Part shown: positions 1 through 64,000 of the stretch, piece after piece | Numbering within the stretch: the first letter of the stretch is position 1 | Layout of the letters: every line of letters begins with the position of its first letter | Position numbers and translations under genes: made by a program | From: Candidatus Poseidoniales archaeon | Lineage (GTDB): Archaea; Thermoplasmatota; Poseidoniia; Poseidoniales; Poseidoniaceae | DNA: 64,000 nt | Reading direction: 5' to 3' | NCBI GenBank assembly: GCA_038106355.1 | Contig: JAYODQ010000008.1 | Span: 3,904 to 67,903 of the forward strand | The notes under the pieces: model-generated | Told to the model about the DNA's origin: nothing | Databases searched by the model: none | What the model saw: the letters and a program-made list of their open reading frames with translations, nothing else

Positions 1-429
1 TACATATTGTTCTATTTTAGCGAGATTATTGCGATGGGCCGAGGTTGGGCATGGATTGTCGACACATTTCCAATCTTCATTGCCGGCTTCATTGCCGGGG
101 TTCTTCTCATTTTTACATACACAAGTTTGGGTTTGGCAATGTCCTCCATCTCTCGTGGTCGTTTTTTTCCCGGTATTGGATTGCTTGCGTTTTTGTTTGG
201 CTCAAAAACAATCGCTGCCATCATTTCTGGATTATTTAAACGGGATATCCTTTACCTCCTCTCGCCTTATGATTGTCTTGCCCATGTTGGACAAGCGCTT
301 GTGGGTACACAATTGAGTTACACCCAATATTCGTGGACATGGTCACTTGTGTCGCTCGTCATGATGAATGGTGTTGCATTGTATGTACTCGCTTCGAGAG
401 TGAGTTCGATGGAGGTGACTCGAGAATGA
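1..429 (+). CDS. ABC-2-type transporter permease, C-terminal part (5' end outside window)
   Basis: Frame 1 is open from nt 1 to TGA 427-429. The product is entirely hydrophobic helices (IFIAGFIAGVLLIF, LVSLVMMNGVALYVLA). Its stop overlaps the ATG of the next gene (ATGA at 426-429). Confidence 0.55.
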   Translation, partial: YILFYFSEIIAMGRGWAWIVDTFPIFIAGFIAGVLLIFTYTSLGLAMSSISRGRFFPGIGLLAFLFGSKTIAAIISGLFKRDILYLLSPYDCLAHVGQALVGTQLSYTQYSWTWSLVSLVMMNGVALYVLASRVSSMEVTRE

Positions 430-1379
430 CGCCTCAACAACAAATGCCCGTGGTCTACCTTGAAAATGTATCCAAGGTGTATGGTCGTATTCATGCATTA
501 ACCAACGTAACCCTTGGCTTATCTGGAGGCGTGACCGGTGTACTTGGACTCAACGGAGCGGGTAAATCAACGCTGTTTAAACTCCTCATGGGCAAATTGA
601 AACCAAACAGTGGAACAATTCGTCTCTTTGGTGAAGATCCATGGAAAAATCCTGCCCCCTATTCACGCATTGGTTTCGTGCCTGAAAACGAAAAGATGTA
701 TGATTGGATGACCGCTCTTGAGTTTATCTCTACGTTTGCACGACTTTTTGGAATGACGAAAGCCGAAGCCGAACAAGAAGCCCTACGTGTCCTCGACTTT
801 GTGGGCTTGGCCGATGTAGCGAACAAACAAATTGGTCGATTTTCAAAAGGTATGAGACAACGTACGAAAATTGCACATGCACTCGTGAACAAGCCAGAAC
901 TCATCATACTCGATGAACCTCTTCAGGGCTGCGACCCCCTTGCAAGAACGACCATCAACAATGTGATTCGAGAATTAGGAAAATCAGGCTGTACAGTGCT
1001 TGTCAGTAGTCACATCCTCACAGAAATAGAAAGAGTGACTGAACAAATCGTGATCCTGCATCATGGGAAATTACTTGCATTAGGCAATCTTCATGCAATT
1101 CGAGAACGTCTAGACCAAATTCCTCACACAATTCATATTCGAGGAAATGATTCAAGGGCATTAGGTCAATCGCTCATTGGACATCCAGCAGTGTTTGGAT
1201 TAAATTTCCCAAATGAAAATGAACTCAATATTCAGACATTTCATTTTGGTCAAATGCATCAAGACTTACCCAATATAATTGTTGAAGGTGGACATACCGT
1301 TGAACTCATTGACAACCCCGATGATGATTTAGAATCCATTCTTGGCTATTTAACCGGAGGGCAATCGCATGCAAAGTAA
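426..1379 (+). CDS. ABC transporter ATP-binding protein (ABC-2/CcmA-like) with extra C-terminal domain
   Basis: Walker A GLNGAGKST, signature-like FSKGMRQR, Walker B LIILDEP, H-loop SSHIL. I chose the internal ATG at 426 (MTPQQQMPVVYLENVSKVYG) over the ORF-track start at 273, because the 273-425 part overlaps the upstream permease. Confidence 0.92.
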   Translation: MTPQQQMPVVYLENVSKVYGRIHALTNVTLGLSGGVTGVLGLNGAGKSTLFKLLMGKLKPNSGTIRLFGEDPWKNPAPYSRIGFVPENEKMYDWMTALEFISTFARLFGMTKAEAEQEALRVLDFVGLADVANKQIGRFSKGMRQRTKIAHALVNKPELIILDEPLQGCDPLARTTINNVIRELGKSGCTVLVSSHILTEIERVTEQIVILHHGKLLALGNLHAIRERLDQIPHTIHIRGNDSRALGQSLIGHPAVFGLNFPNENELNIQTFHFGQMHQDLPNIIVEGGHTVELIDNPDDDLESILGYLTGGQSHAK

Positions 1380-2664
1380 CAATGCCCTCATCTCACCAAA
1401 ACGCTTTGATAGGAAAGCTGCTGCTGTTGCTGAATTTACATTAAAGCAATACACAAAACGAATCTCGACATGGGTCATTCTATCGGTTGGCCTTCTTGCT
1501 GTTAGTATCATCATGTTGTTTTACTTTGACACCATGTGGGGAGAGTTCGATGCTGTAGATAACGACTATGATTCATTCGACCCTGACGGCGATGGATATC
1601 CATCCGGCCAAGAACGATTGTATGGGACTGACCCTTATTTTAGCGAATCTCATCCTGGAAAAATTGACCCAGGCATCCTTCCAGATGACCGTTCAAAATG
1701 GATCAATGAAGACGACATCGATTGGGATGTTCTCAAAGCTGGTTCTGTTGGATATGACGATGATGGGGATTGCAGAAATGCACCGATTGCACCATCTGCA
1801 CAGGATAGCAATCGAGACGGAATCGCATGCAATATCAAAATTAGTGAAAATCAATTTGGTGGAGGTTACATTATTCGTGGAGATAATTATGTGGACGAAG
1901 ACCCTGACGACGAAGCCTATGCAAAAGAGGCCCTACATCGTGCCACAATCCTCGCTTTAGGAAAATTCGGTTTTGTCTTTTTGATTGGCATCTTTTTACC
2001 GCTGTTCATGGCTACAGGATTAATTCGAGATGAAATGGAATCAGGAACGATGCATTTTCTCATCGCAAAACCGATCAAGCGAGCAGAAATATTCCTTTAT
2101 CGAATGCTTGGTTTCTTGGCCATAACCTATCCTTATGTCATCGTGTTGTGTTTGCTTTGTGCCCTAATGTTTGGACTCAGTGGCCCTTCCGAATCATTCT
2201 TTCGTTTATCCGACATAGGTATCTGGATGGTGATTGCATTTGCTACACTTCTTGCCATTCTTGTGTATGGAATGATGTTTAGTATGTTCGGAGTACTATG
2301 GAAGCACGGTATTATTCTCGCTATTCCTGTTGCTGCATGGGAGTTAGCGATGATGTTTGTTTCATTATGGGAACCTGAAGCGAGCATTCTGCGATTCTCT
2401 GTCCTCGGTTGGGCGACGATGTTGATTGATGCTGGAGCATTGATGCTATGGCCAGATATGGAGTATATGATTGAAGTTGGTATGTGGGGCGGTGGAATGG
2501 CACCACTTGAAGGTGCAGAACAACTGATGGTATTTTCATCCAACCCAGGTCTGGGCCTTTCAAATTTTTCAAGTTTCATTGTTGGCTCTGTCGTCTTGTT
2601 CGTTCAGGCGATTGCATTTTGGTTTGTTGGTAGCGCGCTGTTCTCATCCAAAGAAGTTGCATAG
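1369..2664 (+). CDS. ABC-2-type permease with large extracytoplasmic loop carrying thrombospondin-type-3-like Ca-binding repeats
   Basis: Overlaps the ATPase stop by 11 nt. One N-terminal TM, then an acidic loop with DxDxDG motifs (DPDGDGYPSGQERLYGTDP, DDDGDCRN, DSNRDGIACN), then about 6 TM helices typical of ABC-2 permeases. Confidence 0.7.
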   Translation: MQSNNALISPKRFDRKAAAVAEFTLKQYTKRISTWVILSVGLLAVSIIMLFYFDTMWGEFDAVDNDYDSFDPDGDGYPSGQERLYGTDPYFSESHPGKIDPGILPDDRSKWINEDDIDWDVLKAGSVGYDDDGDCRNAPIAPSAQDSNRDGIACNIKISENQFGGGYIIRGDNYVDEDPDDEAYAKEALHRATILALGKFGFVFLIGIFLPLFMATGLIRDEMESGTMHFLIAKPIKRAEIFLYRMLGFLAITYPYVIVLCLLCALMFGLSGPSESFFRLSDIGIWMVIAFATLLAILVYGMMFSMFGVLWKHGIILAIPVAAWELAMMFVSLWEPEASILRFSVLGWATMLIDAGALMLWPDMEYMIEVGMWGGGMAPLEGAEQLMVFSSNPGLGLSNFSSFIVGSVVLFVQAIAFWFVGSALFSSKEVA

Positions 2665-3858
2665 GTGAATGGTATGAGCACTTCATTTACTGGCGATTTT
2701 GAATCAATGTGGAAATTGGGTCTTCGAGAGCCGATTCAGCACCTCACTTGGGACTGGTGGTGGTGGCTTGTGATGCTTGATGATGACGAGGGCAACCCAA
2801 GCGGGAAACAATTGATGGTGCTTTGGTCGACCAAAACCAATGACTTGGTCAAAGTGAATGATACGATATGGAAGCCATCGGGTCGTCCCAGCGATTCATT
2901 CGATGGGGCTTACAATATCGATGGAATGGTCTGTGCTTGGTGGTTCGATGGAAAGCGGATGCATGAACCATTGCTCAAGGAAATCTGCGCGATGACAGTC
3001 ATTGAAGACACATCCTCAATCTGGCCAAACCACAAAAAAGCAGGAATAGGCGGGGGGGCACTCATACCACACTTGAAACAAGATTGTTCAATGGGTCTTC
3101 GCTCCGAATTGAATTCGTTTTGGTTGGAGCTCGATTCGGCTTCAAATTCTTCAGTGCAATCAAAATTTTCTCTCGAAATTTCACCATGGAACCCTACCTT
3201 ATCCCATGCCCGTCATCTTCAAGCCGATTATCTTGGGGGGATGGGCTACGATATCCTTCGAATTCACGGTGCAAAGGTTCGTGGCAACATCGACGGAGTT
3301 CCTCATCAAGGAACAGCGTATTTTCAGAAAGTATGCGTCCAAGCACCATCGCCGCCTTGGTATTGGGGAGTCTTGCACTTTGAGGATGGGTCATATTTGG
3401 ATTGGTTTTTGCCACATGTCTCCATGACGATGACATCACGTGATTCGAGACCATGGAAACAAAGGGATGTATCTCACATTTCACTTTCCCAAGGTGGTTT
3501 GTTTCACGATGCAACCTATCAGAGGACCGAACGTTTTGGAAAAGTGACGGTCCACAAAAAAATGTCAACGATGGTAGAATCAGAACACGGGGCTCATCCT
3601 GGCTCTCCATTGCCGGAATTTTTGGTTGAATTAAAAAATGGCCGAACCACAATTCGTTTACAGGCTCAAGCCATCGAGCGTGCACACTGGCATTTTGACC
3701 AACCGACAAGAGGTGGAATGTGGTCCCATTTAACGTACAACGAATATCCCCTATCGGTTCAAAAGATTGAAATTTCCGATGAATTTGGAAAGAGAACGCT
3801 TGAAGACTTTCGTTGGATTCGAGGAAATGCTGAACATGCATGGGGAATTTTACATTAA
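2665..3858 (+). CDS. Hypothetical protein, possible AttH/CrtC-like (lipocalin-type) fold
   Basis: GTG start immediately after the permease stop, so translationally coupled. The Trp-rich N-terminal motif LTWDWWWWLVMLDDDEGNPSGKQLMVLW resembles the EWWY..G.L.D..G motif of the AttH/CrtC family. The family call is weak and by eye only. Confidence 0.5.
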   Translation: MNGMSTSFTGDFESMWKLGLREPIQHLTWDWWWWLVMLDDDEGNPSGKQLMVLWSTKTNDLVKVNDTIWKPSGRPSDSFDGAYNIDGMVCAWWFDGKRMHEPLLKEICAMTVIEDTSSIWPNHKKAGIGGGALIPHLKQDCSMGLRSELNSFWLELDSASNSSVQSKFSLEISPWNPTLSHARHLQADYLGGMGYDILRIHGAKVRGNIDGVPHQGTAYFQKVCVQAPSPPWYWGVLHFEDGSYLDWFLPHVSMTMTSRDSRPWKQRDVSHISLSQGGLFHDATYQRTERFGKVTVHKKMSTMVESEHGAHPGSPLPEFLVELKNGRTTIRLQAQAIERAHWHFDQPTRGGMWSHLTYNEYPLSVQKIEISDEFGKRTLEDFRWIRGNAEHAWGILH

Positions 3859-3924
3859 CATGGTTCTTTGAAAGGGGAAGTTATTTCACTTAATGGTTGT
3901 CATCGACGAATAGGAGGCTTGAAC

Positions 3925-4953
3925 ATGACTGATGAAGAGAACCCCGCAGTTGAAGATACCCCCGCACCTTCAGAACCAACGAATTCGAGTAAAAATGAAG
4001 CACAAGCCAAGAAATTTCGACTTGTTCCCGGAGAAGAATTACTTTTGTCAAAACAACCCAGTCCCATTGCCTTTCTCAACATGTATTTCTTGGGTGCAAT
4101 CGTCCTTGGTCTCCACTTTTTGTTTTCCATTGCAGAAGACTACAATGCGAGTGATGACGCCAATGCATTCCTCAAATTTGCAATTTTCTTCAACGATCTG
4201 ATCAGCACCGACTCAATGCCGTTAGGCTTCGTCTTCTGCATGCTCATCGTGACATGGTTCAATCGTCTCATCAATATTCAGACATCAGGTCGATGGGTTA
4301 CGATGTGGTTACTTCTTGTGACTTTGTCCCCCTTGATACTTCAAATTGACAAACTTTATGCAACGGTCATGGGCATTTTTGGTAACGACATCGACCCAGT
4401 CATAGGTCTTGATTACAACTTGATTTATTTCGGAGTTGCCTACTCAGCATTATTTTTTGCTATGACATTCTATTTCCATCGAAGTTTCCATTATGCCATC
4501 ACCTCCGAGTCTGTGATTTTTCAACACGGTTTCCTTCTCTCAAGGTCACATCGCAGAATTTTGTTTGACCGCATATCTGAAATTATGGTAGATCGCACCC
4601 CGATGGGGACCATACTTGGGTATGCAACCTTAACCGTTTTGACCGACTCAGGTGTTGGACTTGTCGAAGAGACAGTTGGTGCTGGAGGTGGCGGTAGTGT
4701 GCCTGGAACAGATGAAAAAGAATCGGATTCTGCAGCGACCAAAGTTGGAAAGAGTTTCCTCAGGAAAATCTTCGCATTGATGCTGTATCAGCGTACCATT
4801 CGAAGAGTCCAACCTGACCCGAAACATTGTTTTTACAACATTCGAAATTGGGAAAAAGCGAAAATGCTTTTGAACGAAATGCACCTTAAGAATTCCCAGT
4901 CGAACATGCTCCAAGAATTGAAAGATGTCATTATCAGTCAACAGAAGCAATAA
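3925..4953 (+). CDS. Membrane protein with bacterial PH (bPH_2/YdbT-like, DUF304) domain
   Basis: ATG at 3925 is preceded by GGAGG 8 nt upstream (the ORF-track TTG start at 3868 is less likely). Several TM helices, then YAITSESVIFQHGFLLSRSHRRILFDRISEIMVDRTPMGTILGYATLTV, typical of bPH_2. Confidence 0.7.
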   Translation: MTDEENPAVEDTPAPSEPTNSSKNEAQAKKFRLVPGEELLLSKQPSPIAFLNMYFLGAIVLGLHFLFSIAEDYNASDDANAFLKFAIFFNDLISTDSMPLGFVFCMLIVTWFNRLINIQTSGRWVTMWLLLVTLSPLILQIDKLYATVMGIFGNDIDPVIGLDYNLIYFGVAYSALFFAMTFYFHRSFHYAITSESVIFQHGFLLSRSHRRILFDRISEIMVDRTPMGTILGYATLTVLTDSGVGLVEETVGAGGGGSVPGTDEKESDSAATKVGKSFLRKIFALMLYQRTIRRVQPDPKHCFYNIRNWEKAKMLLNEMHLKNSQSNMLQELKDVIISQQKQ

Positions 4954-5019
4954 CTGCGTCGTTGATTGACAACATAGCCTTGAAGAACCTCTTGCTCACC
5001 GCTTAAGATAGGTGGCAAT

Positions 5020-5538
5020 ATGTCAGAGGAATTAAGTGCTCATGCAATCGAACTATTCAGTAATGGAGATTTAGACGCTGCTCTCGAAGAACTTGAGAAG
5101 CAAATTAAAGCGAACAGCTCTGTGGCAACCTTGCATCACATGTATGCAGAATTTGCAAACATGAAGAACATGGAAGCACAAGACGACATTATCCCTGGTG
5201 GTAAAATTATGATGGCGTACAAAAAAGCCATGGAACTTGATGAAGAAAACATGGAATATATTGCTGATTTTGCATCCTTTGCCCTTGAATGTCGAAGAGT
5301 ACCCGTTGCAGTAAAAGAATTCCAAAGATACGCCCGACGCCTTGAAATTGAAGATATTCCTATCGATGATGTCCTCTACAATGCCAGTCGAAACCTTGTT
5401 GATGCCATTGAAGTGATGGATCCAACGAGAAATGAAGCAATGGTACAACCTTGGCTACAACAAGCACTTTTATGGTCTGTCGCTGCGTTAGGCTTTACTA
5501 AAGAAGAAGCCATTGAAATTCTCAAAAACGAATATTGA
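5020..5538 (+). CDS. Hypothetical cytoplasmic all-helical protein
   Basis: 172-aa ORF with AGGTGG 5 nt upstream of the ATG. No family recognised. Confidence 0.5.
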   Translation: MSEELSAHAIELFSNGDLDAALEELEKQIKANSSVATLHHMYAEFANMKNMEAQDDIIPGGKIMMAYKKAMELDEENMEYIADFASFALECRRVPVAVKEFQRYARRLEIEDIPIDDVLYNASRNLVDAIEVMDPTRNEAMVQPWLQQALLWSVAALGFTKEEAIEILKNEY

Positions 5539-5547
5539 GGGATATAT

Positions 5548-6462
5548 TTGGGCGATTTCACTCGCCTTTTTTTCCGAATCGGATATCTCGGTGATGAATT
5601 TCACGGTAGTCAAATTCAACCTGATGTGAAAACGGTCCAAGGTGAATTGCAACGAGTATTCAGCAAACTACAATGGTGGGATGGTTCCGATGCCGACTCA
5701 TTTCTCATCCTATCGAGTCGTACAGATGCAGGCGTGCATGTGAGAATGAATGGCGGTATTGTGACGGTGCAAACCTCACTTTGGAATTCGATAACGCCAC
5801 GAAAATTTGTTCGTGCTGTCGATGATTTGCTCGATGAATCTCTTGTTTTTCTTGATGTGTATGAAGTGGATGAAGATTGGAACCCGAGAATGGCAAAACA
5901 TCGAACGTATCGATATTTATTGGAGGGCATGGACTTTTGGAAAGAACCAACCATGAGTGACTTTTTGTCGTGGTTATCCATCTTCAAGGGCACACATAAT
6001 TTCACAAATTTCTCAAAATTAGAACCAGGCAAGAATCCTGAACGCACCATACTCGATGTGCAACCATGGCTCGTTGAGAATAGAATTGTTGGATTTGAAA
6101 TCATTGGAGAATCATTTTTGTGGAATCAGGTCCGTAGGATTGCAAATTGTCTCTTCCAATTAAGCAACGGTGACCTCATCGTCGACCAAGTTCAAACTGC
6201 CCTTGACGACCCACATCATGAGGTCGATTTTGGTGTTGCTCCACCAGAGTGGCTCATTCTTTGGGGCATTGCATGGGACGGATTTGAGATACCTGAAGAT
6301 TCAACTCAAATCGACATTCTCAAACCTCCATCCGGTAGAAACGTTGAGAGGACAAGAAAAAAGCGATGGCAACAAGGTCGACAACATCAACTCAAAATGA
6401 TGTTGTTTGATGAGTGGTCAAATATTGGAAAATTTGAGTATGTCACTCATGCTCGTGAATAG
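5548..6462 (+). CDS. truA: tRNA pseudouridine synthase A (TruA/Pus1 family)
   Basis: FFRIGYLGDEFHGSQIQP....SSRTDAGVHV catalytic Asp motif, plus the NFTNF..... and FLWNQVRRI motifs typical of TruA. TTG start. Confidence 0.85.
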   Translation: MGDFTRLFFRIGYLGDEFHGSQIQPDVKTVQGELQRVFSKLQWWDGSDADSFLILSSRTDAGVHVRMNGGIVTVQTSLWNSITPRKFVRAVDDLLDESLVFLDVYEVDEDWNPRMAKHRTYRYLLEGMDFWKEPTMSDFLSWLSIFKGTHNFTNFSKLEPGKNPERTILDVQPWLVENRIVGFEIIGESFLWNQVRRIANCLFQLSNGDLIVDQVQTALDDPHHEVDFGVAPPEWLILWGIAWDGFEIPEDSTQIDILKPPSGRNVERTRKKRWQQGRQHQLKMMLFDEWSNIGKFEYVTHARE

Positions 6463-6929
6463 ATTTCGATAAAAACTTCATCACCATCATGGACATTGAG
6501 TTTTTCCCGTAAAAACAAGGGTGATATGATTTCGATGACGTCAACATGTCGAGTCAAATCAGGGATGAGTATCGCACAATCGACAGAAATTTCGTTGTGA
6601 GATATCGTGCCCAAAAAAGCCGTTGCTCCACCGAACGATACTCCATCTCGAAGGAATCCTCGAATTCGTATGGCCTCAATGCTTGTGGTATCAACATGGA
6701 GTGATTGTTCTCTCAAAGAAGCGTCTGCATCTAAGGTGTCAATACCCGATAATTTTCGAAGGGCGATGTATCGGACAAGAACATCATTCTCAACTTGAAC
6801 ATTGAGGGTTCCAGGCCAGGCAGTTTGGTCAAACAGTTCCTTGAATTGGTCTTGGTAATGCGGTTGGGCCATAAATACACTCGCCCTTCCAAGGCCAGAT
6901 TCTACAGTACCTCGGAGATGCATGTTCAT
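6447..6929 (-). CDS. ribK: CTP-dependent riboflavin kinase (archaeal RibK)
   Basis: GTVESGLGRASVFMAQPHYQDQFKELF....PGTLNVQV and C-terminal IIEIISPLFLREKLNVHDGDEV align by eye with archaeal MJ0056-type kinase. I chose the start at MNMHLRG (6929), because the 7034 start would overlap the divergent gene at 7010. Confidence 0.85.
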   Translation of the reverse strand: MNMHLRGTVESGLGRASVFMAQPHYQDQFKELFDQTAWPGTLNVQVENDVLVRYIALRKLSGIDTLDADASLREQSLHVDTTSIEAIRIRGFLRDGVSFGGATAFLGTISHNEISVDCAILIPDLTRHVDVIEIISPLFLREKLNVHDGDEVFIEIYSRA

Positions 6930-7009
6930 ATCGAACAAATTCACCTTTTTGAGAGTGTGTGACAAACCATCTTGAATTCTTGATATAGTCTTGAGTTCTG
7001 TATCGAAGC

Positions 7010-7420
7010 ATGGATGTCCAAGATGATGATTCAACCAACCCTAACGACATGATAGAGGATGAACGATACGGACGTGAAGAGTTTCGTGAGGATTATTTGG
7101 ATGACTTGGAAGCATTTCGCAAAAAATTCGAACTCATGGGTCTTGATGTGAAAAGTGAATCAGGGGAAAAGAACTTGTATCGATGGTTCACATTTTGGAG
7201 AAAGGAGGTTCAGAGGTTTTCGCGTCGAAGCCAAGAATCAGGTAAACATGTGATTCGTTTTCCAAATCCTGAAGAGTTTTTCAAATTCATTCATCACATG
7301 CAACAACATGATTCGGACGAAGCATATTCTGTCGATCCTCAAGGTCACCAACCTGACGACCGTCATATGGATGAAGATTCAAGAAAGCGAAGGGATAATT
7401 TCCGTAAGGAATGGCGTTAA
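7010..7420 (+). CDS. Hypothetical highly charged protein
   Basis: 136-aa ORF rich in D/E/R/K. Fills the gap between ribK and the convergent gene. No family recognised. Confidence 0.45.
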   Translation: MDVQDDDSTNPNDMIEDERYGREEFREDYLDDLEAFRKKFELMGLDVKSESGEKNLYRWFTFWRKEVQRFSRRSQESGKHVIRFPNPEEFFKFIHHMQQHDSDEAYSVDPQGHQPDDRHMDEDSRKRRDNFRKEWR

Positions 7421-7956
7421 CATCGAATGCCGGTGCCGTACACACAAAATTCGATGAAAGCGCTCGGTCTGTTTCCTTTTGAATCCAAACATAAAGTCTC
7501 CACTCGAACATTAATGACCTTCGTCCATCCTTGTTGAATGGCTTGCTCACGCAATCGCTGAATCGTTTCTTGTCTCGCCAATTCTAGCATTTTTTCTGCA
7601 CTTTGAATTCTGCCTCCAACCAATGATTTGAGCCGAGCCAAGGCAACTGACCATTTGGAAAGAGAATACACCGCATTGACAAAAACAAGACCAGATTGTT
7701 GGATAGTTCCATGAGACAATGGTGTGAATGTCGAAGAGGAATCAGAATTGCTCAACGGAATTTTTGTCAGTGTCCTCATATTATTGAGCATGTGTGGATG
7801 TGTTTGATACGTTATGGCAGTTCTTTTGTCAAGACTTTCTCTTCCTCTTGAAAGGATGATGTGCGAGCCAATGATTGAAATGGTCCAAATGATGATCGGA
7901 AGAATCACTGCAAGGAAAAAGAACACGAGGATGATGTATGCGCCCTCATGTTCCAT
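7417..7956 (-). CDS. Membrane-anchored YbjQ/UPF0145-like protein
   Basis: N-terminal TM (YIILVFFFLAVILPIIIWTISIIG). The C-terminal half parallels the neighbouring YbjQ paralog: LKSLVGGRIQSAEKMLELARQETIQRLREQAIQQGW..VINVRVET...YGTG. Confidence 0.6.
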   Translation of the reverse strand: MEHEGAYIILVFFFLAVILPIIIWTISIIGSHIILSRGRESLDKRTAITYQTHPHMLNNMRTLTKIPLSNSDSSSTFTPLSHGTIQQSGLVFVNAVYSLSKWSVALARLKSLVGGRIQSAEKMLELARQETIQRLREQAIQQGWTKVINVRVETLCLDSKGNRPSAFIEFCVYGTGIRC

Positions 7957-7965
7957 AACATCACC

Positions 7966-8304
7966 TCAATTGACCATGACTGCAGTGCCGTAGGCAAGCA
8001 ACTCTGCTGCACCAGCGGCAACTGAAGATGTTGAAAATCGGATATTGACCACAGCATTGGCACCGCGGCCAGCAGCTTCAACAATCATACGCTGCAATGC
8101 TTCATTCCGAGATTCATTCAGTAACTCAGTATAACCTTTGATTTCTCCCCCGACGATGGACTTTAAGCCAGCAAAGATGTCTTTTCCAACATGTTTTGCT
8201 CGTACAGTTGAGCCACTCACAAGGCCAAATGTTTGAACAATTGTTTTTCCTGGTATTTCTTCGGTATTTGATAAGTACAACATTGGCATCCCTGATGGGT
8301 TCAT
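7966..8304 (-). CDS. ybjQ: YbjQ family protein (UPF0145, heavy-metal-binding-like)
   Basis: 112 aa. GLVSGSTVRAKHVGKDIFAGLKSIVGGEIKGYTELLNESRNEALQRM...GANAVVNIRF...YGTAV is canonical UPF0145. Confidence 0.85.
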   Translation of the reverse strand: MNPSGMPMLYLSNTEEIPGKTIVQTFGLVSGSTVRAKHVGKDIFAGLKSIVGGEIKGYTELLNESRNEALQRMIVEAAGRGANAVVNIRFSTSSVAAGAAELLAYGTAVMVN

Positions 8305-8338
8305 GGATTTGCTTTCGGCCTTACCATCTTAATGCTTA

Positions 8339-9823
8339 TCACAATATTTGCTGTTGTTGTAGCCAATCGATATCAGAAATGTACAATTGACGAATATCAT
8401 CCAAATTCAGGACCAACATGGCTAATCGTTCGAGTCCCATACCCCATGCACTCACTGGCCAAGTGATGCCAAGAGGCTCTGTAACTTCTGGTCGAAAAAT
8501 TCCTGCACCTCCAAGTTCGAGCCATTTCCCCTTCCATTTCACCTCGACCTCAAGACTTGGCTCAGTGTACGGAAAATAAGCAGGCCGGACGCGAACCTCT
8601 GGTAACCCCATTTTGGCATAGAAGGTTTTGAGGGTTGTCACAAGCATTTGCAAATTTGCATCTGGTTCGAGAATGATTCCCTCAATTTGATGAAATTCGG
8701 GGAGGTGAGTTCGATCGATTGATTCGTTTCGAAACACTCGGTCGACAGAGAAAACTCGACAGGGTTCATTTGGATGTTTTGCAAGGTATTGCACTGTGTT
8801 GACAGTTGTATGCGTTCGTAAGAGTGACCTTTTGGAAATTTCTTCGGAAAAGTGACCTCCCCAACCACGTGAGCCAGTATCACCACCTGATTGGTGAATT
8901 GATTTCCAGTGTGATAGTGTCTTTTCGTCGATGTCGATTGATGCTGGTTGCGACAGGTAAAATGTATCTTGCATTTCTCTTGCTGGATGATCCTGAGGAA
9001 TGAATAATGCATCCATATTCCATCCAGCTGATTGAACATAATCATCGACAAGTTCGGAAAATCCCATTTCAAGAAATATAGATCGAATTCGTTCAATCAG
9101 CGATTGCATTGGATGAGCACGTCCAGTTCTCGGAGTTGCGGCTTCCAATGTGACATCAAATGGTCGAAATTGAGATGCATGCCAAGCATCGGATTGAAGA
9201 AGTTCAGGGGTTATCTCGTTGATAAAGGCAACTTCCTCAAGTGAATCAGAGGCTATGTTTCGTCCTTCGGCTGAGATTTTCCAACTTCTTGTAACAGATT
9301 CAATAAGTTCGACAAATTGTTTTCGTTGTTTGAAATGTTCAAGCATTTCGGGTTCACATAGGTCAACTTCCATTGGAAGATTTGATAAAAATTCCAAACG
9401 ATGAGTGATGATGCTGAGAACATTTTCCTGATTGTCAAAAGAGAGGACGCCTGCCTCTGTTTGCATTCCTAATTTTTTCATCAGACCAATGCCTGGTCCG
9501 GCTTCACTTCGGTCAAAGTACTGTGAAAAAGCCGACATTGTAGGTGCCTCAGATGCTTCAAACCAATTAAAAATACGTTGTTCAAGCAGGCCATGTTGAA
9601 GGGCATAGTCACCACTTTGAAGTCTTCGAACCATGGTTGAATGTTGCTCCTCTTCTTCCACAAGCCCCTTTTCAACGAGACCTTGTGCAGCACCAACGGC
9701 TATGGCTTGGTCATTCCATTGACATTGTTCAAGGATCAATGCAACATCCCATTTTTTTTCTTCAACATCTTTCATTTTGCGAAGTAACCTTCGCTCGTTG
9801 TTTGAAAGATGTCGACCATCCAT
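8339..9823 (-). CDS. pheS: Phenylalanine--tRNA ligase alpha subunit, archaeal/eukaryal type
   Basis: Long N-terminal winged-helix region plus class II core: HPAREMQDTFY, LLRTHTT, RVFRNE, EFHQIEG, GAGIFRPEV, AWGMGLERL. The start could be 9841 or 9823. Confidence 0.92.
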   Translation of the reverse strand: MDGRHLSNNERRLLRKMKDVEEKKWDVALILEQCQWNDQAIAVGAAQGLVEKGLVEEEEQHSTMVRRLQSGDYALQHGLLEQRIFNWFEASEAPTMSAFSQYFDRSEAGPGIGLMKKLGMQTEAGVLSFDNQENVLSIITHRLEFLSNLPMEVDLCEPEMLEHFKQRKQFVELIESVTRSWKISAEGRNIASDSLEEVAFINEITPELLQSDAWHASQFRPFDVTLEAATPRTGRAHPMQSLIERIRSIFLEMGFSELVDDYVQSAGWNMDALFIPQDHPAREMQDTFYLSQPASIDIDEKTLSHWKSIHQSGGDTGSRGWGGHFSEEISKRSLLRTHTTVNTVQYLAKHPNEPCRVFSVDRVFRNESIDRTHLPEFHQIEGIILEPDANLQMLVTTLKTFYAKMGLPEVRVRPAYFPYTEPSLEVEVKWKGKWLELGGAGIFRPEVTEPLGITWPVSAWGMGLERLAMLVLNLDDIRQLYISDIDWLQQQQIL

Positions 9824-9876
9824 GTGGCTTCCACATAACAATGAGGTTTGAAACCTCCGTCATTTCTTTGAGGAAT

Positions 9877-10251
9877 TCATTCTTCTTCCCAAAGTTGAAT
9901 CTCACAGCGAGGGCAAACATAGGTTCCTGGTTTCTTGCCTTCGACAACGGTGATATTGGAACATTGACCACACAAAATCGATGTCCGAATTGGGTTGTCA
10001 AGTGTTGTGTCAACTCGATACATCACTCGACCAGCCGTAGGCAAGTGTTCAGCAGGTGGGAGCCAAGCTGCGATTTCTTCCTCAGACATTTCTAAGCCAC
10101 GATTCATCGTCATGCCAATGACAAACAAAAGTATCCCAAAGAATCCAATTGTTCCCGCCATTGCATACACATTGGCCACAGTAAAAAAAGCACCAAAAAC
10201 GATACAAATCAATCCTGAAATGAGAAAATTTTCCCGACGTAACCTTGTCAT
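9877..10251 (-). CDS. Small membrane protein with C-terminal zinc-ribbon
   Basis: Two TM helices, then CGQCSNITVVEGKKPGTYVCPRCE (CxxC...CxxC). Its start overlaps the stop of the upstream aminotransferase. Confidence 0.5.
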   Translation of the reverse strand: MTRLRRENFLISGLICIVFGAFFTVANVYAMAGTIGFFGILLFVIGMTMNRGLEMSEEEIAAWLPPAEHLPTAGRVMYRVDTTLDNPIRTSILCGQCSNITVVEGKKPGTYVCPRCEIQLWEEE

Positions 10252-11552
10252 GTTCTTCCCTTCATTTCATCGATGGCCTCTGAGATAGTTTTTGCCACAC
10301 GTTCAATGTGATGAGTTGGAATCGCACATAATCCGATTCGCACTCCTCCTTGAAGTGGAACAAGATACACGTGCTTCGATGCGCAACTTTCGACAATTTC
10401 TGAACCATGTTCAGTCTCCAACCAAGCGAAGAATCCGTCATGCGTTGGATTGATTGGTACATTGTATTGCTCACAGGCTTGTAAGAAATTTATTCGACGC
10501 ACGTTGAGAAGAGCATGAAATTCATCAACGCTTTCCAGCCAACGTTGACTCTTTCCCGCATCTGAATGAAGATGACATAACGCATGTTGCGAGACTCTGG
10601 GCGAGGCTGACCATGCTTGCCGGCCAGTCACTCCGAAGACATCGTGAAGTCGTGACACAACATCCTCATCGGGGTGCAGACAAATCAATGCACCATTTCT
10701 CATCCCATAGATGGTGTGTGATTTCGAAATCGATAAGGCAAAACAAATCACAAGGTTTTCTGGCCACATCATACCAGAATCAATCGCCTCAACAATTGTT
10801 TGTGCCCATCCATGGGTTTCTTCTGCATAGAAATGATAGGCACTGTCGAGGAGAAGCGTGAATCCGACACTCGAATGATTGACTGCTTGCCTCATGAAAA
10901 TGTTGAGCAATTCACTGCGGCTATCACTCGGCAAACTTAGACCTGTTGGATTGTGTGCAGGGTCGTTGAGCCATGTCATCACATGTTGTTGTTCACTTGC
11001 AAGTCGTTCAACGGCTTGTTCAAATGAACGATGGTCAAAAAAAGGGAACTCATCGCTTCCATCTTTTGGAATCAGAGGATACGTCGCCATATTTAGGCCA
11101 CAACCATCTAAAAATCCGGCGTAGGGGCCCCAATGTCGATCTCTCAACAGAACTTTTTCACCGGGATTTGCAAAACATTTGGCGGCAATATGCAAACTAC
11201 CTGAGCCGCCCGGGGTTGCAATACTGGTCATATGAATGCCAAGCGACTCAAGTTGCTCTCTTGAATCGCCTAAAGCCAAACTTTTGCTTAAATCGAGAAA
11301 TGCAGGTAAGCCCTTCAATGGTGCATACGAAGCAAATTCCAACTCGTCAGCATTTTTGATTTCATCAATTACAATTGCATTCACTGCTAAACGACCGCTA
11401 TCCGTGAGCAGGGCCCCAACCGTTCCGTTTACTGCATCTGCACCCGATTCGGATGCCCGTAGATACCTTGCATAACAACCGAAGATGGTGTCATCGCCTT
11501 TTTTGGAGAAAGCATGGTCAGAGAGAAACAGCATATCTTTCTCTGGAGCCAT
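10248..11552 (-). CDS. Aspartate/aromatic-amino-acid aminotransferase (class I, AspC/TyrB-like)
   Basis: NDPAHNPTG and PLP-lysine motif SISKSHTIYGMRNGAL (compare AspC SYSKNFGLYNERVG). Length 434 aa. Confidence 0.85.
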   Translation of the reverse strand: MAPEKDMLFLSDHAFSKKGDDTIFGCYARYLRASESGADAVNGTVGALLTDSGRLAVNAIVIDEIKNADELEFASYAPLKGLPAFLDLSKSLALGDSREQLESLGIHMTSIATPGGSGSLHIAAKCFANPGEKVLLRDRHWGPYAGFLDGCGLNMATYPLIPKDGSDEFPFFDHRSFEQAVERLASEQQHVMTWLNDPAHNPTGLSLPSDSRSELLNIFMRQAVNHSSVGFTLLLDSAYHFYAEETHGWAQTIVEAIDSGMMWPENLVICFALSISKSHTIYGMRNGALICLHPDEDVVSRLHDVFGVTGRQAWSASPRVSQHALCHLHSDAGKSQRWLESVDEFHALLNVRRINFLQACEQYNVPINPTHDGFFAWLETEHGSEIVESCASKHVYLVPLQGGVRIGLCAIPTHHIERVAKTISEAIDEMKGRT

Positions 11553-11649
11553 AACCTATGCAGGAGCATCAACTACATTGATTTCACCCCCAAAAAAGAA
11601 GGCTCTTTGCCGTATATTTCTTGAAGGGGAGTGCGCACGGCAGGCTATC

Positions 11650-11725
11650 GCCAACGTAGCACAGCTGGTAGTGCGTCTGATTTGTAATCAGACGGTCGGG
11701 GGTTCGAGTCCCTCCGTTGGCTCCA
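11650..11725 (+). tRNA. tRNA-Thr (anticodon UGU), CCA encoded
   Basis: Manual cloverleaf: acceptor GCCAACG/CGTTGGC, D stem GCAC/GTGC, anticodon stem TCTGA/TCAGA with loop TTTGTAA, T arm GGGGG-TTCGAGT-CCCTC, then T-CCA. 76 nt. Confidence 0.95.
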
Positions 11726-11780
11726 ATTGAACCACTTGTGATGTAAGAAGAATCAATAAAGGAGTTTCATTGGAAGTGTC

Positions 11781-12662
11781 ATGGGTGCTCAGAGACTTGA
11801 CGGAAAGCAATGTGCATCGTCAATCGAAGCAAATCTTTTGTCGAGAATTAAGATATTGAGCAGTCAAGGGATTGTTCCTCATTTAGCCGTCATCATTGTT
11901 GGTGATGACCCAGCATCGCATGTCTATGTGAATTCGAAAATTTCAACTTGCAAGCGATTAGGAATTCAAAGCACCCACGTTGAACTTCCATCAAGTATTG
12001 ATGAACAAGAATTGGTCAAGCACATCATAAAACTCAACGAGGATGAGTCAGTCCATGGTATTTTGATTCAATCTCCACTCCCAAAGCACATGAATGAAGA
12101 AGCGATGACCGATCTCATCGACCCTACAAAAGACGTCGATGGGTTCCATCCCACAAATTTAGGGCGTCTCGTTCAAGGAAGGCTTGACGGAATGATACCT
12201 TGCACACCTCATGGTGTCCTTCGCCTTTTGGAGTGGTCAAAAGTGCCGCTACAAGGAAAAAAAGCGGTTGTTATCGGACGCTCTCGTATCGTTGGAATGC
12301 CACTTTCGCTTCTTTTTGCATCCCGTGGCATTGATTTGACGGTCACCATTGCACACTCAAGAACCGAAGATTTACCCAAGGAATGTGCTGATGCCGATAT
12401 TGTAGTGGCTGCTGTGGGCATACCTGAGTTGGTCCAACCACAATGGGTAAAATCTGGTGCTGTGGTTGTCGATGTCGGAATCAATCGAGTTGAAGACCAC
12501 TCTCACGAACGTGGATGGAGATTAGCAGGTGACGTGAATCCTGCTGTGGGAGAAGTAGCTGCTTGGCTATCACCTGTCCCAGGGGGCGTTGGTCCAATGA
12601 CCATTGCAATGCTCATGGAGAATACAGTTCGTTCTGCAGAACTCATGACACAGAATGAATAA
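11781..12662 (+). CDS. folD: Bifunctional 5,10-methylene-THF dehydrogenase / methenyl-THF cyclohydrolase
   Basis: VGDDPASHVYVNSK, GILIQSPLP, DVDGFHPTNLGRL, PCTPHGV, GKKAVVIGRSRIVGMP, PVPGGVGPMT. Confidence 0.93.
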   Translation: MGAQRLDGKQCASSIEANLLSRIKILSSQGIVPHLAVIIVGDDPASHVYVNSKISTCKRLGIQSTHVELPSSIDEQELVKHIIKLNEDESVHGILIQSPLPKHMNEEAMTDLIDPTKDVDGFHPTNLGRLVQGRLDGMIPCTPHGVLRLLEWSKVPLQGKKAVVIGRSRIVGMPLSLLFASRGIDLTVTIAHSRTEDLPKECADADIVVAAVGIPELVQPQWVKSGAVVVDVGINRVEDHSHERGWRLAGDVNPAVGEVAAWLSPVPGGVGPMTIAMLMENTVRSAELMTQNE

Positions 12663-12685
12663 TCTCATAATTCATTGAATGCAAG

Positions 12686-13573
12686 GTGAACATCGTGGCT
12701 CAAGACCCCAAGGCACCTCACCTCGCAGCAATTGCGAGAATTTTGCTTGGTCTTACGATTGGTTTTCTCATCGTGAACATCAGATTAGATTTGCTTGATA
12801 TTGATTTTATAATTCCTGTATCTTACATTTTTGCTGCGTTTATTCTTATTTTGTTGTACATCAATCATTGGGCATCCAAAGAAAACCCAGTACCCGAATT
12901 AATTCAACAACATTCGGTGAATGATGTTGATGGTGCATATCGCGAAGGCAGGACGTTGTTTGAATCCAGTTCGACGGTTGTCGATGAGTTTGGCTTCGAA
13001 GTATCATCATTACAATCGAACCAAGCAACTCAGCCAAGCACGCAACCATATGTTTTTCAACTTGAAGAATCAAATCAAATCTCGATTGATTCTGCATTGA
13101 CCTCAATGATTTCAGGTGATGCTGCACATCAATCCATTTTACTCTCTGAGTTTCAACCAGCCCCACATTCAAAAACCTCACACCATCGAGAGAGCACGCC
13201 AACCGACGAACAAACAGGACGAGTAGTACAAAGAATGATTCAACCTCAAATTCCATTGCCAGGTAAATCAGAAAACGAACTCACTGATGTCGCCGCCATT
13301 CCTGGCCTTGGAACTTCTCGTCAATTTGTTTCAAACGGTATATCTGAGATACCCTTGCCAATCATTGATTCAGCCAAAACCGCCACAGCGGTTGAAGTCG
13401 AACGTCCTCATGTTGATGAATTACCTTCAATTGATGATATCCTATTTGATGACATTGATGAGGTCTTTCAAATCGATATCTCACTAGACATTGAAGAAGA
13501 CAACGACCCACCCAATGAACAAACAACAATCATGACTTTGGATTTGCCATCGCTCGATGACTTGGATTTTTGA
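12686..13573 (+). CDS. Hypothetical membrane protein with long acidic, low-complexity C-terminal region
   Basis: GTG start. Two N-terminal TM helices, then an S/Q/D/E-rich tail. No family recognised. Confidence 0.45.
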   Translation: MNIVAQDPKAPHLAAIARILLGLTIGFLIVNIRLDLLDIDFIIPVSYIFAAFILILLYINHWASKENPVPELIQQHSVNDVDGAYREGRTLFESSSTVVDEFGFEVSSLQSNQATQPSTQPYVFQLEESNQISIDSALTSMISGDAAHQSILLSEFQPAPHSKTSHHRESTPTDEQTGRVVQRMIQPQIPLPGKSENELTDVAAIPGLGTSRQFVSNGISEIPLPIIDSAKTATAVEVERPHVDELPSIDDILFDDIDEVFQIDISLDIEEDNDPPNEQTTIMTLDLPSLDDLDF

Positions 13574-13601
13574 GAACATTCTTAGGGAACATTTTCGTGG
13601 A

Positions 13602-14510
13602 ATGTTCATGGAGTGGACATCCAAGTTTGATCTTCACTCTCACTCAACGCACAGCGATGGTGAACATTCGACTGAACAAGTTGCTTCGATGATGAAAGCG
13701 AACGGTGTTCAATTTTGGTCGCTGACAGACCACGATACTATTTCAGGATGGCAGGATGCACATCGTTTTGCAATCCAATATGGTTTGACATTTATCCCTG
13801 GCATTGAAATTACTTGTAATGTTGGAATTGAAGCGAATGAAGAAGAATTGTTGCTTCGAGGAAAGGATAGGGCATCTTCATCGTGGCATCTTCTTGCATA
13901 TTTTCCGCAATCCATACTCGAAGACCACGAGCGACTTGACGAACTTCAAAAGTGGCTGTTGCCGTTGCAAACCGGGAGGCTTCCTCGCATGGTGCTCATG
14001 CTTGAGCGATTGGAGGATTTAGGTATGCCAATACAACTTGAGGCTGTCACAAAAAGGGCAGAGGGGTCGCTCGGTCGACCACATCTTGCTCAAGCGATGG
14101 TCGATGCTGGCTATGTATCAACTTCAAGGGAGGCTTTTGACAAGTACATTGGTGATGGAGGCATAGCATTTGTTGAACGCGAAGAACCACCTCTTTTCGA
14201 TGCAATTTCTTTAGTTCATCGATTAGGAGGAATCACATCATTAGCTCATCCATTGTATTATGGCGTTGCAGTTGATGAACTCATTGATTACTTATCAAAC
14301 GTGGAATGCGATGCCGTCGAAGTATTCCACCGTAGCCATGATGATGAATATCGCTTCGAATTGTTGTCTGCAGCAAGGAATGCAAAACTTGGCGTCACCG
14401 TTGGTTCAGATTTTCACGGACAAGGACATGGACACTTGCCCGGGAACATGGTCGTAACCAAAGCGTTCATGCCGTATTTTTTTCAGGAACTTGAAACAAT
14501 GATTCCATAG
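13602..14510 (+). CDS. PHP-domain metal-dependent phosphoesterase
   Basis: FDLHSHSTHSDGEHS (PHP motif I), LTDHDT, later SLAHP and GSDFHG motifs. I chose the internal ATG at 13602; the ORF-track start at 13557 overlaps the upstream gene. Confidence 0.8.
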   Translation: MFMEWTSKFDLHSHSTHSDGEHSTEQVASMMKANGVQFWSLTDHDTISGWQDAHRFAIQYGLTFIPGIEITCNVGIEANEEELLLRGKDRASSSWHLLAYFPQSILEDHERLDELQKWLLPLQTGRLPRMVLMLERLEDLGMPIQLEAVTKRAEGSLGRPHLAQAMVDAGYVSTSREAFDKYIGDGGIAFVEREEPPLFDAISLVHRLGGITSLAHPLYYGVAVDELIDYLSNVECDAVEVFHRSHDDEYRFELLSAARNAKLGVTVGSDFHGQGHGHLPGNMVVTKAFMPYFFQELETMIP

Positions 14511-15264
14511 ATATTGTGAGTTCAAAGAACAGTATAATTGGCATTGCTACAAGAAACAATGACAACGGGTCGGGTGGGGACAAAAACGCACCTGCTACAA
14601 ATGCTCCGAACCAAATATGTCTTCGGTATTGCTTCATGTTCTTCAGTTGAACAATATTGTATCTCATCAGAGCCCTCGTGAACAAAGGTGTTTGAAATCC
14701 GATGATGGATGCAATGACGAGATTGAACAAAAACCCAACATACGATTGAAGTCTCCATTCCGTAGAAAGCCCAATCCCTTGAGCATCTTGAGTGAGATAA
14801 TCGAGCAACATTGGGACGAGAATGGTCCATGAATACCACAACCCCATCATCCCTAAGACGAGGCTAAAAATGAGGTGCGGTACAAATTGTTTCATTTGGG
14901 ATGGAATCCTAACATTCAATTGTTCAAGTCGTTGCTGCACTGCCTGGTGATGCCTTCCATGTCGAATGAGTTCATACAAAGCGAAAAGTACGACGCATAC
15001 AACCCCGACATTTGCACTAATTCGAACTTGCAAAACGATGAGTTCAACAGGTGTTGTGACTAAGATGTTGACGTTGTCGGGCAGTCGACGTTCATCGATC
15101 AACCAAGCGATAACTTCCTTTGTGAATGGAAATGCGAGCGTAAAGCCGAGAAGAAAAACCAACGTATAACTTTTCCATGTTCGTAGAATGTACGACCTAA
15201 ATTGTCGAACAATTTCCATACCTGGAGTTTGTGACAAATCGGAAGGAATTGTGAAATTTGCCAT
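14467..15264 (-). CDS. tatC: Twin-arginine translocase subunit TatC
   Basis: Six-TM pattern with FQTPLF....RRHIWFGAFVAGAFLSPPDPLS typical of TatC. A start at M10 (15264) leaves a 4-nt gap to the upstream gene; the ORF-track start is 15291. Confidence 0.85.
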   Translation of the reverse strand: MANFTIPSDLSQTPGMEIVRQFRSYILRTWKSYTLVFLLGFTLAFPFTKEVIAWLIDERRLPDNVNILVTTPVELIVLQVRISANVGVVCVVLFALYELIRHGRHHQAVQQRLEQLNVRIPSQMKQFVPHLIFSLVLGMMGLWYSWTILVPMLLDYLTQDAQGIGLSTEWRLQSYVGFLFNLVIASIIGFQTPLFTRALMRYNIVQLKNMKQYRRHIWFGAFVAGAFLSPPDPLSLFLVAMPIILFFELTISMESLFQVPEKNTA

Positions 15265-15268
15265 TCTC

Positions 15269-16726
15269 TCACGCTTCTTCATCCGATGCAACTATTTGAT
15301 ATTTCCATGCATGAGATGGGGTAGGGTCAATCCAAGACCTACCTTCCTTTTTGAGTCGATAAACTCTGTAAATGACAAACGCCGTCATCCAAACAGAAGG
15401 AATCGATAAGATGACAGCTTGTGCCATGACATCTTTGTTGTAATCGTTTGAGATATGGATGTTGACGACGTCGCTTGAATTCGACTGAGTTGGTGCATGG
15501 AAGAATATGAAAAAGTACAAGCGAGGTATTTCGACTTCATACTGATAGGATTCACCCGGGCCCAAGGTATGAATTGTAGTTAATTCTGAAATTTTACTCC
15601 AATCCACTGTGCCATTATCCATAGCTTCATCCGATAATTCAACAAGAACCAATGCAATTTCGATGCTTCTGGTTTCATCAAAATTCGTAACGGTCGAAGT
15701 GATTTTTTCACCAGCATTGATTTTTTGTAGAATCTCGAATTTCGTATCGCCTTCTGCGATACGATGGGTAGGCAATTCTTCGAATCGTTCATCTTGATAT
15801 TGTACCGCACCGAAGATGATTGAAAGCAACAACAGTCCGAGAATGCCTTCGACTACGATATGCTTCCTCACTTTGTCGATGTTCACTCCTTTGAACATAG
15901 CCCCGTAATCGTTACGTAACCTTGGTTGTAAATGGTGAATAAACAATGACCCTACCGTTCCAATAACAATACCGAGCGGAATATCCACAAACCAATGAAT
16001 GCCGAGATATAAAATCGAGAACGCGAATAGAATGGTGTTTAGGAAAATAAAGATGTGATATCGGTAATGTCTCCATTCTTTGAATGTAATTCCTTCATTG
16101 CGGACATGCAGATAATTCAGCATGAGAATCCCGGTAGGAATAGCGATGTGCAGGCTTGGAACTGCATTGTCCAGTGGGTCATGAAGGGCATAAAAAGAGG
16201 AATATGTACCATCGTGGTACAACAAAGCATCCATGCCTCCGATCCAAGAAGATGTGACTTCTACATTGAAGAACAAGTAGTAAGGTACAGCCAAAGCGTA
16301 AATGAGTAAATAATTCATCGTCACTTTATCGGTCATGTTGCGGTCACCAGCATATGCAAAATACACTGTAGTGACATAGATGAGGAATAAATAAACAAAC
16401 AGATAATGGAAATTTAAAATTTCAGTGAGCGTTGTGTTGGCAAAGAATTGCTGAATGTGCAAGGTTAGATTCCCTTCAATCGAATAAACCCAATCCGTAA
16501 AGTGTCCAGTTCGCTGTTTTATGGGCTCATTGAGTTCATCTGTTATTGCCTTCCAGCGAATAATGATGACATAACCAATGGCGTGCAAATAGTAGCGTTT
16601 GTCATGAAATTCCTTTGCAAACTCCCGAATTGGAACGGCCATTGACTTTTGATTGCGTGTGAAAACCCAACAGATGACAGGTGTAAACACAATGATAAGA
16701 CCCATCATGACTTCATAAGGGTCCAT
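15269..16726 (-). CDS. PAP2_3 (Aur1/IPC-synthase-like) membrane protein with C-terminal extracytoplasmic domain
   Basis: Multi-TM. PAP2 C2/C3 motifs NAVPSLHIAIPTG ... GIHWFVDIPLGIVIG. About 190 aa of beta-rich extra domain plus a final TM. Confidence 0.65.
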   Translation of the reverse strand: MDPYEVMMGLIIVFTPVICWVFTRNQKSMAVPIREFAKEFHDKRYYLHAIGYVIIIRWKAITDELNEPIKQRTGHFTDWVYSIEGNLTLHIQQFFANTTLTEILNFHYLFVYLFLIYVTTVYFAYAGDRNMTDKVTMNYLLIYALAVPYYLFFNVEVTSSWIGGMDALLYHDGTYSSFYALHDPLDNAVPSLHIAIPTGILMLNYLHVRNEGITFKEWRHYRYHIFIFLNTILFAFSILYLGIHWFVDIPLGIVIGTVGSLFIHHLQPRLRNDYGAMFKGVNIDKVRKHIVVEGILGLLLLSIIFGAVQYQDERFEELPTHRIAEGDTKFEILQKINAGEKITSTVTNFDETRSIEIALVLVELSDEAMDNGTVDWSKISELTTIHTLGPGESYQYEVEIPRLYFFIFFHAPTQSNSSDVVNIHISNDYNKDVMAQAVILSIPSVWMTAFVIYRVYRLKKEGRSWIDPTPSHAWKYQIVASDEEA

Positions 16727-16817
16727 GATTTGCCCACAACCTCCTCAATTTAGTGATTACCATTTTTCGACACTTTTTTTTCAGTATTCCATGCAAATAC
16801 TCAATTGTTGGGAATGA

Positions 16818-17993
16818 ATGGACATTTTTGGGGCAGAGGATATGAGTTTCATACAGAACCCCGAAAACACCTTGCCATCCCTCCGCCATGGAATGGAATT
16901 TTTCGATGGAATCGAGTTGGATGTTCGATTAACACATGATGAAGGATTAATTCTTCACCACGACCGTACACTGATGGCATCTGCAAAACATCATAAAAAG
17001 GGTGTGCGATTTGTTGAAGAATATGACATTGATGAACTGACATCCATCGGTTTCACTTCGTTTCAACAATTCATTTCTGACCCAATGATTCAACATCAAT
17101 GGAAAAATGAAAACAAGATGGTGTGCATAGAAATTAAACGCCCACATCCGTCCTCTTCTTTAGGTGGTGGCATTTGGGGAAAAGAACAACACATTCATCA
17201 TGTTGCACAATGCATTCAAGAAATCGATGCACTGCTTGAAGAGCATGAAATTCCTCACGCCTCGGTGATGTATTACTCATTTCACAAGCACATGAAACAA
17301 TCGATACAACGCTCAGAAACACCTCACCATTGGGCTTCCCTTATTCCCTACATCGTTCCCTTCGGACAACGAAGGTTCCAACGTGGAAAGGCGTTTCCAG
17401 CGTTTCTTGGAACATCATTTTCAAGGCTCGTCAAGAAGCATCATGGCCAAGGTGCTTCAATATTGCCATGTGCTATGGAATATCTCAAACCTTCAACAAA
17501 TTGGATACCGATTGGAAGGAGTGTCGGCCTTCAAGGAACGCCATTGAAGAGACTCCATCGATATCGTAGGGGCATGCCTGTGTACGTGTGGCCAGTGAAA
17601 TCAAGGGTTGAGCATGATGTTCTTTCAGCGGGTCTAAGTGCGTTAACCGATGATGCAGACCCACAATTGACATGGTTGCAAAGCGGTCACGCACGATGGA
17701 CACATCCAGGTACTCAACCGCTTCTTCACGAAGAAAAAGAAATTCTTAATGCAGTTACTTTTGAGCACCATCTTGAATTCGTGTCCGAACTTAAGGAGAG
17801 CACACCTCCTTGGAGGGAAATGGACCGTTCCAAGAAAGTACAAATTCTTGACGAGTGGGCTAAAGCATGGAATCTCTCGCAAAAGGCTGTTGAGCTCGCA
17901 AAGGGACGGATGGACGAGGACATTCCTTTGTTCGCTCCTCGACTCATTGGTCACCGTGGCTCTGGGAAAACGGGTTCAATCGTTATTCCTTGA
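16818..17993 (+). CDS. Glycerophosphodiester phosphodiesterase (GDPD) family protein, atypical
   Basis: NPENTLPSLRHGMEFFDGIELDVRLTHDEGLILHHDRTL matches the GDPD ENT...E.DV...D...HD core. The N-terminal HRG motif is absent (in-frame TGA at 16815-16817). A LIGHRGSG motif occurs at the extreme C-terminus (17943-17966). Confidence 0.75.
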   Translation: MDIFGAEDMSFIQNPENTLPSLRHGMEFFDGIELDVRLTHDEGLILHHDRTLMASAKHHKKGVRFVEEYDIDELTSIGFTSFQQFISDPMIQHQWKNENKMVCIEIKRPHPSSSLGGGIWGKEQHIHHVAQCIQEIDALLEEHEIPHASVMYYSFHKHMKQSIQRSETPHHWASLIPYIVPFGQRRFQRGKAFPAFLGTSFSRLVKKHHGQGASILPCAMEYLKPSTNWIPIGRSVGLQGTPLKRLHRYRRGMPVYVWPVKSRVEHDVLSAGLSALTDDADPQLTWLQSGHARWTHPGTQPLLHEEKEILNAVTFEHHLEFVSELKESTPPWREMDRSKKVQILDEWAKAWNLSQKAVELAKGRMDEDIPLFAPRLIGHRGSGKTGSIVIP

Positions 17994-19152
17994 GATGTCT
18001 GAGACTTTGACCTTCTGCAATGTATTTTGGACGATAGATTGGAACGCCTTTCCCTTCACGCATAATGACACGTTCATCGAATATCTGAGCACCAATACCA
18101 GCAACTCGTGCCCAACCAAAGAAAGTAGTGTAATAGGTGGGGTCCGTAAAACCCACATGGTGTAGTAGTGCACCACTTGCGATATCGACATTGGCATTTG
18201 GATTCGAAACTTTTGGATTTTCGGCAAGGACACGTGGTGCTACCTCACGAAGTGTACGAATAATTTTGAAATTTTCATCATCAGGACAAATTTCCTCACC
18301 AAGAGCAAATTGAACGGTCGCTCGGGGGTCTTCTGCTCGAAGAACGGCATGGCCAAATCCGTAGATTGGTCGTTTTGCTTCCAATTCATTTCGAACAAAT
18401 TCCTCAACCTTGATAGGGTCATCTGTTCCAACCTTCAGCACAAATTCAAGGCAGGATTGGTTCGCACGACCATGTAGTGGGCCGGAAAGGGCATTCATGG
18501 CCCCAGCCATAGAAGAATAGACATTTGCATGCCCTGAAGCAATGGCTTTGCCAGTAAAGGTCGAGAGGTTACCCCCACCGTGATCCATGTGAAGGACAAG
18601 GTACGTGGCGACAATTTTTTCCATTTTGTCTTTATCCACGCCGTCAAGGTCAAGAGTGTTCACAAATCTTTGAACCATAGATTGGGTGATATCATCTTCA
18701 GGAATTGATGCTTCACGTCCCTCTCGATATCGAAACATGAGTCCCATGACTCTCGGCATTTTTGCAACCAAATTAAGAGCGTCTTCCTTCCAGTCCCCTG
18801 TGAGGCATGTCATACCTAAAACGTGAATGGCAATACTTAGCCAATCCATTGGGTGGCCATCTTTTGGTAAGGAACGAAACACCTCATTCAATTGCTCTGG
18901 AACTTGACCTCTTGTATGCAAATCAGCGAGAAATTGACTTCGTTGTTCATCGTTTGGTAATTCTTTGTTGAACAAAAGAAACACAATGTCCTCAGGTTGT
19001 TGTTCTGCCAGTTCTGCGATTGGATAACCGCAATAATGCACGCCTTCTGTAGGTGTGACAAATGAAGTGAAGCATGTTCCTACAGGAATGCCACGAAGTC
19101 CAGTGTTAAGATGGGCTGAAGTCACCTCAAACAGACGTTCTTCACCCGTCAT
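17983..19152 (-). CDS. gltA: Citrate synthase
   Basis: MDHGGGNLSTF, SGPLHGRANQ, YGFGHAVLRAEDPRA, catalytic His/Asp context. 389 aa. Confidence 0.92.
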   Translation of the reverse strand: MTGEERLFEVTSAHLNTGLRGIPVGTCFTSFVTPTEGVHYCGYPIAELAEQQPEDIVFLLFNKELPNDEQRSQFLADLHTRGQVPEQLNEVFRSLPKDGHPMDWLSIAIHVLGMTCLTGDWKEDALNLVAKMPRVMGLMFRYREGREASIPEDDITQSMVQRFVNTLDLDGVDKDKMEKIVATYLVLHMDHGGGNLSTFTGKAIASGHANVYSSMAGAMNALSGPLHGRANQSCLEFVLKVGTDDPIKVEEFVRNELEAKRPIYGFGHAVLRAEDPRATVQFALGEEICPDDENFKIIRTLREVAPRVLAENPKVSNPNANVDIASGALLHHVGFTDPTYYTTFFGWARVAGIGAQIFDERVIMREGKGVPIYRPKYIAEGQSLRHLKE

Positions 19153-19188
19153 CGTTGCCCCTCTCGATGCACCGATTCATCATCTCCG

Positions 19189-19194
19189 TATAAA
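19189..19194 (-). promoter_or_regulatory. Candidate archaeal TATA box (TTTATA) for citrate synthase
   Basis: The minus strand reads TTTATA about 37 nt upstream of the gltA ATG (19152), in the only non-coding stretch there. Compatible with a short-leader or leaderless transcript. Confidence 0.35.
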
Positions 19195-19262
19195 TGCCCT
19201 ACCTCTCCTACATCAATGTCAAATATGGTGTTGGTATCTACACCTTTTGTGTTGCTTGGAAA

Positions 19263-19706
19263 TTATAATCTGAATCCTTTTGATGCTTCCCTGTCAGCCA
19301 AGACATGCATTCGAATTGTTTTCCCATCGATTTGAATTGCGTCGACAGATTCTATTCCAGGGCAAAGGAGTTTTATTTCGTTCCACTTTTGCTCACTGTG
19401 TAAGTTTTCAGCCCACCAAGGAAATGCTTTGCATTGCTGTGGCCGAACAGAGTAGATTGAGCATTGTTTTGTATCGTTGAGAAAGATGCATACTCCACTC
19501 TTTTCATCACTTTTCAGCACGATGCGCCCATTCATGCTTTCCGTACAATACTGTTCAATGAACTCATCAAAACTTTGTTCATGTTCATCTGCCATGCGTT
19601 GAACATCGATTTTGGTAAGAAAAACCACTCCTCCTGGTTGGTCGCAGCACTTTCCGCATTGAGGTTGGCAACCAAAACGAACCCCGTCGGACCACCAAGC
19701 ACTCAT
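19263..19706 (-). CDS. YkgJ-family CxxCxxCC zinc/iron-chelating protein (UPF0153)
   Basis: FGCQPQCGKCCDQPGGVVFLT...CIFL....CSIYSVRPQQCKAFPW. ATGA overlap with the upstream gene. Confidence 0.8.
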   Translation of the reverse strand: MSAWWSDGVRFGCQPQCGKCCDQPGGVVFLTKIDVQRMADEHEQSFDEFIEQYCTESMNGRIVLKSDEKSGVCIFLNDTKQCSIYSVRPQQCKAFPWWAENLHSEQKWNEIKLLCPGIESVDAIQIDGKTIRMHVLADREASKGFRL

Positions 19707-21616
19707 TCCTCTTCTCCGTGCATTGGTGAAAGCACACGTTTCTTTTTCATTGTTGAAAGGTGTACTTTCTTTTTTGGTTTGCTTCTTTGATCTTCGTGTT
19801 GGTCGAGTTCATTCAATTGAACATCACCTTCATCGATGAACCACTCTCCAGCGGGTTCATAGGAATCAAGTTGTGATGTTGTGCCCACGGTTTGCCCTTG
19901 GATCAACTGAAGCTGTTCATCAATGGTTTGAAGTTGGTCGGCAATGGCGATGAGTTCCTCAATATCAGCATGTTGAATTCTTGAACTCAATTCTTCCATG
20001 GTTGTACCTATTTGGCTCAATTGACGTTCATCATGCATAGCATGGAATCGCCTCGAAAATGAATCATCAACTCTTTGTTCGATATCAACGAGCATATCAG
20101 CAGTTTTGAACATGTCTTCCTTGTGGTCAAATTTTTCTTTTGAGACCATGAATTTGTCTTCATCATGAACATCAAGAACAGAGGGGTATGTAGGCATAAT
20201 TTTTTTGACAAACATCTGAGCATCGTTTTGTATTCTGGAAATTGGAGTGCCTTGAACAACAATATCATCAAAATGTGGTGGCTGATAATCATCATTGTCC
20301 CAATCCTTGATTTCTGAATGCAGTTCGACGCCTCCCATATCGATGTCCGTATGGACGACATCCAACGCCTTTGAAAATATTTGATTCGCCATCGACTCCA
20401 CATCGTTTTCAAACTCAGGATGGATGCCAGAATACCTGATTCCTGAGTCTTCGTTGAGATGAATGAATTCCTCTAGTTTGTTCCGAATGTTACGCCATGA
20501 GTGCTGGGAATTTCGAACAAGTTGAACAAATTCAAATTCATCCATCATCATGTTTCTTTGAGTTGCGTACCATTTAGCATATTGAATCAAGGTTGATTCA
20601 CTTGGTGATGAAATTTGAATTGTGATTCCATCCAGCAAAAATCTTCTCATTTTTGAACTTGGCAAATCTTCGATTGGGATTTTGGAGGATGCAAGGATCT
20701 GTACCGAGGATTGCAAACTATATTCAAACCACTCTCCCAGCCTTAATTTCCATTGTTCGTGAACCGCAAATTGTTCAATATCGTCAACAATGATTGCACA
20801 ACAACCATCCAATGCATCTTCGATCGGAGTTTGTGATACATGTTCTAAATCAAGTGCATTTAACCACAGAATGTGACCTTCCTGTCGACGCAAAAGAGCT
20901 TGTCCCGAAGCCCGCATCAAGAAGGTTGTTCCCGATTGTTCCCCCCCAACGATGGATAAAGGATTGATGACATTGGACGGGCTGTCGATGACTGTTTCTG
21001 CCAAACGCGTAGCTTCAATATTTTCTTTGCACACAAACCACTGTCGAAATGAATGATGTTCACTCCACTGTAATTTTCTTGGCCACTGAAATTGGATTGA
21101 TTTTTTCGATATAGATTTGTCATCGGCTTTCATTGCTGACGGAATTTGATGTATTGCCATGGACCGTTGCTCTTGTAAGACCTTCATCCAAAGTGGTGTT
21201 CCTACATGGTCCAGTCCCACATAGTCAAAGTCTGAATTCGCAGGTGCTCTTTCAATCGAATTGAGCTTGTTTTTTCTCATTTCATTCAATCGATTGGCAA
21301 TCGAAAATTCATCTGTTGATTGAATGTTTTTTGATAAAAATGGATTCTGATACTCACCAGTTGTGCCGAGGACATCCTTTGAAATCATATCGTAGGTAGG
21401 TCGTTGAGAAACACCTTGCCGATTGAAGAGGGATAGCCTCTGCTTTTTTTGATTTTGATGGCCGAGCAACACATTCAATTTGGACAATGGTTGGTCTGGA
21501 GCCTGTTCTTTTTTGGGTGTTGGATTGGAGAATTTCACGTGCTTAAATTCTGAATCCAAAAGCAATTTTTCAGCCGAGGCTAAAGCGTCATTGAGTTTTT
21601 TACCTCGGATTGACAT
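19703..21616 (-). CDS. DnaA/Hda-like AAA+ domain protein with degenerate Walker A, flanked by low-complexity and acidic coiled-coil regions
   Basis: aa 188-387: F.QWFVCKENIEA....NPLSIVGGEQSGTTFLMRA....CAIIVDDIEQF....QILASSKIP.EDL.SSKMRRFLLDGITIQISSPSEST parallels DnaA domain III (FDNFV.G.N..A, NPLFIYGG.GLGKTHL, LLIDDIQF, SDR.P, RL.SRF..GL...I..Pd.Et). The Walker A Lys is missing. Confidence 0.6.
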   Translation of the reverse strand: MSIRGKKLNDALASAEKLLLDSEFKHVKFSNPTPKKEQAPDQPLSKLNVLLGHQNQKKQRLSLFNRQGVSQRPTYDMISKDVLGTTGEYQNPFLSKNIQSTDEFSIANRLNEMRKNKLNSIERAPANSDFDYVGLDHVGTPLWMKVLQEQRSMAIHQIPSAMKADDKSISKKSIQFQWPRKLQWSEHHSFRQWFVCKENIEATRLAETVIDSPSNVINPLSIVGGEQSGTTFLMRASGQALLRRQEGHILWLNALDLEHVSQTPIEDALDGCCAIIVDDIEQFAVHEQWKLRLGEWFEYSLQSSVQILASSKIPIEDLPSSKMRRFLLDGITIQISSPSESTLIQYAKWYATQRNMMMDEFEFVQLVRNSQHSWRNIRNKLEEFIHLNEDSGIRYSGIHPEFENDVESMANQIFSKALDVVHTDIDMGGVELHSEIKDWDNDDYQPPHFDDIVVQGTPISRIQNDAQMFVKKIMPTYPSVLDVHDEDKFMVSKEKFDHKEDMFKTADMLVDIEQRVDDSFSRRFHAMHDERQLSQIGTTMEELSSRIQHADIEELIAIADQLQTIDEQLQLIQGQTVGTTSQLDSYEPAGEWFIDEGDVQLNELDQHEDQRSKPKKKVHLSTMKKKRVLSPMHGEEE

Positions 21617-23511
21617 TAAGAGTCACCACCAAAAAACTTCAATTTTCGACCTTGTTCATCGTACAACACTTGAGCATTCGATTGTGATTTTTTGATATCC
21701 ACTGCCCACTTTTTCGAAATTTCATCAAGGGATTTCTTTTGTTGAGCGTATGTCGCTTTCTCTCTTGATGCAATCAGTGAAGAATGATCCTCCGCCATAT
21801 GAGATTCAATGGCTTCTTTTGGTGAATCTTCAAATTTGAGTTTCGATGGGGCTTGGGTGTGTGGAAATGAAGCATTGGAGGCGTAATCGGAATTTGATAG
21901 ACTTTCACCGATGCCTTGCATATGAAGTGGTAACTTCGAAGATTGAGGAGGTGCCAGTCGTTCTTGTCGTTCATACGATTCTTGAATGACGTTCGGGGGA
22001 AGTTTGTGTGGCTTCTTGATTTCTGGCAAGGATAATTCGTCAATTGGCGTATGGCGAAATCCGATCTCCTTCGGAGCTGATTTTTGCACTTTGGTTTCTG
22101 GAAGAACTGGATTTGGTTTTCGTTGAGGTTGCTTCTGAACTTTTCGAATTTTTACAGCCTTATGCTTGTCGTTTTGAGATGATGTTCTCATGCTTTTCCA
22201 TGAAATCTGGTGTTGATTTGGGTCCTCATAAATTTTGGATTCTGAAACAAATTTTCCGGGTTGAACATGGGGGTGGTTTGACATTGACCTCCAAGTCTCG
22301 AGGTCGCTCAAGTCAACACTGCTTTGTGTGTTATGACTTGATGGATTTGAAAAGGAGTCAAGTGCACCTTTGAGTGAATCCGCTACTTCAGCACGAAGTT
22401 CATCACTTAGTTTTGAACTGCCGCCCTCGAGACCGAATGTGTTTTGTGGCTCAAAAGAGGCGTCAGACTGTGCCATGAGTTCGAGTTGTGCTTCAAACCA
22501 ATGTTCCTCTTCATCGGTATAGTTCTCATGAAATGAATCAAGCGACATTTCTTCCGGATGCTCCGCCCACATCTGAATCGTTGTTGTCTCAAGTTGGTTT
22601 GTGGCTTGATGCACCTTTGCAGTTGTTTTTTGATCGAGCACATCACTATCGAAACCAATGAACATTGTAAAGCGTCGTTCTCTGCATAAATCGACGGTTG
22701 AACGAAGTAATTCAAGAGCAAACAACTCTCCATGAACAACAACGAAGAGTTCAAAATCCAGTAAAAAAATGCAACCAAAATCAACGCCGAACATCGAATG
22801 TTCAATAGTACTGAGGATTTGTTGTAATTCATGTTGCTGATGTTGGCCAACATGGATGCACTCAAAATGAGTTGACGATGAGGGCCGGTTTGAGATCTCT
22901 AGAATGTGACAACCTGTTTGTTGAAGATAACCAAGGATTGGTGGAATATTGATTTGTCCAATACTTGGAAAACTGTAAGCAGTACCTCGTTCCAATCCAC
23001 GAATCAATTGAGTGTTTTGCTTTTCATTTCTTTTCCTTGAGAACTCAAGCGAAGCAAAATCATGTGCAAGGTCTTTTGTGTCAAATCTCATATGATGTGT
23101 TTGATATCGTACATTTTTCCACCAATCTGTTGAGCCAATGTGTTCGCTTGAAATCAAGTCGAATAGCAGCACACTTGGGGGGTACATGTCTTGTACACTG
23201 TAGATAAGGGCAACATTTGCTTCGTGAAATGCGATGGTGACATTGCTCTTTTCGGCTTGAATTTGAATCAGCTCAAAGGCATCGACACCAAACGATTCTC
23301 CAAGTTGTGATGCTATGGATAGATGAGGTTGTCCATTTTTGAAATAAATTGCCCCCTCAAAGGCTGAATCGTCCGTCTCATCTGAGATAATATGAAGAAC
23401 TGCAGATATTTTCTCGCGGATGATTTCTTGACCAAGGGTGCGTAAGACATCAATACCACCCCTCCTCTTTTCAAGAAGGTCACCAGTCGGTAAATGCACC
23501 AATTCATCCAC
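21616..23511 (-). CDS. Hypothetical protein: DUF4388-like N-terminal module, DUF835-like (P-loop-less KaiC/RecA-like) module, long Q/K/S/P-rich tail
   Basis: aa 8-100 pattern GDLLEK..IDVLRTL...ISAVLHI...EGAIYFKNGQ. aa 165-305 LERGTAYSF...ILEISNRP...CIFLLDFELFVVVHGELFALELLRSTVDLCRERRFTMFIGFDSDVLD. Its stop shares one nt with the next ATG (TAATG). Confidence 0.55.
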   Translation of the reverse strand: MDELVHLPTGDLLEKRRGGIDVLRTLGQEIIREKISAVLHIISDETDDSAFEGAIYFKNGQPHLSIASQLGESFGVDAFELIQIQAEKSNVTIAFHEANVALIYSVQDMYPPSVLLFDLISSEHIGSTDWWKNVRYQTHHMRFDTKDLAHDFASLEFSRKRNEKQNTQLIRGLERGTAYSFPSIGQINIPPILGYLQQTGCHILEISNRPSSSTHFECIHVGQHQQHELQQILSTIEHSMFGVDFGCIFLLDFELFVVVHGELFALELLRSTVDLCRERRFTMFIGFDSDVLDQKTTAKVHQATNQLETTTIQMWAEHPEEMSLDSFHENYTDEEEHWFEAQLELMAQSDASFEPQNTFGLEGGSSKLSDELRAEVADSLKGALDSFSNPSSHNTQSSVDLSDLETWRSMSNHPHVQPGKFVSESKIYEDPNQHQISWKSMRTSSQNDKHKAVKIRKVQKQPQRKPNPVLPETKVQKSAPKEIGFRHTPIDELSLPEIKKPHKLPPNVIQESYERQERLAPPQSSKLPLHMQGIGESLSNSDYASNASFPHTQAPSKLKFEDSPKEAIESHMAEDHSSLIASREKATYAQQKKSLDEISKKWAVDIKKSQSNAQVLYDEQGRKLKFFGGDS

Positions 23512-23606
23512 CCGCTAACCAGTCAGTATTCAACATCCTTCTTGAAGAGTGTGGATGATGGGACTGAATCGGAACTATTTCAAGTGACATAGGCTACAGC
23601 GAAAAC

Positions 23607-23981
23607 GTGGAATTCGTTGCCAGTCCGTTATCTCCTGATGAGGAGGTTCTTTTTGAACACGGAAGGCTCTTGTTCAATGCAGGTAAATATTGGCATGCTC
23701 ACGAATCTTGGGAGGATGTATGGAATTGCCTTAAGCGAAGAAATGCAACGCCTGAAGAAATCCTTCTCGTTCAAGGCCTGATTCAAACAGCAGCATTGTT
23801 GTATCATCATGAGCATAAGAATCATGTAGGAATTCTAAAACAATGGGCGAAGTTGGTAACCAAACTCGATGGATGGGAGCATGCTTGGGGTGTGGATGTA
23901 AAAAAACATCTTCAGACCATCAAATCATTTGTAAGTGAGGAAGGAATCGTCAATATTGAACCAAATACAGTTCAATTATGA
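23607..23981 (+). CDS. DUF309 domain protein
   Basis: FNAGKYWHAHESWEDVW....QGLIQTAALLYHHE matches the DUF309 signature. GTG start. Confidence 0.75.
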   Translation: MEFVASPLSPDEEVLFEHGRLLFNAGKYWHAHESWEDVWNCLKRRNATPEEILLVQGLIQTAALLYHHEHKNHVGILKQWAKLVTKLDGWEHAWGVDVKKHLQTIKSFVSEEGIVNIEPNTVQL

Positions 23982-23990
23982 GGTGAACAC

Positions 23991-24674
23991 ATGGAAAAGG
24001 CCACCCAACATATGACTTTTTCACCAAAGGTTCAAATCGGGCGGAACTCTATTCCAAGCAAATTTGAGCATTTACCGCAAGATATGATTCTCTTTTTTGA
24101 TACACCAATTGGTAAGAATGCTTACCACAATGATTTCAAGAAATTGATGACCAGCGTAAGTATTTTCTTGGCTTTGACCGCTTTATTTTTGACAGTCCTC
24201 TTCCTCATTGTTTTACCTCTCGTTTGGATTGTTTCGAAAAAATCACTCACATCAAAACACAACCTACCACTTGCAGTAAACATATCTCACCCATTTGTCG
24301 ACCAAGAATTTGGCGGGACTGCAAAAGTTCTGGTTCAATTGTTCGATGGCCATTGGGTTGATGTGGGGGAAGTACGAGTTCGAGTCATGCGCGATGAACT
24401 TCAAGGTGGCTGGCTCCTCGTTGAAGACCAAGGTGAGTATCCGACAATTGGTTATTTCAGCGAACGAAGCGAACGATTTGTCAATCGCTCATTAACAATC
24501 ATCAATCAAGCACTGGCATTGAGAGACGGGGCCAACAATGTACGTGACACCATTGATGATGCAAGACAACGAGAACGAATGGAGTCAGGATTGCTTGAAA
24601 GGTCGTGGCTTGAAGATGAACAGGGGATAGAAATCGACACTCCCCTCACTCGAATTTTTACCAAAAACGAATAA
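23991..24674 (+). CDS. Hypothetical single-pass membrane protein
   Basis: 227-aa ORF with one TM (VSIFLALTALFLTVLFLIVLPLVWIV). No family recognised. Confidence 0.45.
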   Translation: MEKATQHMTFSPKVQIGRNSIPSKFEHLPQDMILFFDTPIGKNAYHNDFKKLMTSVSIFLALTALFLTVLFLIVLPLVWIVSKKSLTSKHNLPLAVNISHPFVDQEFGGTAKVLVQLFDGHWVDVGEVRVRVMRDELQGGWLLVEDQGEYPTIGYFSERSERFVNRSLTIINQALALRDGANNVRDTIDDARQRERMESGLLERSWLEDEQGIEIDTPLTRIFTKNE

Positions 24675-24730
24675 TTCTTGACAATGAACACCCCTTAGAT
24701 TCAAAACCTAAACCTCATCCCTTCTCATCA

Positions 24731-25354
24731 GTGTCTTATCAAAATTGGATGAACAACCTTCAAAAATTGGAGGATAAAGAACGAGAAGTACTTCTCGGTA
24801 CATCCTTATCACAATTGTTTACAAAATGGCCACTATGGCTGAATCATCCAGCAAATATTTCTGCGTTTTATGGGATACTTGTATCTCTTTCGCTCATTTT
24901 ACCCTACGCATTTGGGGCATCTGGAAATGAAGCGTGGTTCGAAAAATGGACGGTCCATTCTGCATTTTTGGTCGTCGCTTGTTCAATTTCCGGCTTTGCA
25001 TCAACCCTCATTGTGTTCTTCTCAAAGCGATTCCCAGTCCAACCACCTCGGACTTTGCTCTACCCAATGCCTTTCGTTGGTTTAGCCCTTATCACGATAG
25101 ATCGAACGGGCTTGATTTCGCTCTCCTCCTTCGTGACCTTGATTTGGATGTTGTTGCTTTTTCCTGGGCCGCTGTATGTCCATCTTTCGTGGGCACCAAG
25201 GCATCGATTACTTTGCATGATTGAAGATGGAAAAAATCCATTTTCGGGTCTTGAATCTGAAGAAGATTTCAATGGAGAACGAAGCGAAGAGAGGTCAGAA
25301 CAAGAAACTGAACTCTTCGAAGTGATTGAGGCATTTGACACTGAAGAAGAGTAG
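24731..25354 (+). CDS. Hypothetical multi-pass membrane protein with acidic C-terminal tail
   Basis: Four to five predicted TM helices and an E-rich tail. The start is GTG 24731 or ATG 24749. Confidence 0.45.
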   Translation: MSYQNWMNNLQKLEDKEREVLLGTSLSQLFTKWPLWLNHPANISAFYGILVSLSLILPYAFGASGNEAWFEKWTVHSAFLVVACSISGFASTLIVFFSKRFPVQPPRTLLYPMPFVGLALITIDRTGLISLSSFVTLIWMLLLFPGPLYVHLSWAPRHRLLCMIEDGKNPFSGLESEEDFNGERSEERSEQETELFEVIEAFDTEEE

Positions 25355-25359
25355 TGCAT

Positions 25360-26541
25360 CTAAAGCAGACCAACACTTGGACCTGCTTTTTCAAAACACG
25401 AAAGCACCTCGTTCAAATCGTCTTTTGAAAGACCTGCAGACATTTGAGTGCGGACACGAGCCTTGTCCCTTGCAACCATGGGGAACACAATTGCACCCGC
25501 CATGACACCTTGCTGAGCCAATTCTTTGGAGAGTTGTTTTGCCGTCGAAGATTCCCCACACATGACCGGGATAATTGGGGTGGTTGAAACACCGGTGTCG
25601 AAACCCATCGATTGCAATTCCTTTCTGAAATATTCAGTGTTGTCCCATAATTTTTGATGATGTTCTGGCTCAGTCATCAAGACTTCAATGGCTGCTTTTT
25701 GTGCTGCTGCGACACCTGGTGGTTGTGATCCTGACAACAACCATGAACGGGAATGATTGAGGGCATGATTTCTTGTCATTTCTGAACCAGCAAGAATTCC
25801 GCCTTGGACCCCCAGTGCTTTGGAAAATGATCCAGTCTCAAAGTCGACTTTTCCTTGAAGACCAAAGTGTGCCACAATGCCAGCACCTCCTTTGCCCAAG
25901 ACTCCTTCTCCATGACAGTCATCCACATAGACCATCGCATCGTATTCTTCAGCGAGTTTTGTGATTTCATCGAGTGGTGCGATATCACCATCCATCGAGA
26001 ATACTCCGTCGGTAATGATGAGTTTCCTATCGCTTGTTTCATGCGATTGGAGGACTGCCTCGAGTTCAGACATATCATTATGTGCATACACAGCTCTCGA
26101 TGCTTTCGTGAGGCGTACTCCGTCAATGATTGAACCATGATTTAATTCATCACTGATGATGACATCCTTCGGACCTTCGACGAGCGTCGGTATGAAGCCT
26201 ACGTTGACCGTATAGCCAGCAGAGTAAATGAGCGAAGCCTCAACGCCTTTGAATTCAGCGACCTTCTTCTCGGCTTCAAGATGTAAGTCCATCGTGCCAG
26301 CAATAGCCCGAACCGAACCACTGCCTGCACCGTATTTTTCGGTGGCATCTTTCATGGCCTGCATGACTTTTGGGTGTGTTGTGAGATTGAGATAATTGTT
26401 GGCAGAGAGCATGATGGTCGATCTACCCTCGATGGTACACCTCGGTTGATTTGGTGATTCCAACGTCGGAGGTTCCCATAGTAAGGCATTTTGTTTCAAC
26501 TCATTGTATCGTTCCGCCATCCAAGTCTTGTCACCCGGCAT
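25360..26541 (-). CDS. kbl: 2-amino-3-ketobutyrate CoA ligase (glycine C-acetyltransferase) / AONS family
   Basis: ANNYLNL, ELNHGSIIDG, DDCHGEGVLGKGGAG, PLP-lysine motif SFSKALG. 393 aa. Confidence 0.9.
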   Translation of the reverse strand: MPGDKTWMAERYNELKQNALLWEPPTLESPNQPRCTIEGRSTIMLSANNYLNLTTHPKVMQAMKDATEKYGAGSGSVRAIAGTMDLHLEAEKKVAEFKGVEASLIYSAGYTVNVGFIPTLVEGPKDVIISDELNHGSIIDGVRLTKASRAVYAHNDMSELEAVLQSHETSDRKLIITDGVFSMDGDIAPLDEITKLAEEYDAMVYVDDCHGEGVLGKGGAGIVAHFGLQGKVDFETGSFSKALGVQGGILAGSEMTRNHALNHSRSWLLSGSQPPGVAAAQKAAIEVLMTEPEHHQKLWDNTEYFRKELQSMGFDTGVSTTPIIPVMCGESSTAKQLSKELAQQGVMAGAIVFPMVARDKARVRTQMSAGLSKDDLNEVLSCFEKAGPSVGLL

Positions 26542-26605
26542 TCTCTCACCTATTGGTTACTTTCAAAGCCCACTCATGAATGTAATGCCTATGAGGAATG
26601 AAGCC

Positions 26606-27721
26606 TTACCTCTTGACCACGATGGTTAACAAATCGCCGTCCTTGAGTAAATGGTCAAGACCCACTCTTTGCCAATCAAATTTGGCGCTTGGCCCCTTGA
26701 CTCTTGCAAACCTGAATTTACGAACGAAATCCCGATGCAACTTGTTGCATATATTTTCAACCGTGGAATCATCTTTAACGATGAGGGGTTCTTCTAAATC
26801 CGCTTCTTGGCCTTGTGGTTTGAGGTAAACTCTCATGAATCCTAAGTTTTCGTAAATGAAATCTTTGAGGTCATCAAGTCCAATGTCTTTGAACGCCGAA
26901 ATTCTCATGATTGGCCAATGCTTTGGTAACGACTTCTCAATCTTCACAAGTTCATTTTCGGTTGCAATATCGATTTTGTTGACAGCAATCACTGCTTTTT
27001 CATACACCCTATTGGAGGCTAATGTATCGACGATTTGTTCAGGCGTTGCATCATGTCTCAATGTAACAATGGCACTCGTGTAGCCAAAGGTTCTGATAAT
27101 GTCTCCCATCTCTTCTTCGGTAAGGTGAGTTTGTTCAACAGTACTCCGTACATCAATTCCTCCTCGGTCTGTTCGACTGATGAAAATGGGTGGTTTCTCT
27201 TCATTCAGTCTCAGCCCTGAATTGTGAAGTTCTCGATGAAGGACATCAAAATGGCCTTCTTGGAATGGGTCGACGATGTACAGAACCATATCTGCGCTTC
27301 GAATGACATTCAGAATTTCTTTACCTCTTCCCTTTCCTTCCGCCGCACCTTTGATCAAACCGGGAAGGTCGAGAATCTGGATTCGTGCGCCTCGGTGTTC
27401 CATGACGCCCGGAATACAGGTCAGGGTTGTGAATGCATATCCGGCTGATTCGGATTCCGCGTCGGTAATTTTGGTGATCAACGTGGATTTTCCCACCGAA
27501 GGAAATCCAACCAACGCAACCGTTGCATCGCCAGTCTTTCGTACTTCGAAGCCTTTGCCTCCACCACTTGCAGATGCGTGAGCATGCGCTCTTTCTTCCT
27601 TTAGTTTAAGTTGGGCTATCTTTGCTTTCAGTTTACCAATATGTGCATTTGTAGCCTTGTTTTTTTGGGTTTTATCAATCTCAGCGCGAATCATTTCGAT
27701 TTGCTCTTTGATTGTAGCCAT
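26606..27721 (-). CDS. Developmentally regulated GTP-binding protein (DRG/Rbg, OBG family) with TGS domain
   Basis: MATIKEQIEMIRAEIDKTQKNKATNAHIGKLKAKIAQLK, G1 GFPSVGKST, G3 DLPGLI, G4 NKID, C-terminal TGS (DGDLLTIV). I chose the internal start at 27721. Confidence 0.9.
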   Translation of the reverse strand: MATIKEQIEMIRAEIDKTQKNKATNAHIGKLKAKIAQLKLKEERAHAHASASGGGKGFEVRKTGDATVALVGFPSVGKSTLITKITDAESESAGYAFTTLTCIPGVMEHRGARIQILDLPGLIKGAAEGKGRGKEILNVIRSADMVLYIVDPFQEGHFDVLHRELHNSGLRLNEEKPPIFISRTDRGGIDVRSTVEQTHLTEEEMGDIIRTFGYTSAIVTLRHDATPEQIVDTLASNRVYEKAVIAVNKIDIATENELVKIEKSLPKHWPIMRISAFKDIGLDDLKDFIYENLGFMRVYLKPQGQEADLEEPLIVKDDSTVENICNKLHRDFVRKFRFARVKGPSAKFDWQRVGLDHLLKDGDLLTIVVKR

Positions 27722-27843
27722 CTTCAGCCCCAATACTGCGGTCGTTCTTGCCTTCTTGAAGCCTATTCTCCAATCATACTCTTCATGGTGATTTGGTGTC
27801 ATCTCATCGGAGGCCTCAAACGAGATGAAGGAGGGGCTCTTTC

Positions 27844-28521
27844 ATGGGCATAGATTTGGTTGCAATGCTCGTCGATGAAGCGAGTTTAGATTCGGTGCTC
27901 GAACATCCATGGGTTGATGTGTTTAAGGCATTTGAAAAAAGCGAATTTCGTCAACAACGAATACCAGGTATTCCTTTGCTCCAAAGAAAATTTGACATTG
28001 ATGTGGAGGCAGAAATTTTAGATTGGATGGAAACAAAATCGGTTCGTAGTTCGATGTCAGTTCGTGATGCCTTGAAATCCTTTGACGATGGCTGCGATGG
28101 TCTGTTGCTGTTTATGAAATGGGCAAGTCCAGGTTCCTGGGAAGTATGGGAAGGCCGTTGTTTCATTTATCTTGGAGTTGCAGTTCAAAGAGAATTGGAA
28201 CATGTGGACGAATTTTACGAAGAATCGACATGGTTGGATGCCCTCGAACGCATGAGCGGGATTTCGACAAATGAATTTTCAGAACAGGTTGTTCTTGATT
28301 GGATGGGAAGACGTGAACAATTAGGTGAAACCATCGATGAATCAAAAGACCCAAAAATCCTTCCGACATTTGAAGCTCATACGAGAGCAGCAGAGTCATT
28401 TGTCACACTCTTTGATGCCTTAAATTCCAATAGATTCGGACTTGTCGTTGGCAGGGACCATCTTGAATCTTCAAAATGGGGATTTGGCAAATGGAATCTT
28501 CATTCCTACTTATCCGATTAG
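27844..28521 (+). CDS. Hypothetical cytoplasmic protein
   Basis: 225-aa ORF directly upstream of grpE. No family recognised. Confidence 0.45.
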   Translation: MGIDLVAMLVDEASLDSVLEHPWVDVFKAFEKSEFRQQRIPGIPLLQRKFDIDVEAEILDWMETKSVRSSMSVRDALKSFDDGCDGLLLFMKWASPGSWEVWEGRCFIYLGVAVQRELEHVDEFYEESTWLDALERMSGISTNEFSEQVVLDWMGRREQLGETIDESKDPKILPTFEAHTRAAESFVTLFDALNSNRFGLVVGRDHLESSKWGFGKWNLHSYLSD

Positions 28522-28559
28522 GGCGTGAGGTTCAAATTCCCCCTATAAGAGCCAAAAGC

Positions 28560-29099
28560 ATGAGCGAGGAACATGTCGACGATTCTTTGGAAAACGAAGT
28601 TGCTTCAAGTGAACATTTGGCAGAGCAAGAACCCCAAGAAGAGATTCTCGTAGATCCTTTGCAAGAAGCACTTGAGCGTGCAGAATCCGCTGAGAAGGAA
28701 ATCGCTTACCGGGATGCAGAAATTCAGAACATTCGGAAACGTAGTTTGGCAGAGAAATCGGAAATTCTTCGTTATGGTACAATGCCACTTGCCCGAAGAA
28801 TGGTGAGTGTGTTGACAGATGTAGATAGGGCCCTTCAAAGCATCGATGCAGAAGACCAGAGTCCTGTAGCCCAAGGGTTGAGGTTGCTTCGAAACAAGTT
28901 GTGGCACGAGTTATCGGCCGATGGCATTGTCGAAATTGATGCAAAATCAAAACCATTCGACCCCAGCACAATGGAAGCAGTGATGACGATTCCAGCAAAC
29001 GAGCAATTTCCATCGGGTACAGTTGTCGATTTACTTGAAGCCGGCTTCATTTACAAAGACAAAGTCATGGTCGCAGCAAGAGTTGTGGTAGCATCCTAA
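28560..29099 (+). CDS. grpE: Nucleotide exchange factor GrpE
   Basis: Acidic N-terminus, coiled coil (YRDAEIQNIRKR), DALERA-like region and C-terminal beta domain (FDPSTMEAVM....GTVVDLLEAGFIYKDKVMVAARVVV). Confidence 0.85.
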   Translation: MSEEHVDDSLENEVASSEHLAEQEPQEEILVDPLQEALERAESAEKEIAYRDAEIQNIRKRSLAEKSEILRYGTMPLARRMVSVLTDVDRALQSIDAEDQSPVAQGLRLLRNKLWHELSADGIVEIDAKSKPFDPSTMEAVMTIPANEQFPSGTVVDLLEAGFIYKDKVMVAARVVVAS

Positions 29100-29101
29100 G
29101 A

Positions 29102-29698
29102 TTAACCTGCATGAACACCTGTGTCGAAGGTTGACAAACGATACAATGCATCGTTGGCCACCATCCAAGTAGCAATACTTTTTGGTAACACTTCACACAG
29201 AACCATTTCAACAGCCTCTTCATCGTCAACGGTCGATAACATGCGCATGGTTTGACGAACCCTCCACCCTTCAAATGAATCACGTTCGATGAGTTCCATG
29301 ACCTCAACCTCCCATCCCGATGAGGTGTAGAGGTCTGCCGTGGCCATATCGGATGTATACAGTTGACCTGTGCCGTGCGACTCTTCAGCATGTTCAACCC
29401 ATCGAGGTGGGTCGTTGATATCTTCGATAGTAACAATTGTTGCAGAAATATCCATTGAGGTGACCCATTGTGAAATCATTTCAACACGTTCCTCTATCGT
29501 CCATGGATTCATTGGTTCGTATCCATGCTGGGCTGAGCCAATGGCAATGGTCAAGTTGAGGTTGTGATCTTCCGCATAAGCATGTGCTGAAAGAACAAGA
29601 GATTCATGCCCTTTGTGGAATGGCTGAAATCGTCCTAATACAACGCAATTTTTTTGCTCATTCAAAGTATGATTCCACCTGTAATTCGGGAAGGTCAT
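29102..29698 (-). CDS. nadM: Nicotinamide-nucleotide adenylyltransferase (archaeal type)
   Basis: VVLGRFQPFHKGH (the (H/T)xGH cytidylyltransferase motif of archaeal NMNAT). The start is uncertain (29698 or 29743); either overlaps the upstream gene's end. Confidence 0.8.
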   Translation of the reverse strand: MTFPNYRWNHTLNEQKNCVVLGRFQPFHKGHESLVLSAHAYAEDHNLNLTIAIGSAQHGYEPMNPWTIEERVEMISQWVTSMDISATIVTIEDINDPPRWVEHAEESHGTGQLYTSDMATADLYTSSGWEVEVMELIERDSFEGWRVRQTMRMLSTVDDEEAVEMVLCEVLPKSIATWMVANDALYRLSTFDTGVHAG

Positions 29699-30842
29699 GC
29701 CCCAAATCGCGGAAGCACTGAAGCATTCTCTTGCAACCTTCAATCATTTCGCTTGCTGGAGTTTCTCCCATTGATCCTACGCGAAACATCTTGCCTTTCA
29801 AATGGTCTTGGCCACCAATCACTTGAGTGTTGTACATTGATTTCAATCTAGTTCTCCACGCGTCATCAATGCCCTCGGGATACAAAATAGCGGTGACTGT
29901 ATTGCTTCGTTGGTCATCGTCGGCGAGAAGCGTAAATCCTGCATCGATGAAAAGTTGACGAACACCCTGTGCAAGATGTTTGCATCTATTCCATCGACCT
30001 TCATTTGTCTCTTTCTTCAAATTTTCAAGTGCTGCAGACCAACCCATTGCTAAATTGATGGCGGGTGTCCAAGGTGTTTGGTCGTCAGTCGCGTTTTTGA
30101 GTGCGGCTGGTAAATCAAAGTAATAACGTGGATTGACATCACCTTGTTCTGCGATAGCGTGAACTCGATCGATGAACCTTTGATGAATTGCAATCGCAGC
30201 AATACCTGATGGCCCTGCTGTGCACTTTTGGGCACCAACAACGAGGGCTTCTGCCTTCCATTTTGCAGGGTGGACTGGCATACCGCCAACGGAGGTGATG
30301 CCGTCGAGGATAAATGCGGTATCATACTTCATACAGATTTCTGCAATTGCCTCGGCATCTTGAGTGATACCAGTACTCGTTTCGTTGTGACAAATGAGAA
30401 CTGCCTCATATTCAGAACGCTCGAGAAGGTTCTCAATTTCATACAAATCAAAAGAACGGCCCCATTCGTATTTGAGGTGTTTGACCTGACAAAATCTTTC
30501 GCACATCTCTGCAACACGTTCTCCAAATTTTCCATTGGTTGGTACAAGCACTCTGTCATTGGGTCGGAATCGATTTGCAACGACCATCTCCATGGCGGCT
30601 GTCCCACTTCCACTCACCACAACGACCTTGTAACCATCCTCGCCGGACCACGAGTTTTTCTTGGCAACTCCTTCACTTGGTGTGAGATTGAAGGCATACC
30701 GCAAGCCAGAATTCAATCCTGCCATCACCTCTCGAAATTCGTTACCACGTGCAGTGATGACTTGTGACGACATGGCTTGGAGACACTCAGTGCTCATTTT
30801 TACCGGACCGGGAACCAGAAAGCAAGATGATAATTCTTCCAT
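29658..30842 (-). CDS. Class V aminotransferase (serine-pyruvate / alanine-glyoxylate aminotransferase family)
   Basis: FLVPGPVKMS, SGSGTAAMEMVVAN, ICHNETSTG, DGITSVGG, lysine motif GAQKCTAGPSG. Confidence 0.85.
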   Translation of the reverse strand: MEELSSCFLVPGPVKMSTECLQAMSSQVITARGNEFREVMAGLNSGLRYAFNLTPSEGVAKKNSWSGEDGYKVVVVSGSGTAAMEMVVANRFRPNDRVLVPTNGKFGERVAEMCERFCQVKHLKYEWGRSFDLYEIENLLERSEYEAVLICHNETSTGITQDAEAIAEICMKYDTAFILDGITSVGGMPVHPAKWKAEALVVGAQKCTAGPSGIAAIAIHQRFIDRVHAIAEQGDVNPRYYFDLPAALKNATDDQTPWTPAINLAMGWSAALENLKKETNEGRWNRCKHLAQGVRQLFIDAGFTLLADDDQRSNTVTAILYPEGIDDAWRTRLKSMYNTQVIGGQDHLKGKMFRVGSMGETPASEMIEGCKRMLQCFRDLGHDLPELQVESYFE

Positions 30843-30936
30843 GCGATAGCCAACACGATTCAGTTTTTGAATTAGGTGAAGCGATGTTCTCAATCAATGA
30901 CAAATGCGTTGAAGTCATAGAGGGGCAACAATACGC

Positions 30937-31629
30937 ATGGTCATGCTCAGGGTGGGTATTGCCATGCTTCAAGGGGCTCGACATGAGCATGCTGAGGCAG
31001 TAACCCACGCAGCCAATCAGCTTGAGGTGGACATTGAAATCGTTCAACTGAGGACTCCGCTTGACCTCAACGATGGTATTGATGCACTCATTTTGCCTGG
31101 TGGAGAATCTACGACGATGAGAATTGCAAGTCGACATTATGCACTACTTGATGAAATCTTTACGTTCATACATAACAATCCACAAGTCCCCGTTTTGGGA
31201 ACTTGTGCAGGTGCAATTTTGCTTGCATCTCCCCCAGAACCCCATCCAAGTTGTATCTATGCCGAAGTGACTCGGAATACATGGGGCAGGCAACGTGAAT
31301 CCTTTGAGGCAGTGGTTCTGGTTGACCTTGAAGATGATATATTCGAATTTGGTGGTGCACCGCGCCCACTTAAAATCGGTGCACACACTCCATTGATGAT
31401 GGCACAATATGCTGCACCTGCACTCATTGATGGTTTCCCCGGAGTGTTTATCCGAGCACCACGATTTGGAAACATATCCGAACCTTGTCGTTCAATTGCA
31501 ATGCTCCACGAAGAGGTTGTTGGTGTTCAACAAAACAACATTGTTGCCCTTACCTTTCATCCTGAATTGACCAACGATAGGCGATTCCATCGCTGGCTCT
31601 TGACGCAAGCTAAACGGGGGTTAGAATAA
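30937..31629 (+). CDS. pdxT: Pyridoxal 5'-phosphate synthase glutaminase subunit PdxT (with about 25-30 aa insertion)
   Basis: VGIAMLQGARHEH, LILPGGESTTM, catalytic GTCAGAILL, RNTWGRQRESFE, GVFIRAP, FHPELT. There is an insertion between the SFE and GVFIRAP motifs relative to Bacillus PdxT as I remember it. Confidence 0.88.
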   Translation: MVMLRVGIAMLQGARHEHAEAVTHAANQLEVDIEIVQLRTPLDLNDGIDALILPGGESTTMRIASRHYALLDEIFTFIHNNPQVPVLGTCAGAILLASPPEPHPSCIYAEVTRNTWGRQRESFEAVVLVDLEDDIFEFGGAPRPLKIGAHTPLMMAQYAAPALIDGFPGVFIRAPRFGNISEPCRSIAMLHEEVVGVQQNNIVALTFHPELTNDRRFHRWLLTQAKRGLE

Positions 31630-31630
31630 G

Positions 31631-32719
31631 ATGGTCCTCCATTTGCCTATGGCAGAAATACTTCCTGCTGAAGAAGGTGAGGCAGAGGGTTGCATTCAAT
31701 GCCAAGAAGGCAAAAAGATGGTCCTCTTTGTGACTGGAAAATGTCATTGGGGGTGTGATTATTGTCCTCTTTCTGAAAACCGTAGGGAATCTCCAGACAT
31801 GTTTGCCAATGAAAGAAGATGCACAAATTGGAGTGAAGTGATTGAGGAGGCTCGAGCCATGAATGCAACAGGCACAGGTATCACCGGTGGTGACCCATTG
31901 CTCGATGTTGAGAAATCCATCGAGGCCGTATCACAATTAAAGCAACATCTTGGAACAGAACATCATATTCACATGTACACTTCTATTCCATTTGATGTTG
32001 GACTCGCTCAACGATTTGCAGAAGCAGGTCTCGATGAAATCAGATTTCATCTTCTTGATGGAAGGCCCACGAAATACTTGCGAACAATGCATGCATGCCA
32101 TGAACATGGTATCACGGTAGGGGTTGAATTACCGTGTGAGCCCGATAAAGAGGAATCACTGTTCAGTCTCATTGATGAGTTAGAGGATACTCCGATCTCC
32201 TTCCTTAATCTCAATGAACTTGAAATCACAGTGGGCAACCAAGATAATATGGATGTTCGAGGTTTCAATTTGTCATCTTCAATGTCAGCAGCCGCAGAAG
32301 GCTCTGCGGAACTCGCACTTCGTCTCAAGGAGGCTGGAAAATCCAAATCATTTCACATTAAATTTTGTACAGCCCAATACAAAGATGCTGGGCAACTTCG
32401 AAATCGTTTCAAACGGCGAGCTGAGATGACACTCCGACCTTATGAGTCCCTGACTGAGGACGACACGATTATTTTTGGTGCTATCCCAACGGCACTTGAA
32501 GATGCACATGACGATGTTGAAGAAATCAAACTCATGTGTGGCCTTACCGATGGTTGGATTCGTTATGATGCGAGCGAAGAGCGTATAGAAATTCCAGTGG
32601 CTTTGGCAGAAGAATTGGCTGAAATCTTTACAGTTCCAGTTCAAGTCATCGAAGTTCATCCAACGCATGAGCGTTTAGAAGTTTCAGTCATCCATCTCAA
32701 TAGTGTAGTCGAAAAGTAA
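31631..32719 (+). CDS. Radical SAM domain protein (COG2108-like, function unknown)
   Basis: CHWGCDYCP (CxxxCxxC) near the N-terminus and ITGGDPLL. The ATG is 2 nt after the pdxT stop. Confidence 0.8.
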   Translation: MVLHLPMAEILPAEEGEAEGCIQCQEGKKMVLFVTGKCHWGCDYCPLSENRRESPDMFANERRCTNWSEVIEEARAMNATGTGITGGDPLLDVEKSIEAVSQLKQHLGTEHHIHMYTSIPFDVGLAQRFAEAGLDEIRFHLLDGRPTKYLRTMHACHEHGITVGVELPCEPDKEESLFSLIDELEDTPISFLNLNELEITVGNQDNMDVRGFNLSSSMSAAAEGSAELALRLKEAGKSKSFHIKFCTAQYKDAGQLRNRFKRRAEMTLRPYESLTEDDTIIFGAIPTALEDAHDDVEEIKLMCGLTDGWIRYDASEERIEIPVALAEELAEIFTVPVQVIEVHPTHERLEVSVIHLNSVVEK

Positions 32720-32778
32720 ACTTTAGAAGAATTTCATTTCATCATGGTTAAATTTCAGTGATGTACCGGACAAACATC

Positions 32779-32851
32779 GGGTTCGTGGTCTAGGGGTTAT
32801 GACGTCGCCTTCACATGGCGAAGATCGCCGGTTCAATTCCGGCCGAACCCA
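32779..32851 (+). tRNA. tRNA-Val (anticodon CAC)
   Basis: Acceptor GGGTTCG/CGAACCC, anticodon stem TCGCC/GGCGA with loop TTCACAT, T arm GCCGG-TTCAATT-CCGGC, discriminator A. 73 nt, no CCA. Confidence 0.95.
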
Positions 32852-32863
32852 CTCGATAGATAC

Positions 32864-34363
32864 ATGACATTCATGAACAATGTTGCCCACCGCACATTTA
32901 TGGGGATACTCGACCAAGTCGATTTTGCTGTCTTCAAACAAAAAGAAACATGGCAGGCATTTGGAATTGCTGTTGTTTTGTTTGTTTCAATTTCTTTTGC
33001 GGCATTGAGTATGTTTGATAGCATGGATGAATTGTTTCAATCCGATGCTGAACCTGCTCCTGTCCCGAATATAGTTTTTCAATCGCTCAATCGAGATATA
33101 GAGCAGAATGTGACCAACGAGACGGGTTGGATTCAACTCGAAGAGCACCGAGGAAGTGTTATCATTTTTGATATGATGGCACACGATTGCAGCAACTGCC
33201 ACTCGGTACAAGCTCACCTTGAAGAAAAGATGGAGCAATGGGACGAACTTGCCAATGCTTCTGGTCGAGATTTGAAGATTTTTGCCTATGGTGCCTGGTA
33301 TGGTGAAACGCTAGAATACCTCAACCAATCATCCGGTGAATACACAGTGCCACTCTATCCTACAGGTTTAGGTTCCGTCAATGCTGCGATACTTGACGAT
33401 GGTACCACAACAGACCCAGTACGGCTTTTCACCACCGCAGGTACAGGTCAAATTCCGGTTGTTCTGATCATTGATGAAGAAGGTTACATCATAGCCCAGC
33501 AACCTACCGGGACGCCGAAAGATAAATGGGTCCATTTCGATGGAATGCTTGAGAAAACATTGACTCAAGGCGTTGAGGCAACGGCATCAGAACGAATTGC
33601 CTGGGAAGAGCCGTCTACATCCTATATTGCTGTCTTCGCTCTCGGCATGATTTTATCCATATTGGTCTACTTTTCACCTTGTGCATTTCCGGTGCTCCCC
33701 GGATTCATTTCGTATTACCTCTCACTTGGGGCAAGGGAAGATGAACTTATTGAGGTGGGGAAATTGAAAAAGAAGATGCCAAATTCCTTCGTTATCGGGT
33801 CACTTTCAGGTTTTGGAATGTGGACATTTTTTGCACTCATTGGCATTGTCGCTCTCCTTATGGGGCAAGCATTTGCTCAATCAGGAATTATTCATTACAT
33901 CGCACTTTTCGTAGCGATTTTACTCATCATTCTTGGTGGAATGATGCTTCTTGGTGTGACGACGCACATCATGGGATTTGTCCAAAAATTTGTGGACAAA
34001 TACAGTACGACAGAAGCAGATGAAACATTCACCCCGCGCCGAAACATGTACTTGTATGGCATTGGGTATGCCGCAGCATCAATCGATTGTACTGCAGCAG
34101 CCGTGTTACCTTTCGTCGTATTTTTGTCAACTCTTGGTTCAACGGCCATTGGATTTGGAATTGGGGGTCTTATGGTAGGTCTGCTGATTTTGATGATTGC
34201 AGTCACCGGGCTCGTTGGCATGGGCAGGCAAGTCATGATAAATTTCCTGCGACGTGCAACAGCGACCATTAAATTGGTGGGCTCTTGGATGATGATGATG
34301 GCTGGCGTCGGCTTGACCATCTACCTCACGAGACCAGATATCGTCAATTCCATTTTCAGCTAA
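32864..34363 (+). CDS. Thioredoxin-like domain fused to CcdA/DsbD-type thiol:disulfide transporter
   Basis: N-terminal TM, extracytoplasmic Trx-like domain with CSNC (MAHDCSNCH), then a CcdA core with FSPCAFPVLPGFISYYL and a second half containing a Cys (AAASIDCTAAAVLPF). Confidence 0.8.
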   Translation: MTFMNNVAHRTFMGILDQVDFAVFKQKETWQAFGIAVVLFVSISFAALSMFDSMDELFQSDAEPAPVPNIVFQSLNRDIEQNVTNETGWIQLEEHRGSVIIFDMMAHDCSNCHSVQAHLEEKMEQWDELANASGRDLKIFAYGAWYGETLEYLNQSSGEYTVPLYPTGLGSVNAAILDDGTTTDPVRLFTTAGTGQIPVVLIIDEEGYIIAQQPTGTPKDKWVHFDGMLEKTLTQGVEATASERIAWEEPSTSYIAVFALGMILSILVYFSPCAFPVLPGFISYYLSLGAREDELIEVGKLKKKMPNSFVIGSLSGFGMWTFFALIGIVALLMGQAFAQSGIIHYIALFVAILLIILGGMMLLGVTTHIMGFVQKFVDKYSTTEADETFTPRRNMYLYGIGYAAASIDCTAAAVLPFVVFLSTLGSTAIGFGIGGLMVGLLILMIAVTGLVGMGRQVMINFLRRATATIKLVGSWMMMMAGVGLTIYLTRPDIVNSIFS

Positions 34364-35055
34364 GATGCTCGGGAGTTCCTTTGATAGAACTTCCAAGTGC
34401 CCCATCCCAAAAGGGCACCGCTCACCGCATCAAACACATAGTGCTGTTTTGTTGTCAAGGTTGAAAGAACTAAACAAATCCAAAAAACAATCAGGACCAG
34501 TTTAGTGTACCACATCATTTCGTTTTCATTTGATTTTAAGTGCACACTTGCAAGTAAAATGAATAAGCTTTGAGCAACATGTAGTGAAGGCCAAGCGTTG
34601 AATGGTTGGTCAATAGAATACAGGACTTGATAAAGACGCTCAAACCGCTCTGGTCGTGGTTCTGGTCGAAGGTGAATTTCAGTAGGAAAGGCCATAAAAA
34701 AGGCGAATGAAATCCATGTCATGATCAAAAAATACCTCATCATTTCAATACCTTCGGACCGATGCTGTTCTTTAGCAAGCAGATAGGCAAAAATTGGATA
34801 ATAAAGGTAAAGCGATAGGTAGGGGACCAACGAAGAAGGAATGAATGGAATCGATGAATCCAACGCTATTTCGACTTGTACATCTGAAACCCATAACATT
34901 GGGATGAAGTGGTTTATCAGAAGATAAGGTAAACCAATCAAGAGACCCATGCCAAAGAGATAGATTGAGAAAAGTTGTCTTCGAGACCTTGTCATCAAGG
35001 TATCCGATGCAAACCAGCGAAATGGCTGAGTTTCAATTGTCTCGTCTAATTGCAT
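34360..35055 (-). CDS. PAP2_3 (Aur1-like) family membrane protein
   Basis: Six TM. NAWPSLHVAQSL ... QHYVFDAVSGALLG, the same PSLH/HxxxD signature as the gene at 15269-16726. Confidence 0.65.
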   Translation of the reverse strand: MQLDETIETQPFRWFASDTLMTRSRRQLFSIYLFGMGLLIGLPYLLINHFIPMLWVSDVQVEIALDSSIPFIPSSLVPYLSLYLYYPIFAYLLAKEQHRSEGIEMMRYFLIMTWISFAFFMAFPTEIHLRPEPRPERFERLYQVLYSIDQPFNAWPSLHVAQSLFILLASVHLKSNENEMMWYTKLVLIVFWICLVLSTLTTKQHYVFDAVSGALLGWGTWKFYQRNSRAS

Positions 35056-35067
35056 CTCATACCCTTC

Positions 35068-36297
35068 TTAAGAAAGGGAATGACCGCACATTGGACATGC
35101 CTTCCAATCGTGTTGGATAGCATTATGGCATGATGGACAAACAGGTCCTGAAGGGGTTGCAGATCGGTCTTCAATACCCTGTTGTGCTTGAGGCATTGTG
35201 TCTGCAACTTTTTGAGCAGTTTGTTGTTTCAAGAATTCTTGCATTACTTCTGGTGTGAGTGCACCATTTTGTGCAGCCATTTCCATCATTTGACGTTGCA
35301 AATCATTCTGGGAATCCATTCTCTGGTTTTGAAAATTCATCTGCTGAGCCATTCGTTCTTGCTTCTTTTGTTGAACCTGTTCAAACAATGCCATCGCTTG
35401 TTCTGTTTTGTGTGATGATTTTTTCATTTCAAGTTCAGCTTGAGCGGTGTCCCGTTTGAGTTCAGCCTCCCAGCGTGCCTCTTCTGCTCGTAAGTCTTTG
35501 AGTTCGCGTTCAAGTTCAATTGCAACTTCACCTGCCTCTTTGGCCTTTGCAATGTTTACTTCAAATTCGATTCTTCGTAATGTGGCAGCTTCACTTAACT
35601 CGATTTTTCGAATTTCTGCTTCAGTGTTTGCTTCATCGGTTTCGGTTGCGTATTTTAAATTCGCACGAAGTGAGTTCACTCTTTCCATATCCGTAGGGTT
35701 TGTGATGAGCATCGATTTGAGCAAGGTAAGTCCGAGTGTCGACAAATAGGGCCTTAATTCCATCTCAGAACGAATTTCAAAGGTTTCTTGGAGTTTGTAT
35801 CCTCGAAGTTCTTCGACCGAGGTCACAGTTTGAAGAAGTGGGCTGACAAGACGATGGCTCACTTCCTTTGATAGGATTGCAGCGAGTTTCATTCGATCGA
35901 GTGTTGGCTCATGATTTGCAAAAATATTCAGCAGTTTGGGGATGTCATCTTTACGGAATTGGACACGGAGTTGAGCAATACCTTGGGCAGATTGTCCATC
36001 GGAAAGCGTTGTTACAAATGGGATGCTCAAGTCAAATGGACCGGTCATTGCAAAAAGCAATCTGCGATCTGTCGCCGTAGCACCGAGCATGTCACCAATG
36101 TATCGACCAATGCCTCCACCTACATTTCGAACGATGTCTTCGCTTACGATGTCGCCAATTCGTCCATCGACGATGAAGGCACATGCTTCGTTTGGTTTGA
36201 GAACAACCTCCTGTGCTCGCCAAGTTTGAATTGTTCTTCCATCGATTAATCGTGCAATAATTGTGGGGTTATCTCTCCATGCAAATTGTTTCGCCAT
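35068..36297 (-). CDS. SPFH/band-7-like protein with coiled coil and C-terminal zinc ribbon (COG4260-like)
   Basis: N-terminal SPFH-like region (FIVDGRIGDIV...LRVQFRKDDIPKLLNIF), a long E/A/K/R coiled coil, and C-terminal CPSCHNAIQHDWKACPMCGH. I chose the start at MAKQF (36297), 4 nt after the upstream stop. Confidence 0.75.
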   Translation of the reverse strand: MAKQFAWRDNPTIIARLIDGRTIQTWRAQEVVLKPNEACAFIVDGRIGDIVSEDIVRNVGGGIGRYIGDMLGATATDRRLLFAMTGPFDLSIPFVTTLSDGQSAQGIAQLRVQFRKDDIPKLLNIFANHEPTLDRMKLAAILSKEVSHRLVSPLLQTVTSVEELRGYKLQETFEIRSEMELRPYLSTLGLTLLKSMLITNPTDMERVNSLRANLKYATETDEANTEAEIRKIELSEAATLRRIEFEVNIAKAKEAGEVAIELERELKDLRAEEARWEAELKRDTAQAELEMKKSSHKTEQAMALFEQVQQKKQERMAQQMNFQNQRMDSQNDLQRQMMEMAAQNGALTPEVMQEFLKQQTAQKVADTMPQAQQGIEDRSATPSGPVCPSCHNAIQHDWKACPMCGHSLS

Positions 36298-36301
36298 AGT
36301 A

Positions 36302-36838
36302 TCACATCTTTTTCTTCGTTCGTAGTCCATTAAGAACTGTGACTCGTTCACCAAAATATCCTCGACAACTCGATATCATTTGCTGACATTGCAAAGCGAG
36401 TTGTTTGGTCATGTCGTAATCACTCTCTTGCAATGTTTTTTCGGCGCTGTTGGAAATATTTACCGCTTTGGTAATCATCTCAATTGTGTCGTGGTCATGT
36501 TTGATGAGTTTTTTGAGGTCGCTGTTGCTTGCAGAACGTTGACCCGAAAGAAATGCATGGTCCATTCCAGTGACTGCTTTATCCACATCTTCTATGAACG
36601 CATCAATTTCCTGCATACATGAACGACAAGCCGATGTCACTTCGAGTTTGTCATCGCGGAAACTTTGGTCATGAATATTCTGAATGTGACTTCTTGCTCG
36701 ATTTGAAGCACGAACAAGTTCATCCCGAACCAATTTATCCGCATCTCTTCGTTTACCTTTGGTGTATCCACTGTAACCTGTAAGGACAACTTGAATGCCC
36801 CGTATATAAGGAATTATATCGAGAGGCGTGCCTACCAT
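36302..36838 (-). CDS. Hypothetical all-helical protein co-transcribed with the SPFH protein
   Basis: 178-aa ORF 4 nt upstream of the SPFH gene. Predicted helical; no family recognised. Confidence 0.5.
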   Translation of the reverse strand: MVGTPLDIIPYIRGIQVVLTGYSGYTKGKRRDADKLVRDELVRASNRARSHIQNIHDQSFRDDKLEVTSACRSCMQEIDAFIEDVDKAVTGMDHAFLSGQRSASNSDLKKLIKHDHDTIEMITKAVNISNSAEKTLQESDYDMTKQLALQCQQMISSCRGYFGERVTVLNGLRTKKKM

Positions 36839-36884
36839 TGTCCCACCTACTATAACACTGTTCTTTGCTAGTATTTAGCACTCC

Positions 36885-37532
36885 TCATCCCTGAATTTGA
36901 ATATCCTTCCATCTCAAAATCCGGTCAGATACAGCCTCTGCTTCTTTTTCATCATGAGTAACAAAAATGGCGGATTTATTCATCGTTTTAATCCACTCGT
37001 GAAAGTCACTTGCTATGTTCATTTTTTGTTCTTGATCGACTGACGCAAAAGGCTCATCGAGTAACATAATGTCATTCCTTTGGGCGTGAGCCCTTGCAAA
37101 TGCAACTCTTTGAGCCTCTCCACCAGACAAGTGATTGACATTTCTATCGGAAAGGAATTGAATGTTCGTGAATTCAAGGGATTGTTTGGCAGCATTCATT
37201 TGGTCAAGTTTTGACATTTTTTTGTCCACGCCAAGCATCACATTCTCTAACACATTCAAATGAGGATATAGCACTGGACTTTGAAACATATAGGTGATAT
37301 TTTGGAAAGGATATTTTGTCCAACGTTGTGCAGTGCCTTCAATATAAACTTCACCCTGTGATGGCTGAAGTAAACCGCAAGCGATTTTGAGCAACGTCGT
37401 TTTTCCACATCCAGATGGGCCAATGATTCCAAGAATTTCACTTCGATGAAGTGTAAGATTGCATTTGTGCAAAATAGTGGTCTCGTTTATGATCATTGAA
37501 ATATCCTGGACTTTGAGTACTTCTTCGTTCAT
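36885..37532 (-). CDS. thiQ: Thiamine ABC transporter ATP-binding protein (ThiQ-like, short form)
   Basis: Walker A GPSGCGKTT, LSGGEAQRV, Walker B IMLLDEP, H-loop VTHD. At 215 aa it has no C-terminal regulatory domain, as in ThiQ. Overlaps the permease stop. Confidence 0.8.
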   Translation of the reverse strand: MNEEVLKVQDISMIINETTILHKCNLTLHRSEILGIIGPSGCGKTTLLKIACGLLQPSQGEVYIEGTAQRWTKYPFQNITYMFQSPVLYPHLNVLENVMLGVDKKMSKLDQMNAAKQSLEFTNIQFLSDRNVNHLSGGEAQRVAFARAHAQRNDIMLLDEPFASVDQEQKMNIASDFHEWIKTMNKSAIFVTHDEKEAEAVSDRILRWKDIQIQG

Positions 37533-39289
37533 TTTGATTCACCACGTTTTGCTTGAGCACGATCGATAATGACGAGGCAAGTGAAGGTGAGAATCATCAG
37601 AATTGTTGCCACAACCATAGAAAGAGGATACGCGATTGGGTCAAATTTCGGTCGCGAAAGTAAAGTATCGACAAGTAAGGAAAGTGATGACCACGATTCG
37701 AACCGAACAACAAGGAACGATGCACCAAATTCCCCAACCGAGAATGCAAACGATAAAGAAATCACAACGATAAATACGCTTTTCAAATGAATACCAAAAC
37801 CTAACCAGTACGATTTGACGATTGAACGACGCAAAAGCTTGGCTTGTTCAAAAAATCGAACATCGATTCTTTGAAGAGCTGGATGAACAATTCGTAGTGC
37901 AAAGGGAAAGGTAAGGAAGATGTGGGGGATGGCTGGTAACATTCTCCATTGTAATAACGACGGGGCGAAGGAAATCATGCCTATCGAAATTCCAAGGCCC
38001 AATGTCACTGCTGAAATGAAAACGGGAAAGATGCACATGAATTCCATAACATGTGCTATTTTCTGATGTCCTCTTCTTTCAATTTCAAGCAGTGAGAAAC
38101 TCACCAACAATGTCAATGGCAAAACGACTAGTATTGTCACGCCTGCATAAAGAAGTGAATTAGCTAATGCCGAAAACACTGAAATGCCGTCAAAATGCCC
38201 GAAGAGAGCGGCCTCCCATGCTTCAAACGTCCAATAAAAACCTCGAGGTGATGCATTTGAACGAATTTGAAAGGATGAAGCGAGAATCGAAATGTACGGA
38301 AGCAACACCAATCCAGTCAAACCCCACATCAAAGCCTTCGCACCAAAAGGTGGAATTTCTTGTCGATTGAAGTGTTCTTGTTCGGAAATAATTTTGTAGG
38401 ATTGATTCATTTTTTCCCTTTGAACATGAAATAAAAGAAAAACCAATGACAACGCAAGGAATTGTAAAATTGTTGATGCAAGGACAAGTCTTGTCGCATC
38501 AAGCCTATACCCTTCAATTCCTGCAAATTGTCCGAATGTCGCTGATAATGATTCCAAGGAGTGCTGAGTTGGTGTGAGCCAACGTATCATAGCAAACGAT
38601 GTAAATGAGAAAAAGAAAGAAAACAACCAGGCCGTTAACATTGAGCCGCCGAGAAAAGGCAACCAAAAATGTCGAAAACGATACCATCGATACCTCCCCA
38701 TTGGCAACAGTAAAAACTGCATTTCCCAGTCCGGATGCAACGTTGTAATCCTTGGTTCTAAATAACGAATGAACAAAGAAATGTTGAACCATGCATGAGC
38801 CAAAATAAGAAGAAGAATCATTCCAAACTTTTCGATACCGATGATTGAACCTAGTTTTGAAATCCAATGTTCGGAGGATTGTAAGTCAATGCCGATCGAT
38901 TGCAGAATCCCTTGGTCCGATGACATTGCGAGGAAACCTGCTGCAGCAACGATTGAAGGAGTAATGAAGGGTAATGTAAACACACTTCGCAAGATATTCT
39001 TGTGCTTCCATGAATATCGGCTAAGCAACCATGCAATTGGAATTCCAATACACAATGCTACCGTAGCAGAAACAACTGCCTGAAGTATTGTAAATCGTAA
39101 TGTATCCACGAAGAGGGAATGTTGCCCGATGAATTCAACGAATTCAAGAAAAGTCCAATCTGAAACCATCATGAGTTGTGACAGGGCTAGGAGAATTGGG
39201 AGAATTGTCAATACAAAGACCGTGAGGAGCAACATGTATGGTCCAGCAATTTGTGCTTTTGAAAGATGCACGTTCCCCATTGAATTCAA
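37529..39289 (-). CDS. thiP: Thiamine/iron(III)-type ABC transporter permease, duplicated (ThiP-like)
   Basis: 586 aa, about 12 TM, two BPD-transporter halves. Overlaps both flanking genes by 4 nt. Confidence 0.78.
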   Translation of the reverse strand: MNSMGNVHLSKAQIAGPYMLLLTVFVLTILPILLALSQLMMVSDWTFLEFVEFIGQHSLFVDTLRFTILQAVVSATVALCIGIPIAWLLSRYSWKHKNILRSVFTLPFITPSIVAAAGFLAMSSDQGILQSIGIDLQSSEHWISKLGSIIGIEKFGMILLLILAHAWFNISLFIRYLEPRITTLHPDWEMQFLLLPMGRYRWYRFRHFWLPFLGGSMLTAWLFSFFFSFTSFAMIRWLTPTQHSLESLSATFGQFAGIEGYRLDATRLVLASTILQFLALSLVFLLFHVQREKMNQSYKIISEQEHFNRQEIPPFGAKALMWGLTGLVLLPYISILASSFQIRSNASPRGFYWTFEAWEAALFGHFDGISVFSALANSLLYAGVTILVVLPLTLLVSFSLLEIERRGHQKIAHVMEFMCIFPVFISAVTLGLGISIGMISFAPSLLQWRMLPAIPHIFLTFPFALRIVHPALQRIDVRFFEQAKLLRRSIVKSYWLGFGIHLKSVFIVVISLSFAFSVGEFGASFLVVRFESWSSLSLLVDTLLSRPKFDPIAYPLSMVVATILMILTFTCLVIIDRAQAKRGESK

Positions 39290-40386
39290 CTCAACATCAT
39301 TTCACTCCACTTCATCAAAAGTTCATCCGTGGTGAATTCGATGGCTTGCTGTTGAAAGGTACGCTCGGTTTGAGGAGTTGGGCTATGCCAAGAATAACCC
39401 GATTCGGGGGGTAACTCGGAATTGTTGAGGACTGAATACATGTAGTTCGATGTTGGCATTTCCTGATTGATTTCACTAGTTAAAAGAAACTGGATGAATT
39501 TTGAGGCTGCATCTGAATTGACTTGGCCGTTGAGAAGCGTGGCATACTCAATTTGTTTGAAATGAAGTTTTTCATACAAGATTGCGGTAGACATAGTCGA
39601 ATTTTCTGAAAAATAAGCTTCTACTCCTGGTGAATGACAATATGAAACTGTAACTGCGGCATCACCTATGTGCCCTTCGGTCCAAACTCCATAACCCCCG
39701 CTGTAATGAGTTTCGTAGGATTCTGTCCAACCAGTTGTGAGAATGAGCTCGTTGTTTTTCATCGAAAGCCACCAATCAAAAGTTGCATTGATATCGTAAT
39801 CGAATTCCATTAGTGTTGCAAAAAAGAATGCTCTTCCTGGTGACGATGTGAGAGGGGAAGGTATTGACACTTTTCCACGCCACTCGCTTTGTGTCAAGTT
39901 CTCGATTGAAGTTGGCATTGACAGTTGTTCATTTAGTTGGGAAGAATCAAGATTCAAACACACATATCCATAATCAAATGGCACACCCATCGTGTCGAAT
40001 GATGATAGCAAATGACTCTGTATGTTTTCGATGTCCAGTCCATGTGGCTTGAGAAGACAAAAATCAATCGCTGTTTGCATGTATGTGTTGTCGAGGCCAA
40101 TGGCCAAATCTGCTTGGGGATTGCCCTTTGTAAGCATCAATTGGTTGAGGATTCCTCCGGCATCATCGGTCAGAATAATTTCCACTGAGTATCCGTATGT
40201 GTTCTCAAATGAATCGATCATCGCATCATCAAATGCTAAAATGTCATAACTCAAAATGTACAATGTATCTGATTCTTTCACATCTTTGACGAATACGCAA
40301 TCTTCCGTTGTTGAATTGATGGAGGCTATGCATCCGCTAAGTTGAGCGATGCAAACCAGGAGAACCACAACAAGGAGACTCTTCAT
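39286..40386 (-). CDS. thiB: Thiamine-binding periplasmic-type lipoprotein (ThiB/TbpA family substrate-binding protein)
   Basis: Lipoprotein signal MKSLLVVVLLVCIAQLSGC. Size and operon position match ThiB. ATG at 40386 lies 4 nt after the thiR stop, preceded by GAGG (the ORF-track start at 40410 overlaps thiR). Confidence 0.72.
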   Translation of the reverse strand: MKSLLVVVLLVCIAQLSGCIASINSTTEDCVFVKDVKESDTLYILSYDILAFDDAMIDSFENTYGYSVEIILTDDAGGILNQLMLTKGNPQADLAIGLDNTYMQTAIDFCLLKPHGLDIENIQSHLLSSFDTMGVPFDYGYVCLNLDSSQLNEQLSMPTSIENLTQSEWRGKVSIPSPLTSSPGRAFFFATLMEFDYDINATFDWWLSMKNNELILTTGWTESYETHYSGGYGVWTEGHIGDAAVTVSYCHSPGVEAYFSENSTMSTAILYEKLHFKQIEYATLLNGQVNSDAASKFIQFLLTSEINQEMPTSNYMYSVLNNSELPPESGYSWHSPTPQTERTFQQQAIEFTTDELLMKWSEMMLS

Positions 40387-40390
40387 AACC

Positions 40391-41254
40391 TCACTCCGTA
40401 TCAAATTCATCGATCATTTGGTGGCAGCGTTCGACCACCTCCAATGGGTTGTTACCCAAAATGAATAGCGATGGTTCCCAGCCAAAATCTCCAACATCCA
40501 ACAGCACATCAATCTCTGAGAGATCGGTCGCTTCTACGATACCACGAGGGGCCATGAGGAGGTTCAATCCAAGTTCATCGCACACAAATTCCACTTCGGT
40601 CGTGTCAACGACTCGTTCGAGCATTGGCGGCTTGATATTTGTAATTGCAAGAACATTCGAGTCATATTTGCGTGCTTGCTGGAGCACAGAAGCAAGGTGC
40701 TTCGAACCTCCAAACAAAGGAGAATTTGCATGGACGAGTTCGCCCTCAAGAAGTGTAATCCGACCTGGAAAGGCCGCAATGTGTTCAATTTCTGTTGCTA
40801 AAGGCGTGCATGCAGCAAGATTCATCCCTACGGTTGGCATATATTTTCGCAATCTATCAGCATCAAATTTTGACACTGCCCATGTTAATCTTCTAAGTAA
40901 CGCTTGCTCTTCTTGACCTGCTTGGATGTGTTTGCCCACAAGTGATTTGTCGAATCGAAACGTTTGCTGGTCACCAAATTGAATTTCGAATATCATTCGT
41001 TGTCGCAGAATTCTCATGGGATCGTCGACATTTTCCAAAGCCTCGGCCAACTCATTTGCCCATCCATCGATTGTATCTTCATCGACCGTGGATTCAAGAG
41101 GAATTGCAGATTTTGACATCAATCTTGAAATTGTGCTTTGGGTCGATCCTGTAAATTCAGCAATTGCAATTTGAGACCACCCCCTTCTTCGCAATTCAAG
41201 TGCCAATTGTTGGTAAAATCGTTCAAGCCATTCGCGCCCCTGGGCCCCAAACAT
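40391..41254 (-). CDS. thiR: ThiR-type transcriptional regulator (HTH + ThiN-like thiamine-phosphate-synthase domain)
   Basis: N-terminal XRE-type HTH (RRGWSQIAIAEFTGSTQSTISRL) and a C-terminal ThiN-like domain (VGMNLAACTP...IAAFPGRITLLEGELV...FGGSKHLASVL...AITNIKPP). Heads the thiBPQ operon. Confidence 0.7.
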   Translation of the reverse strand: MFGAQGREWLERFYQQLALELRRRGWSQIAIAEFTGSTQSTISRLMSKSAIPLESTVDEDTIDGWANELAEALENVDDPMRILRQRMIFEIQFGDQQTFRFDKSLVGKHIQAGQEEQALLRRLTWAVSKFDADRLRKYMPTVGMNLAACTPLATEIEHIAAFPGRITLLEGELVHANSPLFGGSKHLASVLQQARKYDSNVLAITNIKPPMLERVVDTTEVEFVCDELGLNLLMAPRGIVEATDLSEIDVLLDVGDFGWEPSLFILGNNPLEVVERCHQMIDEFDTE

Positions 41255-41299
41255 GTTCTTCGATTCAACAACCTATTATTCAACTTTACTAAGAATTAT

Positions 41300-41317
41300 T
41301 CATTTTGGGTAAAATGA
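41300..41317. promoter_or_regulatory. Inverted repeat TCATTTT-GGGT-AAAATGA in the thiR / decarboxylase divergent intergenic region (candidate operator)
   Basis: Perfect 7-nt arms, 46-63 nt upstream of the thiR ATG. The octamer ATTATTCA occurs twice, 20 nt apart, next to it (41275-41282 and 41295-41302). Confidence 0.3.
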
Positions 41318-41392
41318 TGAAACTCAACATTGACGCTTGGGTTTTAACCTGAATCCACCAAAGGTTCATTGAGTATCGTTGATGGCCAAACG

Positions 41393-42820
41393 ATGAAGGC
41401 CATGACACCTGATGAATTCCTTCAGGCTGTCTTTGCACAAATTTCCCGGTATGTTGGAAGCCAACATGAAGATGTCCCCCTTTCAACAGCAATATCCCCT
41501 TCATCACTTCAGAAAATTTCGGACCTAAAATTGCCCTTGGAGGGCATGGGTCTTGAGAATGCACTATCTGACCTAGCAACATTCTTCGAACATAGCATCA
41601 GAACCCATGCACCTGGGTTCATGAATCCTTTATGGGGGGGGATGTCAATCACCGGTGTAGCTGGTGATATGGTTGCAAGTGTGACCAACAACTCAATGTA
41701 TACAAGAGAACTATCTCCGTTTGCATCATTAATTGAGATTGAAATAATTCGTCGTGCATGTGAACTTGTTGGTTACACGCATGGATTTGGTACTTTCACG
41801 AGTGGTGGCTCGAATGGGAATCTCATGGGTTTGCTTTGTGCTCGACAACATTTGATGAGAGATTCGGGTCTCAATGGATTTAATGGATCAAAGCATGTTA
41901 TTTTCGTGTCCGAAGAAGCTCACTTTTCGGTGATGATGGCTGCAAATGTGATTGGCATTGGTCGTCAAAATGTGTTGAAAATCCGTTGTGATGAAAATGG
42001 GTCCATGGATGTCAATCATTTGGAAGAAGAGATTCTTTACTCAATACAAGAAGGGTTTGCTCCATTGTGTATTTTCGCAACTGCAGGGACCACAGTTCTC
42101 GGTGCTTTCGACCCAATTCTTGACATTGTTGGCATTGCAAAATCACACAATATTTGGTGTCACGTCGACGCTGCTTGGGGAGGGTCAGCCTTGTTTTCAA
42201 GGACAACTCGTCCATTGCTTGATGGCATCGAACAGTCTGATAGTGTATGTTGGGATGCCCACAAAATGATGGGTCTGCCTTTGATGAGTAGTATGTTTCT
42301 TGTCAACGATGTCCCCCTTCTACGACAAGTTTGTGCCCATACTTCAAACGCAGATTATCTCTATTATGAGGAAGACAATGAATTTGACCTAGGGCATTAT
42401 TCTCTTCAATGTGCTCGTCGTAATGATGTCCTCAAATTGTGGCTTGCATGGCGTGAAATTGGCGATGCAGGTTGGGCTCGGATGGTTGAGCAATATCTCG
42501 ATATGGCGAACTATCTTGAACTAAAAGTCATTGAAAATGAGCATTTGGAAATGATGGCTCCACGTGTGTGGAGCAATGTTTGTTTCCGGTATCATCCTAA
42601 CATTGCAGGTGTTGATATCGATGCACTCAATGCTGAAATTCGTGAACGACTCAAGAACGAAGGACAATTTATGGTTTCAAGAGCAAGCCTTCAAGGCTCG
42701 ACGGTGATTCGAGCGGTGATCGCAAACAATACTGTTTCTACAGATTCGCTTGATCGATTCGTATCGAATGTAGTTCGGGTGGGAGAGGACATTCTCAAAG
42801 GATTGCCACCTAAACATTGA
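41393..42820 (+). CDS. Group II pyridoxal-dependent decarboxylase (glutamate/cysteine-sulfinate/diaminobutyrate decarboxylase-like)
   Basis: SGGSNGNLMGL, HVDAAWGG, PLP-lysine motif DAHKMMG. ATG at 41393 (TTG at 41369 also possible). Substrate cannot be assigned. Confidence 0.85.
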   Translation: MKAMTPDEFLQAVFAQISRYVGSQHEDVPLSTAISPSSLQKISDLKLPLEGMGLENALSDLATFFEHSIRTHAPGFMNPLWGGMSITGVAGDMVASVTNNSMYTRELSPFASLIEIEIIRRACELVGYTHGFGTFTSGGSNGNLMGLLCARQHLMRDSGLNGFNGSKHVIFVSEEAHFSVMMAANVIGIGRQNVLKIRCDENGSMDVNHLEEEILYSIQEGFAPLCIFATAGTTVLGAFDPILDIVGIAKSHNIWCHVDAAWGGSALFSRTTRPLLDGIEQSDSVCWDAHKMMGLPLMSSMFLVNDVPLLRQVCAHTSNADYLYYEEDNEFDLGHYSLQCARRNDVLKLWLAWREIGDAGWARMVEQYLDMANYLELKVIENEHLEMMAPRVWSNVCFRYHPNIAGVDIDALNAEIRERLKNEGQFMVSRASLQGSTVIRAVIANNTVSTDSLDRFVSNVVRVGEDILKGLPPKH

Positions 42821-42840
42821 ATTCCCAAATTATATTTGAG

Positions 42841-42858
42841 AGGGTTTGATAAAACCCT
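42841..42858 (+). terminator. Stem-loop AGGGTTT-GATA-AAACCCT downstream of the decarboxylase gene
   Basis: 7-bp perfect stem (extendable to 9 with A-T and G-T pairs), 21 nt after the stop, followed by TT. The function as a terminator is inferred only. Confidence 0.3.
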
Positions 42859-42991
42859 TTGCAGACATTGTATGGCTTGATTCACACCAATTGGATTCAT
42901 GTTTTGCCACAAAAAATGCCAGAGTTAACATCAATTCAGCGCATTCAAATCCTCAGCATAAGTAGTTTAACTATTTCATGAAGGGACATAC

Positions 42992-44098
42992 ATGCACCCG
43001 CCTGTACGCACGGCTCTCTACGATGAACACGTTCGATTGAATGCGAATTTGGTCGATTTTCATGGGTTTGAATTACCGATTTGGTACTCTTCAATCACCG
43101 ATGAACACCTTGCTACGAGAACATCTGCTGGATTGTTCGATGTATCACATATGGGCTCATTCCGCTTCACAGGTCCACATGTGCTCGAATGGCTCGAAAG
43201 CATCGCCTCCCAAAAAGTGACCAACATCGAACCTACGCGATGTGCGTACACACACTTTCTCGACCATGATGGTTTTATAATTGATGACATGATTTTCGCA
43301 GTAGTATCAAAGGATGAAATCCTTGGGGTGCCAAATGCTTCGATGATTTCAACAATGTGGGATTGGTTTCATGGATTACTTCCATCTGACCAGAGTATTC
43401 AAATTGAAAATCTATCCGACCAAACTTCGATCATTGCATTGCAAGGACCTTCTGCAAAATCAATACTTGAACCAGTTTTAGGAGGTCAAAATCACGTTGG
43501 ACGATTTCGTTGGAAACAAATTGAAACCAATGATTTGGGTGTAAGTGGATGGATTCAAGGAACAGGGTATACTGGTGAATCCGGATACGAGATTTTCGTT
43601 CCAAACGATGACGCTCCACGACTTTGGCGAGCACTTGTTGAAGCGGGGGCAACACCCGTTGGCCTCGGTGCAAGGGATACGCTGCGCCTCGAAAAGGGGT
43701 ACCTCTTGTCAGGCGTTGACTTTTGTTGGCACCAATTATCTGATTGTCATGACGCATTTTTGCACCGAGATTCATGGGAGGCAAACGTACCGTTTGGAGT
43801 TGATTTTGAACACGATTTCATAGGAAAACATCGATGTGTGGCACACAATGACTCAGATGCACGATTATGGGGCATCAAGTATGTCGAGAAGGGCCCCCTT
43901 CCTCGACCCGGAAAAGAAGTTCAGCAAGATGGTCGTCACATTGGCTACCTCACCTCAGGAGCACCATCACCAAGTCTTGACAATATTGGCATTGGAATGG
44001 GGTACTTGACTGGTGTGAACGAAGGGGATTTCATTGAAATTGTTGCAAGTCCGAGAAAATCGGTTCGGGCACAGGTGATTCGACCACCTTTCGTGTGA
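42992..44098 (+). CDS. gcvT: Glycine cleavage system aminomethyltransferase (T protein)
   Basis: TALYDEH..L.A..V.F.G.E.P..Y, GLFDVSHMG, ALQGP, GYTGE.GYEIF, GLGARDTLRLE. Confidence 0.92.
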   Translation: MHPPVRTALYDEHVRLNANLVDFHGFELPIWYSSITDEHLATRTSAGLFDVSHMGSFRFTGPHVLEWLESIASQKVTNIEPTRCAYTHFLDHDGFIIDDMIFAVVSKDEILGVPNASMISTMWDWFHGLLPSDQSIQIENLSDQTSIIALQGPSAKSILEPVLGGQNHVGRFRWKQIETNDLGVSGWIQGTGYTGESGYEIFVPNDDAPRLWRALVEAGATPVGLGARDTLRLEKGYLLSGVDFCWHQLSDCHDAFLHRDSWEANVPFGVDFEHDFIGKHRCVAHNDSDARLWGIKYVEKGPLPRPGKEVQQDGRHIGYLTSGAPSPSLDNIGIGMGYLTGVNEGDFIEIVASPRKSVRAQVIRPPFV

Positions 44099-44211
44099 AT
44101 TTTTATTCAAAAAAACGAACACTCAGGCAATGTGTTCATCTGCTCAAAAGCAATTAATTATGAGCATCCTCGCATCACGACGAACCAACACGTTTCACGT
44201 GAGGTGCTGCT

Positions 44212-45585
44212 ATGGTCGACCAACTTCCAAACCTTGGACGGGAAAAAGAGATGCTTGCGGCCATGGGCATGCAAAGTATGGAAGACCTCTTCATCGATAT
44301 CCCTTCAGCAGTTCGTGTCCAAGGGCAACTTCCTCTGCCTGACCCGCAGACAGAAGAAGAAATTCTTGCCGATGCCCGTCGATTGCTCGGGGCAAACACC
44401 AGTCATGGTTCCCGCCCGTCCTTTTTGGGTGCTGGTTTGTATCGAAATTATGTCCCTGCATCTGTTTTTCAACTTGTGACAAGGGGAGAATTTCTTACCG
44501 CATACACTCCATATCAGCCCGAAGTCAGTCAAGGCATGCTTCAATCGATGTGGGAGTTTCAAACACTCATTTCTGAACTTGTAGGATTGCCGATTGCTAA
44601 CCTTTCCTTGTACGACGGTTCAACTGCTGCTGCCGAAGCCTTGACTTGTGCTGTTCGCGTCCACGGTCGAAAAGCAACCCAAGAAAATACGGTGTATGTA
44701 TCAGAATTGACGCCCCCAGATCGTTTGTCGGTGATGCATAATTATTGTCAAGGCGCTGATATTCACATTAAAATGCTCAAACACGGCCCCGATGGTAAAG
44801 TTCTCCACGCCTCCTTTGAAGAAGCGAAGGGGTCCTGTGGTGTCTATGTCGAACAACCAAATCCGTACGGAATTCTCGATGAAGGACTAACCGAAGCAAA
44901 GAACATCATTGGCGAGGATACAGCACTCATTGTGGGTGTACAACCAGTTTCCTTGGGTATGGTGGAGGCCCCTGGAGCTTATGGTGCCGATATCGTTGTC
45001 GGAGAAGGACAACCGCTCGGTAGTCCAATGACGTGCGGAGGTCCATTGTACGGCATTTTTGCTTGCCATAAACCGTATCTTCGACTCATGCCAGGCAGAA
45101 TTGTGGGTCGTTCTATCGATGTCGATGGAAATGAGGCATATTGTTTGACGCTTTCGACAAGAGAACAACATATTCGACGTCATCGAGCAACATCCAACAT
45201 TTGCACCAATGAAACCCTCATTGCATTGATGGGGGCCATGCACATGGCCTTGCTCGGACCTGAAGGGCTGCAACACCTCGCCCTCAGGAACATGAGTGCA
45301 TGTCAAAAACTCAAGGAAGAATTGTCAAAAATCGCTGGATTAAGATTGCCTCATGAGGGTCCGCATTTCAATGAATTTGTCTTGGAGGTACCTGGAAGTG
45401 CAGCATCATGTTTAGAATATCTTGATTCGCAAGGAATATTTGGTGGCTTTAATCTTCAAGAATGGAATCCATCCATTACAAATCAAATGCTTGTGACAAC
45501 AACTGACCAAACCTCACATGCTGATATTCAGATGTTGTGTGCTCAATTGCAAAATTGGGTCAATCAAAGAGGGGTGAAAGCATGA
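44212..45585 (+). CDS. gcvPA: Glycine dehydrogenase (decarboxylating) subunit 1
   Basis: N-terminus EKEMLAAMGMQSMEDLF, FLGAG.Y, TAYTPYQPEVSQG.LQ, SLYDGSTA, TREQHIRR..ATSNICTN. Confidence 0.93.
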   Translation: MVDQLPNLGREKEMLAAMGMQSMEDLFIDIPSAVRVQGQLPLPDPQTEEEILADARRLLGANTSHGSRPSFLGAGLYRNYVPASVFQLVTRGEFLTAYTPYQPEVSQGMLQSMWEFQTLISELVGLPIANLSLYDGSTAAAEALTCAVRVHGRKATQENTVYVSELTPPDRLSVMHNYCQGADIHIKMLKHGPDGKVLHASFEEAKGSCGVYVEQPNPYGILDEGLTEAKNIIGEDTALIVGVQPVSLGMVEAPGAYGADIVVGEGQPLGSPMTCGGPLYGIFACHKPYLRLMPGRIVGRSIDVDGNEAYCLTLSTREQHIRRHRATSNICTNETLIALMGAMHMALLGPEGLQHLALRNMSACQKLKEELSKIAGLRLPHEGPHFNEFVLEVPGSAASCLEYLDSQGIFGGFNLQEWNPSITNQMLVTTTDQTSHADIQMLCAQLQNWVNQRGVKA

Positions 45586-47081
45586 GCCACTTGTTCGGAC
45601 ACAATGGTGCGGTAGGAAAGGGATATTCTCAGCCGCAACCAATGGCTACAAACACTCCGGTATCTCTTCCACCGACCCTTGCAAGAAAACAGGCACCACA
45701 GTGGCCACGATTGTCTGAACCAGAAATGGTACGCCATTACACATGGTTGTCCAAACGAAATTTTGGAATAGATACAGGGTTTTACCCTCTTGGTTCATGC
45801 ACCATGAAACACAATCCAAGGATCAACGAGGTTATTGCTCAATTGCCTGGTATTGCCGATATCCATCCCCATCAAGGAGAAAAGCATCTGCAAGGACTCT
45901 TGTCGATTTATTATGAAATGCAACAAATGCTTGCCGTTTGCTCCGGAATGGATGAGGTGACATTACAACCGGTAGCAGGTGCACAAGGAGAATTTACTGC
46001 TGTACGATGTATTCAGGAATATTTCCGTCATAGAGGCGAAGACCAACGCACAAAAGTGATTGTTCCCGACTCAGCCCATGGTACAAATCCAGCGAGTGCA
46101 GCCATGGCGGGGTATGAAATTGTTGAAATCCCATCTCGAGCAGATGGACGTATTGACTTGGATGCACTTCGTGCAGTTGCCGATGAAACAACAGCAGCTA
46201 TGATGATCACCAACCCAAACACACTTGGTTTATTTGAACAAGACATCGTAGAGGCTTCAACTATCGTCCACGATGCAGGTGGACAGATGTACTATGATGG
46301 AGCCAACTTCAACGCAATTCTTGGCCTCACTTCTCCGGGATTGATGGGATTTGATGCAGTGCATTTCAATCTACACAAAACCTACTCTCAGCCTCACGGA
46401 GGTGGCGGACCTGGTTCAGGCCCTATCGGCGTCAAATCTCAACTTGCACCTTACCTACCAAGCCCAATTGCCGGAAAGCGAGATGCAACGGCAGAAGAAT
46501 TACTTCATTCTGTTGATGGTTCGTGGTATTATTGGCTAACGCCTCAATACACGATTGGAAAAGTTCAACAGTGGCACGGTAATGCTGGAGCAGTCGTTCG
46601 ATGCTGGGCTTATTATCGACGATACGGAAATGGGCTACGAACGATGTCCGAACACGCTGTTTTGAATGCAAATTATTTGCGACATGCCATTCACAAAGAG
46701 GCTGAACATGCTGGAGTTTCCGACATGTTCCGCGATGGTGCAAAAACCGATGTTGCAAAACACGAATTCACACTCTCCTTGGAACCAGCAAAGCAATCCG
46801 TAGGTATCTCAGCAATGGATGTCGCTAAGGGGTTGCTTGACCGAGGCTACATGGCACCAACGGTGTACTTCCCCTTAGTGGTTCCTGAATGTATGATGAT
46901 TGAACCCACCGAAACGGAATCAAAAGATACACTTGATACCTTTGCAAAGCATTTTGTCCAAGTGTTGCAACAATCGCCAGAATCACTTCACGAAGCACCA
47001 ACAACCACCCCAGTTCGACGTGTAGATGAGGTGTACGCAGCAAGAAACCTTTGCTTACGCCACCCATTTGACGACCAATGA
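45582..47081 (+). CDS. gcvPB: Glycine dehydrogenase (decarboxylating) subunit 2
   Basis: ATGA overlap with gcvPA. LGSCTMKHNP, QPVAGAQGE, HGTNPASA, NLHKT (PLP Lys), HGGGGPG. Confidence 0.93.
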   Translation: MSHLFGHNGAVGKGYSQPQPMATNTPVSLPPTLARKQAPQWPRLSEPEMVRHYTWLSKRNFGIDTGFYPLGSCTMKHNPRINEVIAQLPGIADIHPHQGEKHLQGLLSIYYEMQQMLAVCSGMDEVTLQPVAGAQGEFTAVRCIQEYFRHRGEDQRTKVIVPDSAHGTNPASAAMAGYEIVEIPSRADGRIDLDALRAVADETTAAMMITNPNTLGLFEQDIVEASTIVHDAGGQMYYDGANFNAILGLTSPGLMGFDAVHFNLHKTYSQPHGGGGPGSGPIGVKSQLAPYLPSPIAGKRDATAEELLHSVDGSWYYWLTPQYTIGKVQQWHGNAGAVVRCWAYYRRYGNGLRTMSEHAVLNANYLRHAIHKEAEHAGVSDMFRDGAKTDVAKHEFTLSLEPAKQSVGISAMDVAKGLLDRGYMAPTVYFPLVVPECMMIEPTETESKDTLDTFAKHFVQVLQQSPESLHEAPTTTPVRRVDEVYAARNLCLRHPFDDQ

Positions 47082-47112
47082 ACTCAATTAAGGTGGACCT
47101 TGTAGGCTGCCT

Positions 47113-47832
47113 GTGGAAGACATCGTCTTGACAGAACATTTTGAGGCCACCACGTTAGGGCCACAAAAATTCGGAATCGTTTTGCTGTTGTTTTCTTGGT
47201 CACTCCTTCCAGTTGGATTTGCAATGATGATATTTTTGTTTCAAGATTTCATCGAACTTCAAAACTATTTTGTCATGGCTGGGTTAACCATCCAAGTCGT
47301 TGCACTTTTTTTCGCAGTTGAAAAAACACCGAATCGATTACTATTGTTGACAAGTCAATGGAGGTTTGCCCTCTTTTTTGTTTCGATTTCGCTCGCATTT
47401 ACCATTTTCTTTCAGTCCATTTGGCCTTCAACCTCTGGAGATATAGCTTCGTTTTGGTGGCTCCCACTTACCCTCGGAACTGCCTCGGTGTTTACGACCT
47501 ATGCTGCATTGAACACGGCATCATCATCATCACGATTCGTCTATGAGGTGCCATGTTCCTACAAGTCCAACTTCGATTTTTCTGGCGAGTTAGCATGGAA
47601 GGTTGAATCGGCTGTTTTTCGCCACGGCATACTTGCATATGTCAAACTGGACTGGGAATCGGTGCTTGCAGTTGTGGGAAAGAGTTCACAACATGATCCT
47701 CCATCAGCATTCATTCGTTGCGTGTTGTTATCTACTTCTTCCGTCGAGCAAATTCAAGAGACTGTTGGTCTCATCAAATTTTCAGGCTCAATGATTGGTC
47801 CATCTTCAAAGATGAGCGATGAGGAATCATAA
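47113..47832 (+). CDS. Hypothetical membrane protein
   Basis: GTG start. Four to five TM helices, then a soluble C-terminal domain. No family recognised. Confidence 0.45.
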   Translation: MEDIVLTEHFEATTLGPQKFGIVLLLFSWSLLPVGFAMMIFLFQDFIELQNYFVMAGLTIQVVALFFAVEKTPNRLLLLTSQWRFALFFVSISLAFTIFFQSIWPSTSGDIASFWWLPLTLGTASVFTTYAALNTASSSSRFVYEVPCSYKSNFDFSGELAWKVESAVFRHGILAYVKLDWESVLAVVGKSSQHDPPSAFIRCVLLSTSSVEQIQETVGLIKFSGSMIGPSSKMSDEES

Positions 47833-47877
47833 ACTTCAACAGTCATGCTAAAGAACCCACCGCGTTGGGTATAATTC

Positions 47878-48357
47878 ATGGATGTAACCATTTTACTAGG
47901 GTCCTCTTCAGACCTACCCGTTGCCAAGAAATGTACCGCGATACTAGAACAATTTGGAGTCCCACATCAATTGCGAGTGGCTTCAGCACACCGCTCCCCT
48001 AAATTTGTTGAAGAAATTGTTCATGACGCCGAAGAAGCAGGTTGCATGGTCTTCGTGGCCATGGCTGGATTAGCAGCAGCACTACCTGGTGCGGTGGCAT
48101 CCCTTACAACAAAACCAGTCATTGGTGTACCTTGTGGTGGCAAAGTTCCATTCGATTCTCTGCTCTCCATCGCTCAGTTGCCCCCTGGCGTTCCAGCAGC
48201 AACCGTTGGTGTTGACCGAGGAGATAATGCTGGATATCTTGCTGTTCAAATGCTAGCACTTCAAAATGAATCGTACGCTGCAGCACTCAAGCAAAACAAG
48301 CTCGACCAAATCGAGAAAGTCAAAGCACAAGATCGAGAAATCAATAGTGGTGAATAA
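47878..48357 (+). CDS. purE: N5-carboxyaminoimidazole ribonucleotide mutase / AIR carboxylase catalytic subunit
   Basis: ILLGSSSDLPV, ASAHRSP, AGLAAALPG, PVIGVP. 159 aa. Confidence 0.92.
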   Translation: MDVTILLGSSSDLPVAKKCTAILEQFGVPHQLRVASAHRSPKFVEEIVHDAEEAGCMVFVAMAGLAAALPGAVASLTTKPVIGVPCGGKVPFDSLLSIAQLPPGVPAATVGVDRGDNAGYLAVQMLALQNESYAAALKQNKLDQIEKVKAQDREINSGE

Positions 48358-48359
48358 GC

Positions 48360-49307
48360 ATGTTCGATGCAACTGATTTCATACAGGAATCAGTTGAAAA
48401 CATGAAGGCAACCATCGATGATATCGCCATCATTGCATGTTCTGGAGGTGTCGATTCGACAGTTGCTGCTGTGCTTGCCCACAAAGCGGTGGGAAATTTA
48501 TTGCACTGCGTCTATGTCGACACAGGCTTCATGCGAAAGAATGAAACCGAAGAAATCGAAAACATGTTATCTGATTTGGGTATTCAACTCTTGACTGTGA
48601 AGGCAGCAGATCGATATTTTTCTGCACTCAAAGACATCACCGAGCCCGAACAGAAAAGAAAAATCATTGGCGAACTTTTCATTCGAATTTTCGAGGAAGA
48701 GCAAGTCAAGTGTGGTGCCAAATACCTCATCCAAGGAACTATCGCCCCAGATTGGATTGAATCTGGTGGTGGTGTTCGAGACACCATCAAATCTCATCAC
48801 AATGTTGGTGGTCTACCAGAAGATATGACCCTTGAAGTGGTCGAGCCATTACGAGAATTGTACAAAGACGAAGTGAGGGAACTTGCCCGTACCCTCGATA
48901 TCAAAGTCTCAGAGCGTCAACCATTTCCCGGCCCAGGTCTTGCTGTTCGAACCTTGGGTGAACTCACACCAGAACGAGTCGAAGTTGTACGAGAAGCTTG
49001 TGCCATCGTGGAAGAAGAGTTTGAAAAAGCGTCATCAGAAGGTTTGATGGAATTGCCTTGGCAGTATTATGCTGCTCTCTTACCTGTTCGTTCAGTAGGA
49101 GTTCATGGTGATGTACGTGCTTATGGTGAAACTATTGTTGTTCGTGCCGTTCGAAGTATGGATGGAATGTCAGCGAGGTATTCTGAAATTCCTCACAGCA
49201 TTCTTCAAAAAGTTTCAACACGAATTACAAACACCTGCAAAGGTGCAGTAAATCGAGTGGTGTATGATATTACACACAAGCCCCCGGGTACGATTGAATG
49301 GGAATGA
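48360..49307 (+). CDS. guaA: GMP synthase, ATP-pyrophosphatase subunit B (split archaeal form)
   Basis: PP-loop SGGVDSTV, KSHHNVGGLP, EPLRELYKDEVR, QPFPGPGLAVR, C-terminal dimerisation domain ending in TIEWE. No glutaminase domain in this ORF. Confidence 0.92.
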   Translation: MFDATDFIQESVENMKATIDDIAIIACSGGVDSTVAAVLAHKAVGNLLHCVYVDTGFMRKNETEEIENMLSDLGIQLLTVKAADRYFSALKDITEPEQKRKIIGELFIRIFEEEQVKCGAKYLIQGTIAPDWIESGGGVRDTIKSHHNVGGLPEDMTLEVVEPLRELYKDEVRELARTLDIKVSERQPFPGPGLAVRTLGELTPERVEVVREACAIVEEEFEKASSEGLMELPWQYYAALLPVRSVGVHGDVRAYGETIVVRAVRSMDGMSARYSEIPHSILQKVSTRITNTCKGAVNRVVYDITHKPPGTIEWE

Positions 49308-49344
49308 GATGTTCCTTTCAACACGGTAAGAAAAGTCGTTTTTG

Positions 49345-49417
49345 CGCCGATTGTGGGGCTCGAACCCACGACCTTGGGATTAACAGTCCCACGCTCCACC
49401 AGCTAAGCTAAATCGGC
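49345..49417 (-). tRNA. tRNA-Asn (anticodon GUU)
   Basis: The reverse complement folds as acceptor GCCGATT/AATCGGC, D stem GCTT/GAGC, anticodon stem TGGGA/TCCCA with loop CTGTTAA, T arm GTGGG-TTCGAGC-CCCAC, discriminator G. 73 nt. Confidence 0.95.
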
Positions 49418-49468
49418 AAGTCCACCGAAAAAGCCCCCCTTTATCATGACTTCGTTTCAATCAATTCC

Positions 49469-50791
49469 TTAGGAAACTGTTGAATGTAATCGGGATACAA
49501 CATGTAGAGGTTGATTTTGTATTGAATAGCAGTTGGAGAAAAAAATCATTTCTTTTTCACTGAGGGCATGTGAATGATGAACTGTGAGAACGACATCGTC
49601 TTTAGCTACCTTGTCACCAATGTGAGAATGGATGACAATTCCAACGGCATGGTCGATGTTGTCACTGAGATTGACACGTCCAGCACCCATTGTTCGTAGG
49701 TGCTCAGCGAGACCCATTGCATCAAACATTGACACATAGCCGGATGTCGAGGCTTTCACATGTGTTTTCATTCTTGATGTAGGCAACACCATTTCTGGTT
49801 TTGATACAAGTTGCTCAACTGTCTGTTTTGGCACACCCTGTGCAATACACATGGCTTTGAAGACATCCATCGCTTCGCCATTGGCTAGAACTTGACGAAT
49901 CATTTCACGACCCTCCTCCTCAGCAGGTGCGAGACCTGACAAGTGCAGTAATGCTCCGCCTTGAATGACCACGAGTTCTTTTGTATCTTCATGACCGTGT
50001 CCATTCAACACATGAATGGATTCAATCACCTCGAGTGCATTCCCAATGTGACTTCCAATGGGCTGATCCATGTGTGTGAGTTGAGCCACTGTTTTGATAC
50101 CACAACCGTTTCCAACCTCAACCATCGATCGGGCAAGTGCTCTTGCCTCCTCGAGTGTTTTCATAAATGCTGCAGAACCAAATTTGACATCCAAAACGAG
50201 GGCATCCAAACCTTCTGCCGACTTTTTCGATAGAATCGATGCTGTGATAAGTTGAATATTGTCAATGGTGTGTGTGACATCCCTCAAAGCATACAATCGA
50301 CCATCGGCTGGTGCGATATTGGAGTTTTGAGCAACGATGCAACAACCCACCTTTTCAACGATGGCTTTCATCTCCTCGGGAGTTTTGATGCATGAAAAAT
50401 GCGGAATGGATTCGAGTTTGTCGATGGTTCCACCTGTATGGCCTAAACTGCGCCCAGCGAGCATAGGTACTCGAAGACCACAAGCTGCGAGGGCAGGGGC
50501 TAGCATGATGGACATTTTATCCCCGACACCACCCGTGCTATGTTTGTCGACAACTGGTTTGTCACCTTGCCAGGTTAATGTTGCACCTGATTCTCGCATT
50601 GCCGTCGTAAGGTGAACGACATCTTCACTTGAGCAACCATATTGATGCATTGTCTGCAACCAAAGCACGACAAGTTCTTGCAAAATTGAATCGTTTTTGA
50701 CGTGCGAAATGAACTCAAAAATATCTTGTTTCTCTTGGTTTCGTCCTTCTTGAATTGAAGAAATCATCGATGAAATCTTGCTTTCATCCAT
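49469..50791 (-). CDS. deoA: Thymidine / pyrimidine-nucleoside phosphorylase
   Basis: DKHSTGGVGDK, MLAGRSLGHTGGTIDKLE, typical 440-aa length. Lacks the N-terminal extension of archaeal AMP phosphorylase. Confidence 0.88.
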   Translation of the reverse strand: MDESKISSMISSIQEGRNQEKQDIFEFISHVKNDSILQELVVLWLQTMHQYGCSSEDVVHLTTAMRESGATLTWQGDKPVVDKHSTGGVGDKMSIMLAPALAACGLRVPMLAGRSLGHTGGTIDKLESIPHFSCIKTPEEMKAIVEKVGCCIVAQNSNIAPADGRLYALRDVTHTIDNIQLITASILSKKSAEGLDALVLDVKFGSAAFMKTLEEARALARSMVEVGNGCGIKTVAQLTHMDQPIGSHIGNALEVIESIHVLNGHGHEDTKELVVIQGGALLHLSGLAPAEEEGREMIRQVLANGEAMDVFKAMCIAQGVPKQTVEQLVSKPEMVLPTSRMKTHVKASTSGYVSMFDAMGLAEHLRTMGAGRVNLSDNIDHAVGIVIHSHIGDKVAKDDVVLTVHHSHALSEKEMIFFSNCYSIQNQPLHVVSRLHSTVS

Positions 50792-50800
50792 GCCATCAAC

Positions 50801-51745
50801 TCATGATGCGAGTCCGATTTCTTTGAGTCGCTGGTAGAGAAAATCGCCTGCCTTGATGTTTGGATATTGAGCAATGCCTCCAGTCATTTCGATAAATTCA
50901 GGCAATGGCGATAGGTCAATTTCATTTCTTGGGTGAACGAACATTGGCATAGAATACCGTCTGGTGGATGCATCTTGCGGGTTCACCACGCGATGGGTTG
51001 TCGAACGAAAGAACCCATTGGTCAAGTTTTGAATCATATCGCCGGTATCGACAATGATGTGTTCTTCATTTCCCTGTACTTGAATCCATGAACCATCATG
51101 GTCCATCACTTCCAAACCATCAGCTGTAGCAGTGACAAGGAGTGTGATGAAATTGATATCCTCATGGGCTGCTGACCTTACAGCACCTTGTGGGACCTCA
51201 TGACCAAGTGGAGGATAATGGATAAGTCGCATAATGGTGTTTCCCATGTGTGTCATGTCTGGCAACCAATGCTCATCTTTGCCAAGGGCGAGTGAACATG
51301 CTCTGAGCAATTCAACCGAGAGGTGAAGCATTTGACCATACAATTGGTCGATGATTTTTCGAAACTCAGGCACGACATCATCTGGCCAAATATTTGCTGG
51401 AAATGAAGTATCGAATTCCTCCATGGATGGCAGACCCGTTTGCCAGAATTCCTTCAAGTCAGGTGCAATTTGGTCTTTTGCATGTTCTGTTCCAAAGGGC
51501 GTGTAGCCTCTTTGGTGGTGGATAGATGGTTGGGAAAATGGCAACTTTTGCGATTCATCGAGGTCAAAAAACAAGTCGCATTGGCTGTATGCATCACGAA
51601 TCAGTTGAATTGGGATGCCATGGTTTTTGAGAGCAAAGAATCCAATATTGGAGAGAGCATCTTTGAGCCCGTGTACGAAAGCATGTTTTGCTGCTGTATC
51701 TCCATGAGCGAAGTCGAAGAAGTCCAATTCAGGAATTGCCTCCAT
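50801..51745 (-). CDS. 2-oxoglutarate/Fe(II)-dependent oxygenase (IPNS/DIOX_N family)
   Basis: N-terminal DIOX_N pattern (GFFALKNHGIP), facial triad AHEDINFITLL ... TTHRV, 2OG-binding RYSMPMF. Confidence 0.85.
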   Translation of the reverse strand: MEAIPELDFFDFAHGDTAAKHAFVHGLKDALSNIGFFALKNHGIPIQLIRDAYSQCDLFFDLDESQKLPFSQPSIHHQRGYTPFGTEHAKDQIAPDLKEFWQTGLPSMEEFDTSFPANIWPDDVVPEFRKIIDQLYGQMLHLSVELLRACSLALGKDEHWLPDMTHMGNTIMRLIHYPPLGHEVPQGAVRSAAHEDINFITLLVTATADGLEVMDHDGSWIQVQGNEEHIIVDTGDMIQNLTNGFFRSTTHRVVNPQDASTRRYSMPMFVHPRNEIDLSPLPEFIEMTGGIAQYPNIKAGDFLYQRLKEIGLAS

Positions 51746-51792
51746 AGGCTCTCCAACCGGTCGATGGTATGTGAATTTGTTGATTTTGAGCC

Positions 51793-52587
51793 TTAATCAC
51801 TGCGTAATTTCACGATGAGTCGGACCATTTCAATGTAAATCCAAATCAGTGTGATAAGGAGGCCAAAAGCAGCATACCACTCAAATTTCTTTGGCGCTCC
51901 ATGACTGACAGACGACTGGATGAATCCAAAGTCACTCACGAGCATCAAACCCCCCACACCTAGAACCAGAACCGAGAATCCAATGCCGTATGGTCCATTG
52001 TCATGAAGGAAAGGCATTTGAGCACCGAAGAGTTGCATGATGAACGATATCAAGTACAACAACACGATGGTCAGAACCAAACTGTACACAATTTTGTTGA
52101 ATGTAGGTGTTGGTCGAATCACTTTGCTTGCGTAAAGGCCATACATCACTCCACAGAGGATTGCTGTTCCAAACACAGCCTGGAGTATCAATCCCGGAAA
52201 AATGATTTCCAAGACACTTGAAAGTCCACCAATAAACATGCCTTCTACTACGGCATAAATGGTCATCAAGGTTTGCGGATTTTCTGGCTGAGTAAAATAA
52301 ATGACAAGTACAAGAACAAACCCAACAATCGCTCCCATAGAAGTCAGTCCATAGACCAGAGCAAGATTTTCGAGCGAGGAAAGTGCGATCGCACTCGTTA
52401 TGATTGCACTCAAAAGCAGAATTCCAGTGAGGTAACCAATTTTATTCATCGTTCCCTCAAACGTCATTCTGTTGGAATCTTGCATATTTGACCAAAAATT
52501 GGTGTTCATTACCGGATTGCTGTTTGAATAGACCATGTGCCTCAACCACTGATTCGAGGAGTTCTCCTTTAATGTTATGATACTCAA
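51793..52587 (-). CDS. Bax-inhibitor-1/YccA-family membrane protein
   Basis: Seven TM. The N-terminal SNSNPVM motif is typical of the COG4760/BI-1-like group. The true start may be M18 (52536). Confidence 0.8.
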   Translation of the reverse strand: MSIITLKENSSNQWLRHMVYSNSNPVMNTNFWSNMQDSNRMTFEGTMNKIGYLTGILLLSAIITSAIALSSLENLALVYGLTSMGAIVGFVLVLVIYFTQPENPQTLMTIYAVVEGMFIGGLSSVLEIIFPGLILQAVFGTAILCGVMYGLYASKVIRPTPTFNKIVYSLVLTIVLLYLISFIMQLFGAQMPFLHDNGPYGIGFSVLVLGVGGLMLVSDFGFIQSSVSHGAPKKFEWYAAFGLLITLIWIYIEMVRLIVKLRSD

Positions 52588-55500
52588 GTGTTCTTTTCCG
52601 TTTGTTGTTGGTAATATTCGATGAGTTGGTCAACGGTCCATCCTTGGTCAAGATACTCATGTATCATATCTTCACCCCATCCGTGTAATTGCCGCTTTTG
52701 TGCTTCACTCAAACGAGGTCCATCCGCTTCTTCAACCTCGGATGCAAGCGAGCCATCAAGAACAGGTTGAATCCATTGCTTTTGTTGGATTGTCGTAAGT
52801 GAACCTACCTCAATTTCTGTTTCTTCATTGAATTCTGACTCAATGTATTCAACAGTCCCTAAATTATTCTTTTTTCTTGCCTGATAGGAGATAAATGCAC
52901 CAACAACAAAAAGAAGAGAAAAAACGAGAACATACAGCATAAGATCGCTTTCATCTTTCGAACCTTGCCCTGCATCAATACTCAACTGATTTTCTTGATC
53001 AGCGGTGCAACCCCTTGTGTTGACAAGTTGCCCGAGAGGTGATTCTGGGCAAACATCGATGTCATTTGTGACCCCATCTCCATCGGTATCAAGTGTGTTT
53101 CCTTCGGTGCCTTCCTCAATTTCGATGTCGGCTCGTTCGAGGGTACACCCCAACTCCTCCCCATCATCGATTCCATTTTCATTGGCATCAGACGAGGTCA
53201 GGGCAACATGTGGGTCAATTGATGGAGTTGAGGTATCTCTTGTCACAGCTTGTGCCCATTGAAGTTCAAGCCCATCGAGAATACAATCTCCATCGGTATC
53301 GGATGATAGAGGATTGCTTCTGTATTGATATTCAGCAAGATTTGGTAATCCATCTCCATCTGGGTCAGCTGCAGATTCAATGAAACTTTCTCCAACGACG
53401 GTGCGACGTGTTCGATGAAGTCCGTTTTCCTCCTCCCACTTGTCGTCAATCCCATCTAAATCTGAGTCAATGTCCTCCGAAAGCCGATTCCAGTCGGATA
53501 GCCAAGAATTTCGATACACTTGTGCTATGTCTTGATTTGAAAGAACAATCCCCATCTCTCGATTTCGAATGAGTGCCGAATCACCCCAATTAATGGATGA
53601 TATCAAGACTTTCTCACCATCGATAATCGCACCTTTGTTGTGCAGTTTCGTGATGAATTCGTCGGGTGACATAATAACCGCAGCAGTATCGTATCCTAAT
53701 GTTGCATTCCATTCTTCATTCATCAAATCGATCGAAGTTTGTATATCGCCGTCTAAAAATGCACCATTGAGAATGAGTCGAATTGTCACACCTCGTTCTG
53801 CAGCTTGTTGAAGTGATGAAATGATTGGATTTTCACCCCAACCATAAGACCAGTCCAAATCGAGATACTGCAAGGACAACAAAATTTCTTCATCCGAACT
53901 TTCAATGAGGTCACTTAAACCTTCAATGCACATGTCAGGACAAACAATGAGTTCGGCAGTTGCATCGACATCAAAGGGTTCAGTTGTTTGGCCAATCAAA
54001 CCAATGCCTTGGTCGAGTGTCCAACCATCTGGCTTGTCGGACAATGAAACATCCGTGAGATACATTCGGTCCACTTCTTCATCGGCCAAGAGGTGTTCAA
54101 GGACCAATTGAGCAAATTCTTGATTGTCAAGAATCATGCCCCACTCTCGATTCCCAGCTTCTCCAGTGACAGGAAGGGACGATTGCTTCCAGTTACCCGA
54201 ACCAATCCACACACTTGTTCCGTCGCGAACAGCAATTTTGCTGTGAAGATATGCATAGGGTCCATTGTAGGATTCACCAAACCACCGTACGTCGATTCCC
54301 GCCTGAAGAAGTGCAACGGCTATGCCTCTATTCTGGTCGAGTTCGTACTCGGTCCACCAGGTGTCCCCAGCATCGATGGTCACGGTGACCTCGACGCCTC
54401 GTTCGTGGGCATTGATGAGTGCCTCTGCAAGAACATCCGAGTGAAATTGATAGATGTGAATATGAAGAGTTTGCTCGGCTTGATTGATCCACGCGAGCAC
54501 ATCATGAATCCCAGAATCAGGACCGATGAGTGGAGTGATGGAGTATGTTCCGGAATGTACCCTTGTGCTACAGTGTGATGTACCACCCAGTAATTGCCAT
54601 CGGTGTTGCCAGTCATCGGCTTGGTCAGTGTCAACCATCATTTCACATCCATCGCCTCGAACATAGATGAGATTCTTCATGCCGCTCAAGGGGGCAACGA
54701 GACTCACGCCATTCCAACCAGATGACATGACAGGACCATTTTCGTAAACAACAGTATCTGCGATATTTCCAAATGGGTCTTCAAGTTGTATCGCAGCTCC
54801 TGAATTTGCGAGGTACATAGTGCGGTTGAGAACTTCTCCCATCCCTAGAATTGTGCCATCCTCATACACCGATATGGAAGCAACATCTGACGCTAAAATA
54901 ACTGAACTCATCGGCGGAATCATGAGTGTTCCAATCGACGTATTGAACGGAACCGACGTTGTCGAGATATGACGTAAGGTCCAACCCTGTAGCGAAGCAA
55001 ACGAGCCGCCGATGTTTGTAATTTCGATAAATTCCATATCGGTATCGATGTCGGTTGAAGCGTCTGGCATAATTCGTGTAAGTTTGATATCTTGGTAGGG
55101 TGCCAAATTTGAGAGGTCAGGCTCTTCTTCACCAGGTGTCGTCCAAGGCATCTTCGTCCAATTACCATTGACTTGGGCCATCGATTGACATTCAGTTACG
55201 ATGTCCCACTCGATGGTCATGATATGCTCGTGATCGGGGGTTCGAAGTTGAAATGAATCTCCCAAACCGGAAATAAACCACGGATGAAGTTGAATGACGA
55301 TGCGTTGTTGTGGTTCAACGATTGTTGAATTTGTTGAATCATTGGACCAAATATGGTCTGAGGTGATAAATGTGTAGACGCCCTCGTCATCCATCACTTG
55401 CCAGCGGGAGAGATTGATGGCCTCAACATCGTTGTTCATCACTTCAATCCAATCTTCAACAGGTGTTTGAGTTTCATCAGGGCAATAGGCAAAAATTTCG

Positions 55501-57491
55501 GTGATGGCGACATTTGTACCCCCTGAGTACAACGGCCAATGTGGATTAAGTTGATTGGGGGTGGCCCAAGGATGCTTGACAAATTCTGTGCTTGCAACAC
55601 TGCTTGGAATCAATGAAGCCAAACCTGCGTGAGTCGAATTTGCTCGAACAAGACTTTTTCCTTCCTCTGTCGCATTCCACCAAGCTGAATCGACGACGGC
55701 TCCGCTTGGTTCGACCAGAACAATCGAGTCTTGACTTGTGTGTTTTAGGTAAAACGAACTGGTTCCATTTAGAGCGATGAGTGCAACTCCACCTGCCGGG
55801 ACCAATGCATCGTTTTGAAGTGGGAAATTGAATTCATGAAGTGTAAAACTTCGACCAGACGCTTGCAATTTCCAATCGGTTACGTCAACGTCAGTCGTTC
55901 CAAAATTCTCGAGTTCAATCCATTCACCAAGAGGATAATTTTGTGAGTCACTCCCAACACCATCGGGGAGTATTTCAGAGAATCGGACTGTTGAACTTGA
56001 AGGAGTCGAGCCCGGTGCAGGCTCGCCAGGGGTCTTCCAAGGCGAAGGCACCCAAGGGTCGCCAGCATTGCTATCCCTGTGTAGAGAAACATCCTCGCCA
56101 TAATCCGTTGCATACCATGCCATGTCAACCGGCATCGAGAGAGGGTCTCGCAGAATGATGTGATTGTAATCATCCCAAAGCCTGGTGTTCGACGATAATT
56201 GAACGAGTCTGTATTCGCCTGCATCGATGATGGTGGCCCCTTGACTCAAATTGAACACGAGCGTTCCTGGGTCAAGGAAGGTCACATTACCCATGCCATC
56301 GATGATGCTCCAACCCATGAGGTCTACACTTGCAGAGCCTTGATTGTGCAATTCAATCCATTCGCCGTCTGGAAACACATCGGGTTCACTTGTGGCGTTT
56401 GGCAACACTTCACTGATGACAATATCGTTGTTTGGATTGGCGATAGAGGATAACGAGGGGGCGTTTGTTGCGTTTGGAGTGGGGTATGCTGAGATGGAAG
56501 ACCAAAACGTGGAGGTAGGTGAACCGAACAATGAAAATCCACCCACCGAAGAAGACCATTCGACCAGTTGTGAATTTGAACCATTGGGCCACTTGAGGGT
56601 CATGGCTTCAACACCATTGTTGAGCACCCCATAGGAGCCTGTGCTGTTGACTGCAATCAACCGATGTTCTCCACCTCGAATCATGAATGATGAGGTGTCC
56701 CCTGAAGCGCCAACAAGGTGGTCGATATCAAAATCAATGATGTTCCCAGCCGCATCCACGATGGACCAACCAGTCAAATCCATCGTAGCAGAGCCTGTAT
56801 TGAACACTTCAATCCATTCACCTCCTGGATAAGATGCGTTATCTTCGCTTGGCCAAGGATTTGGCATGACTTCTGAAATCACCAAATCAGATGGTATATA
56901 GGTCGTTGGCCCGCCTGGATTGTTTTGTTGTCCGGGTGTGGGTTGAGAGGTATAAATCCAGTGCGATGTAGGGCTTGCCGAATCTTCTTCGTAACTTTTG
57001 CCGGATGGTGCAGAAGAACCCCAAGAGGCTTCATGCACCTTGGTTGAAGTAGCATCGAGCAGGGAGATGCTGTCAGCGGTATTGGTCAAATAGAAATTCG
57101 AGTCACCATTTCGAGCAATGACCACATATTCTCCAGGACTAATTTCCCAAGTTTGATTGTTAGAACTTGAGTATCCTACAATTGTCGCAGCATCAAAAGC
57201 AAGAACCTTTCCAGCACTGTTTGAAACGCTCCAACCCGTCAAATCAACATCGGTTGAGCCGTCATTGTACAACTCCAACCATTCTCCGTTGGGGTAGATG
57301 TCGTCATCAAAACCATTGGGGTTTGGAATGATCTCGTTGATGCAGACGTCTGAGGTACAAGCCATGGCTCGGCCCGACGAATGTCGAGTTGAAACATCCA
57401 TTGTTTGTGTAACAGGAGTCGAAAAAATCGATGCACATAAGAGAACAATCAGCATGATGCTCATGATTTTTGAACGCATGAAACTTCTCAC
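52584..57491 (-). CDS. Giant membrane-anchored surface protein: signal peptide, 6 lamin-tail domains (LTD), 2 phospholipase-D/HKD domains, TSP3-like Ca-binding repeats, TM anchor, about 100-aa cytoplasmic tail
   Basis: Signal peptide aa 1-45. LTD repeats each start (V/I)xI(S/N/T)E(V/I)xPNP...GEWIE(L/V)xN.G...(V/M)DL.GW (aa about 45-920). HKD motifs HSKIAVRDGTSVWIGSGNW (nt 54189-54245) and HNKGAIIDGEKVLISSINW (nt 53586-53642). DxDxDG repeats aa 1340-1500. TM aa 1517-1537. Confidence 0.85.
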   Translation of the reverse strand: MRSFMRSKIMSIMLIVLLCASIFSTPVTQTMDVSTRHSSGRAMACTSDVCINEIIPNPNGFDDDIYPNGEWLELYNDGSTDVDLTGWSVSNSAGKVLAFDAATIVGYSSSNNQTWEISPGEYVVIARNGDSNFYLTNTADSISLLDATSTKVHEASWGSSAPSGKSYEEDSASPTSHWIYTSQPTPGQQNNPGGPTTYIPSDLVISEVMPNPWPSEDNASYPGGEWIEVFNTGSATMDLTGWSIVDAAGNIIDFDIDHLVGASGDTSSFMIRGGEHRLIAVNSTGSYGVLNNGVEAMTLKWPNGSNSQLVEWSSSVGGFSLFGSPTSTFWSSISAYPTPNATNAPSLSSIANPNNDIVISEVLPNATSEPDVFPDGEWIELHNQGSASVDLMGWSIIDGMGNVTFLDPGTLVFNLSQGATIIDAGEYRLVQLSSNTRLWDDYNHIILRDPLSMPVDMAWYATDYGEDVSLHRDSNAGDPWVPSPWKTPGEPAPGSTPSSSTVRFSEILPDGVGSDSQNYPLGEWIELENFGTTDVDVTDWKLQASGRSFTLHEFNFPLQNDALVPAGGVALIALNGTSSFYLKHTSQDSIVLVEPSGAVVDSAWWNATEEGKSLVRANSTHAGLASLIPSSVASTEFVKHPWATPNQLNPHWPLYSGGTNVAITEIFAYCPDETQTPVEDWIEVMNNDVEAINLSRWQVMDDEGVYTFITSDHIWSNDSTNSTIVEPQQRIVIQLHPWFISGLGDSFQLRTPDHEHIMTIEWDIVTECQSMAQVNGNWTKMPWTTPGEEEPDLSNLAPYQDIKLTRIMPDASTDIDTDMEFIEITNIGGSFASLQGWTLRHISTTSVPFNTSIGTLMIPPMSSVILASDVASISVYEDGTILGMGEVLNRTMYLANSGAAIQLEDPFGNIADTVVYENGPVMSSGWNGVSLVAPLSGMKNLIYVRGDGCEMMVDTDQADDWQHRWQLLGGTSHCSTRVHSGTYSITPLIGPDSGIHDVLAWINQAEQTLHIHIYQFHSDVLAEALINAHERGVEVTVTIDAGDTWWTEYELDQNRGIAVALLQAGIDVRWFGESYNGPYAYLHSKIAVRDGTSVWIGSGNWKQSSLPVTGEAGNREWGMILDNQEFAQLVLEHLLADEEVDRMYLTDVSLSDKPDGWTLDQGIGLIGQTTEPFDVDATAELIVCPDMCIEGLSDLIESSDEEILLSLQYLDLDWSYGWGENPIISSLQQAAERGVTIRLILNGAFLDGDIQTSIDLMNEEWNATLGYDTAAVIMSPDEFITKLHNKGAIIDGEKVLISSINWGDSALIRNREMGIVLSNQDIAQVYRNSWLSDWNRLSEDIDSDLDGIDDKWEEENGLHRTRRTVVGESFIESAADPDGDGLPNLAEYQYRSNPLSSDTDGDCILDGLELQWAQAVTRDTSTPSIDPHVALTSSDANENGIDDGEELGCTLERADIEIEEGTEGNTLDTDGDGVTNDIDVCPESPLGQLVNTRGCTADQENQLSIDAGQGSKDESDLMLYVLVFSLLFVVGAFISYQARKKNNLGTVEYIESEFNEETEIEVGSLTTIQQKQWIQPVLDGSLASEVEEADGPRLSEAQKRQLHGWGEDMIHEYLDQGWTVDQLIEYYQQQTEKNT
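54732..57359 (-). repeat. Six tandem, diverged LTD-encoding repeat units inside the giant gene (protein-level repeat)
   Basis: Units begin near aa 45, 201, 355, 501, 660 and 800, each about 115-160 aa with the conserved GEWIE..N and DL.GW cores. The DNA identity between units looks low. Confidence 0.8.
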
Positions 57492-57525
57492 AATTAATCC
57501 TCACTGTACATCTTCAATTAACTTT

Positions 57526-59025
57526 TCACAAAAATCCAAAGGAATCAAATCGCTGGGCGAAAGTGTAAATCATAATTGGAACCAAGATAATGCCCATGCC
57601 ATGCGACCTCCGAATTCCAATTCGAGGTGGTAACAAGCCAATCAGCGTTCCTATAATGAGGACACCAATACCCACAAAGCCTGTGGTGAGCCAAACAAGG
57701 ACGACCACGAAAATAATGACCCCCATGACCATTTGTTGGAGAGGAATAGCAGCATGCAATCGAAGCATTCCTTTCCCAACGTATCGCATCATTGGCATTG
57801 CTAACAAGCCCGAAGCGAGAGTGAGGGCAAGCAATCGAATGAAATCTGAGGTTGGTTCGAGTGATGACCATGTTTCGATTGGGTACATCATTTTGAGAGC
57901 AAGGGTCGCTCCTGACCTCGACCTACCAATAATGTACAGAAAACCGAGAACCATAACTGTGACTGCGGTGTTCACGGCTGACAAAATGGCAATGACTTCA
58001 AGGTCTTGTTTGGTTTGAGGTCCTTCATAGCCCCCATCAGCTTCTGCTTTTGCGATTTCAAGCAACTCTTCATCGGTCATTTCCGTTAATTTTCGAGTTT
58101 CCCAGTCCATTCCGAATCCTTCTTTTCCTTGGATTTTCGCAGCAACATTTCTTCCACCCATGACAAGAACGGTTGCTTGAGATGCAGTCATACCCGGTAA
58201 CACTCCCATAGATGCACCCGCGACGCCTGACCAAAAGCATGGTACAATGAGTGGTCGAATCGGCGGTAAACTCCAGTCTTCTTTTTGGGGAGGTAAGTGG
58301 GAGGTTGTCGCATAGATGTCGAGGAGATTTGCGATACCAAAAAGTCCGGCAAGACTTGGCAACAAAAGACTCGCATCCGGCATTCCGACGGGTGATTGTG
58401 CAGGAAGGGTAAACACACCCCAGCCATAAAATCCTGCGAGAAGGAAGAATCCGGTTGCTGATAAAAATCCTGCGACTCGTGAATCCTTGCCAAGCCTTTT
58501 CCCACTCAATTTTTGCATCCATCTTGGCCAATCGAGTCGTGTGGTTTCAGTAGCGAGCAAAAGTAGACTGATGCCAAGCAAAAGGAACGGCAGAATATCA
58601 CGAAGTTGGTCGTACCAACCAAGTTCGGGACCAAAGGCAATCCTTGCTACAACGATGAGGGGGAGTGAAAGAAAGAGGCCAAGTTGAGATCCACGGGCAG
58701 ACCATGCGACTCCACGTGCAGCATTTCCAGCAAGTAACATTCGATGACCGGGTAGCAAGGACAGAGCAGTATCTCCATCCGGTGCACCAATGAGTGCCGA
58801 GGGGATATAATTCAGAAAGGTATGAACGGTTCCCGTCGCTACGATAATTCCCGCAACAGCAAACAGCGGAATGCCAATATCGAGCAGTGCTGGGGAGATG
58901 GCAAGAAGGATGAGGGCAACATTGTTGACGTGAAATCCAGGAATTAACCCTGTGAGTGAACCCATCATCACACCGATAAACAGGGCGATGAAAAGCCATC
59001 CAAGGTCAATAAAATAGGCTTCCAT
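57526..59025 (-). CDS. TctA-family (DUF112) tripartite-tricarboxylate-transporter-like large permease, stand-alone
   Basis: About 12 TM with GLIPGFHVNNVALIL and GVLPGMTASQATVL motifs typical of TctA/DUF112. No TctB or TctC in the window. Confidence 0.8.
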   Translation of the reverse strand: MEAYFIDLGWLFIALFIGVMMGSLTGLIPGFHVNNVALILLAISPALLDIGIPLFAVAGIIVATGTVHTFLNYIPSALIGAPDGDTALSLLPGHRMLLAGNAARGVAWSARGSQLGLFLSLPLIVVARIAFGPELGWYDQLRDILPFLLLGISLLLLATETTRLDWPRWMQKLSGKRLGKDSRVAGFLSATGFFLLAGFYGWGVFTLPAQSPVGMPDASLLLPSLAGLFGIANLLDIYATTSHLPPQKEDWSLPPIRPLIVPCFWSGVAGASMGVLPGMTASQATVLVMGGRNVAAKIQGKEGFGMDWETRKLTEMTDEELLEIAKAEADGGYEGPQTKQDLEVIAILSAVNTAVTVMVLGFLYIIGRSRSGATLALKMMYPIETWSSLEPTSDFIRLLALTLASGLLAMPMMRYVGKGMLRLHAAIPLQQMVMGVIIFVVVLVWLTTGFVGIGVLIIGTLIGLLPPRIGIRRSHGMGIILVPIMIYTFAQRFDSFGFL

Positions 59026-59028
59026 GCC

Positions 59029-60921
59029 TCACACCTGCTGTTCATATTCAGTTCGGTCATCGGTACCATCATCATCTGAATCTTCAGAAAAAGGAGATGT
59101 GCCAAACGATTCCTCAATGGTATCGGCAAGTCCATCGCCATCCGAATCAAGCGGGTCTGCATCAATCAGTCGAAAGCCCATGGAAACCTCATCGACTTCA
59201 TACTCCACGAGCCGACCCTCCCATGTCATCGACTGATTTTGATGCAGGCTGTCCATGCCAATGCCATTGCTGATGGCTGAAAGTCGAATTCGGACATCGG
59301 AGCCTTCCCTTGAAAGATACCAAATTCCTTCGTCTTCGATGGCTTTTCCATCCAAATAGACTCGTTGGTTAAGCGTGTAGCCCCATTGAACAGCACCATC
59401 ATCCCAAAGCAAAGTTCGAGGTAATGGCGAAGAGCCCAAAGTATATTCATGAATAACGAATCGTATTCTCATTTCTTGGTCATCCCAAAGGATTGAAATG
59501 TTGGCTACAATGGATTGACCTGCCTCAATCCATGTCGTTCGTGGTCCGGGAAATGTCGCTGCAATTGTCGTCCATCCAGGCATGTAGGATGCCGCATCGA
59601 CAACAAACCCTCGTTCATCATCAACCGATGGTTCGATGGCATACTTGACGAACGCAGAGACGGTGTATCGTTGGTTCTCATCCCCAAGAAGGGCGAGAGG
59701 GTCAGCGGAAAGCAGACCCAATATCGATGGTGCAGATTGAGGAATCACCATGTCTTGTGCATCTCCATTTGTTGCGTCGATGCACCACTGTGAACTGCTT
59801 GTTGACCAAGTGAGGCGCCCTCTGAACGTGATGAGCGTGTTGTGTTGCGTCTCAAGCGTTGAGCGTTCGTTCGAAAGAGGGATGACACATATGCGAGCGT
59901 TGTTTGGGCCAACCAATGACCAAACATCACCGTTGGTATCGAGCAAACCGGACATGTCGACAAGTTGACCAGATTGATAACTCCATGTCGCTTCATCAAC
60001 CCAATCGAGTTGTGCGATGAGAATTTGATGGGAAGGGTCAACAATAATTTCTGAGCCTTGAACGAGAAGGCTCCATCGAATATCCCTTTGCTGATATTGG
60101 AGGGTTCCACGAACTTGAATCTTGGATGATGCCTCAATCCACTCATGAGTTGCGGAACGAACGATGATGTGCATTTGATGGTCTGAGTTTCCATAATTCG
60201 GATGGTCTCCGAGGTATGCAGAGGTAAAGGTAGCATCAGGAGTGATCGTTTCGCCGATGAAACCAGTCAATTCAACCGTCGTGTTTGCGTACAACCATGG
60301 TTCTTTTGCCACATCAGCGATAGCAAGTTTGGTGACCAAAGGCAAGTCTCCTGCTGACCACTCAAAGGCACCAGCACCCAGCGATTGAATCCACATCCTA
60401 CCTTCGTATTCGATGACATCCCCCATGACCGTTACCTTCGTTCCAATCGGTGGCATTTGACCAGGTCGGAACCAGCGTGCTTCAACCACCCCAGTATCGT
60501 CTTCGATAATTGCATCAATTCGGTCATCTCCGCTACCGTATGGGTCTTCGACCCAAGAGATGAGGATGCCTTGCACTTTCACGACCTCATTCTTGTACTC
60601 GACGAGTTCATCGATTTCGACAATGTCAGGCTCACGAATGTAGGCATACCAATTCATTCCTGCTACAAGAAACAGAGACAGAGCAAACATCACCCAAAGT
60701 TGTTGGCCACGAACTTCTGGGTCATCGCTCGTGATTTTATTCATCATGCCCTTGAGTGCGTCTGCCATAGTTTGCCATGAAGAAGACCCATGTAAATTCA
60801 TTTTCATCGAAATTTCTTGATTCGACCATCCCTTTAAAAAACAAAAAGTAGGCCCCCAGCCATGAGTCAGATGGATAGGGTCATCAGAGATGAAATCCAT
60901 CGCGACATCCTCGTTCCCCAA
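59029..60921 (-). CDS. Membrane-anchored extracytoplasmic protein with OB-fold-like repeats and C-terminal TSP3-like Ca-binding repeat
   Basis: One TM (LWVMFALSLFLVAGMNWYAYI). The segments VVKVQGILISW....IDAIIEDDTGVVEARWF....GTKVTVMGDVIEYEGRMWI and TTVELTGFIGE...IQVRGTLQY fit the OB (tRNA_anti-like) pattern. C-terminus DADPLDSDGDGLADT...SEDSDDDGTDD. The start is uncertain (60921 or about 60807). Confidence 0.55.
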   Translation of the reverse strand: MGNEDVAMDFISDDPIHLTHGWGPTFCFLKGWSNQEISMKMNLHGSSSWQTMADALKGMMNKITSDDPEVRGQQLWVMFALSLFLVAGMNWYAYIREPDIVEIDELVEYKNEVVKVQGILISWVEDPYGSGDDRIDAIIEDDTGVVEARWFRPGQMPPIGTKVTVMGDVIEYEGRMWIQSLGAGAFEWSAGDLPLVTKLAIADVAKEPWLYANTTVELTGFIGETITPDATFTSAYLGDHPNYGNSDHQMHIIVRSATHEWIEASSKIQVRGTLQYQQRDIRWSLLVQGSEIIVDPSHQILIAQLDWVDEATWSYQSGQLVDMSGLLDTNGDVWSLVGPNNARICVIPLSNERSTLETQHNTLITFRGRLTWSTSSSQWCIDATNGDAQDMVIPQSAPSILGLLSADPLALLGDENQRYTVSAFVKYAIEPSVDDERGFVVDAASYMPGWTTIAATFPGPRTTWIEAGQSIVANISILWDDQEMRIRFVIHEYTLGSSPLPRTLLWDDGAVQWGYTLNQRVYLDGKAIEDEGIWYLSREGSDVRIRLSAISNGIGMDSLHQNQSMTWEGRLVEYEVDEVSMGFRLIDADPLDSDGDGLADTIEESFGTSPFSEDSDDDGTDDRTEYEQQV

Positions 60922-62163
60922 TCACATGCCGCAATTATTGATACACCAGAATTTCAACGATTGCGCTCAATACAACAATTATCCACATGCGAATACGTCT
61001 TTCCTGCTGCGACCCACAACCGCTTTTCTCATTCGCTCGGTGCATATCATTTAGCTGGAAAATTCATTTTCCACCTTGACGAGGTGAATTCTGGTCTTCT
61101 CTCGGAGAGCGACAAGGAGTTGGTTCAACTTGCAGCGTTGTTGCATGATGTTGGGCATCCTCCATATTCTCATCTTCTAGAAACCCCTGATGTGTTTGCA
61201 ACATTTCATTCACACGAGCATTGGGGAAAACTCATCCTCTCGAGTCACGATACTGATATCGGCCGGGCTCTTTTGCATCATTTAGGATTGGAGAGGCGAA
61301 ATCGATTGTTTTCCATTATGGATGGAGCAGATATCGATGAACAAGGTGTGGCCATCCCAAAATTCCTCAAAGAAATTGTGAGCAGCCAAGTCGATGTCGA
61401 TAGAATGGATTACATGATTCGTGACCAAGCGAACACTGGTGCTCAAATCGGGGGATTTGACAGTGCAAGAGTGATTCGAGCGCTACGAGTGAATTCCAAA
61501 GGACAATTTGTCGTCAAATCGTGGGGGTTGCCAGCCATCGAGGCTTACCTTGTGACTCGATACCATATGTATCATCAAGTGTATTTTCACAAGGTCAACA
61601 TGCTAACTCAGTCGTATCTCGTGACTTTGCTTGCACGAGCAAGGCAGTTGGCAAGCCAAGAGGCATTGACATTGAGTGATGAATTGTACGATATGCTTCT
61701 CAATCCTTCACTCACTGCTGAAAAGTATGCAAGACTCAACGACGCACATGTGAAGGTCGCCCTCCCCTACTGGGCAAATCACCCTGATGCAGTCTTGTCG
61801 GGACTTGCGAACAGACTCATTTCACGAAAGGGATTTCACAAATCCCTTCGAATTGATACGCTTACTGTTGAAATGAAAGACCTTGTGATGCCCAAAATCA
61901 AGGAAACGATTCAAGCCAACGGATTTGACCCCGAGTTCGATGTCATCGCAGCAACGATTCGAAAGCGTGGTTACCTTCCATATTCCCAAGGGATTATGCT
62001 CGAAGATGGAAGGGATGCTTCAGAACATTCTCCACTTATTCGATCGCTCATCCAACCCAAAGAGCGGGTGCTCATCTTCGTCCCCGAGGAATTGAGAAAT
62101 CAACTTGAAAACTCGGTGAGGGAGTGGATTGTACCAAGTCAATCTTCATTGTCACAATTTTGA
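60862..62163 (+). CDS. HD-domain phosphohydrolase, SAMHD1/dNTP-triphosphohydrolase-like (COG1078)
   Basis: FQRLRSIQQL, NRFSHSLGAYHLA, LLHDVGHPPYSH, DVDRMDYMIRD. Confidence 0.85.
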   Translation: MSQMDRVIRDEIHRDILVPQSHAAIIDTPEFQRLRSIQQLSTCEYVFPAATHNRFSHSLGAYHLAGKFIFHLDEVNSGLLSESDKELVQLAALLHDVGHPPYSHLLETPDVFATFHSHEHWGKLILSSHDTDIGRALLHHLGLERRNRLFSIMDGADIDEQGVAIPKFLKEIVSSQVDVDRMDYMIRDQANTGAQIGGFDSARVIRALRVNSKGQFVVKSWGLPAIEAYLVTRYHMYHQVYFHKVNMLTQSYLVTLLARARQLASQEALTLSDELYDMLLNPSLTAEKYARLNDAHVKVALPYWANHPDAVLSGLANRLISRKGFHKSLRIDTLTVEMKDLVMPKIKETIQANGFDPEFDVIAATIRKRGYLPYSQGIMLEDGRDASEHSPLIRSLIQPKERVLIFVPEELRNQLENSVREWIVPSQSSLSQF

Positions 62164-62213
62164 TGTTTGGGTTGGATAAGTTTCATGTTGCGATTGTCAC
62201 CGACCTCAAGCAA

Positions 62214-62287
62214 GGGCCTGTAGCTTAGTTGGTTAGAGCACCCGGCTCATAACCGGGCGGCCAGGGGTTCAAATCCCCTCGGGCCCA
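62214..62287 (+). tRNA. tRNA with CAU anticodon (elongator Met, or Ile2 if C34 is modified)
   Basis: Acceptor GGGCCTG/CGGGCCC, D stem GCTT/GAGC, anticodon stem CCCGG/CCGGG with loop CTCATAA, T arm AGGGG-TTCAAAT-CCCCT, discriminator A. The G1-C72 pair argues against an archaeal initiator. Confidence 0.93.
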
Positions 62288-62312
62288 CAATTCGACGCAA
62301 TAAGAAAACAAA

Positions 62313-62319
62313 TTTTTAA
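62313..62319 (+). promoter_or_regulatory. TATA-like TTTTTAA upstream of the surface-protein gene
   Basis: Lies 61-67 nt upstream of ATG 62380, which is itself preceded by GGTGAGG (SD-like). The assignment is tentative. Confidence 0.25.
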
Positions 62320-62379
62320 CCAATGAATCCCACAATCGTTATGAGGGACATACTTTTCGACAAGGTGTAGGGTGAGGTT

Positions 62380-63315
62380 ATGGCATCTCTAAAGCGACCA
62401 ATCTTTCTCATTGCTTTGTATTTCTGTTCACTCATGATTGTCGCCGTTCCACCAGCTTCTGCTCAACTTTCAGGTGCTGCTGTTTCCATGACCTGTGCTC
62501 CTGGGCAAATCAACGTCGAAGTTAAACCCGGTGCAACTCTGACCGGTTACACAACATGTACTGTTTCAAACCCAACTGCATATGTTGAAAAAGTTGCAAT
62601 TCAAGTGACAAGCGATGGCCTTGCTACCGCTGCTCCCGGTGATATGTATGTGGGTGCTGGTGCTGATGTCGACTTCCAAGTAGTTGTTCGAGCAAACCCA
62701 TACATGCAGATGCAATCAAGGCAACTCACTGTATCTGCCTCAGTCCAAGAATTGAACAACTTGCCACCCCCCAACACCGCAAGTTCTCAAGTGAATGCTC
62801 TGATCAACATCATGCAATTTAGCATCGTTCAGGTTGAGGCCGTCGAGCCATTCGTGCAACTTATGCCAAAGACCGACAAGAACTTTGAATTCAAAGTGTA
62901 CAATTACGGTAACCAAATCGACCGAATGAAGATTGGTGTGACCGATTCAACAAGAGAACAACTCGAGGAAAGTGGATTCACCATCAACCTTCCAATCAAC
63001 GTTGTCCAAATCGAACCAAACACTGCTCCAGAAAAAGCACGTGTTCTCGTTCGAACACCAAAGAACCAAGGTTGGACCGATGCTTACCATGTTCTCGATT
63101 TCTATGCAGAATCAGACTTCGCTTGCAAGAACGGTGGCTGCAACCGTGAATCTCAAATGATCACCATTTACGTTCGCGGTGTGTACCTCCCCGGCTTTGA
63201 AGTCGTTCCTGGCCTTTCCATGATTGCACTCGCAGCAGCAGTTGCTGGTCGTCGATTCATTTCTCAGGATGAGGAAGAAGCTGAGGAATGGAAAGAATCC
63301 GCCCCGGGTCTGTAA
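62380..63315 (+). CDS. Secreted two-domain beta-rich surface protein with PGF-CTERM-like anchor
   Basis: Signal peptide MASLKRPIFLIALYFCSLMIVAVPPASAQ. The C-terminus LPGFEVVPGLSMIALAAAVAGRRF resembles the archaeosortase PGF-CTERM tripartite signal, followed by a 19-aa acidic tail. Strong SD, and T-ending Gly/Ala/Val codons look over-represented on reading. Confidence 0.65.
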   Translation: MASLKRPIFLIALYFCSLMIVAVPPASAQLSGAAVSMTCAPGQINVEVKPGATLTGYTTCTVSNPTAYVEKVAIQVTSDGLATAAPGDMYVGAGADVDFQVVVRANPYMQMQSRQLTVSASVQELNNLPPPNTASSQVNALINIMQFSIVQVEAVEPFVQLMPKTDKNFEFKVYNYGNQIDRMKIGVTDSTREQLEESGFTINLPINVVQIEPNTAPEKARVLVRTPKNQGWTDAYHVLDFYAESDFACKNGGCNRESQMITIYVRGVYLPGFEVVPGLSMIALAAAVAGRRFISQDEEEAEEWKESAPGL

Positions 63316-63402
63316 CCTCACCTAAAATTGCTACGCTGTTGATTCAATCAAGGGTTTGATTCATAACCAACTGCTTGTTTGACTTGACTTAGAGGGATTG
63401 AG

Positions 63403-64000
63403 ATGGGTGGTCTACTCGAGAAAGCAACAACAACAAAAACAGAACAAAGCGAAGGTCAGACGTTTGAACCTGCAGTCATCGTTGCAGCATCTCCTTTACC
63501 AAGTCCACAACCTTCTTCATCTGTTCCTGCAGGCGGTAGAAGCCCAAGTGGTTCTCCCGAAACTGCCCAGAAAATCGGATTAGCCGGTTGGGTTGTGATC
63601 ATCATCGGTGCTATTTTATCACTTCAGGGTGGGTCTTGGGGTTTGGTTGTCGTTGCAACCGTCGTGGTTCTTGGGGTGGCTGCCATCGTGCAGGCAGACC
63701 GAATGCGAGGTGGCGTGAGTAAGCCAAAACTCTATGCTACTCTCATTATTGCAATGTTAGTTGCAGTTGGGCCTTATGCCCTTGTCGTCGTCTTTCCTTC
63801 CAACGCAAATATCGCAGTCACTGACATCAGCATTGATGAAGAAAATGATGAACTGGATTTTGCCGTCCGTGGAAGTTTCGATTCTGTCGATATAGAAATT
63901 GTTTCTGATGGTGAGATTCTTTGGAGTGGCTCAGCAGAGATGGGAGAAAATATCAAAAGATTTAACATACCAATCGCCGAATTTTTTGATGGCAACTCAC
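63403..64000 (+). CDS. Hypothetical membrane protein, N-terminal part (3' end outside window)
   Basis: ATG at 63403 opens a frame with no stop through nt 64000 (MGGLLEKATTTKTEQ...; two TM helices GLAGWVVIIIGAILSL and LVVVATVVVLGVAAIV; then a soluble domain). It is absent from the ORF track only because it has no stop in the window. Confidence 0.55.
   Translation, partial: MGGLLEKATTTKTEQSEGQTFEPAVIVAASPLPSPQPSSSVPAGGRSPSGSPETAQKIGLAGWVVIIIGAILSLQGGSWGLVVVATVVVLGVAAIVQADRMRGGVSKPKLYATLIIAMLVAVGPYALVVVFPSNANIAVTDISIDEENDELDFAVRGSFDSVDIEIVSDGEILWSGSAEMGENIKRFNIPIAEFFDGNS

What the first reader, a model, noticed from the sequence alone, without database searches (positions are those of the whole stretch)
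19263..23511. Translationally coupled 3-gene operon of unknown function: DUF4388/DUF835-like protein, dead DnaA-like AAA+ protein, YkgJ Fe-S/Zn protein
Seen in sequence: the three minus-strand ORFs are fused at their junctions. TAATG at 21614-21618 joins genes 1 and 2, and ATGA at 19703-19706 joins genes 2 and 3, implying stoichiometric co-expression. Gene 1 has a roughly 100-aa N-terminal module resembling DUF4388/PATAN-type domains and a P-loop-less KaiC/RecA-like DUF835-type module (aa about 165-305). It ends in about 320 aa of Q/K/S/P-rich low-complexity sequence. Gene 2 has a 185-aa low-complexity N-terminus, a DnaA/Hda-type AAA+ core and an acidic coiled-coil tail. Gene 3 is a CxxCxxCC (UPF0153) protein. 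Inference: I know of no characterised system with this combination. Two degenerate NTPase-fold scaffolds with long disordered tails plus a redox/metal protein could suit a structural or regulatory assembly (chromosome, division or polarity related) better than an enzyme pathway.
Basis: partly seen in the sequence, partly recalled or inferred. Interest (0 to 1): 0.75.

Follow-up and report, generated by a model that had tools for sequence, protein, structure and literature searches.

The report
Coupled DUF835, DnaA-like, CxxCxxCC archaeal operon
Marine Group II archaea (Poseidoniales) carry a conserved, tightly coupled gene trio whose core is an inactive KaiC-like protein paired with a bacterial-DnaA-type AAA+ protein that lost its ATP-binding lysine during the group's evolution; no function has been described for it.

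Summary
Three minus-strand ORFs (631, 637 and 147 aa) are joined by TAATG and ATGA start/stop overlaps.

- **Gene 2** has a DnaA domain-III AAA+ core by Pfam, by profile search against PDB sequences and by Foldseek. Its Walker A reads GGEQSGTT, with no lysine. It has no DnaA domain I or IV.
- **Gene 1** has a RecA/KaiC-fold central domain. The window protein does not hit Pfam DUF835, but all 10 distant homologues scanned do, above the cutoff.
- **Gene 1 N-terminal domain:** the proposed DUF4388/PATAN assignment found no profile support.
- **Gene 3** is a CxxCxxCC (PF03692) protein.
- **Conservation:** the trio and its overlaps recur in 57 Poseidoniales-type species genomes. The gene 1-gene 2 pair persists in deeper relatives.
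- **New result:** those deeper relatives keep a canonical GxxGxGK[ST] Walker A. One clade has K->R, and crown Poseidoniales have K->C/T/I/G. The ATPase was therefore lost stepwise while the partnership was kept.

No viral, defence or replication-gene context was found, and no literature describes the module.

Best reading: an obligate two-protein scaffold or switch complex with a metal-binding accessory protein. The cellular process it serves is unknown.

Interest is moderate to high.

The parts
21616..23511 (-). Gene 1 (631 aa, GTG start): family-specific N-domain, a linker, a DUF835/inactive-KaiC domain, and a disordered tail of about 300 aa carrying conserved short motifs.
   Evidence: ORF. 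Homologues: only 49 clusters at E <= 1e-3 among 1.84 billion representatives. Alignments.
23212..23511 (-). Gene 1 N-terminal domain (about aa 1-100). Invariant residues are G10, E14, R16 and G18 (GD..E.RRGG). It is predicted as a small alpha/beta module and remains unassigned.
   Evidence: Alignment A4. AlphaFold pLDDT is only about 50-60. No DUF4388 hit; 1 of 28 domains gave a weak DUF2226 hit at E = 0.015. No PDB sequence hit.
22537..23004 (-). Gene 1 central RecA/KaiC-fold domain (aa 170-325), a divergent DUF835 with no Walker A.
   Evidence: pLDDT about 80-89. Foldseek matches RecA, FlaH, KaiC, DMC1/RAD51 and Elp4-6 at E from 1.6e-4 to 3e-3 over about 165 columns. Ten of 10 distant homologues hit PF05763 at 1e-10 to 1e-17 in the equivalent position.
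21619..22536 (-). Gene 1 disordered tail (aa 326-631). Conserved islands: EGGS (~362), R..Q..P.RK..P.LP (~456-471), RE.....Q (~583-590), and W602 plus LY.E.G..L (616-624).
   Evidence: pLDDT below 50. Conservation across 51 unique orthologues. The tails differ completely in deep lineages.
21614..21618 (-). TAATG junction: gene 1 stop overlaps gene 2 start by 1 nt.
   Evidence: A -4 or -1 overlap occurs in 57 of 59 loci.
19703..21616 (-). Gene 2 (637 aa): basic disordered N-region, DnaA-type AAA+ core, helical hairpin, and an acidic tail ending in GEEE.
   Evidence: ORF. Pfam and NCBIfam hits. Homologues. Structure model.
21062..21616 (-). Gene 2 N-terminal region (aa 1-185, net charge +10). 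Conserved islands: SKLN.LLG (45-52), SLF..GV.QRPTYD (62-76), and vG...dG.PvW..vL...Rg (133-152).
   Evidence: Mostly pLDDT below 50.
20432..21061 (-). Gene 2 AAA+ core (aa 186-395), homologous to DnaA domain III, including the lid and the sensor-II-like W374-R375.
   Evidence: PF00308 E = 1.1e-5. TIGR00362 at 4.5e-13 and TIGR03420 at 2.6e-11, both far below their equivalog cutoffs. Family profile against B. subtilis DnaA, 7e-11. Foldseek 8bv3_A: E = 4e-13, target-normalised TM 0.73, rmsd 3.3 A.
20924..20947 (-). Degenerate Walker A, G224-GEQSG-T230-T231, with Thr where the lysine should be.
20780..20785 (-). Walker B D278-D279, invariant in every orthologue.
19895..20122 (-). Gene 2 long helical hairpin (aa 499-574), acidic.
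   Evidence: pLDDT about 82, helices 499-548 and 552-574. Composition.
19706..19717 (-). Gene 2 C-terminal GEEE, conserved in crown Poseidoniales. Variants are SEEE and AEEE in two other lineages; it is absent in the deepest ones.
19703..19706 (-). ATGA junction: gene 2 stop overlaps gene 3 start by 4 nt.
   Evidence: A -4 overlap occurs in 63 of 66 loci.
19263..19706 (-). Gene 3 (147 aa), CxxCxxCC/UPF0153 (YkgJ-type) cysteine-rich protein. It is the most conserved of the three, at 51-56% identity to most Poseidonia-type loci where gene 1 is 21-25% and gene 2 is 29-34%.
   Evidence: PF03692 E = 4.4e-12. Identities. Conservation. Cysteines at positions 13, 17, 20, 21, 54, 73, 82, 92 and 115.
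23607..25354 (+). Possibly associated, divergently transcribed genes: DUF309 (23607-23981) and two membrane proteins (23991-24674, 227 aa; 24731-25354, 207 aa). The 207-aa protein ends in a conserved acidic peptide ..ELLEVVDAFESEE(E).
   Evidence: Pfam. The membrane-protein pair lies next to gene 1 in crown and deep lineages. C-terminal conservation. The functional link is inferred only.

Best explanation
Genes 1 and 2 most likely encode the two subunits of one obligate, lineage-specific complex. Gene 1 is an inactive KaiC-like (DUF835) protein and gene 2 is a DnaA-type AAA+ protein. The pair has been inherited together since before the Poseidoniales radiated.

In the ancestor the AAA+ subunit was probably a nucleotide-driven switch, because deep relatives keep an intact Walker A. 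In crown Poseidoniales, including this genome, the P-loop lysine was lost while the Walker B aspartates, the sensor-II-like arginine, the overall fold and the partner gene were kept. The module would therefore now act as a nucleotide-independent, or at most nucleotide-binding but non-hydrolysing, assembly platform.

The folded RecA-like and AAA+ cores would dock on each other or oligomerise. The long disordered tails carry clade-conserved short motifs and opposite charges: the gene 1 tail and the gene 2 N-region are basic, and the gene 2 C-region is acidic and ends in GEEE. These tails would recruit partners.

Gene 3, a strongly conserved cysteine-rich metal-binding protein, is co-translated as an accessory or client. 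The divergently encoded membrane-protein pair is a candidate anchor.

What is shown: the domain identities, the motif decay, and the conservation of order and overlap. What is inferred: physical interaction, loss of ATPase activity, and the scaffold role. The cellular process served is unknown.
For: - **Pairing:** genes 1 and 2 are adjacent in every locus with enough flank, including the divergent ones. Upstream ORFs match the gene 1 N-domain HMM at 1e-13 to 1e-28.
- **Coupling:** the start/stop overlap is present in 57 of 59 loci.
- **Depth:** the pair persists in deep lineages L067, L068 and L070.
- **Domain identities:** gene 2 resembles DnaA domain III. Gene 1 is DUF835 with a RecA fold.
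- **Walker A series:** GK[TS] in L060, L067, L068 and L070/71; GRS in L062, L063, L065 and L066; GC/T/I/G-S in crown Poseidoniales; GTT in the window. The Walker B DD is invariant throughout.
- **Tails:** they are disordered but carry conserved islands, with complementary charges.
- **Gene 3:** it stays adjacent even where it is inverted.
- **Context:** the locus is chromosomal, not viral or defence-related.
- **Precedent:** DUF835 is treated as an inactivated KaiC domain that serves as a response-regulator output in archaea (PMC5847659). This fits a protein-protein interaction or signalling role.
Against: - No interaction test could be run, because no multimer prediction was available.
- The wider neighbourhood is also syntenic in these genomes: membrane pair, trio, citrate synthase, GDPD, PAP2 and TatC. 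Conserved adjacency is therefore weaker evidence than it would be in a shuffled background.
- About 13% of other same-strand junctions in this compact window also overlap.
- Loss of the Walker A lysine does not prove loss of nucleotide binding.
- No known process or partner is implicated by the gene neighbourhood.
Confidence: 0.45

Rival explanations
1. Replication or cell-cycle regulator. Gene 2 would be an archaeal counterpart of Hda/DnaA-type regulators. It would act on the Orc1/Cdc6 initiator, which belongs to the same AAA+ initiator clade, or on the sliding clamp. Gene 1 would be its adaptor.
For: - The closest sequence and structure relatives of gene 2 are DnaA domain III and Hda.
- Like Hda, gene 2 has domain III only, with no DNA-binding domain IV.
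- A sensor-II-like WR is kept.
- An invariant ..SLF.. motif sits in the disordered N-region. It loosely recalls bacterial clamp-binding peptides of the QL[SD]LF type; that comparison rests on my own recollection and was not tested.
Against: - None of the window ORFs scanned with Pfam hit an Orc1/Cdc6, MCM or PCNA family, and the related loci show no Orc1/Cdc6, MCM or PCNA gene next to the trio.
- Scores against the Hda and DnaA equivalog models are far below cutoff: 43.5 against 194.8, and 49.1 against 343.9.
- The Hda sequence is not detected by the family profile at E <= 0.01.
- The SLF motif is absent from deep lineages, while QRPTYD is more widely conserved.
- Archaea use PCNA, not the beta-clamp.
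- The residue at the position of the Box VII arginine finger is not invariant.
Confidence: 0.15
2. Membrane-linked signalling module. The divergently encoded membrane proteins would sense a signal and pass it to the DUF835 protein. The AAA+ protein would be the downstream effector or hub, in the manner proposed for KaiC-like hubs in archaea.
For: - DUF835 occurs as an output domain of archaeal response regulators, as in REC-DUF835 (PMC5847659).
- The two membrane-protein genes lie next to gene 1 in all lineages, including deep ones.
- The 207-aa membrane protein has a conserved acidic C-terminal peptide ending in EE(E), echoing the GEEE end of gene 2.
Against: - No receiver, kinase or other recognised signalling domain is present.
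- The membrane proteins have no family assignment.
- In L069 other genes (Zip, TerB) lie between them and gene 1.
- General synteny could explain the adjacency.
Confidence: 0.2
3. Functionally unrelated neighbours. The three genes are packed and overlapped only because the genome is streamlined. Their linkage reflects frozen synteny, not a shared function.
For: - The window is 96% coding.
- Five of 38 other same-strand junctions also overlap by 4 or 1 nt.
- Flanking housekeeping genes are equally syntenic across Poseidoniales.
- Gene 3 evolves much more slowly than genes 1 and 2 and is on the opposite strand in L067 and L068.
Against: - Genes 1 and 2 remain adjacent and co-oriented even in deep lineages whose flanks have changed. 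They overlap by 4 nt in L068 and L070, and are separated by a 55-nt gap in L067.
- Both families are essentially confined to the same clade. Gene 1 has only 49 clusters among 1.84 billion representatives. Gene 2 loci were found only in Poseidoniales-type genomes.
- Other overlapping pairs in the window include subunits of one system, such as the glycine-cleavage P subunits.
Confidence: 0.12

Closest known systems
Bacterial DnaA (domain III AAA+ module) and its paralogue Hda
   Same: - Gene 2 aa 186-395 aligns to DnaA domain III from the F..F..g.N..A box through Walker A and B to the sensor-II R.lE box.
- The best structural matches are B. subtilis, Aquifex and Thermotoga DnaA domain III, then Hda.
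- Like Hda, it is a domain-III-only protein.
   Different: - It is archaeal and chromosomal.
- It has no domain I or domain IV HTH.
- The Walker A lysine is replaced by Thr.
- The segment between Walker A and Walker B, where the initiator-specific motif lies, is 6-8 residues shorter.
- It carries a 185-aa disordered N-region, a helical hairpin and an acidic GEEE tail.
- It is always preceded by a DUF835 gene.
- It fails the DnaA and Hda equivalog cutoffs.
DUF835 (PF05763), the 'inactivated KaiC' domain of archaea
   Same: - RecA/KaiC fold without a P-loop.
- Distant family members score above the PF05763 cutoff at the equivalent position.
- Archaeal distribution.
   Different: - The window protein is too divergent to hit the Pfam model directly.
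- The architecture differs: a new N-domain plus a tail of about 300 aa, instead of REC or PAS modules (PMC5847659).
- It is obligately paired with a DnaA-type AAA+ gene.
ArlH/FlaH and other single-domain KaiC-like proteins that dock on hexameric ATPases
   Same: FlaH (4yds) is among the best structural matches of the gene 1 core. The idea of a RecA-like adaptor bound to an oligomeric ATPase gives a working analogy; that analogy comes from my own knowledge.
   Different: FlaH binds ATP and belongs to the archaellum operon. Gene 1 lacks Walker A, and its neighbour is an AAA+ protein, not a secretion ATPase. No archaellum genes lie nearby.
SSV-type 'DnaA-like' AAA+ ATPases of archaeal viruses and plasmids (arCOG07960)
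   Same: These are the only DnaA-like ATPases discussed for archaea in the papers found (PMC4158269, PMC6563490).
   Different: They are markers of mobile elements. Gene 2 lies in a conserved housekeeping neighbourhood, has no PHROG hit, has no relative in IMG/VR, and has no integrase or viral genes nearby.
YkgJ/UPF0153 CxxCxxCC proteins (PF03692)
   Same: Gene 3 matches the full domain at 47 bits against a cutoff of 23 and keeps the cysteine pattern.
   Different: The family itself has no established function. Only in this clade is it linked to the DUF835 and DnaA-like genes.

Membership tests
DnaA/Hda AAA+ family (Pfam Bac_DnaA PF00308) | Domain III AAA+ homology above the family threshold | tested here: met
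   PF00308 scores 26.2 bits against a cutoff of 23, E = 1.1e-5. Deep relatives score up to 66 bits. Family profile against B. subtilis DnaA, 7e-11. Foldseek 8bv3_A, E = 4e-13, target-normalised TM 0.73.
DnaA/Hda AAA+ family | Canonical Walker A GxxGxGK[ST] | tested here: not met
   The window has G224-GEQSG-T230-T231. Crown Poseidoniales have C, T, I or G at the lysine position, and one clade has R. Only the deep relatives L060, L067, L068 and L070 have GK[TS].
DnaA/Hda AAA+ family | Walker B acidic pair | tested here: met
   D278-D279 is invariant in all 60 unique orthologues.
DnaA (chromosomal initiator, TIGR00362) | Full-length equivalog score; domain I and the domain IV DnaA-box-binding HTH | tested here: not met
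   TIGR00362 scores 49.1 bits against a cutoff of 343.9, matching aa 164-386 only. No Bac_DnaA_C or other HTH hit. The C-terminal half is a helical hairpin plus disorder.
Hda (TIGR03420) | Equivalog score; short protein with an N-terminal clamp-binding motif; partner DnaA and beta-clamp in the genome | tested here: not met
   43.5 bits against a cutoff of 194.8. Hda sequences are not found by the family profile at E <= 0.01. The protein is 637 aa. The host is an archaeon. Whether this genome has DnaA or a beta-clamp was not checked beyond the window.
DUF835 (PF05763, inactivated KaiC) | Match to the Pfam model | tested here: inconclusive
   The window protein has no hit at E <= 10, and 1 of 11 close members hits at 0.13. 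In contrast, 10 of 10 distant homologues retrieved with the family profile score 40-64 bits against a cutoff of 33.1, at the equivalent position. Membership is therefore by transitive homology.
DUF835 (PF05763, inactivated KaiC) | RecA/KaiC-like fold lacking Walker A | tested here: met
   Foldseek matches RecA, FlaH, KaiC, DMC1, RAD51 and Elp4-6 at probability 1.00. No GxxxxGK[ST] in aa 170-325 of any orthologue.
DUF4388 / PATAN domain | Match to PF14332 or another PATAN profile | tested here: not met
   No hit at E <= 10 for 11 full-length members, at E <= 1 for 10 distant homologues, or at E <= 10 for 28 isolated N-domains. The only hit was one weak DUF2226 match at 0.015. The model confidence for this domain is low, pLDDT about 50-60. 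A profile-profile test such as HHpred could not be run.
CxxCxxCC / UPF0153 (PF03692) | Match above cutoff with the cysteine pattern | tested here: met
   47 bits against a cutoff of 23, covering profile positions 2-84 of 85. The C..C..CC motif and downstream cysteines are conserved at 90% or more. Metal or Fe-S binding is not testable here.
KaiC proper | Tandem RecA domains with Walker A/B and autophosphorylation sites | tested here: not met
   Gene 1 has a single RecA-like domain with no Walker A.
SSV-type DnaA-like ATPase of archaeal mobile elements (arCOG07960) | Association with viral, plasmid or integrase genes | tested here: not met
   No PHROG hit, no IMG/VR relative, no PADLOC hit, and housekeeping flanks. 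Direct comparison with arCOG07960 sequences was not done.

The most novel reading that the evidence does not exclude
Poseidoniales and their relatives may have co-opted a bacterial-type initiator AAA+ module (DnaA domain III) together with an inactive KaiC-like partner. The result would be a new, order-wide cell-cycle or chromosome-organising apparatus built from two pseudo-NTPases with motif-bearing disordered arms. It may be tethered to the membrane by the divergently encoded membrane-protein pair. The natural series GK[ST] -> GR[S] -> GC/T[S/T] would record its conversion from an ATP switch into a pure scaffold.
Probability: 0.15. Interest if true: 0.85.

Novelty: new variant of a known kind. 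Interest (0 to 1): 0.6.

Why it matters
[quoted passage not shown] A module found in all 57 Poseidoniales-type species genomes that the search returned is therefore part of the unexplained core biology of a globally important group.

DnaA-type AAA+ proteins are a bacterial hallmark. A chromosomal, vertically inherited archaeal branch of this family, always paired with an inactive KaiC-like protein, was not described in any paper I could find.

The graded loss of the Walker A lysine across related lineages is a natural experiment in how an ATPase turns into a pseudo-enzyme. It supplies ready-made active and inactive orthologues for biochemistry.

Tried and rejected
- **DUF4388/PATAN for the gene 1 N-domain.** Three Pfam scans and a PDB profile search gave nothing. 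I keep it only as a sequence-pattern resemblance.
- **Direct DUF835 hit.** It fails for the window protein. The assignment was rescued through distant homologues.
- **Third homologue search with the gene 1 alignment.** It returned only the same 12 clusters.
- **Hda membership.** Rejected on scores.
- **Clamp-binding or PIP reading of the SLF motif.** The motif is not conserved in deep lineages. I keep it as a low-probability lead.
- **Mobile-element or defence origin.** No PADLOC, PHROG or IMG/VR hits.
- **Origin proximity.** None of the window ORFs scanned hit an Orc1/Cdc6, MCM or PCNA family.
- **Promoter and terminator scan.** Uninformative, because it uses bacterial consensus sequences on an archaeon.
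- **Literature.** Searches for DnaA in Marine Group II or archaea, PF00308 with archaea, and DUF835/DUF4388 found no description of this module. The mBio 2017 paper on KaiC-like hubs was not available.
- **Co-variation of gene 1 tail motifs with the gene 2 GEEE end.** Deep-lineage tails are too divergent to align.

Full report
**1. Observation**

Read on the minus strand, the first junction is ...tcttaATGtca. The TAA stop of gene 1 shares one base with the ATG of gene 2. The second junction is ...gaggaATGAgtg, a 4-nt overlap.

The window is about 96% coding. Seven of 40 same-strand neighbour pairs overlap in this way, or 5 of 38 once these two are excluded. An overlap is therefore not rare in itself. 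The evidence lies in its conservation, described in section 5.

**2. Organism and setting**

Source names of homologues, and the titles of 57 species-representative genomes, place the locus in Poseidoniales (Marine Group II archaea). Two loci carry bacterial MAG labels, which are probably binning errors.

The flanks are housekeeping genes. On one side lie DUF309, two membrane proteins, an aminotransferase and an Obg-like GTPase. On the other lie citrate synthase, GDPD, PAP2, TatC and a PHP-domain protein. Further out are ABC transporters, PheRS, FolD and the glycine-cleavage system. None of the ORFs scanned hit an Orc1/Cdc6, MCM or PCNA family or any viral or defence family.

**3. Gene 2**

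- **Profile hits.** Pfam Bac_DnaA matches aa 186-313 just above its cutoff (26.2 against 23 bits). NCBIfam DnaA and Hda equivalog models match aa 164-386 at 4.5e-13 and 2.6e-11, far below their full-length cutoffs.
- **Profile against PDB.** A profile of 17 orthologues finds B. subtilis DnaA at 7e-11. It aligns from the N-terminal F..F..g.N..A box to the sensor-II R.lE box.
- **Structure model.** The AlphaFold model is confident for aa ~190-390 (pLDDT 75-89) and for a helical hairpin at aa 499-574.
- **Fold search.** Foldseek ranks DnaA domain III first (8bv3_A: E = 4e-13, target-normalised TM 0.73, rmsd 3.3 A), followed by Hda and then clamp-loader subunits.
- **Missing domains.** There is no DnaA domain I or IV.
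- **Catalytic motifs.** Walker A reads G224-GEQSG-T230-T231, with Thr at the lysine position. Walker B D278-D279 and a sensor-II-like W374-R375 are kept.
- **Flanking regions.** The N-terminal 185 aa are basic (+10) and mostly disordered, with conserved islands SKLN.LLG and SLF..GV.QRPTYD. The C-terminal 240 aa are acidic (-28) and end in an invariant GEEE.

**4. Gene 1**

- **Direct scans.** No Pfam or NCBIfam hit appears even at E <= 10.
- **Rarity.** A profile search of 1.84 billion representative proteins found only 49 clusters at E <= 1e-3.
- **DUF835 by transitive homology.** All 10 distant full-length members that I scanned hit DUF835 (PF05763) above its cutoff, at 1e-10 to 1e-17, in the position equivalent to aa ~170-325.
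- **Fold.** That segment is the only confidently modelled part (pLDDT 80-89). It matches RecA, FlaH, KaiC, DMC1/RAD51 and Elp4-6 in Foldseek at E from 1.6e-4 to 3e-3 over about 165 columns. It has no Walker A in any orthologue.
- **What DUF835 is.** It has been classed as an inactivated KaiC domain used as a response-regulator output in archaea (PMC5847659).
- **N-terminal domain.** This domain of about 100 aa carries the invariant signature GD..E.RRGG and is family-specific. DUF4388/PATAN is not detected by any scan, and one of 28 sequences gives a weak DUF2226 hit.
- **Tail.** aa 326-631 is predicted disordered but carries islands conserved across about 50 species: EGGS, R..Q..P.RK..P.LP and LY.E.G..L. 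Deep lineages have quite different tails.

**5. Gene 3 and conservation of the arrangement**

Gene 3 is a full-length CxxCxxCC/UPF0153 protein (47 bits). It is the slowest-evolving of the three. Against most Poseidonia-type loci it is 51-56% identical, where gene 1 is 21-25% and gene 2 is 29-34%.

In loci from 57 species-representative genomes, plus metagenome contigs, genes 1, 2 and 3 are adjacent wherever the flank is long enough. Five divergent loci where tblastn missed gene 1 do carry an upstream ORF that matches the gene 1 N-domain HMM at 1e-13 to 1e-28. Gene 1/gene 2 overlap by 4 or 1 nt in 57 of 59 loci. Gene 2/gene 3 overlap by 4 nt in 63 of 66.

Deeper relatives keep the DUF835-DnaA pair:
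- L070 keeps the 4-nt overlap between genes 1 and 2, with gene 3 lying 27 nt downstream.
- L068 keeps the 4-nt overlap, with gene 3 adjacent but on the opposite strand.
- L067 has the pair on the same strand, separated by a 55-nt gap, again with gene 3 on the opposite strand.

The invariant core is therefore gene 1-gene 2, and gene 3 is a persistent neighbour. One caveat applies: the wider block is also syntenic across Poseidoniales, so adjacency alone is weaker evidence than in a shuffled background.

**6.

The Walker A of gene 2 forms an evolutionary series:
- **Deep relatives** have canonical P-loops: GSFGSGKT in L068, GDKGVGKT in L070/71, PGNGKS in L060 and GEGLGKS in L067.
- **One clade** (L062, L063, L065, L066) has GGTGRS.
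- **Crown Poseidoniales** have C, T, I or G at the lysine position.
- **The window's clade** has GGEQSGTT.

Walker B DD never changes. Deep relatives also score much higher against Bac_DnaA, up to 66 bits. The family thus descends from a probably active DnaA-type ATPase. That ATPase lost its P-loop lysine within the group, while its partner gene, fold and coupling were retained.

**7. Interpretation**

The best-supported reading (confidence about 0.45) is an obligate complex of an inactive KaiC-like protein and a DnaA-type AAA+ protein. It began as a nucleotide switch and now acts as a scaffold or adaptor. Its disordered, oppositely charged arms, each carrying short conserved motifs, would recruit partners. 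Gene 3 would be a co-translated metal-binding accessory.

The divergent membrane-protein pair lies next to gene 1 in all lineages. One of its members ends in a conserved acidic peptide ..AFESEE(E) that echoes the GEEE end of gene 2. It is a candidate anchor or sensor.

The rivals are:
- an Hda-like replication or cell-cycle regulator (0.15);
- a membrane-linked signalling module (0.2);
- unrelated genes packed together by genome streamlining (0.12).

Physical interaction, loss of ATPase activity and the process served are all inferred, not shown.

**8. Comparison with known systems, and novelty**

At the domain level, gene 2 belongs to the DnaA/Hda AAA+ family but fails the tests for being DnaA or Hda. 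Gene 1 belongs to DUF835 by transitive homology and by fold. Gene 3 belongs to PF03692.

The only DnaA-like ATPases discussed for archaea in the papers I found are SSV-type proteins of mobile elements (PMC4158269, PMC6563490). The context of gene 2 is unrelated to those. No paper describing this module turned up.

I rate it a new variant of known kinds, of moderate to high interest. It is a conserved, undescribed core module of an abundant uncultured archaeal order, and it carries a built-in evolutionary series from enzyme to pseudo-enzyme.

Noticed in passing
window 23607-25354 (+): DUF309 plus two membrane proteins of unknown family (227 aa and 207 aa) are transcribed divergently from gene 1. 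The membrane-protein pair lies next to gene 1 in crown and deep lineages. The 207-aa protein ends in a conserved acidic peptide ..ELLEVVDAFESEE(E), and the 227-aa protein ends in ..ERSWLEEE..VESPLVSFF...
   Followed up: partly
window 52584-57491 (-): A 1635-aa protein with five Lamin-tail domains (E = 7e-79) and two PLD-like domains (E = 4e-38). This is an unusual, large, probably extracellular architecture.
   Followed up: no
window 32864-34363 (+), 35068-36354 (-), 37529-39289 (-): Three large ORFs (499, 428 and 586 aa) have no Pfam hit at 1e-5. The 586-aa ORF sits in a chain of 4-nt-overlapping genes with a solute-binding protein.
   Followed up: no
L041 and L065: These contigs come from MAGs labelled Verrucomicrobiales and Salinimicrobium. 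They carry the Poseidoniales-type gene 2-gene 3-citrate synthase locus, which probably reflects bin contamination in the public assemblies.
   Followed up: no
L009:7572-8001; L043: In L009 gene 2 is called as a truncated 497-aa protein after a 428-nt gap. In L043 the nearest start lies 282 nt after the gene 1 stop. These are the exceptions to the conserved overlap and probably reflect assembly or frameshift errors.
   Followed up: no
L067:10372-10851 (-), L068:6323-6853 (-): In two deep-branching relatives the CxxCxxCC gene is still next to the DnaA-like gene but on the opposite, convergent strand.
   Followed up: yes
L062 (and L063, L065, L066): In these divergent loci the gene 2 Walker A reads GGTGRS (Arg at the lysine position), gene 2 ends in PEEG or AEEE, and gene 1 is only 566 aa in L062.
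   Followed up: partly
window 19153-19262: A 110-nt spacer separates gene 3 from the downstream citrate synthase gene. On the minus strand it contains a short hairpin (GGTGT..ACACC) and a TTTATA element just before the citrate synthase start. This suggests the trio is a transcription unit separate from citrate synthase.
   Followed up: no

Follow-up and report, generated by a model that had tools for sequence, protein, structure and literature searches.

What does a marine archaeon do with a protein that joins six lamin-tail domains (LTDs) to a phospholipase D (PLD)-type catalytic unit? Such a protein is encoded in a 64,000-nucleotide stretch of DNA from a Candidatus Poseidoniales archaeon (contig JAYODQ010000008.1; here called the window), at positions 52584..57491 of the minus strand, on which all features described below lie unless otherwise stated. 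The open reading frame (ORF) has exactly the extent given by the initial annotation and specifies 1635 amino acids (aa), arranged as six LTDs (Pfam LTD, 261.7 bits), a PLD unit with two HKD motifs (PLDc_2, 130.6 bits), a thrombospondin type 3 (TSP3)-like region, a transmembrane helix and a tail. It starts with GTG, which lies 6 nt from an upstream GAGGA Shine-Dalgarno-like motif, and M5, M10 and M13 may be alternative starts; a 99% identical homologue (P0001) is annotated as 1623 aa. More than 119 full-length homologues share 42-99% identity with the protein. In a locus scan of one genome per species, all 80 loci kept belong to Poseidoniales (Marine Group II). The MG-II genome of 2012 is among them, and the gene occupies one locus in each of these genomes. 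The protein is conserved order-wide in Poseidoniales and is not a one-off; judged by its sequence, it is a real, strongly conserved and presumably cell-surface enzyme of these abundant, uncultured archaea. The initial annotation did not recognise its architecture from any characterised protein, and a literature search found no publication on any family member. The architecture is nevertheless not rare, as the family spans the order and shorter proteins combining LTDs with two HKD motifs are common in other archaea. We know of no characterised example among these smaller proteins. The full-length protein is probably a tethered extracellular nuclease within a nucleic-acid scavenging locus.

The protein has exactly two hydrophobic segments (Kyte-Doolittle), aa 9-27 and aa 1517-1535. 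The former (peak 2.32), preceded by R2, R6 and K8, forms the core of a predicted N-terminal signal peptide or signal anchor (aa 1-30; 57402..57491), whose hydrophobicity is kept across the family while the sequence itself is not. The latter (peak 2.58; 52887..52943) is a single C-terminal transmembrane helix directly followed by ARKK, with a family mean net charge of -2.3 ahead of it and -0.2 behind it. The ectodomain has twelve Cys that are conserved at >=99%, whereas the tail has none, and seven N-x-S/T N-glycosylation sequons are conserved at >=97%. Because of the signal peptide, the single C-terminal helix with its ARKK, the Cys, the sequons and the calcium-loop repeats described below, the enzyme is placed outside the cell, and the predicted cell-tethered topology argues against a cytoplasmic location. 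With a net charge of -173 and a pI of 4.1, the ectodomain as a whole is very acidic.

Between the catalytic unit and the membrane lies an acidic region (aa 1340-1500; 52992..53474; net charge -36) with four invariant Cys and DxDxDG calcium-loop repeats at aa 1342, 1376, 1398 and 1468. These loops, described from the start as TSP3-like, are indeed present and kept across the family, but Pfam TSP_3 reaches only 21.6 bits against a cutoff of 25; some homologues match PF18884 TSP3_bac. Behind the membrane helix, and in agreement with the roughly 100 residues first proposed, a conserved cytoplasmic tail of 100 aa (aa 1536-1635; 52587..52886) terminates in ...DQLIEYYQQQTEKNT. The alignment reveals PVLDG and PGW..Y..QGW..QL..YY motifs, with P1576, V1577, L1578, G1604, W1605, Y1613, G1617, W1618, L1623, Y1626 and Y1627 invariant. 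The tail has no match in Pfam or PDB, and a profile search with it returned short fragments only.

The catalytic unit (aa 917-1340; 53472..54743) comprises a conserved pre-PLD segment carrying C949 and C974 and two PLDc_2 lobes, and 140 representative clusters match it at E<=1e-30. PLDc_2 (PF13091, cutoff 27 bits) matches at aa 1000-1133 (74.7 bits) and aa 1192-1333 (65.9 bits), and a regular-expression search located both HKD motifs, intact and at the positions originally named: H1083-S-K-IAVR-D1090 ... G-S-G-N1100 (54192..54245) and H1284-N-K-GAII-D1291 ... S-S-I-N1301 (53589..53642). The pattern HxK(x)4D(x)6(G/S)SxN is invariant in both copies across 119 homologues, some with as little as 42% identity (H1083, K1085, D1090, S1098, G1099 and N1100; H1284, K1286, D1291, S1298, S1299 and N1301), and no other part of the protein is as conserved as lobe b. 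From this invariance, catalysis is under purifying selection; taken with that of the Cys and sequons, it fits a presumed active enzyme outside the cell.

The structure prediction called for by the initial annotation yielded a two-lobed PLD fold for aa 917-1340 (AF2; pLDDT 87.4, pTM 0.87, with about the first 60 residues of the fragment at low confidence). Its Foldseek matches in the PDB are two-lobed PLD folds (TM-score about 0.62), headed by the Serratia PLD 7e0m, with the PLD3 and PLD4 5' exonucleases among the top matches (1e-21 to 1e-20) and PLD1 and PLD2 close behind (1e-19 to 1e-18). The predicted fold matches both these exonucleases and lipid-acting PLDs, and therefore does not settle the substrate. 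At the sequence level, the only significant matches in a family-profile search of the PDB were Nuc (2.4e-13), NucT (1.7e-9), Zucchini/MitoPLD (6e-9) and SpPLD (9e-4), and the single sequence likewise matched Zucchini, Nuc and NucT. The best NCBIfam and PADLOC profiles were DrmC (83.9 bits) and NucT (60.8 bits), although the curated cutoffs of these named nuclease families lie far higher, at 133 and 297. Scores for ClsB (29 bits, cutoff 281) and bac_cardiolipin (17 bits, cutoff 290) are far below threshold. The PLD unit thus appears to group with the nucleases Nuc, NucT, Zucchini and DrmC, and not with the cardiolipin or phosphatidylserine synthases whose company had been named beforehand as evidence against an extracellular phosphodiesterase. 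Furthermore, the (G/S)S positions downstream of the HKD motifs are occupied by GS and SS, which resembles the GS-GS pattern of nucleases more than the GG-GS pattern of true PLDs (PMC8004604).

A rather unlikely reading of the same unit would make the protein a phospholipase D tethered at the cell surface, or else a general phosphodiesterase for substrates other than nucleic acids. It would act on phospholipid head groups of algal or bacterial membranes or vesicles, on glycerophosphodiesters or on phosphodiester-linked polysaccharides, freeing phosphate-containing or choline/ethanolamine nutrients, while the LTDs and the TSP3-like region attach it to particles or prey membranes. The best structural neighbour, 7e0m, is a bacterial enzyme deposited as a phospholipase D, but its authors note nuclease-like loops and themselves question whether it is a nuclease (PMC8004604). 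Human PLD1 and PLD2 nearly match the Foldseek scores of PLD3 and PLD4, yet all significant sequence-level matches are nuclease-type HKD proteins. The labels 'cardiolipin synthase-like' and 'Cardiolipin synthase B' borne by homologues were assigned by automated database pipelines and are not borne out by the curated ClsB and Cls models. Charge speaks for lipids: neutral or zwitterionic ones suit a very acidic surface better than polyanionic DNA, and a strongly acidic ectodomain would bind DNA directly only with difficulty unless the charges were bridged by divalent cations. The conserved gene cluster described below, however, contains no lipase, esterase or glycerophosphodiester genes, but does contain OB-fold, thymidine phosphorylase and dNTPase-like genes.

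The LTD array (54747..57356) was delimited by per-fragment Pfam scans and pairwise repeat identities as LTD1 (aa 46-158), LTD2 (199-311), LTD3 (351-~470), LTD4 (501-604), LTD5 (658-~780) and LTD6 (797-915). The proposal of six diverged LTDs holds by profile search: Pfam LTD (PF00932) covers six stretches of the whole protein, and LTD1-4 and LTD6 scanned singly score 70.8, 51.6, 51.0, 50.6 and 46.0 bits, all above the gathering score of 34.3 bits. LTD5 alone reaches only 29.9 bits and is therefore regarded as a diverged copy. In the family alignment a GEWxExxN motif is invariant within every copy, as D680-W-x-E-x2-N in LTD5 and E820-F-x-E-x2-N in LTD6; each LTD has a pI of 4.0-4.6. Of the two roles first suggested for the array, spacer or substrate-capture stalk, the former does not survive. 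Because the membrane anchor is C-terminal, the array lies farthest from the membrane and therefore cannot space the catalytic unit from it; it is the TSP3-like region that does so. For the array, an outward-pointing arm for capture or adhesion would be a better fit.

Could such a protein be chiefly structural or adhesive, an S-layer-like component or a particle or cell adhesin in which the function rests with the Ig-like LTDs and the calcium-binding repeats, while the PLD unit is a binding module or accessory? It has the traits of an archaeal envelope glycoprotein, being large and acidic with conserved sequons, Cys pairs, a signal peptide and a C-terminal transmembrane helix; it is found at one locus per genome, and conservation of its LTDs is similar to that of the PLD lobes. 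In addition, thrombospondin-type genes of Poseidoniales have been interpreted as adhesion factors (PMC6461757). Nevertheless, the invariance of every catalytic HKD residue, with lobe b the most conserved, is unexpected for a purely structural module, and we regard this possibility as decidedly unlikely, the more so as adhesion and catalysis can coexist.

The surroundings of the gene are fixed. The invariant order is a predicted five-OB protein, a TctA-like permease, the LTD-PLD gene, a BI-1-like gene, a 2OG oxygenase and thymidine phosphorylase (tightly spaced, from upstream to downstream, with gaps of 3 and 34 nt, an overlap of 4 nt and gaps of 47 and 9 nt), with a dNTPase-like HD gene alongside. 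This order, a new observation of the present analysis, is identical in all 80 species-level loci wherever the contig reaches (68/68 upstream; 72, 70 and 68 downstream). Collinearity among Poseidoniales, at 42-51% identity, extends over the full 25 kb surrounding the gene, and strong overall synteny alone may account for the conserved order.

Two genes upstream, a predicted membrane-anchored protein (59029..60768) contains five predicted tandem OB folds and a C-terminal TSP3-like motif; its ORF extends to 60921, but homologue N-termini point to the Met at 60768 as the likely start. It has no Pfam match at E<=10, and its homologues are conserved Poseidoniales hypothetical proteins of about 580 aa. 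The top 50 Foldseek PDB matches of its AF2 model (pLDDT 82) are all OB-fold proteins, mostly tandem-OB DNA binders (p204 HINab-dsDNA, 1.5e-10; RPA70-ssDNA, 4e-8) along with tRNA synthetase OB (anticodon-binding) domains; the OB folds and many invariant Trp could equally bind oligosaccharides. Directly upstream, 34 nt from the LTD-PLD start, lies a polytopic TctA-family membrane protein of 499 aa (57526..59025; PF01970, 146 bits) with at least eight hydrophobic segments and 78-99% identity over 68 Poseidoniales loci. Directly downstream is a BaxI_1 (BI-1/YccA-like) membrane protein (51793..52587; PF12811, 214.9 bits), present in 72 of the 80 loci and missing only at contig ends. It is followed by a 2OG-Fe(II) oxygenase (50801..51745; DIOX_N and 2OG-FeII_Oxy), whose best characterised relative appears to be thymine dioxygenase (T7H; 5c3p, E 3.3e-33 over the full length, behind two uncharacterised structures), and by a thymidine/pyrimidine-nucleoside phosphorylase (49469..50791; NF004490, 452.5 bits against a cutoff of 269; TIGR02644, 435.4 against 409). 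The AMP phosphorylase model, in contrast, reaches only 219.9 bits on the latter (cutoff 535). The divergently transcribed, dNTP triphosphohydrolase-like HD phosphohydrolase (60862..62163, plus strand; HD and HD_assoc_2) matches 2o6i (3.5e-49) and SAMHD1 (about 1e-27). The ORFs scanned in the window revealed no 5'-nucleotidase or phosphatase.

These observations are best explained by a type-I, C-terminally anchored ecto-enzyme, exported by Sec, in which six Ig-like LTDs would project farthest from the cell, followed by the two-lobed catalytic unit, a stalk of calcium-binding TSP3-like repeats that is acidic and stabilised by disulfides, the membrane helix and the cytoplasmic tail. Enzymes of the HKD superfamily cleave phosphodiesters without metal through a phospho-histidine intermediate, and the two HKD motifs would here build one active site working in this way. 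The most likely substrate would be extracellular DNA and/or RNA, making the protein a cell-bound Nuc-type nuclease. The LTD array may capture or adhere, the surface-anchored OB-fold protein would bind nucleic acid, the TctA-like permease possibly imports cleavage products, and cytoplasmic thymidine phosphorylase, the thymine-dioxygenase-like oxygenase and the dNTPase-like HD protein would process deoxynucleosides or deoxynucleotides; we infer both these roles and the coupling between the genes. The cell-tethered extracellular phosphodiesterase of the initial annotation is in any case supported by LTD profile, PLD affinity and predicted topology, the three points on which it had been staked, and the fixed cluster hints at Marine Group II archaea harvesting dissolved nucleic acids.

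A competence-like DNA-uptake apparatus, in which the OB array holds incoming DNA, the PLD nuclease processes one strand, the TctA-like protein serves as conduit and the tail couples the system to an intracellular partner, seems very improbable. The three adjacent, co-directional membrane proteins in invariant order parallel systems of receptor, membrane nuclease and channel, the conserved tail implies an intracellular partner and the TctA-like protein is unusually conserved. TctA-family proteins are, however, small-molecule carboxylate transporters, ATPase, pilus and ComEC-like genes are absent from the scanned cluster, and the downstream genes suggest nucleoside catabolism or salvage, not recombination. 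An intracellular or defence HKD protein (DISARM DrmC-like, or a cardiolipin/phosphatidylserine synthase) has next to no chance and is effectively refuted by curated cutoffs and topology: although no named profiles score higher than the DrmC models and some homologues bear the 'Cardiolipin synthase B' name, DrmC and ClsB both miss their cutoffs, no DISARM partner appears in the three flanking ORFs (PADLOC) or in Pfam/NCBIfam scans of the neighbours, the signal peptide, anchor, Cys pairs and sequons put the PLD unit outside, and the gene is core, syntenic and order-wide, not a variable island gene.

As a tethered nuclease, the LTD-PLD protein would have several known counterparts. Nuc (Salmonella plasmid pKM101) and NucT (Helicobacter pylori), its closest sequence relatives with solved structures, are secreted or periplasmic, metal-independent HKD enzymes, but are single-HKD homodimers of about 155-180 aa, whereas two diverged HKD lobes are fused here in one long chain. 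Mammalian PLD3 and PLD4, which degrade single-stranded nucleic acid, are likewise two-HKD, single-chain, membrane-anchored, glycosylated and turned towards a non-cytoplasmic compartment; they share only about 17% identity with the catalytic unit, lack a significant match to it at the sequence level, and differ in their N-terminal (type II) anchor, lysosomal location and lack of LTDs and TSP3. LTDs are already known from the characterised surface nucleases ExeM (PMC6085458), Hvo_1477 (PMC3929857) and an Izemoplasma nuclease (PMC8289736), and Xds is of the same LTD-bearing kind. ExeM (Shewanella oneidensis; LTD, OB, EEP and C-terminal anchor) and Xds (Vibrio cholerae) resemble our protein in combining a signal peptide and an N-terminal LTD with a domain that hydrolyses nucleic acids and with a membrane anchor at the C-terminus, in remaining cell-bound and in involving OB-fold nucleic-acid-binding modules (PMC6085458). 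In contrast, they have a metal-dependent EEP fold instead of HKD/PLD, one LTD instead of six, OB folds in the same chain instead of a neighbouring protein, and a GlyGly-CTERM sorting signal instead of a transmembrane helix with a conserved tail; our protein reaches 13.4 bits with the NCBIfam model of ExeM (cutoff 1300). Hvo_1477 of Haloferax volcanii is also an archaeal, surface-attached, LTD-carrying nuclease, and its deletion impairs growth on extracellular DNA as phosphorus source (PMC3929857), but it is a lipobox lipoprotein of 327 aa with a staphylococcal-nuclease (SNase) domain and one C-terminal LTD, and no homology was seen beyond the LTD. YhcR of Bacillus subtilis similarly combines OB-fold and catalytic domains in a cell-wall-tethered, sugar-non-specific nuclease (cited in PMC6085458 and PMC3929857); unlike the LTD-PLD protein, it is bacterial, sortase-anchored and built from SNase and 5'-nucleotidase domains without LTD or PLD. 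Among the distant LTD-PLD relatives examined in other archaea, the OB, TctA and thymidine phosphorylase neighbours are not kept, but a relative of 864 aa also has an HD gene adjoining.

The interval 52584-57491 on the minus strand is a single open reading frame (ORF) of 1635 codons with a GTG start and a GAGGA motif 6 nt upstream of it. Translation could instead begin at M5, M10 or M13, since a 99%-identical relative (P0001) is annotated at 1623 aa. Over the whole product, Pfam PF00932 (LTD) scored 261.7 bits in six stretches and PF13091 (PLDc_2) 130.6 bits in two, which bears out the six LTDs proposed in the initial annotation. The domain map was drawn from separate Pfam scans of ten protein fragments, with gathering scores of 34.3 bits for PF00932, 27 bits for PLDc_2 and 25 bits for TSP3. 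LTD1 (aa 46-158, 70.8 bits), LTD2 (aa 199-311, 51.6 bits), LTD3 (aa 351 to about 470, 51.0 bits), LTD4 (aa 501-604, 50.6 bits) and LTD6 (aa 797-915, 46.0 bits) all exceed the gathering score; LTD5 (aa 658 to about 780) reaches 29.9 bits alone, below that score, and is therefore regarded as a diverged copy. The PLD unit (aa 917-1340) comprises lobe a (aa 1000-1133, 74.7 bits with PLDc_2) and lobe b (aa 1192-1333, 65.9 bits), which have diverged from each other within one chain (local alignment score 96). Both HKD motifs, at H1083 and H1284, are intact and read exactly as first written. The proposal of thrombospondin-type-3-like repeats at aa 1340-1500 stands in part: the DxDxDG loops and four cysteines are invariant in the family, but profile scores of 18.1-21.6 bits (PF02412/PF18884) fall under the cutoff of 25, PF18884 being recorded for a few homologues. 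Only two hydrophobic segments are present, at the N-terminus (aa 9-27) and in a transmembrane (TM) helix at aa 1517-1535 followed by 100 residues, in keeping with the signal peptide, one TM and tail of about 100 aa originally described. No paralogue occurs in the window, as phmmer searches with the LTD, the TSP3 region and the tail against all six-frame ORFs matched only the gene itself.

We infer that residues from about 30 to 1516 lie outside the cell and that the last 100 are cytoplasmic, because the N-terminus resembles a signal peptide with basic residues before its hydrophobic core and because the single C-terminal TM is followed by ARKK in the window protein. The family mean net charge of -2.3 over the ten residues before the TM, against -0.2 over the ten after it, argues for the same orientation, as do the confinement of conserved cysteines to the ectodomain, the conserved sequons and the calcium-loop repeats. 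Since the anchor is C-terminal, the LTD array would be the most distal part of the protein and the TSP3-like region a membrane-proximal stalk. The LTDs thus do not stand between membrane and enzyme, and the earlier suggestion that they serve as a spacer is abandoned; the array appears better placed as a capture or adhesion arm. A PGF-CTERM or GlyGly-CTERM sorting signal was rejected, because the TM is followed by the conserved tail. Two tail motifs, W..PVLDG and PGW.E.M(V/I)..YLDQGWT.DQLAEYY.EQ, are kept family-wide, and PVL1576-8, GW1604-5, Y1613, GW1617-8, L1623 and YY1626-7 are conserved at >=98% in 119 homologues. When 25 tails were made into a profile and run against 5.8 billion proteins, the tail turned up in no other architecture; the only matches, of 47-158 aa, resemble fragments of family members or their split C-termini. 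Tail-only proteins of 140-160 aa (P0282, P0287 and P0314) lie on contigs of 115 kb to 940 kb and may be split genes or stand-alone tails. Nothing significant was matched by the tail in Pfam or the PDB, and a likeness to the leaderless bacteriocin enterocin JSB (E 0.056) is probably due to chance. Such a conserved cytoplasmic tail on a predicted ecto-enzyme would imply an intracellular partner.

The LTD-PLD gene is a conserved gene of the order Poseidoniales (Marine Group II, MGII). Among 5.8 billion proteins searched, more than 120 are full-length relatives (1612-1653 aa, 42-99% identical), all combining LTD with PLDc_2; one genome per GTDB species was scanned as well, and relatives are encoded in 270 stretches. 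The best 80 of these 270 loci all belong to Poseidoniales assemblies, including the 2012 MG-II genome CM001443. The window accordingly belongs to a Poseidoniales genome, and its closest relatives bear the labels Poseidonia sp. and Poseidoniales. The LTD-PLD family has been public since the first MGII genome, and it carries only generic or misleading automated names; the few named homologues are called 'lamin tail domain-containing protein [Candidatus Poseidoniaceae archaeon]', 'Cardiolipin synthase B [Euryarchaeota archaeon UBA443]' and 'PS/PGP/cardiolipin synthase-like enzyme'. In one contig filed under a 'Salipiger bermudensis' MAG (CAXQWT010000029.1), the LTD-PLD, BaxI, 2OG oxygenase and thymidine phosphorylase genes of Poseidoniales follow one another as usual, and here an archaeal contig has almost certainly been mis-binned.

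Alignment of 119 full-length homologues shows 302 positions with >=98% identity to the query; lobe b of the PLD unit is the most conserved segment. The motif HxK(x)4D(x)6(G/S)SxN is present in both lobes, with H1083, K1085, D1090, S1098 and N1100 invariant in lobe a and H1284, K1286, D1291, S1299 and N1301 in lobe b. Across the same 119 sequences the LTD copies keep a GEWxExxN signature, degenerate in LTD5 and LTD6, and seven N-x-S/T sequons are retained at >=97%. Twelve ectodomain cysteines are among the positions conserved at >=98%, and probably form the six pairs 45/50, 670/768, 949/974, 1184/1188, 1403/1449 and 1481/1495.

Compared with 1.84 billion cluster representatives, the PLD unit matches 140 clusters at E<=1e-30 and, when the threshold is relaxed to E<=1e-10, 1210; the matching proteins range in length from about 400 to about 2400 aa. 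When ten such relatives were scanned with Pfam, eight had one or two LTDs N-terminal to the PLD unit (in one of the eight the LTD fell below the Pfam cutoff and an extra PLD pair preceded it), and PKD, CARDB or TSP3_bac domains were often added. Named relatives are archaeal (Thermoplasmatota, Thermoplasmatales, Methanobacteriota and one Asgard MAG). As judged from these domain assignments, LTD plus two HKD lobes is a recurrent archaeal architecture, uncharacterised in the literature found, and the form with six LTDs, a TM and a tail is its Poseidoniales elaboration. The architecture had been put forward as unrecognised; it indeed has no characterised match in the literature found, but the core combination recurs in archaea and the full form is order-wide. 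No paper on the LTD-PLD protein, and none linking LTD with PLD, was found in the searchable literature. The contexts of distant relatives differ: one (P0153) has unrelated neighbours, and another (P0145) keeps only the HD-domain gene and the wider GARS/CarS synteny. Any locus-level argument therefore holds for Poseidoniales only. In L085 (8001-11896), the gene for a distant 864-aa relative (two LTDs, two HKD lobes and TSP3_bac, 35% identity in the PLD unit) converges on an HD/HD_assoc_2 gene, with GARS and CarS nearby; part of the Poseidoniales synteny is kept there, though not the OB-array and TctA genes.

The protein is very probably an extracellular, membrane-tethered and catalytically active HKD phosphodiesterase. 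Its likely substrate class was approached through curated models and solved structures. The Nuc/NucT nuclease models (NCBIfam NF010490-NF010493) gave at best 60.8 bits against a cutoff of 297 (cutoffs in the set being 211-351), which makes the protein a relative rather than a member of that family. A cardiolipin-synthase reading was rejected on curated cutoffs, topology and neighbours: ClsB (NF008427) scored 29 bits against 281 and the bacterial cardiolipin synthase model TIGR04265 17.2 against 290, so the unit does not show the grouping with these synthases that would have told against the initial reading. As a single sequence against PDB sequences, the PLD unit matched Zucchini/MitoPLD (1.7e-5), Nuc (5.2e-5) and NucT (3.6e-4). 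The family profile matched only Nuc (2.4e-13), NucT (1.7e-9), Zucchini/MitoPLD (6.3e-9 and 5.1e-7) and Serratia PLD (9.2e-4), with no match to a cardiolipin synthase, PLD1/2, Streptomyces PLD or PLD3/4. By these comparisons the lobes belong with the small nuclease-type HKD proteins, while falling in no curated nuclease equivalog. The residues seven positions past each HKD are G-S in lobe a and S-S in lobe b; according to the paper on the Serratia enzyme, GG/GS is typical of true PLDs and GS/GS of nucleases (PMC8004604), so that these residues are a weak pointer toward nucleases.

For aa 917-1340, AlphaFold2 with 63 homologues gives a confident model (pLDDT 87.4, pTM 0.87), apart from the poorly predicted aa ~917-977; at the level of the model this confirms the single-chain, two-lobed PLD fold expected from the sequence, in which the two motifs would share one site. 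In a Foldseek search of the PDB, Serratia PLD (7e0m) ranked first, followed by the PLD3/PLD4 5' exonucleases (E 1e-21 to 1e-20, TM about 0.62, 17% identity), PLD1/PLD2 (1e-19 to 1e-18) and poxvirus F13, with probability 1.00 to PLD3/4, PLD1/2, F13 and bacterial PLDs. Bacterial 'PLD', PLD3/4 and PLD1/2 lie within about three orders of magnitude of one another, so Foldseek does not separate substrates, and the modelled fold, fitting lipid-acting PLDs as well as enzymes acting on nucleic acids, does not decide between them and counts against too ready a nuclease assignment.

Pairing of an LTD with a surface nuclease has precedents in ExeM, which combines LTD, OB and EEP domains with a C-terminal anchor, is found in the membrane fraction and is less active in vitro when its LTD is deleted (PMC6085458), in Hvo_1477, an SNase-LTD protein required for growth on DNA (PMC3929857), and in a large LTD-bearing nuclease of DNA-degrading Izemoplasmatales (PMC8289736). 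The LTD-PLD protein would be a functional analogue of ExeM/Xds and not a member of that family: the corresponding model (NF033680) scored 13.4 bits against a cutoff of 1300, in the LTD region only, and Pfam detected no EEP catalytic domain. It also differs from Nuc/NucT, in which a single-HKD subunit forms a homodimer, by carrying two diverged lobes in one chain, and from PLD3/PLD4, which have a type II N-terminal anchor, by its C-terminal anchor, the likeness to the latter being structural only. LTD-bearing, cell-bound extracellular nucleases were thus known before, and what is new here is the predicted HKD/PLD catalytic unit. The six-LTD arm, the conserved cytoplasmic tail, a separate predicted OB-array partner and an invariant locus are also unusual.

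This locus consists of six tightly spaced genes on the minus strand. An ORF without a Pfam match (59029-60921), encoding the OB-array protein, is followed after 3 nt by a gene for a TctA-family membrane protein (57526-59025), which ends 34 nt before the LTD-PLD start; downstream, a BaxI_1 (BI-1-like) membrane protein gene (51793-52587) overlaps the LTD-PLD gene by 4 nt, and genes for a 2OG-Fe(II) oxygenase (50801-51745) and, 9 nt further on, a pyrimidine-nucleoside phosphorylase (49469-50791) complete the series. The phosphorylase passes the thymidine phosphorylase cutoff (NF004490, 452.5 bits against 269) and misses that of archaeal AMP phosphorylase (219.9 against 535). For the 2OG oxygenase, the best characterised PDB relative is the fungal thymine dioxygenase T7H (5c3p, 3.3e-33, full length), which ranks behind two uncharacterised structural-genomics entries. 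Together, the two genes at 49469-51745 may amount to a fungal-type module, here in an archaeon, for salvaging thymidine to uracil. An HD-domain gene is divergently transcribed on the plus strand (60862-62163), and its product resembles EF1143-type and SAMHD1-type dNTP triphosphohydrolases (2o6i, 3.5e-49). The TctA-like protein is 78-99% identical over 68 Poseidoniales species loci, against 44-86% for its neighbours; it matched no solved structure by sequence, and no TctB or TctC partner was seen among the flanking genes scanned.

The OB-array protein, which has no Pfam match even at E<=10, is a conserved Poseidoniales hypothetical of about 580 aa, found order-wide and rich in invariant Trp; its start is likely the Met at 60768. 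Repeated patterns in its sequence suggested OB folds, and AlphaFold2 (51-sequence alignment, pLDDT 82) models it with a helix or TM at the N-terminus and five five-stranded barrels; the C-terminus bears a TSP3-like DSDGDG motif. All of the top 50 Foldseek matches in the PDB are OB-fold proteins, most of them tandem-OB nucleic-acid binders such as p204 HINab with dsDNA (1.5e-10), RPA70 with ssDNA (4e-8), Teb1, POT1, TEBP, LEF-3 and Cdc13; in the remainder, all tRNA synthetases, the match falls on the OB (anticodon-binding) domain. A flexible five-domain chain is expected to give low global TM-scores, as it does here, and the matches to the model amount to a fold assignment and do not demonstrate binding.

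Three long contigs at 42-51% identity share one gene order (OB-array, TctA, LTD-PLD, BaxI, 2OG oxygenase, thymidine phosphorylase), and so do all 80 loci kept wherever the contig reaches (each of the two upstream genes in 68 loci, the three downstream genes in 72, 70 and 68), every absence of a neighbour falling at a contig end. This order is weak evidence of a functional link, because the whole 25 kb is collinear in these genomes. Distant archaeal relatives of the LTD-PLD protein are without the Poseidoniales neighbours, except for an adjacent HD gene in one case.

Sequence affinity and gene context lend indirect support to a putative nuclease activity on DNA or RNA, and we hold with moderate confidence that the protein works as a metal-independent HKD nuclease, tethered to the cell, with extracellular DNA and/or RNA as its substrate, and that the products enter deoxynucleoside/deoxynucleotide salvage and catabolism. 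The HKD unit would cut these substrates without metal, by way of a phospho-histidine intermediate if it follows the chemistry of its superfamily, the LTD array would form an outward capture or adhesion arm on a stalk of calcium-stabilised repeats, and nucleic acid would be held at the surface by the neighbouring OB array, with the products passing to a cytoplasmic route made up of the thymidine phosphorylase, the thymine-dioxygenase-like oxygenase and the dNTPase-like HD protein. Several observations weigh against nuclease activity. The ectodomain has a net charge of -173 and a pI of 4.1 (all LTDs 4.0-4.6), whereas 23 other proteins of the window have a median pI of 5.55, and DNA binding would therefore need cation bridging. 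OB folds can also bind sugars, and no 5'-nucleotidase or phosphatase was seen near the locus among the large window ORFs scanned.

A phospholipase or general phosphodiesterase, with which the modelled fold and the acidic surface agree, is an unlikely alternative, set against the nuclease-type affinities of the family profile. A mainly structural or adhesive envelope protein, in which the LTDs and the calcium-binding repeats would be the working parts, is improbable beside two invariant HKD motifs. Still less credence is given to a part in a competence-like DNA-uptake system, in which the predicted OB array would hold incoming DNA at the surface. An intracellular or defence role is effectively excluded: the best named NCBIfam model for the PLD unit is indeed DISARM DrmC (NF038319), and PADLOC DrmC models match both lobes, but this reading was rejected on score (83.9 bits against 133), topology and neighbours; PADLOC matched none of the three flanking ORFs that were scanned, and Pfam and NCBIfam scans of the neighbours revealed no domain of DISARM type.

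The favoured nuclease reading can be extended, as a doubtful and frankly speculative whole, to an invariant cluster that would constitute a previously undescribed archaeal surface machine harvesting nucleic acid, formed by the OB-array, TctA-like, six-LTD PLD and BI-1-like proteins together with the thymidine phosphorylase, 2OG oxygenase and HD protein. DNA or RNA caught by the OB array would be cut by the tethered HKD nuclease, oligonucleotides or nucleotides (or even DNA) would enter through the highly conserved TctA-like protein, and the cytoplasmic tail would couple the ecto-enzyme to its intracellular partner. MGII are the most abundant archaea of surface ocean water, are uncultured, and have had their substrates inferred from genomes only; organic phosphorus and nitrogen are present in large amounts as dissolved nucleic acid. 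If such a machine exists, the most abundant planktonic archaea of the ocean would have dissolved DNA or RNA among their core substrates. Published MGII analyses stress proteins, lipids, sugars and adhesion (PMC6461757), and no paper on nucleic-acid use by MGII was found in the searchable literature. A conserved cell-bound HKD nuclease with an OB partner and deoxynucleoside-catabolism genes would, if confirmed, add DNA/RNA to their predicted diet, and fusion of an LTD with a PLD-family catalytic unit, a combination common in Thermoplasmatota and other archaea, would thereby be characterised for the first time. The enzyme is plausible rather than astonishing; its value lies in a testable hypothesis on substrate use by globally abundant uncultured archaea, for which the catalytic unit (aa ~917-1340) is a concrete expressible target for biochemistry.

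Other genes of the window deserve brief mention. The only phosphatase-like gene among the window ORFs scanned, about 36 kb from the locus, encodes a 485-aa protein (15269-16726, minus strand) whose PAP2 (acid/lipid phosphatase) domain scores 29.9 bits, barely above the cutoff of 27.2. Large ORFs with no Pfam match at E<=1e-5 lie at 19703-23511 and 37529-39289 (minus strand), 32864-34363 (plus strand) and 35068-36354 (minus strand), with 637, 631, 586, 499 and 428 aa; the pair of about 630 aa lie side by side on one strand and overlap by the single base 21616. Adjoining the LTD-PLD locus, 62380-63315 on the plus strand encodes a conserved 311-aa surface protein with a signal peptide and a C-terminal TM, which scores 300.9 bits against a cutoff of 70 with NF041740, 'choice-of-anchor T family protein'.
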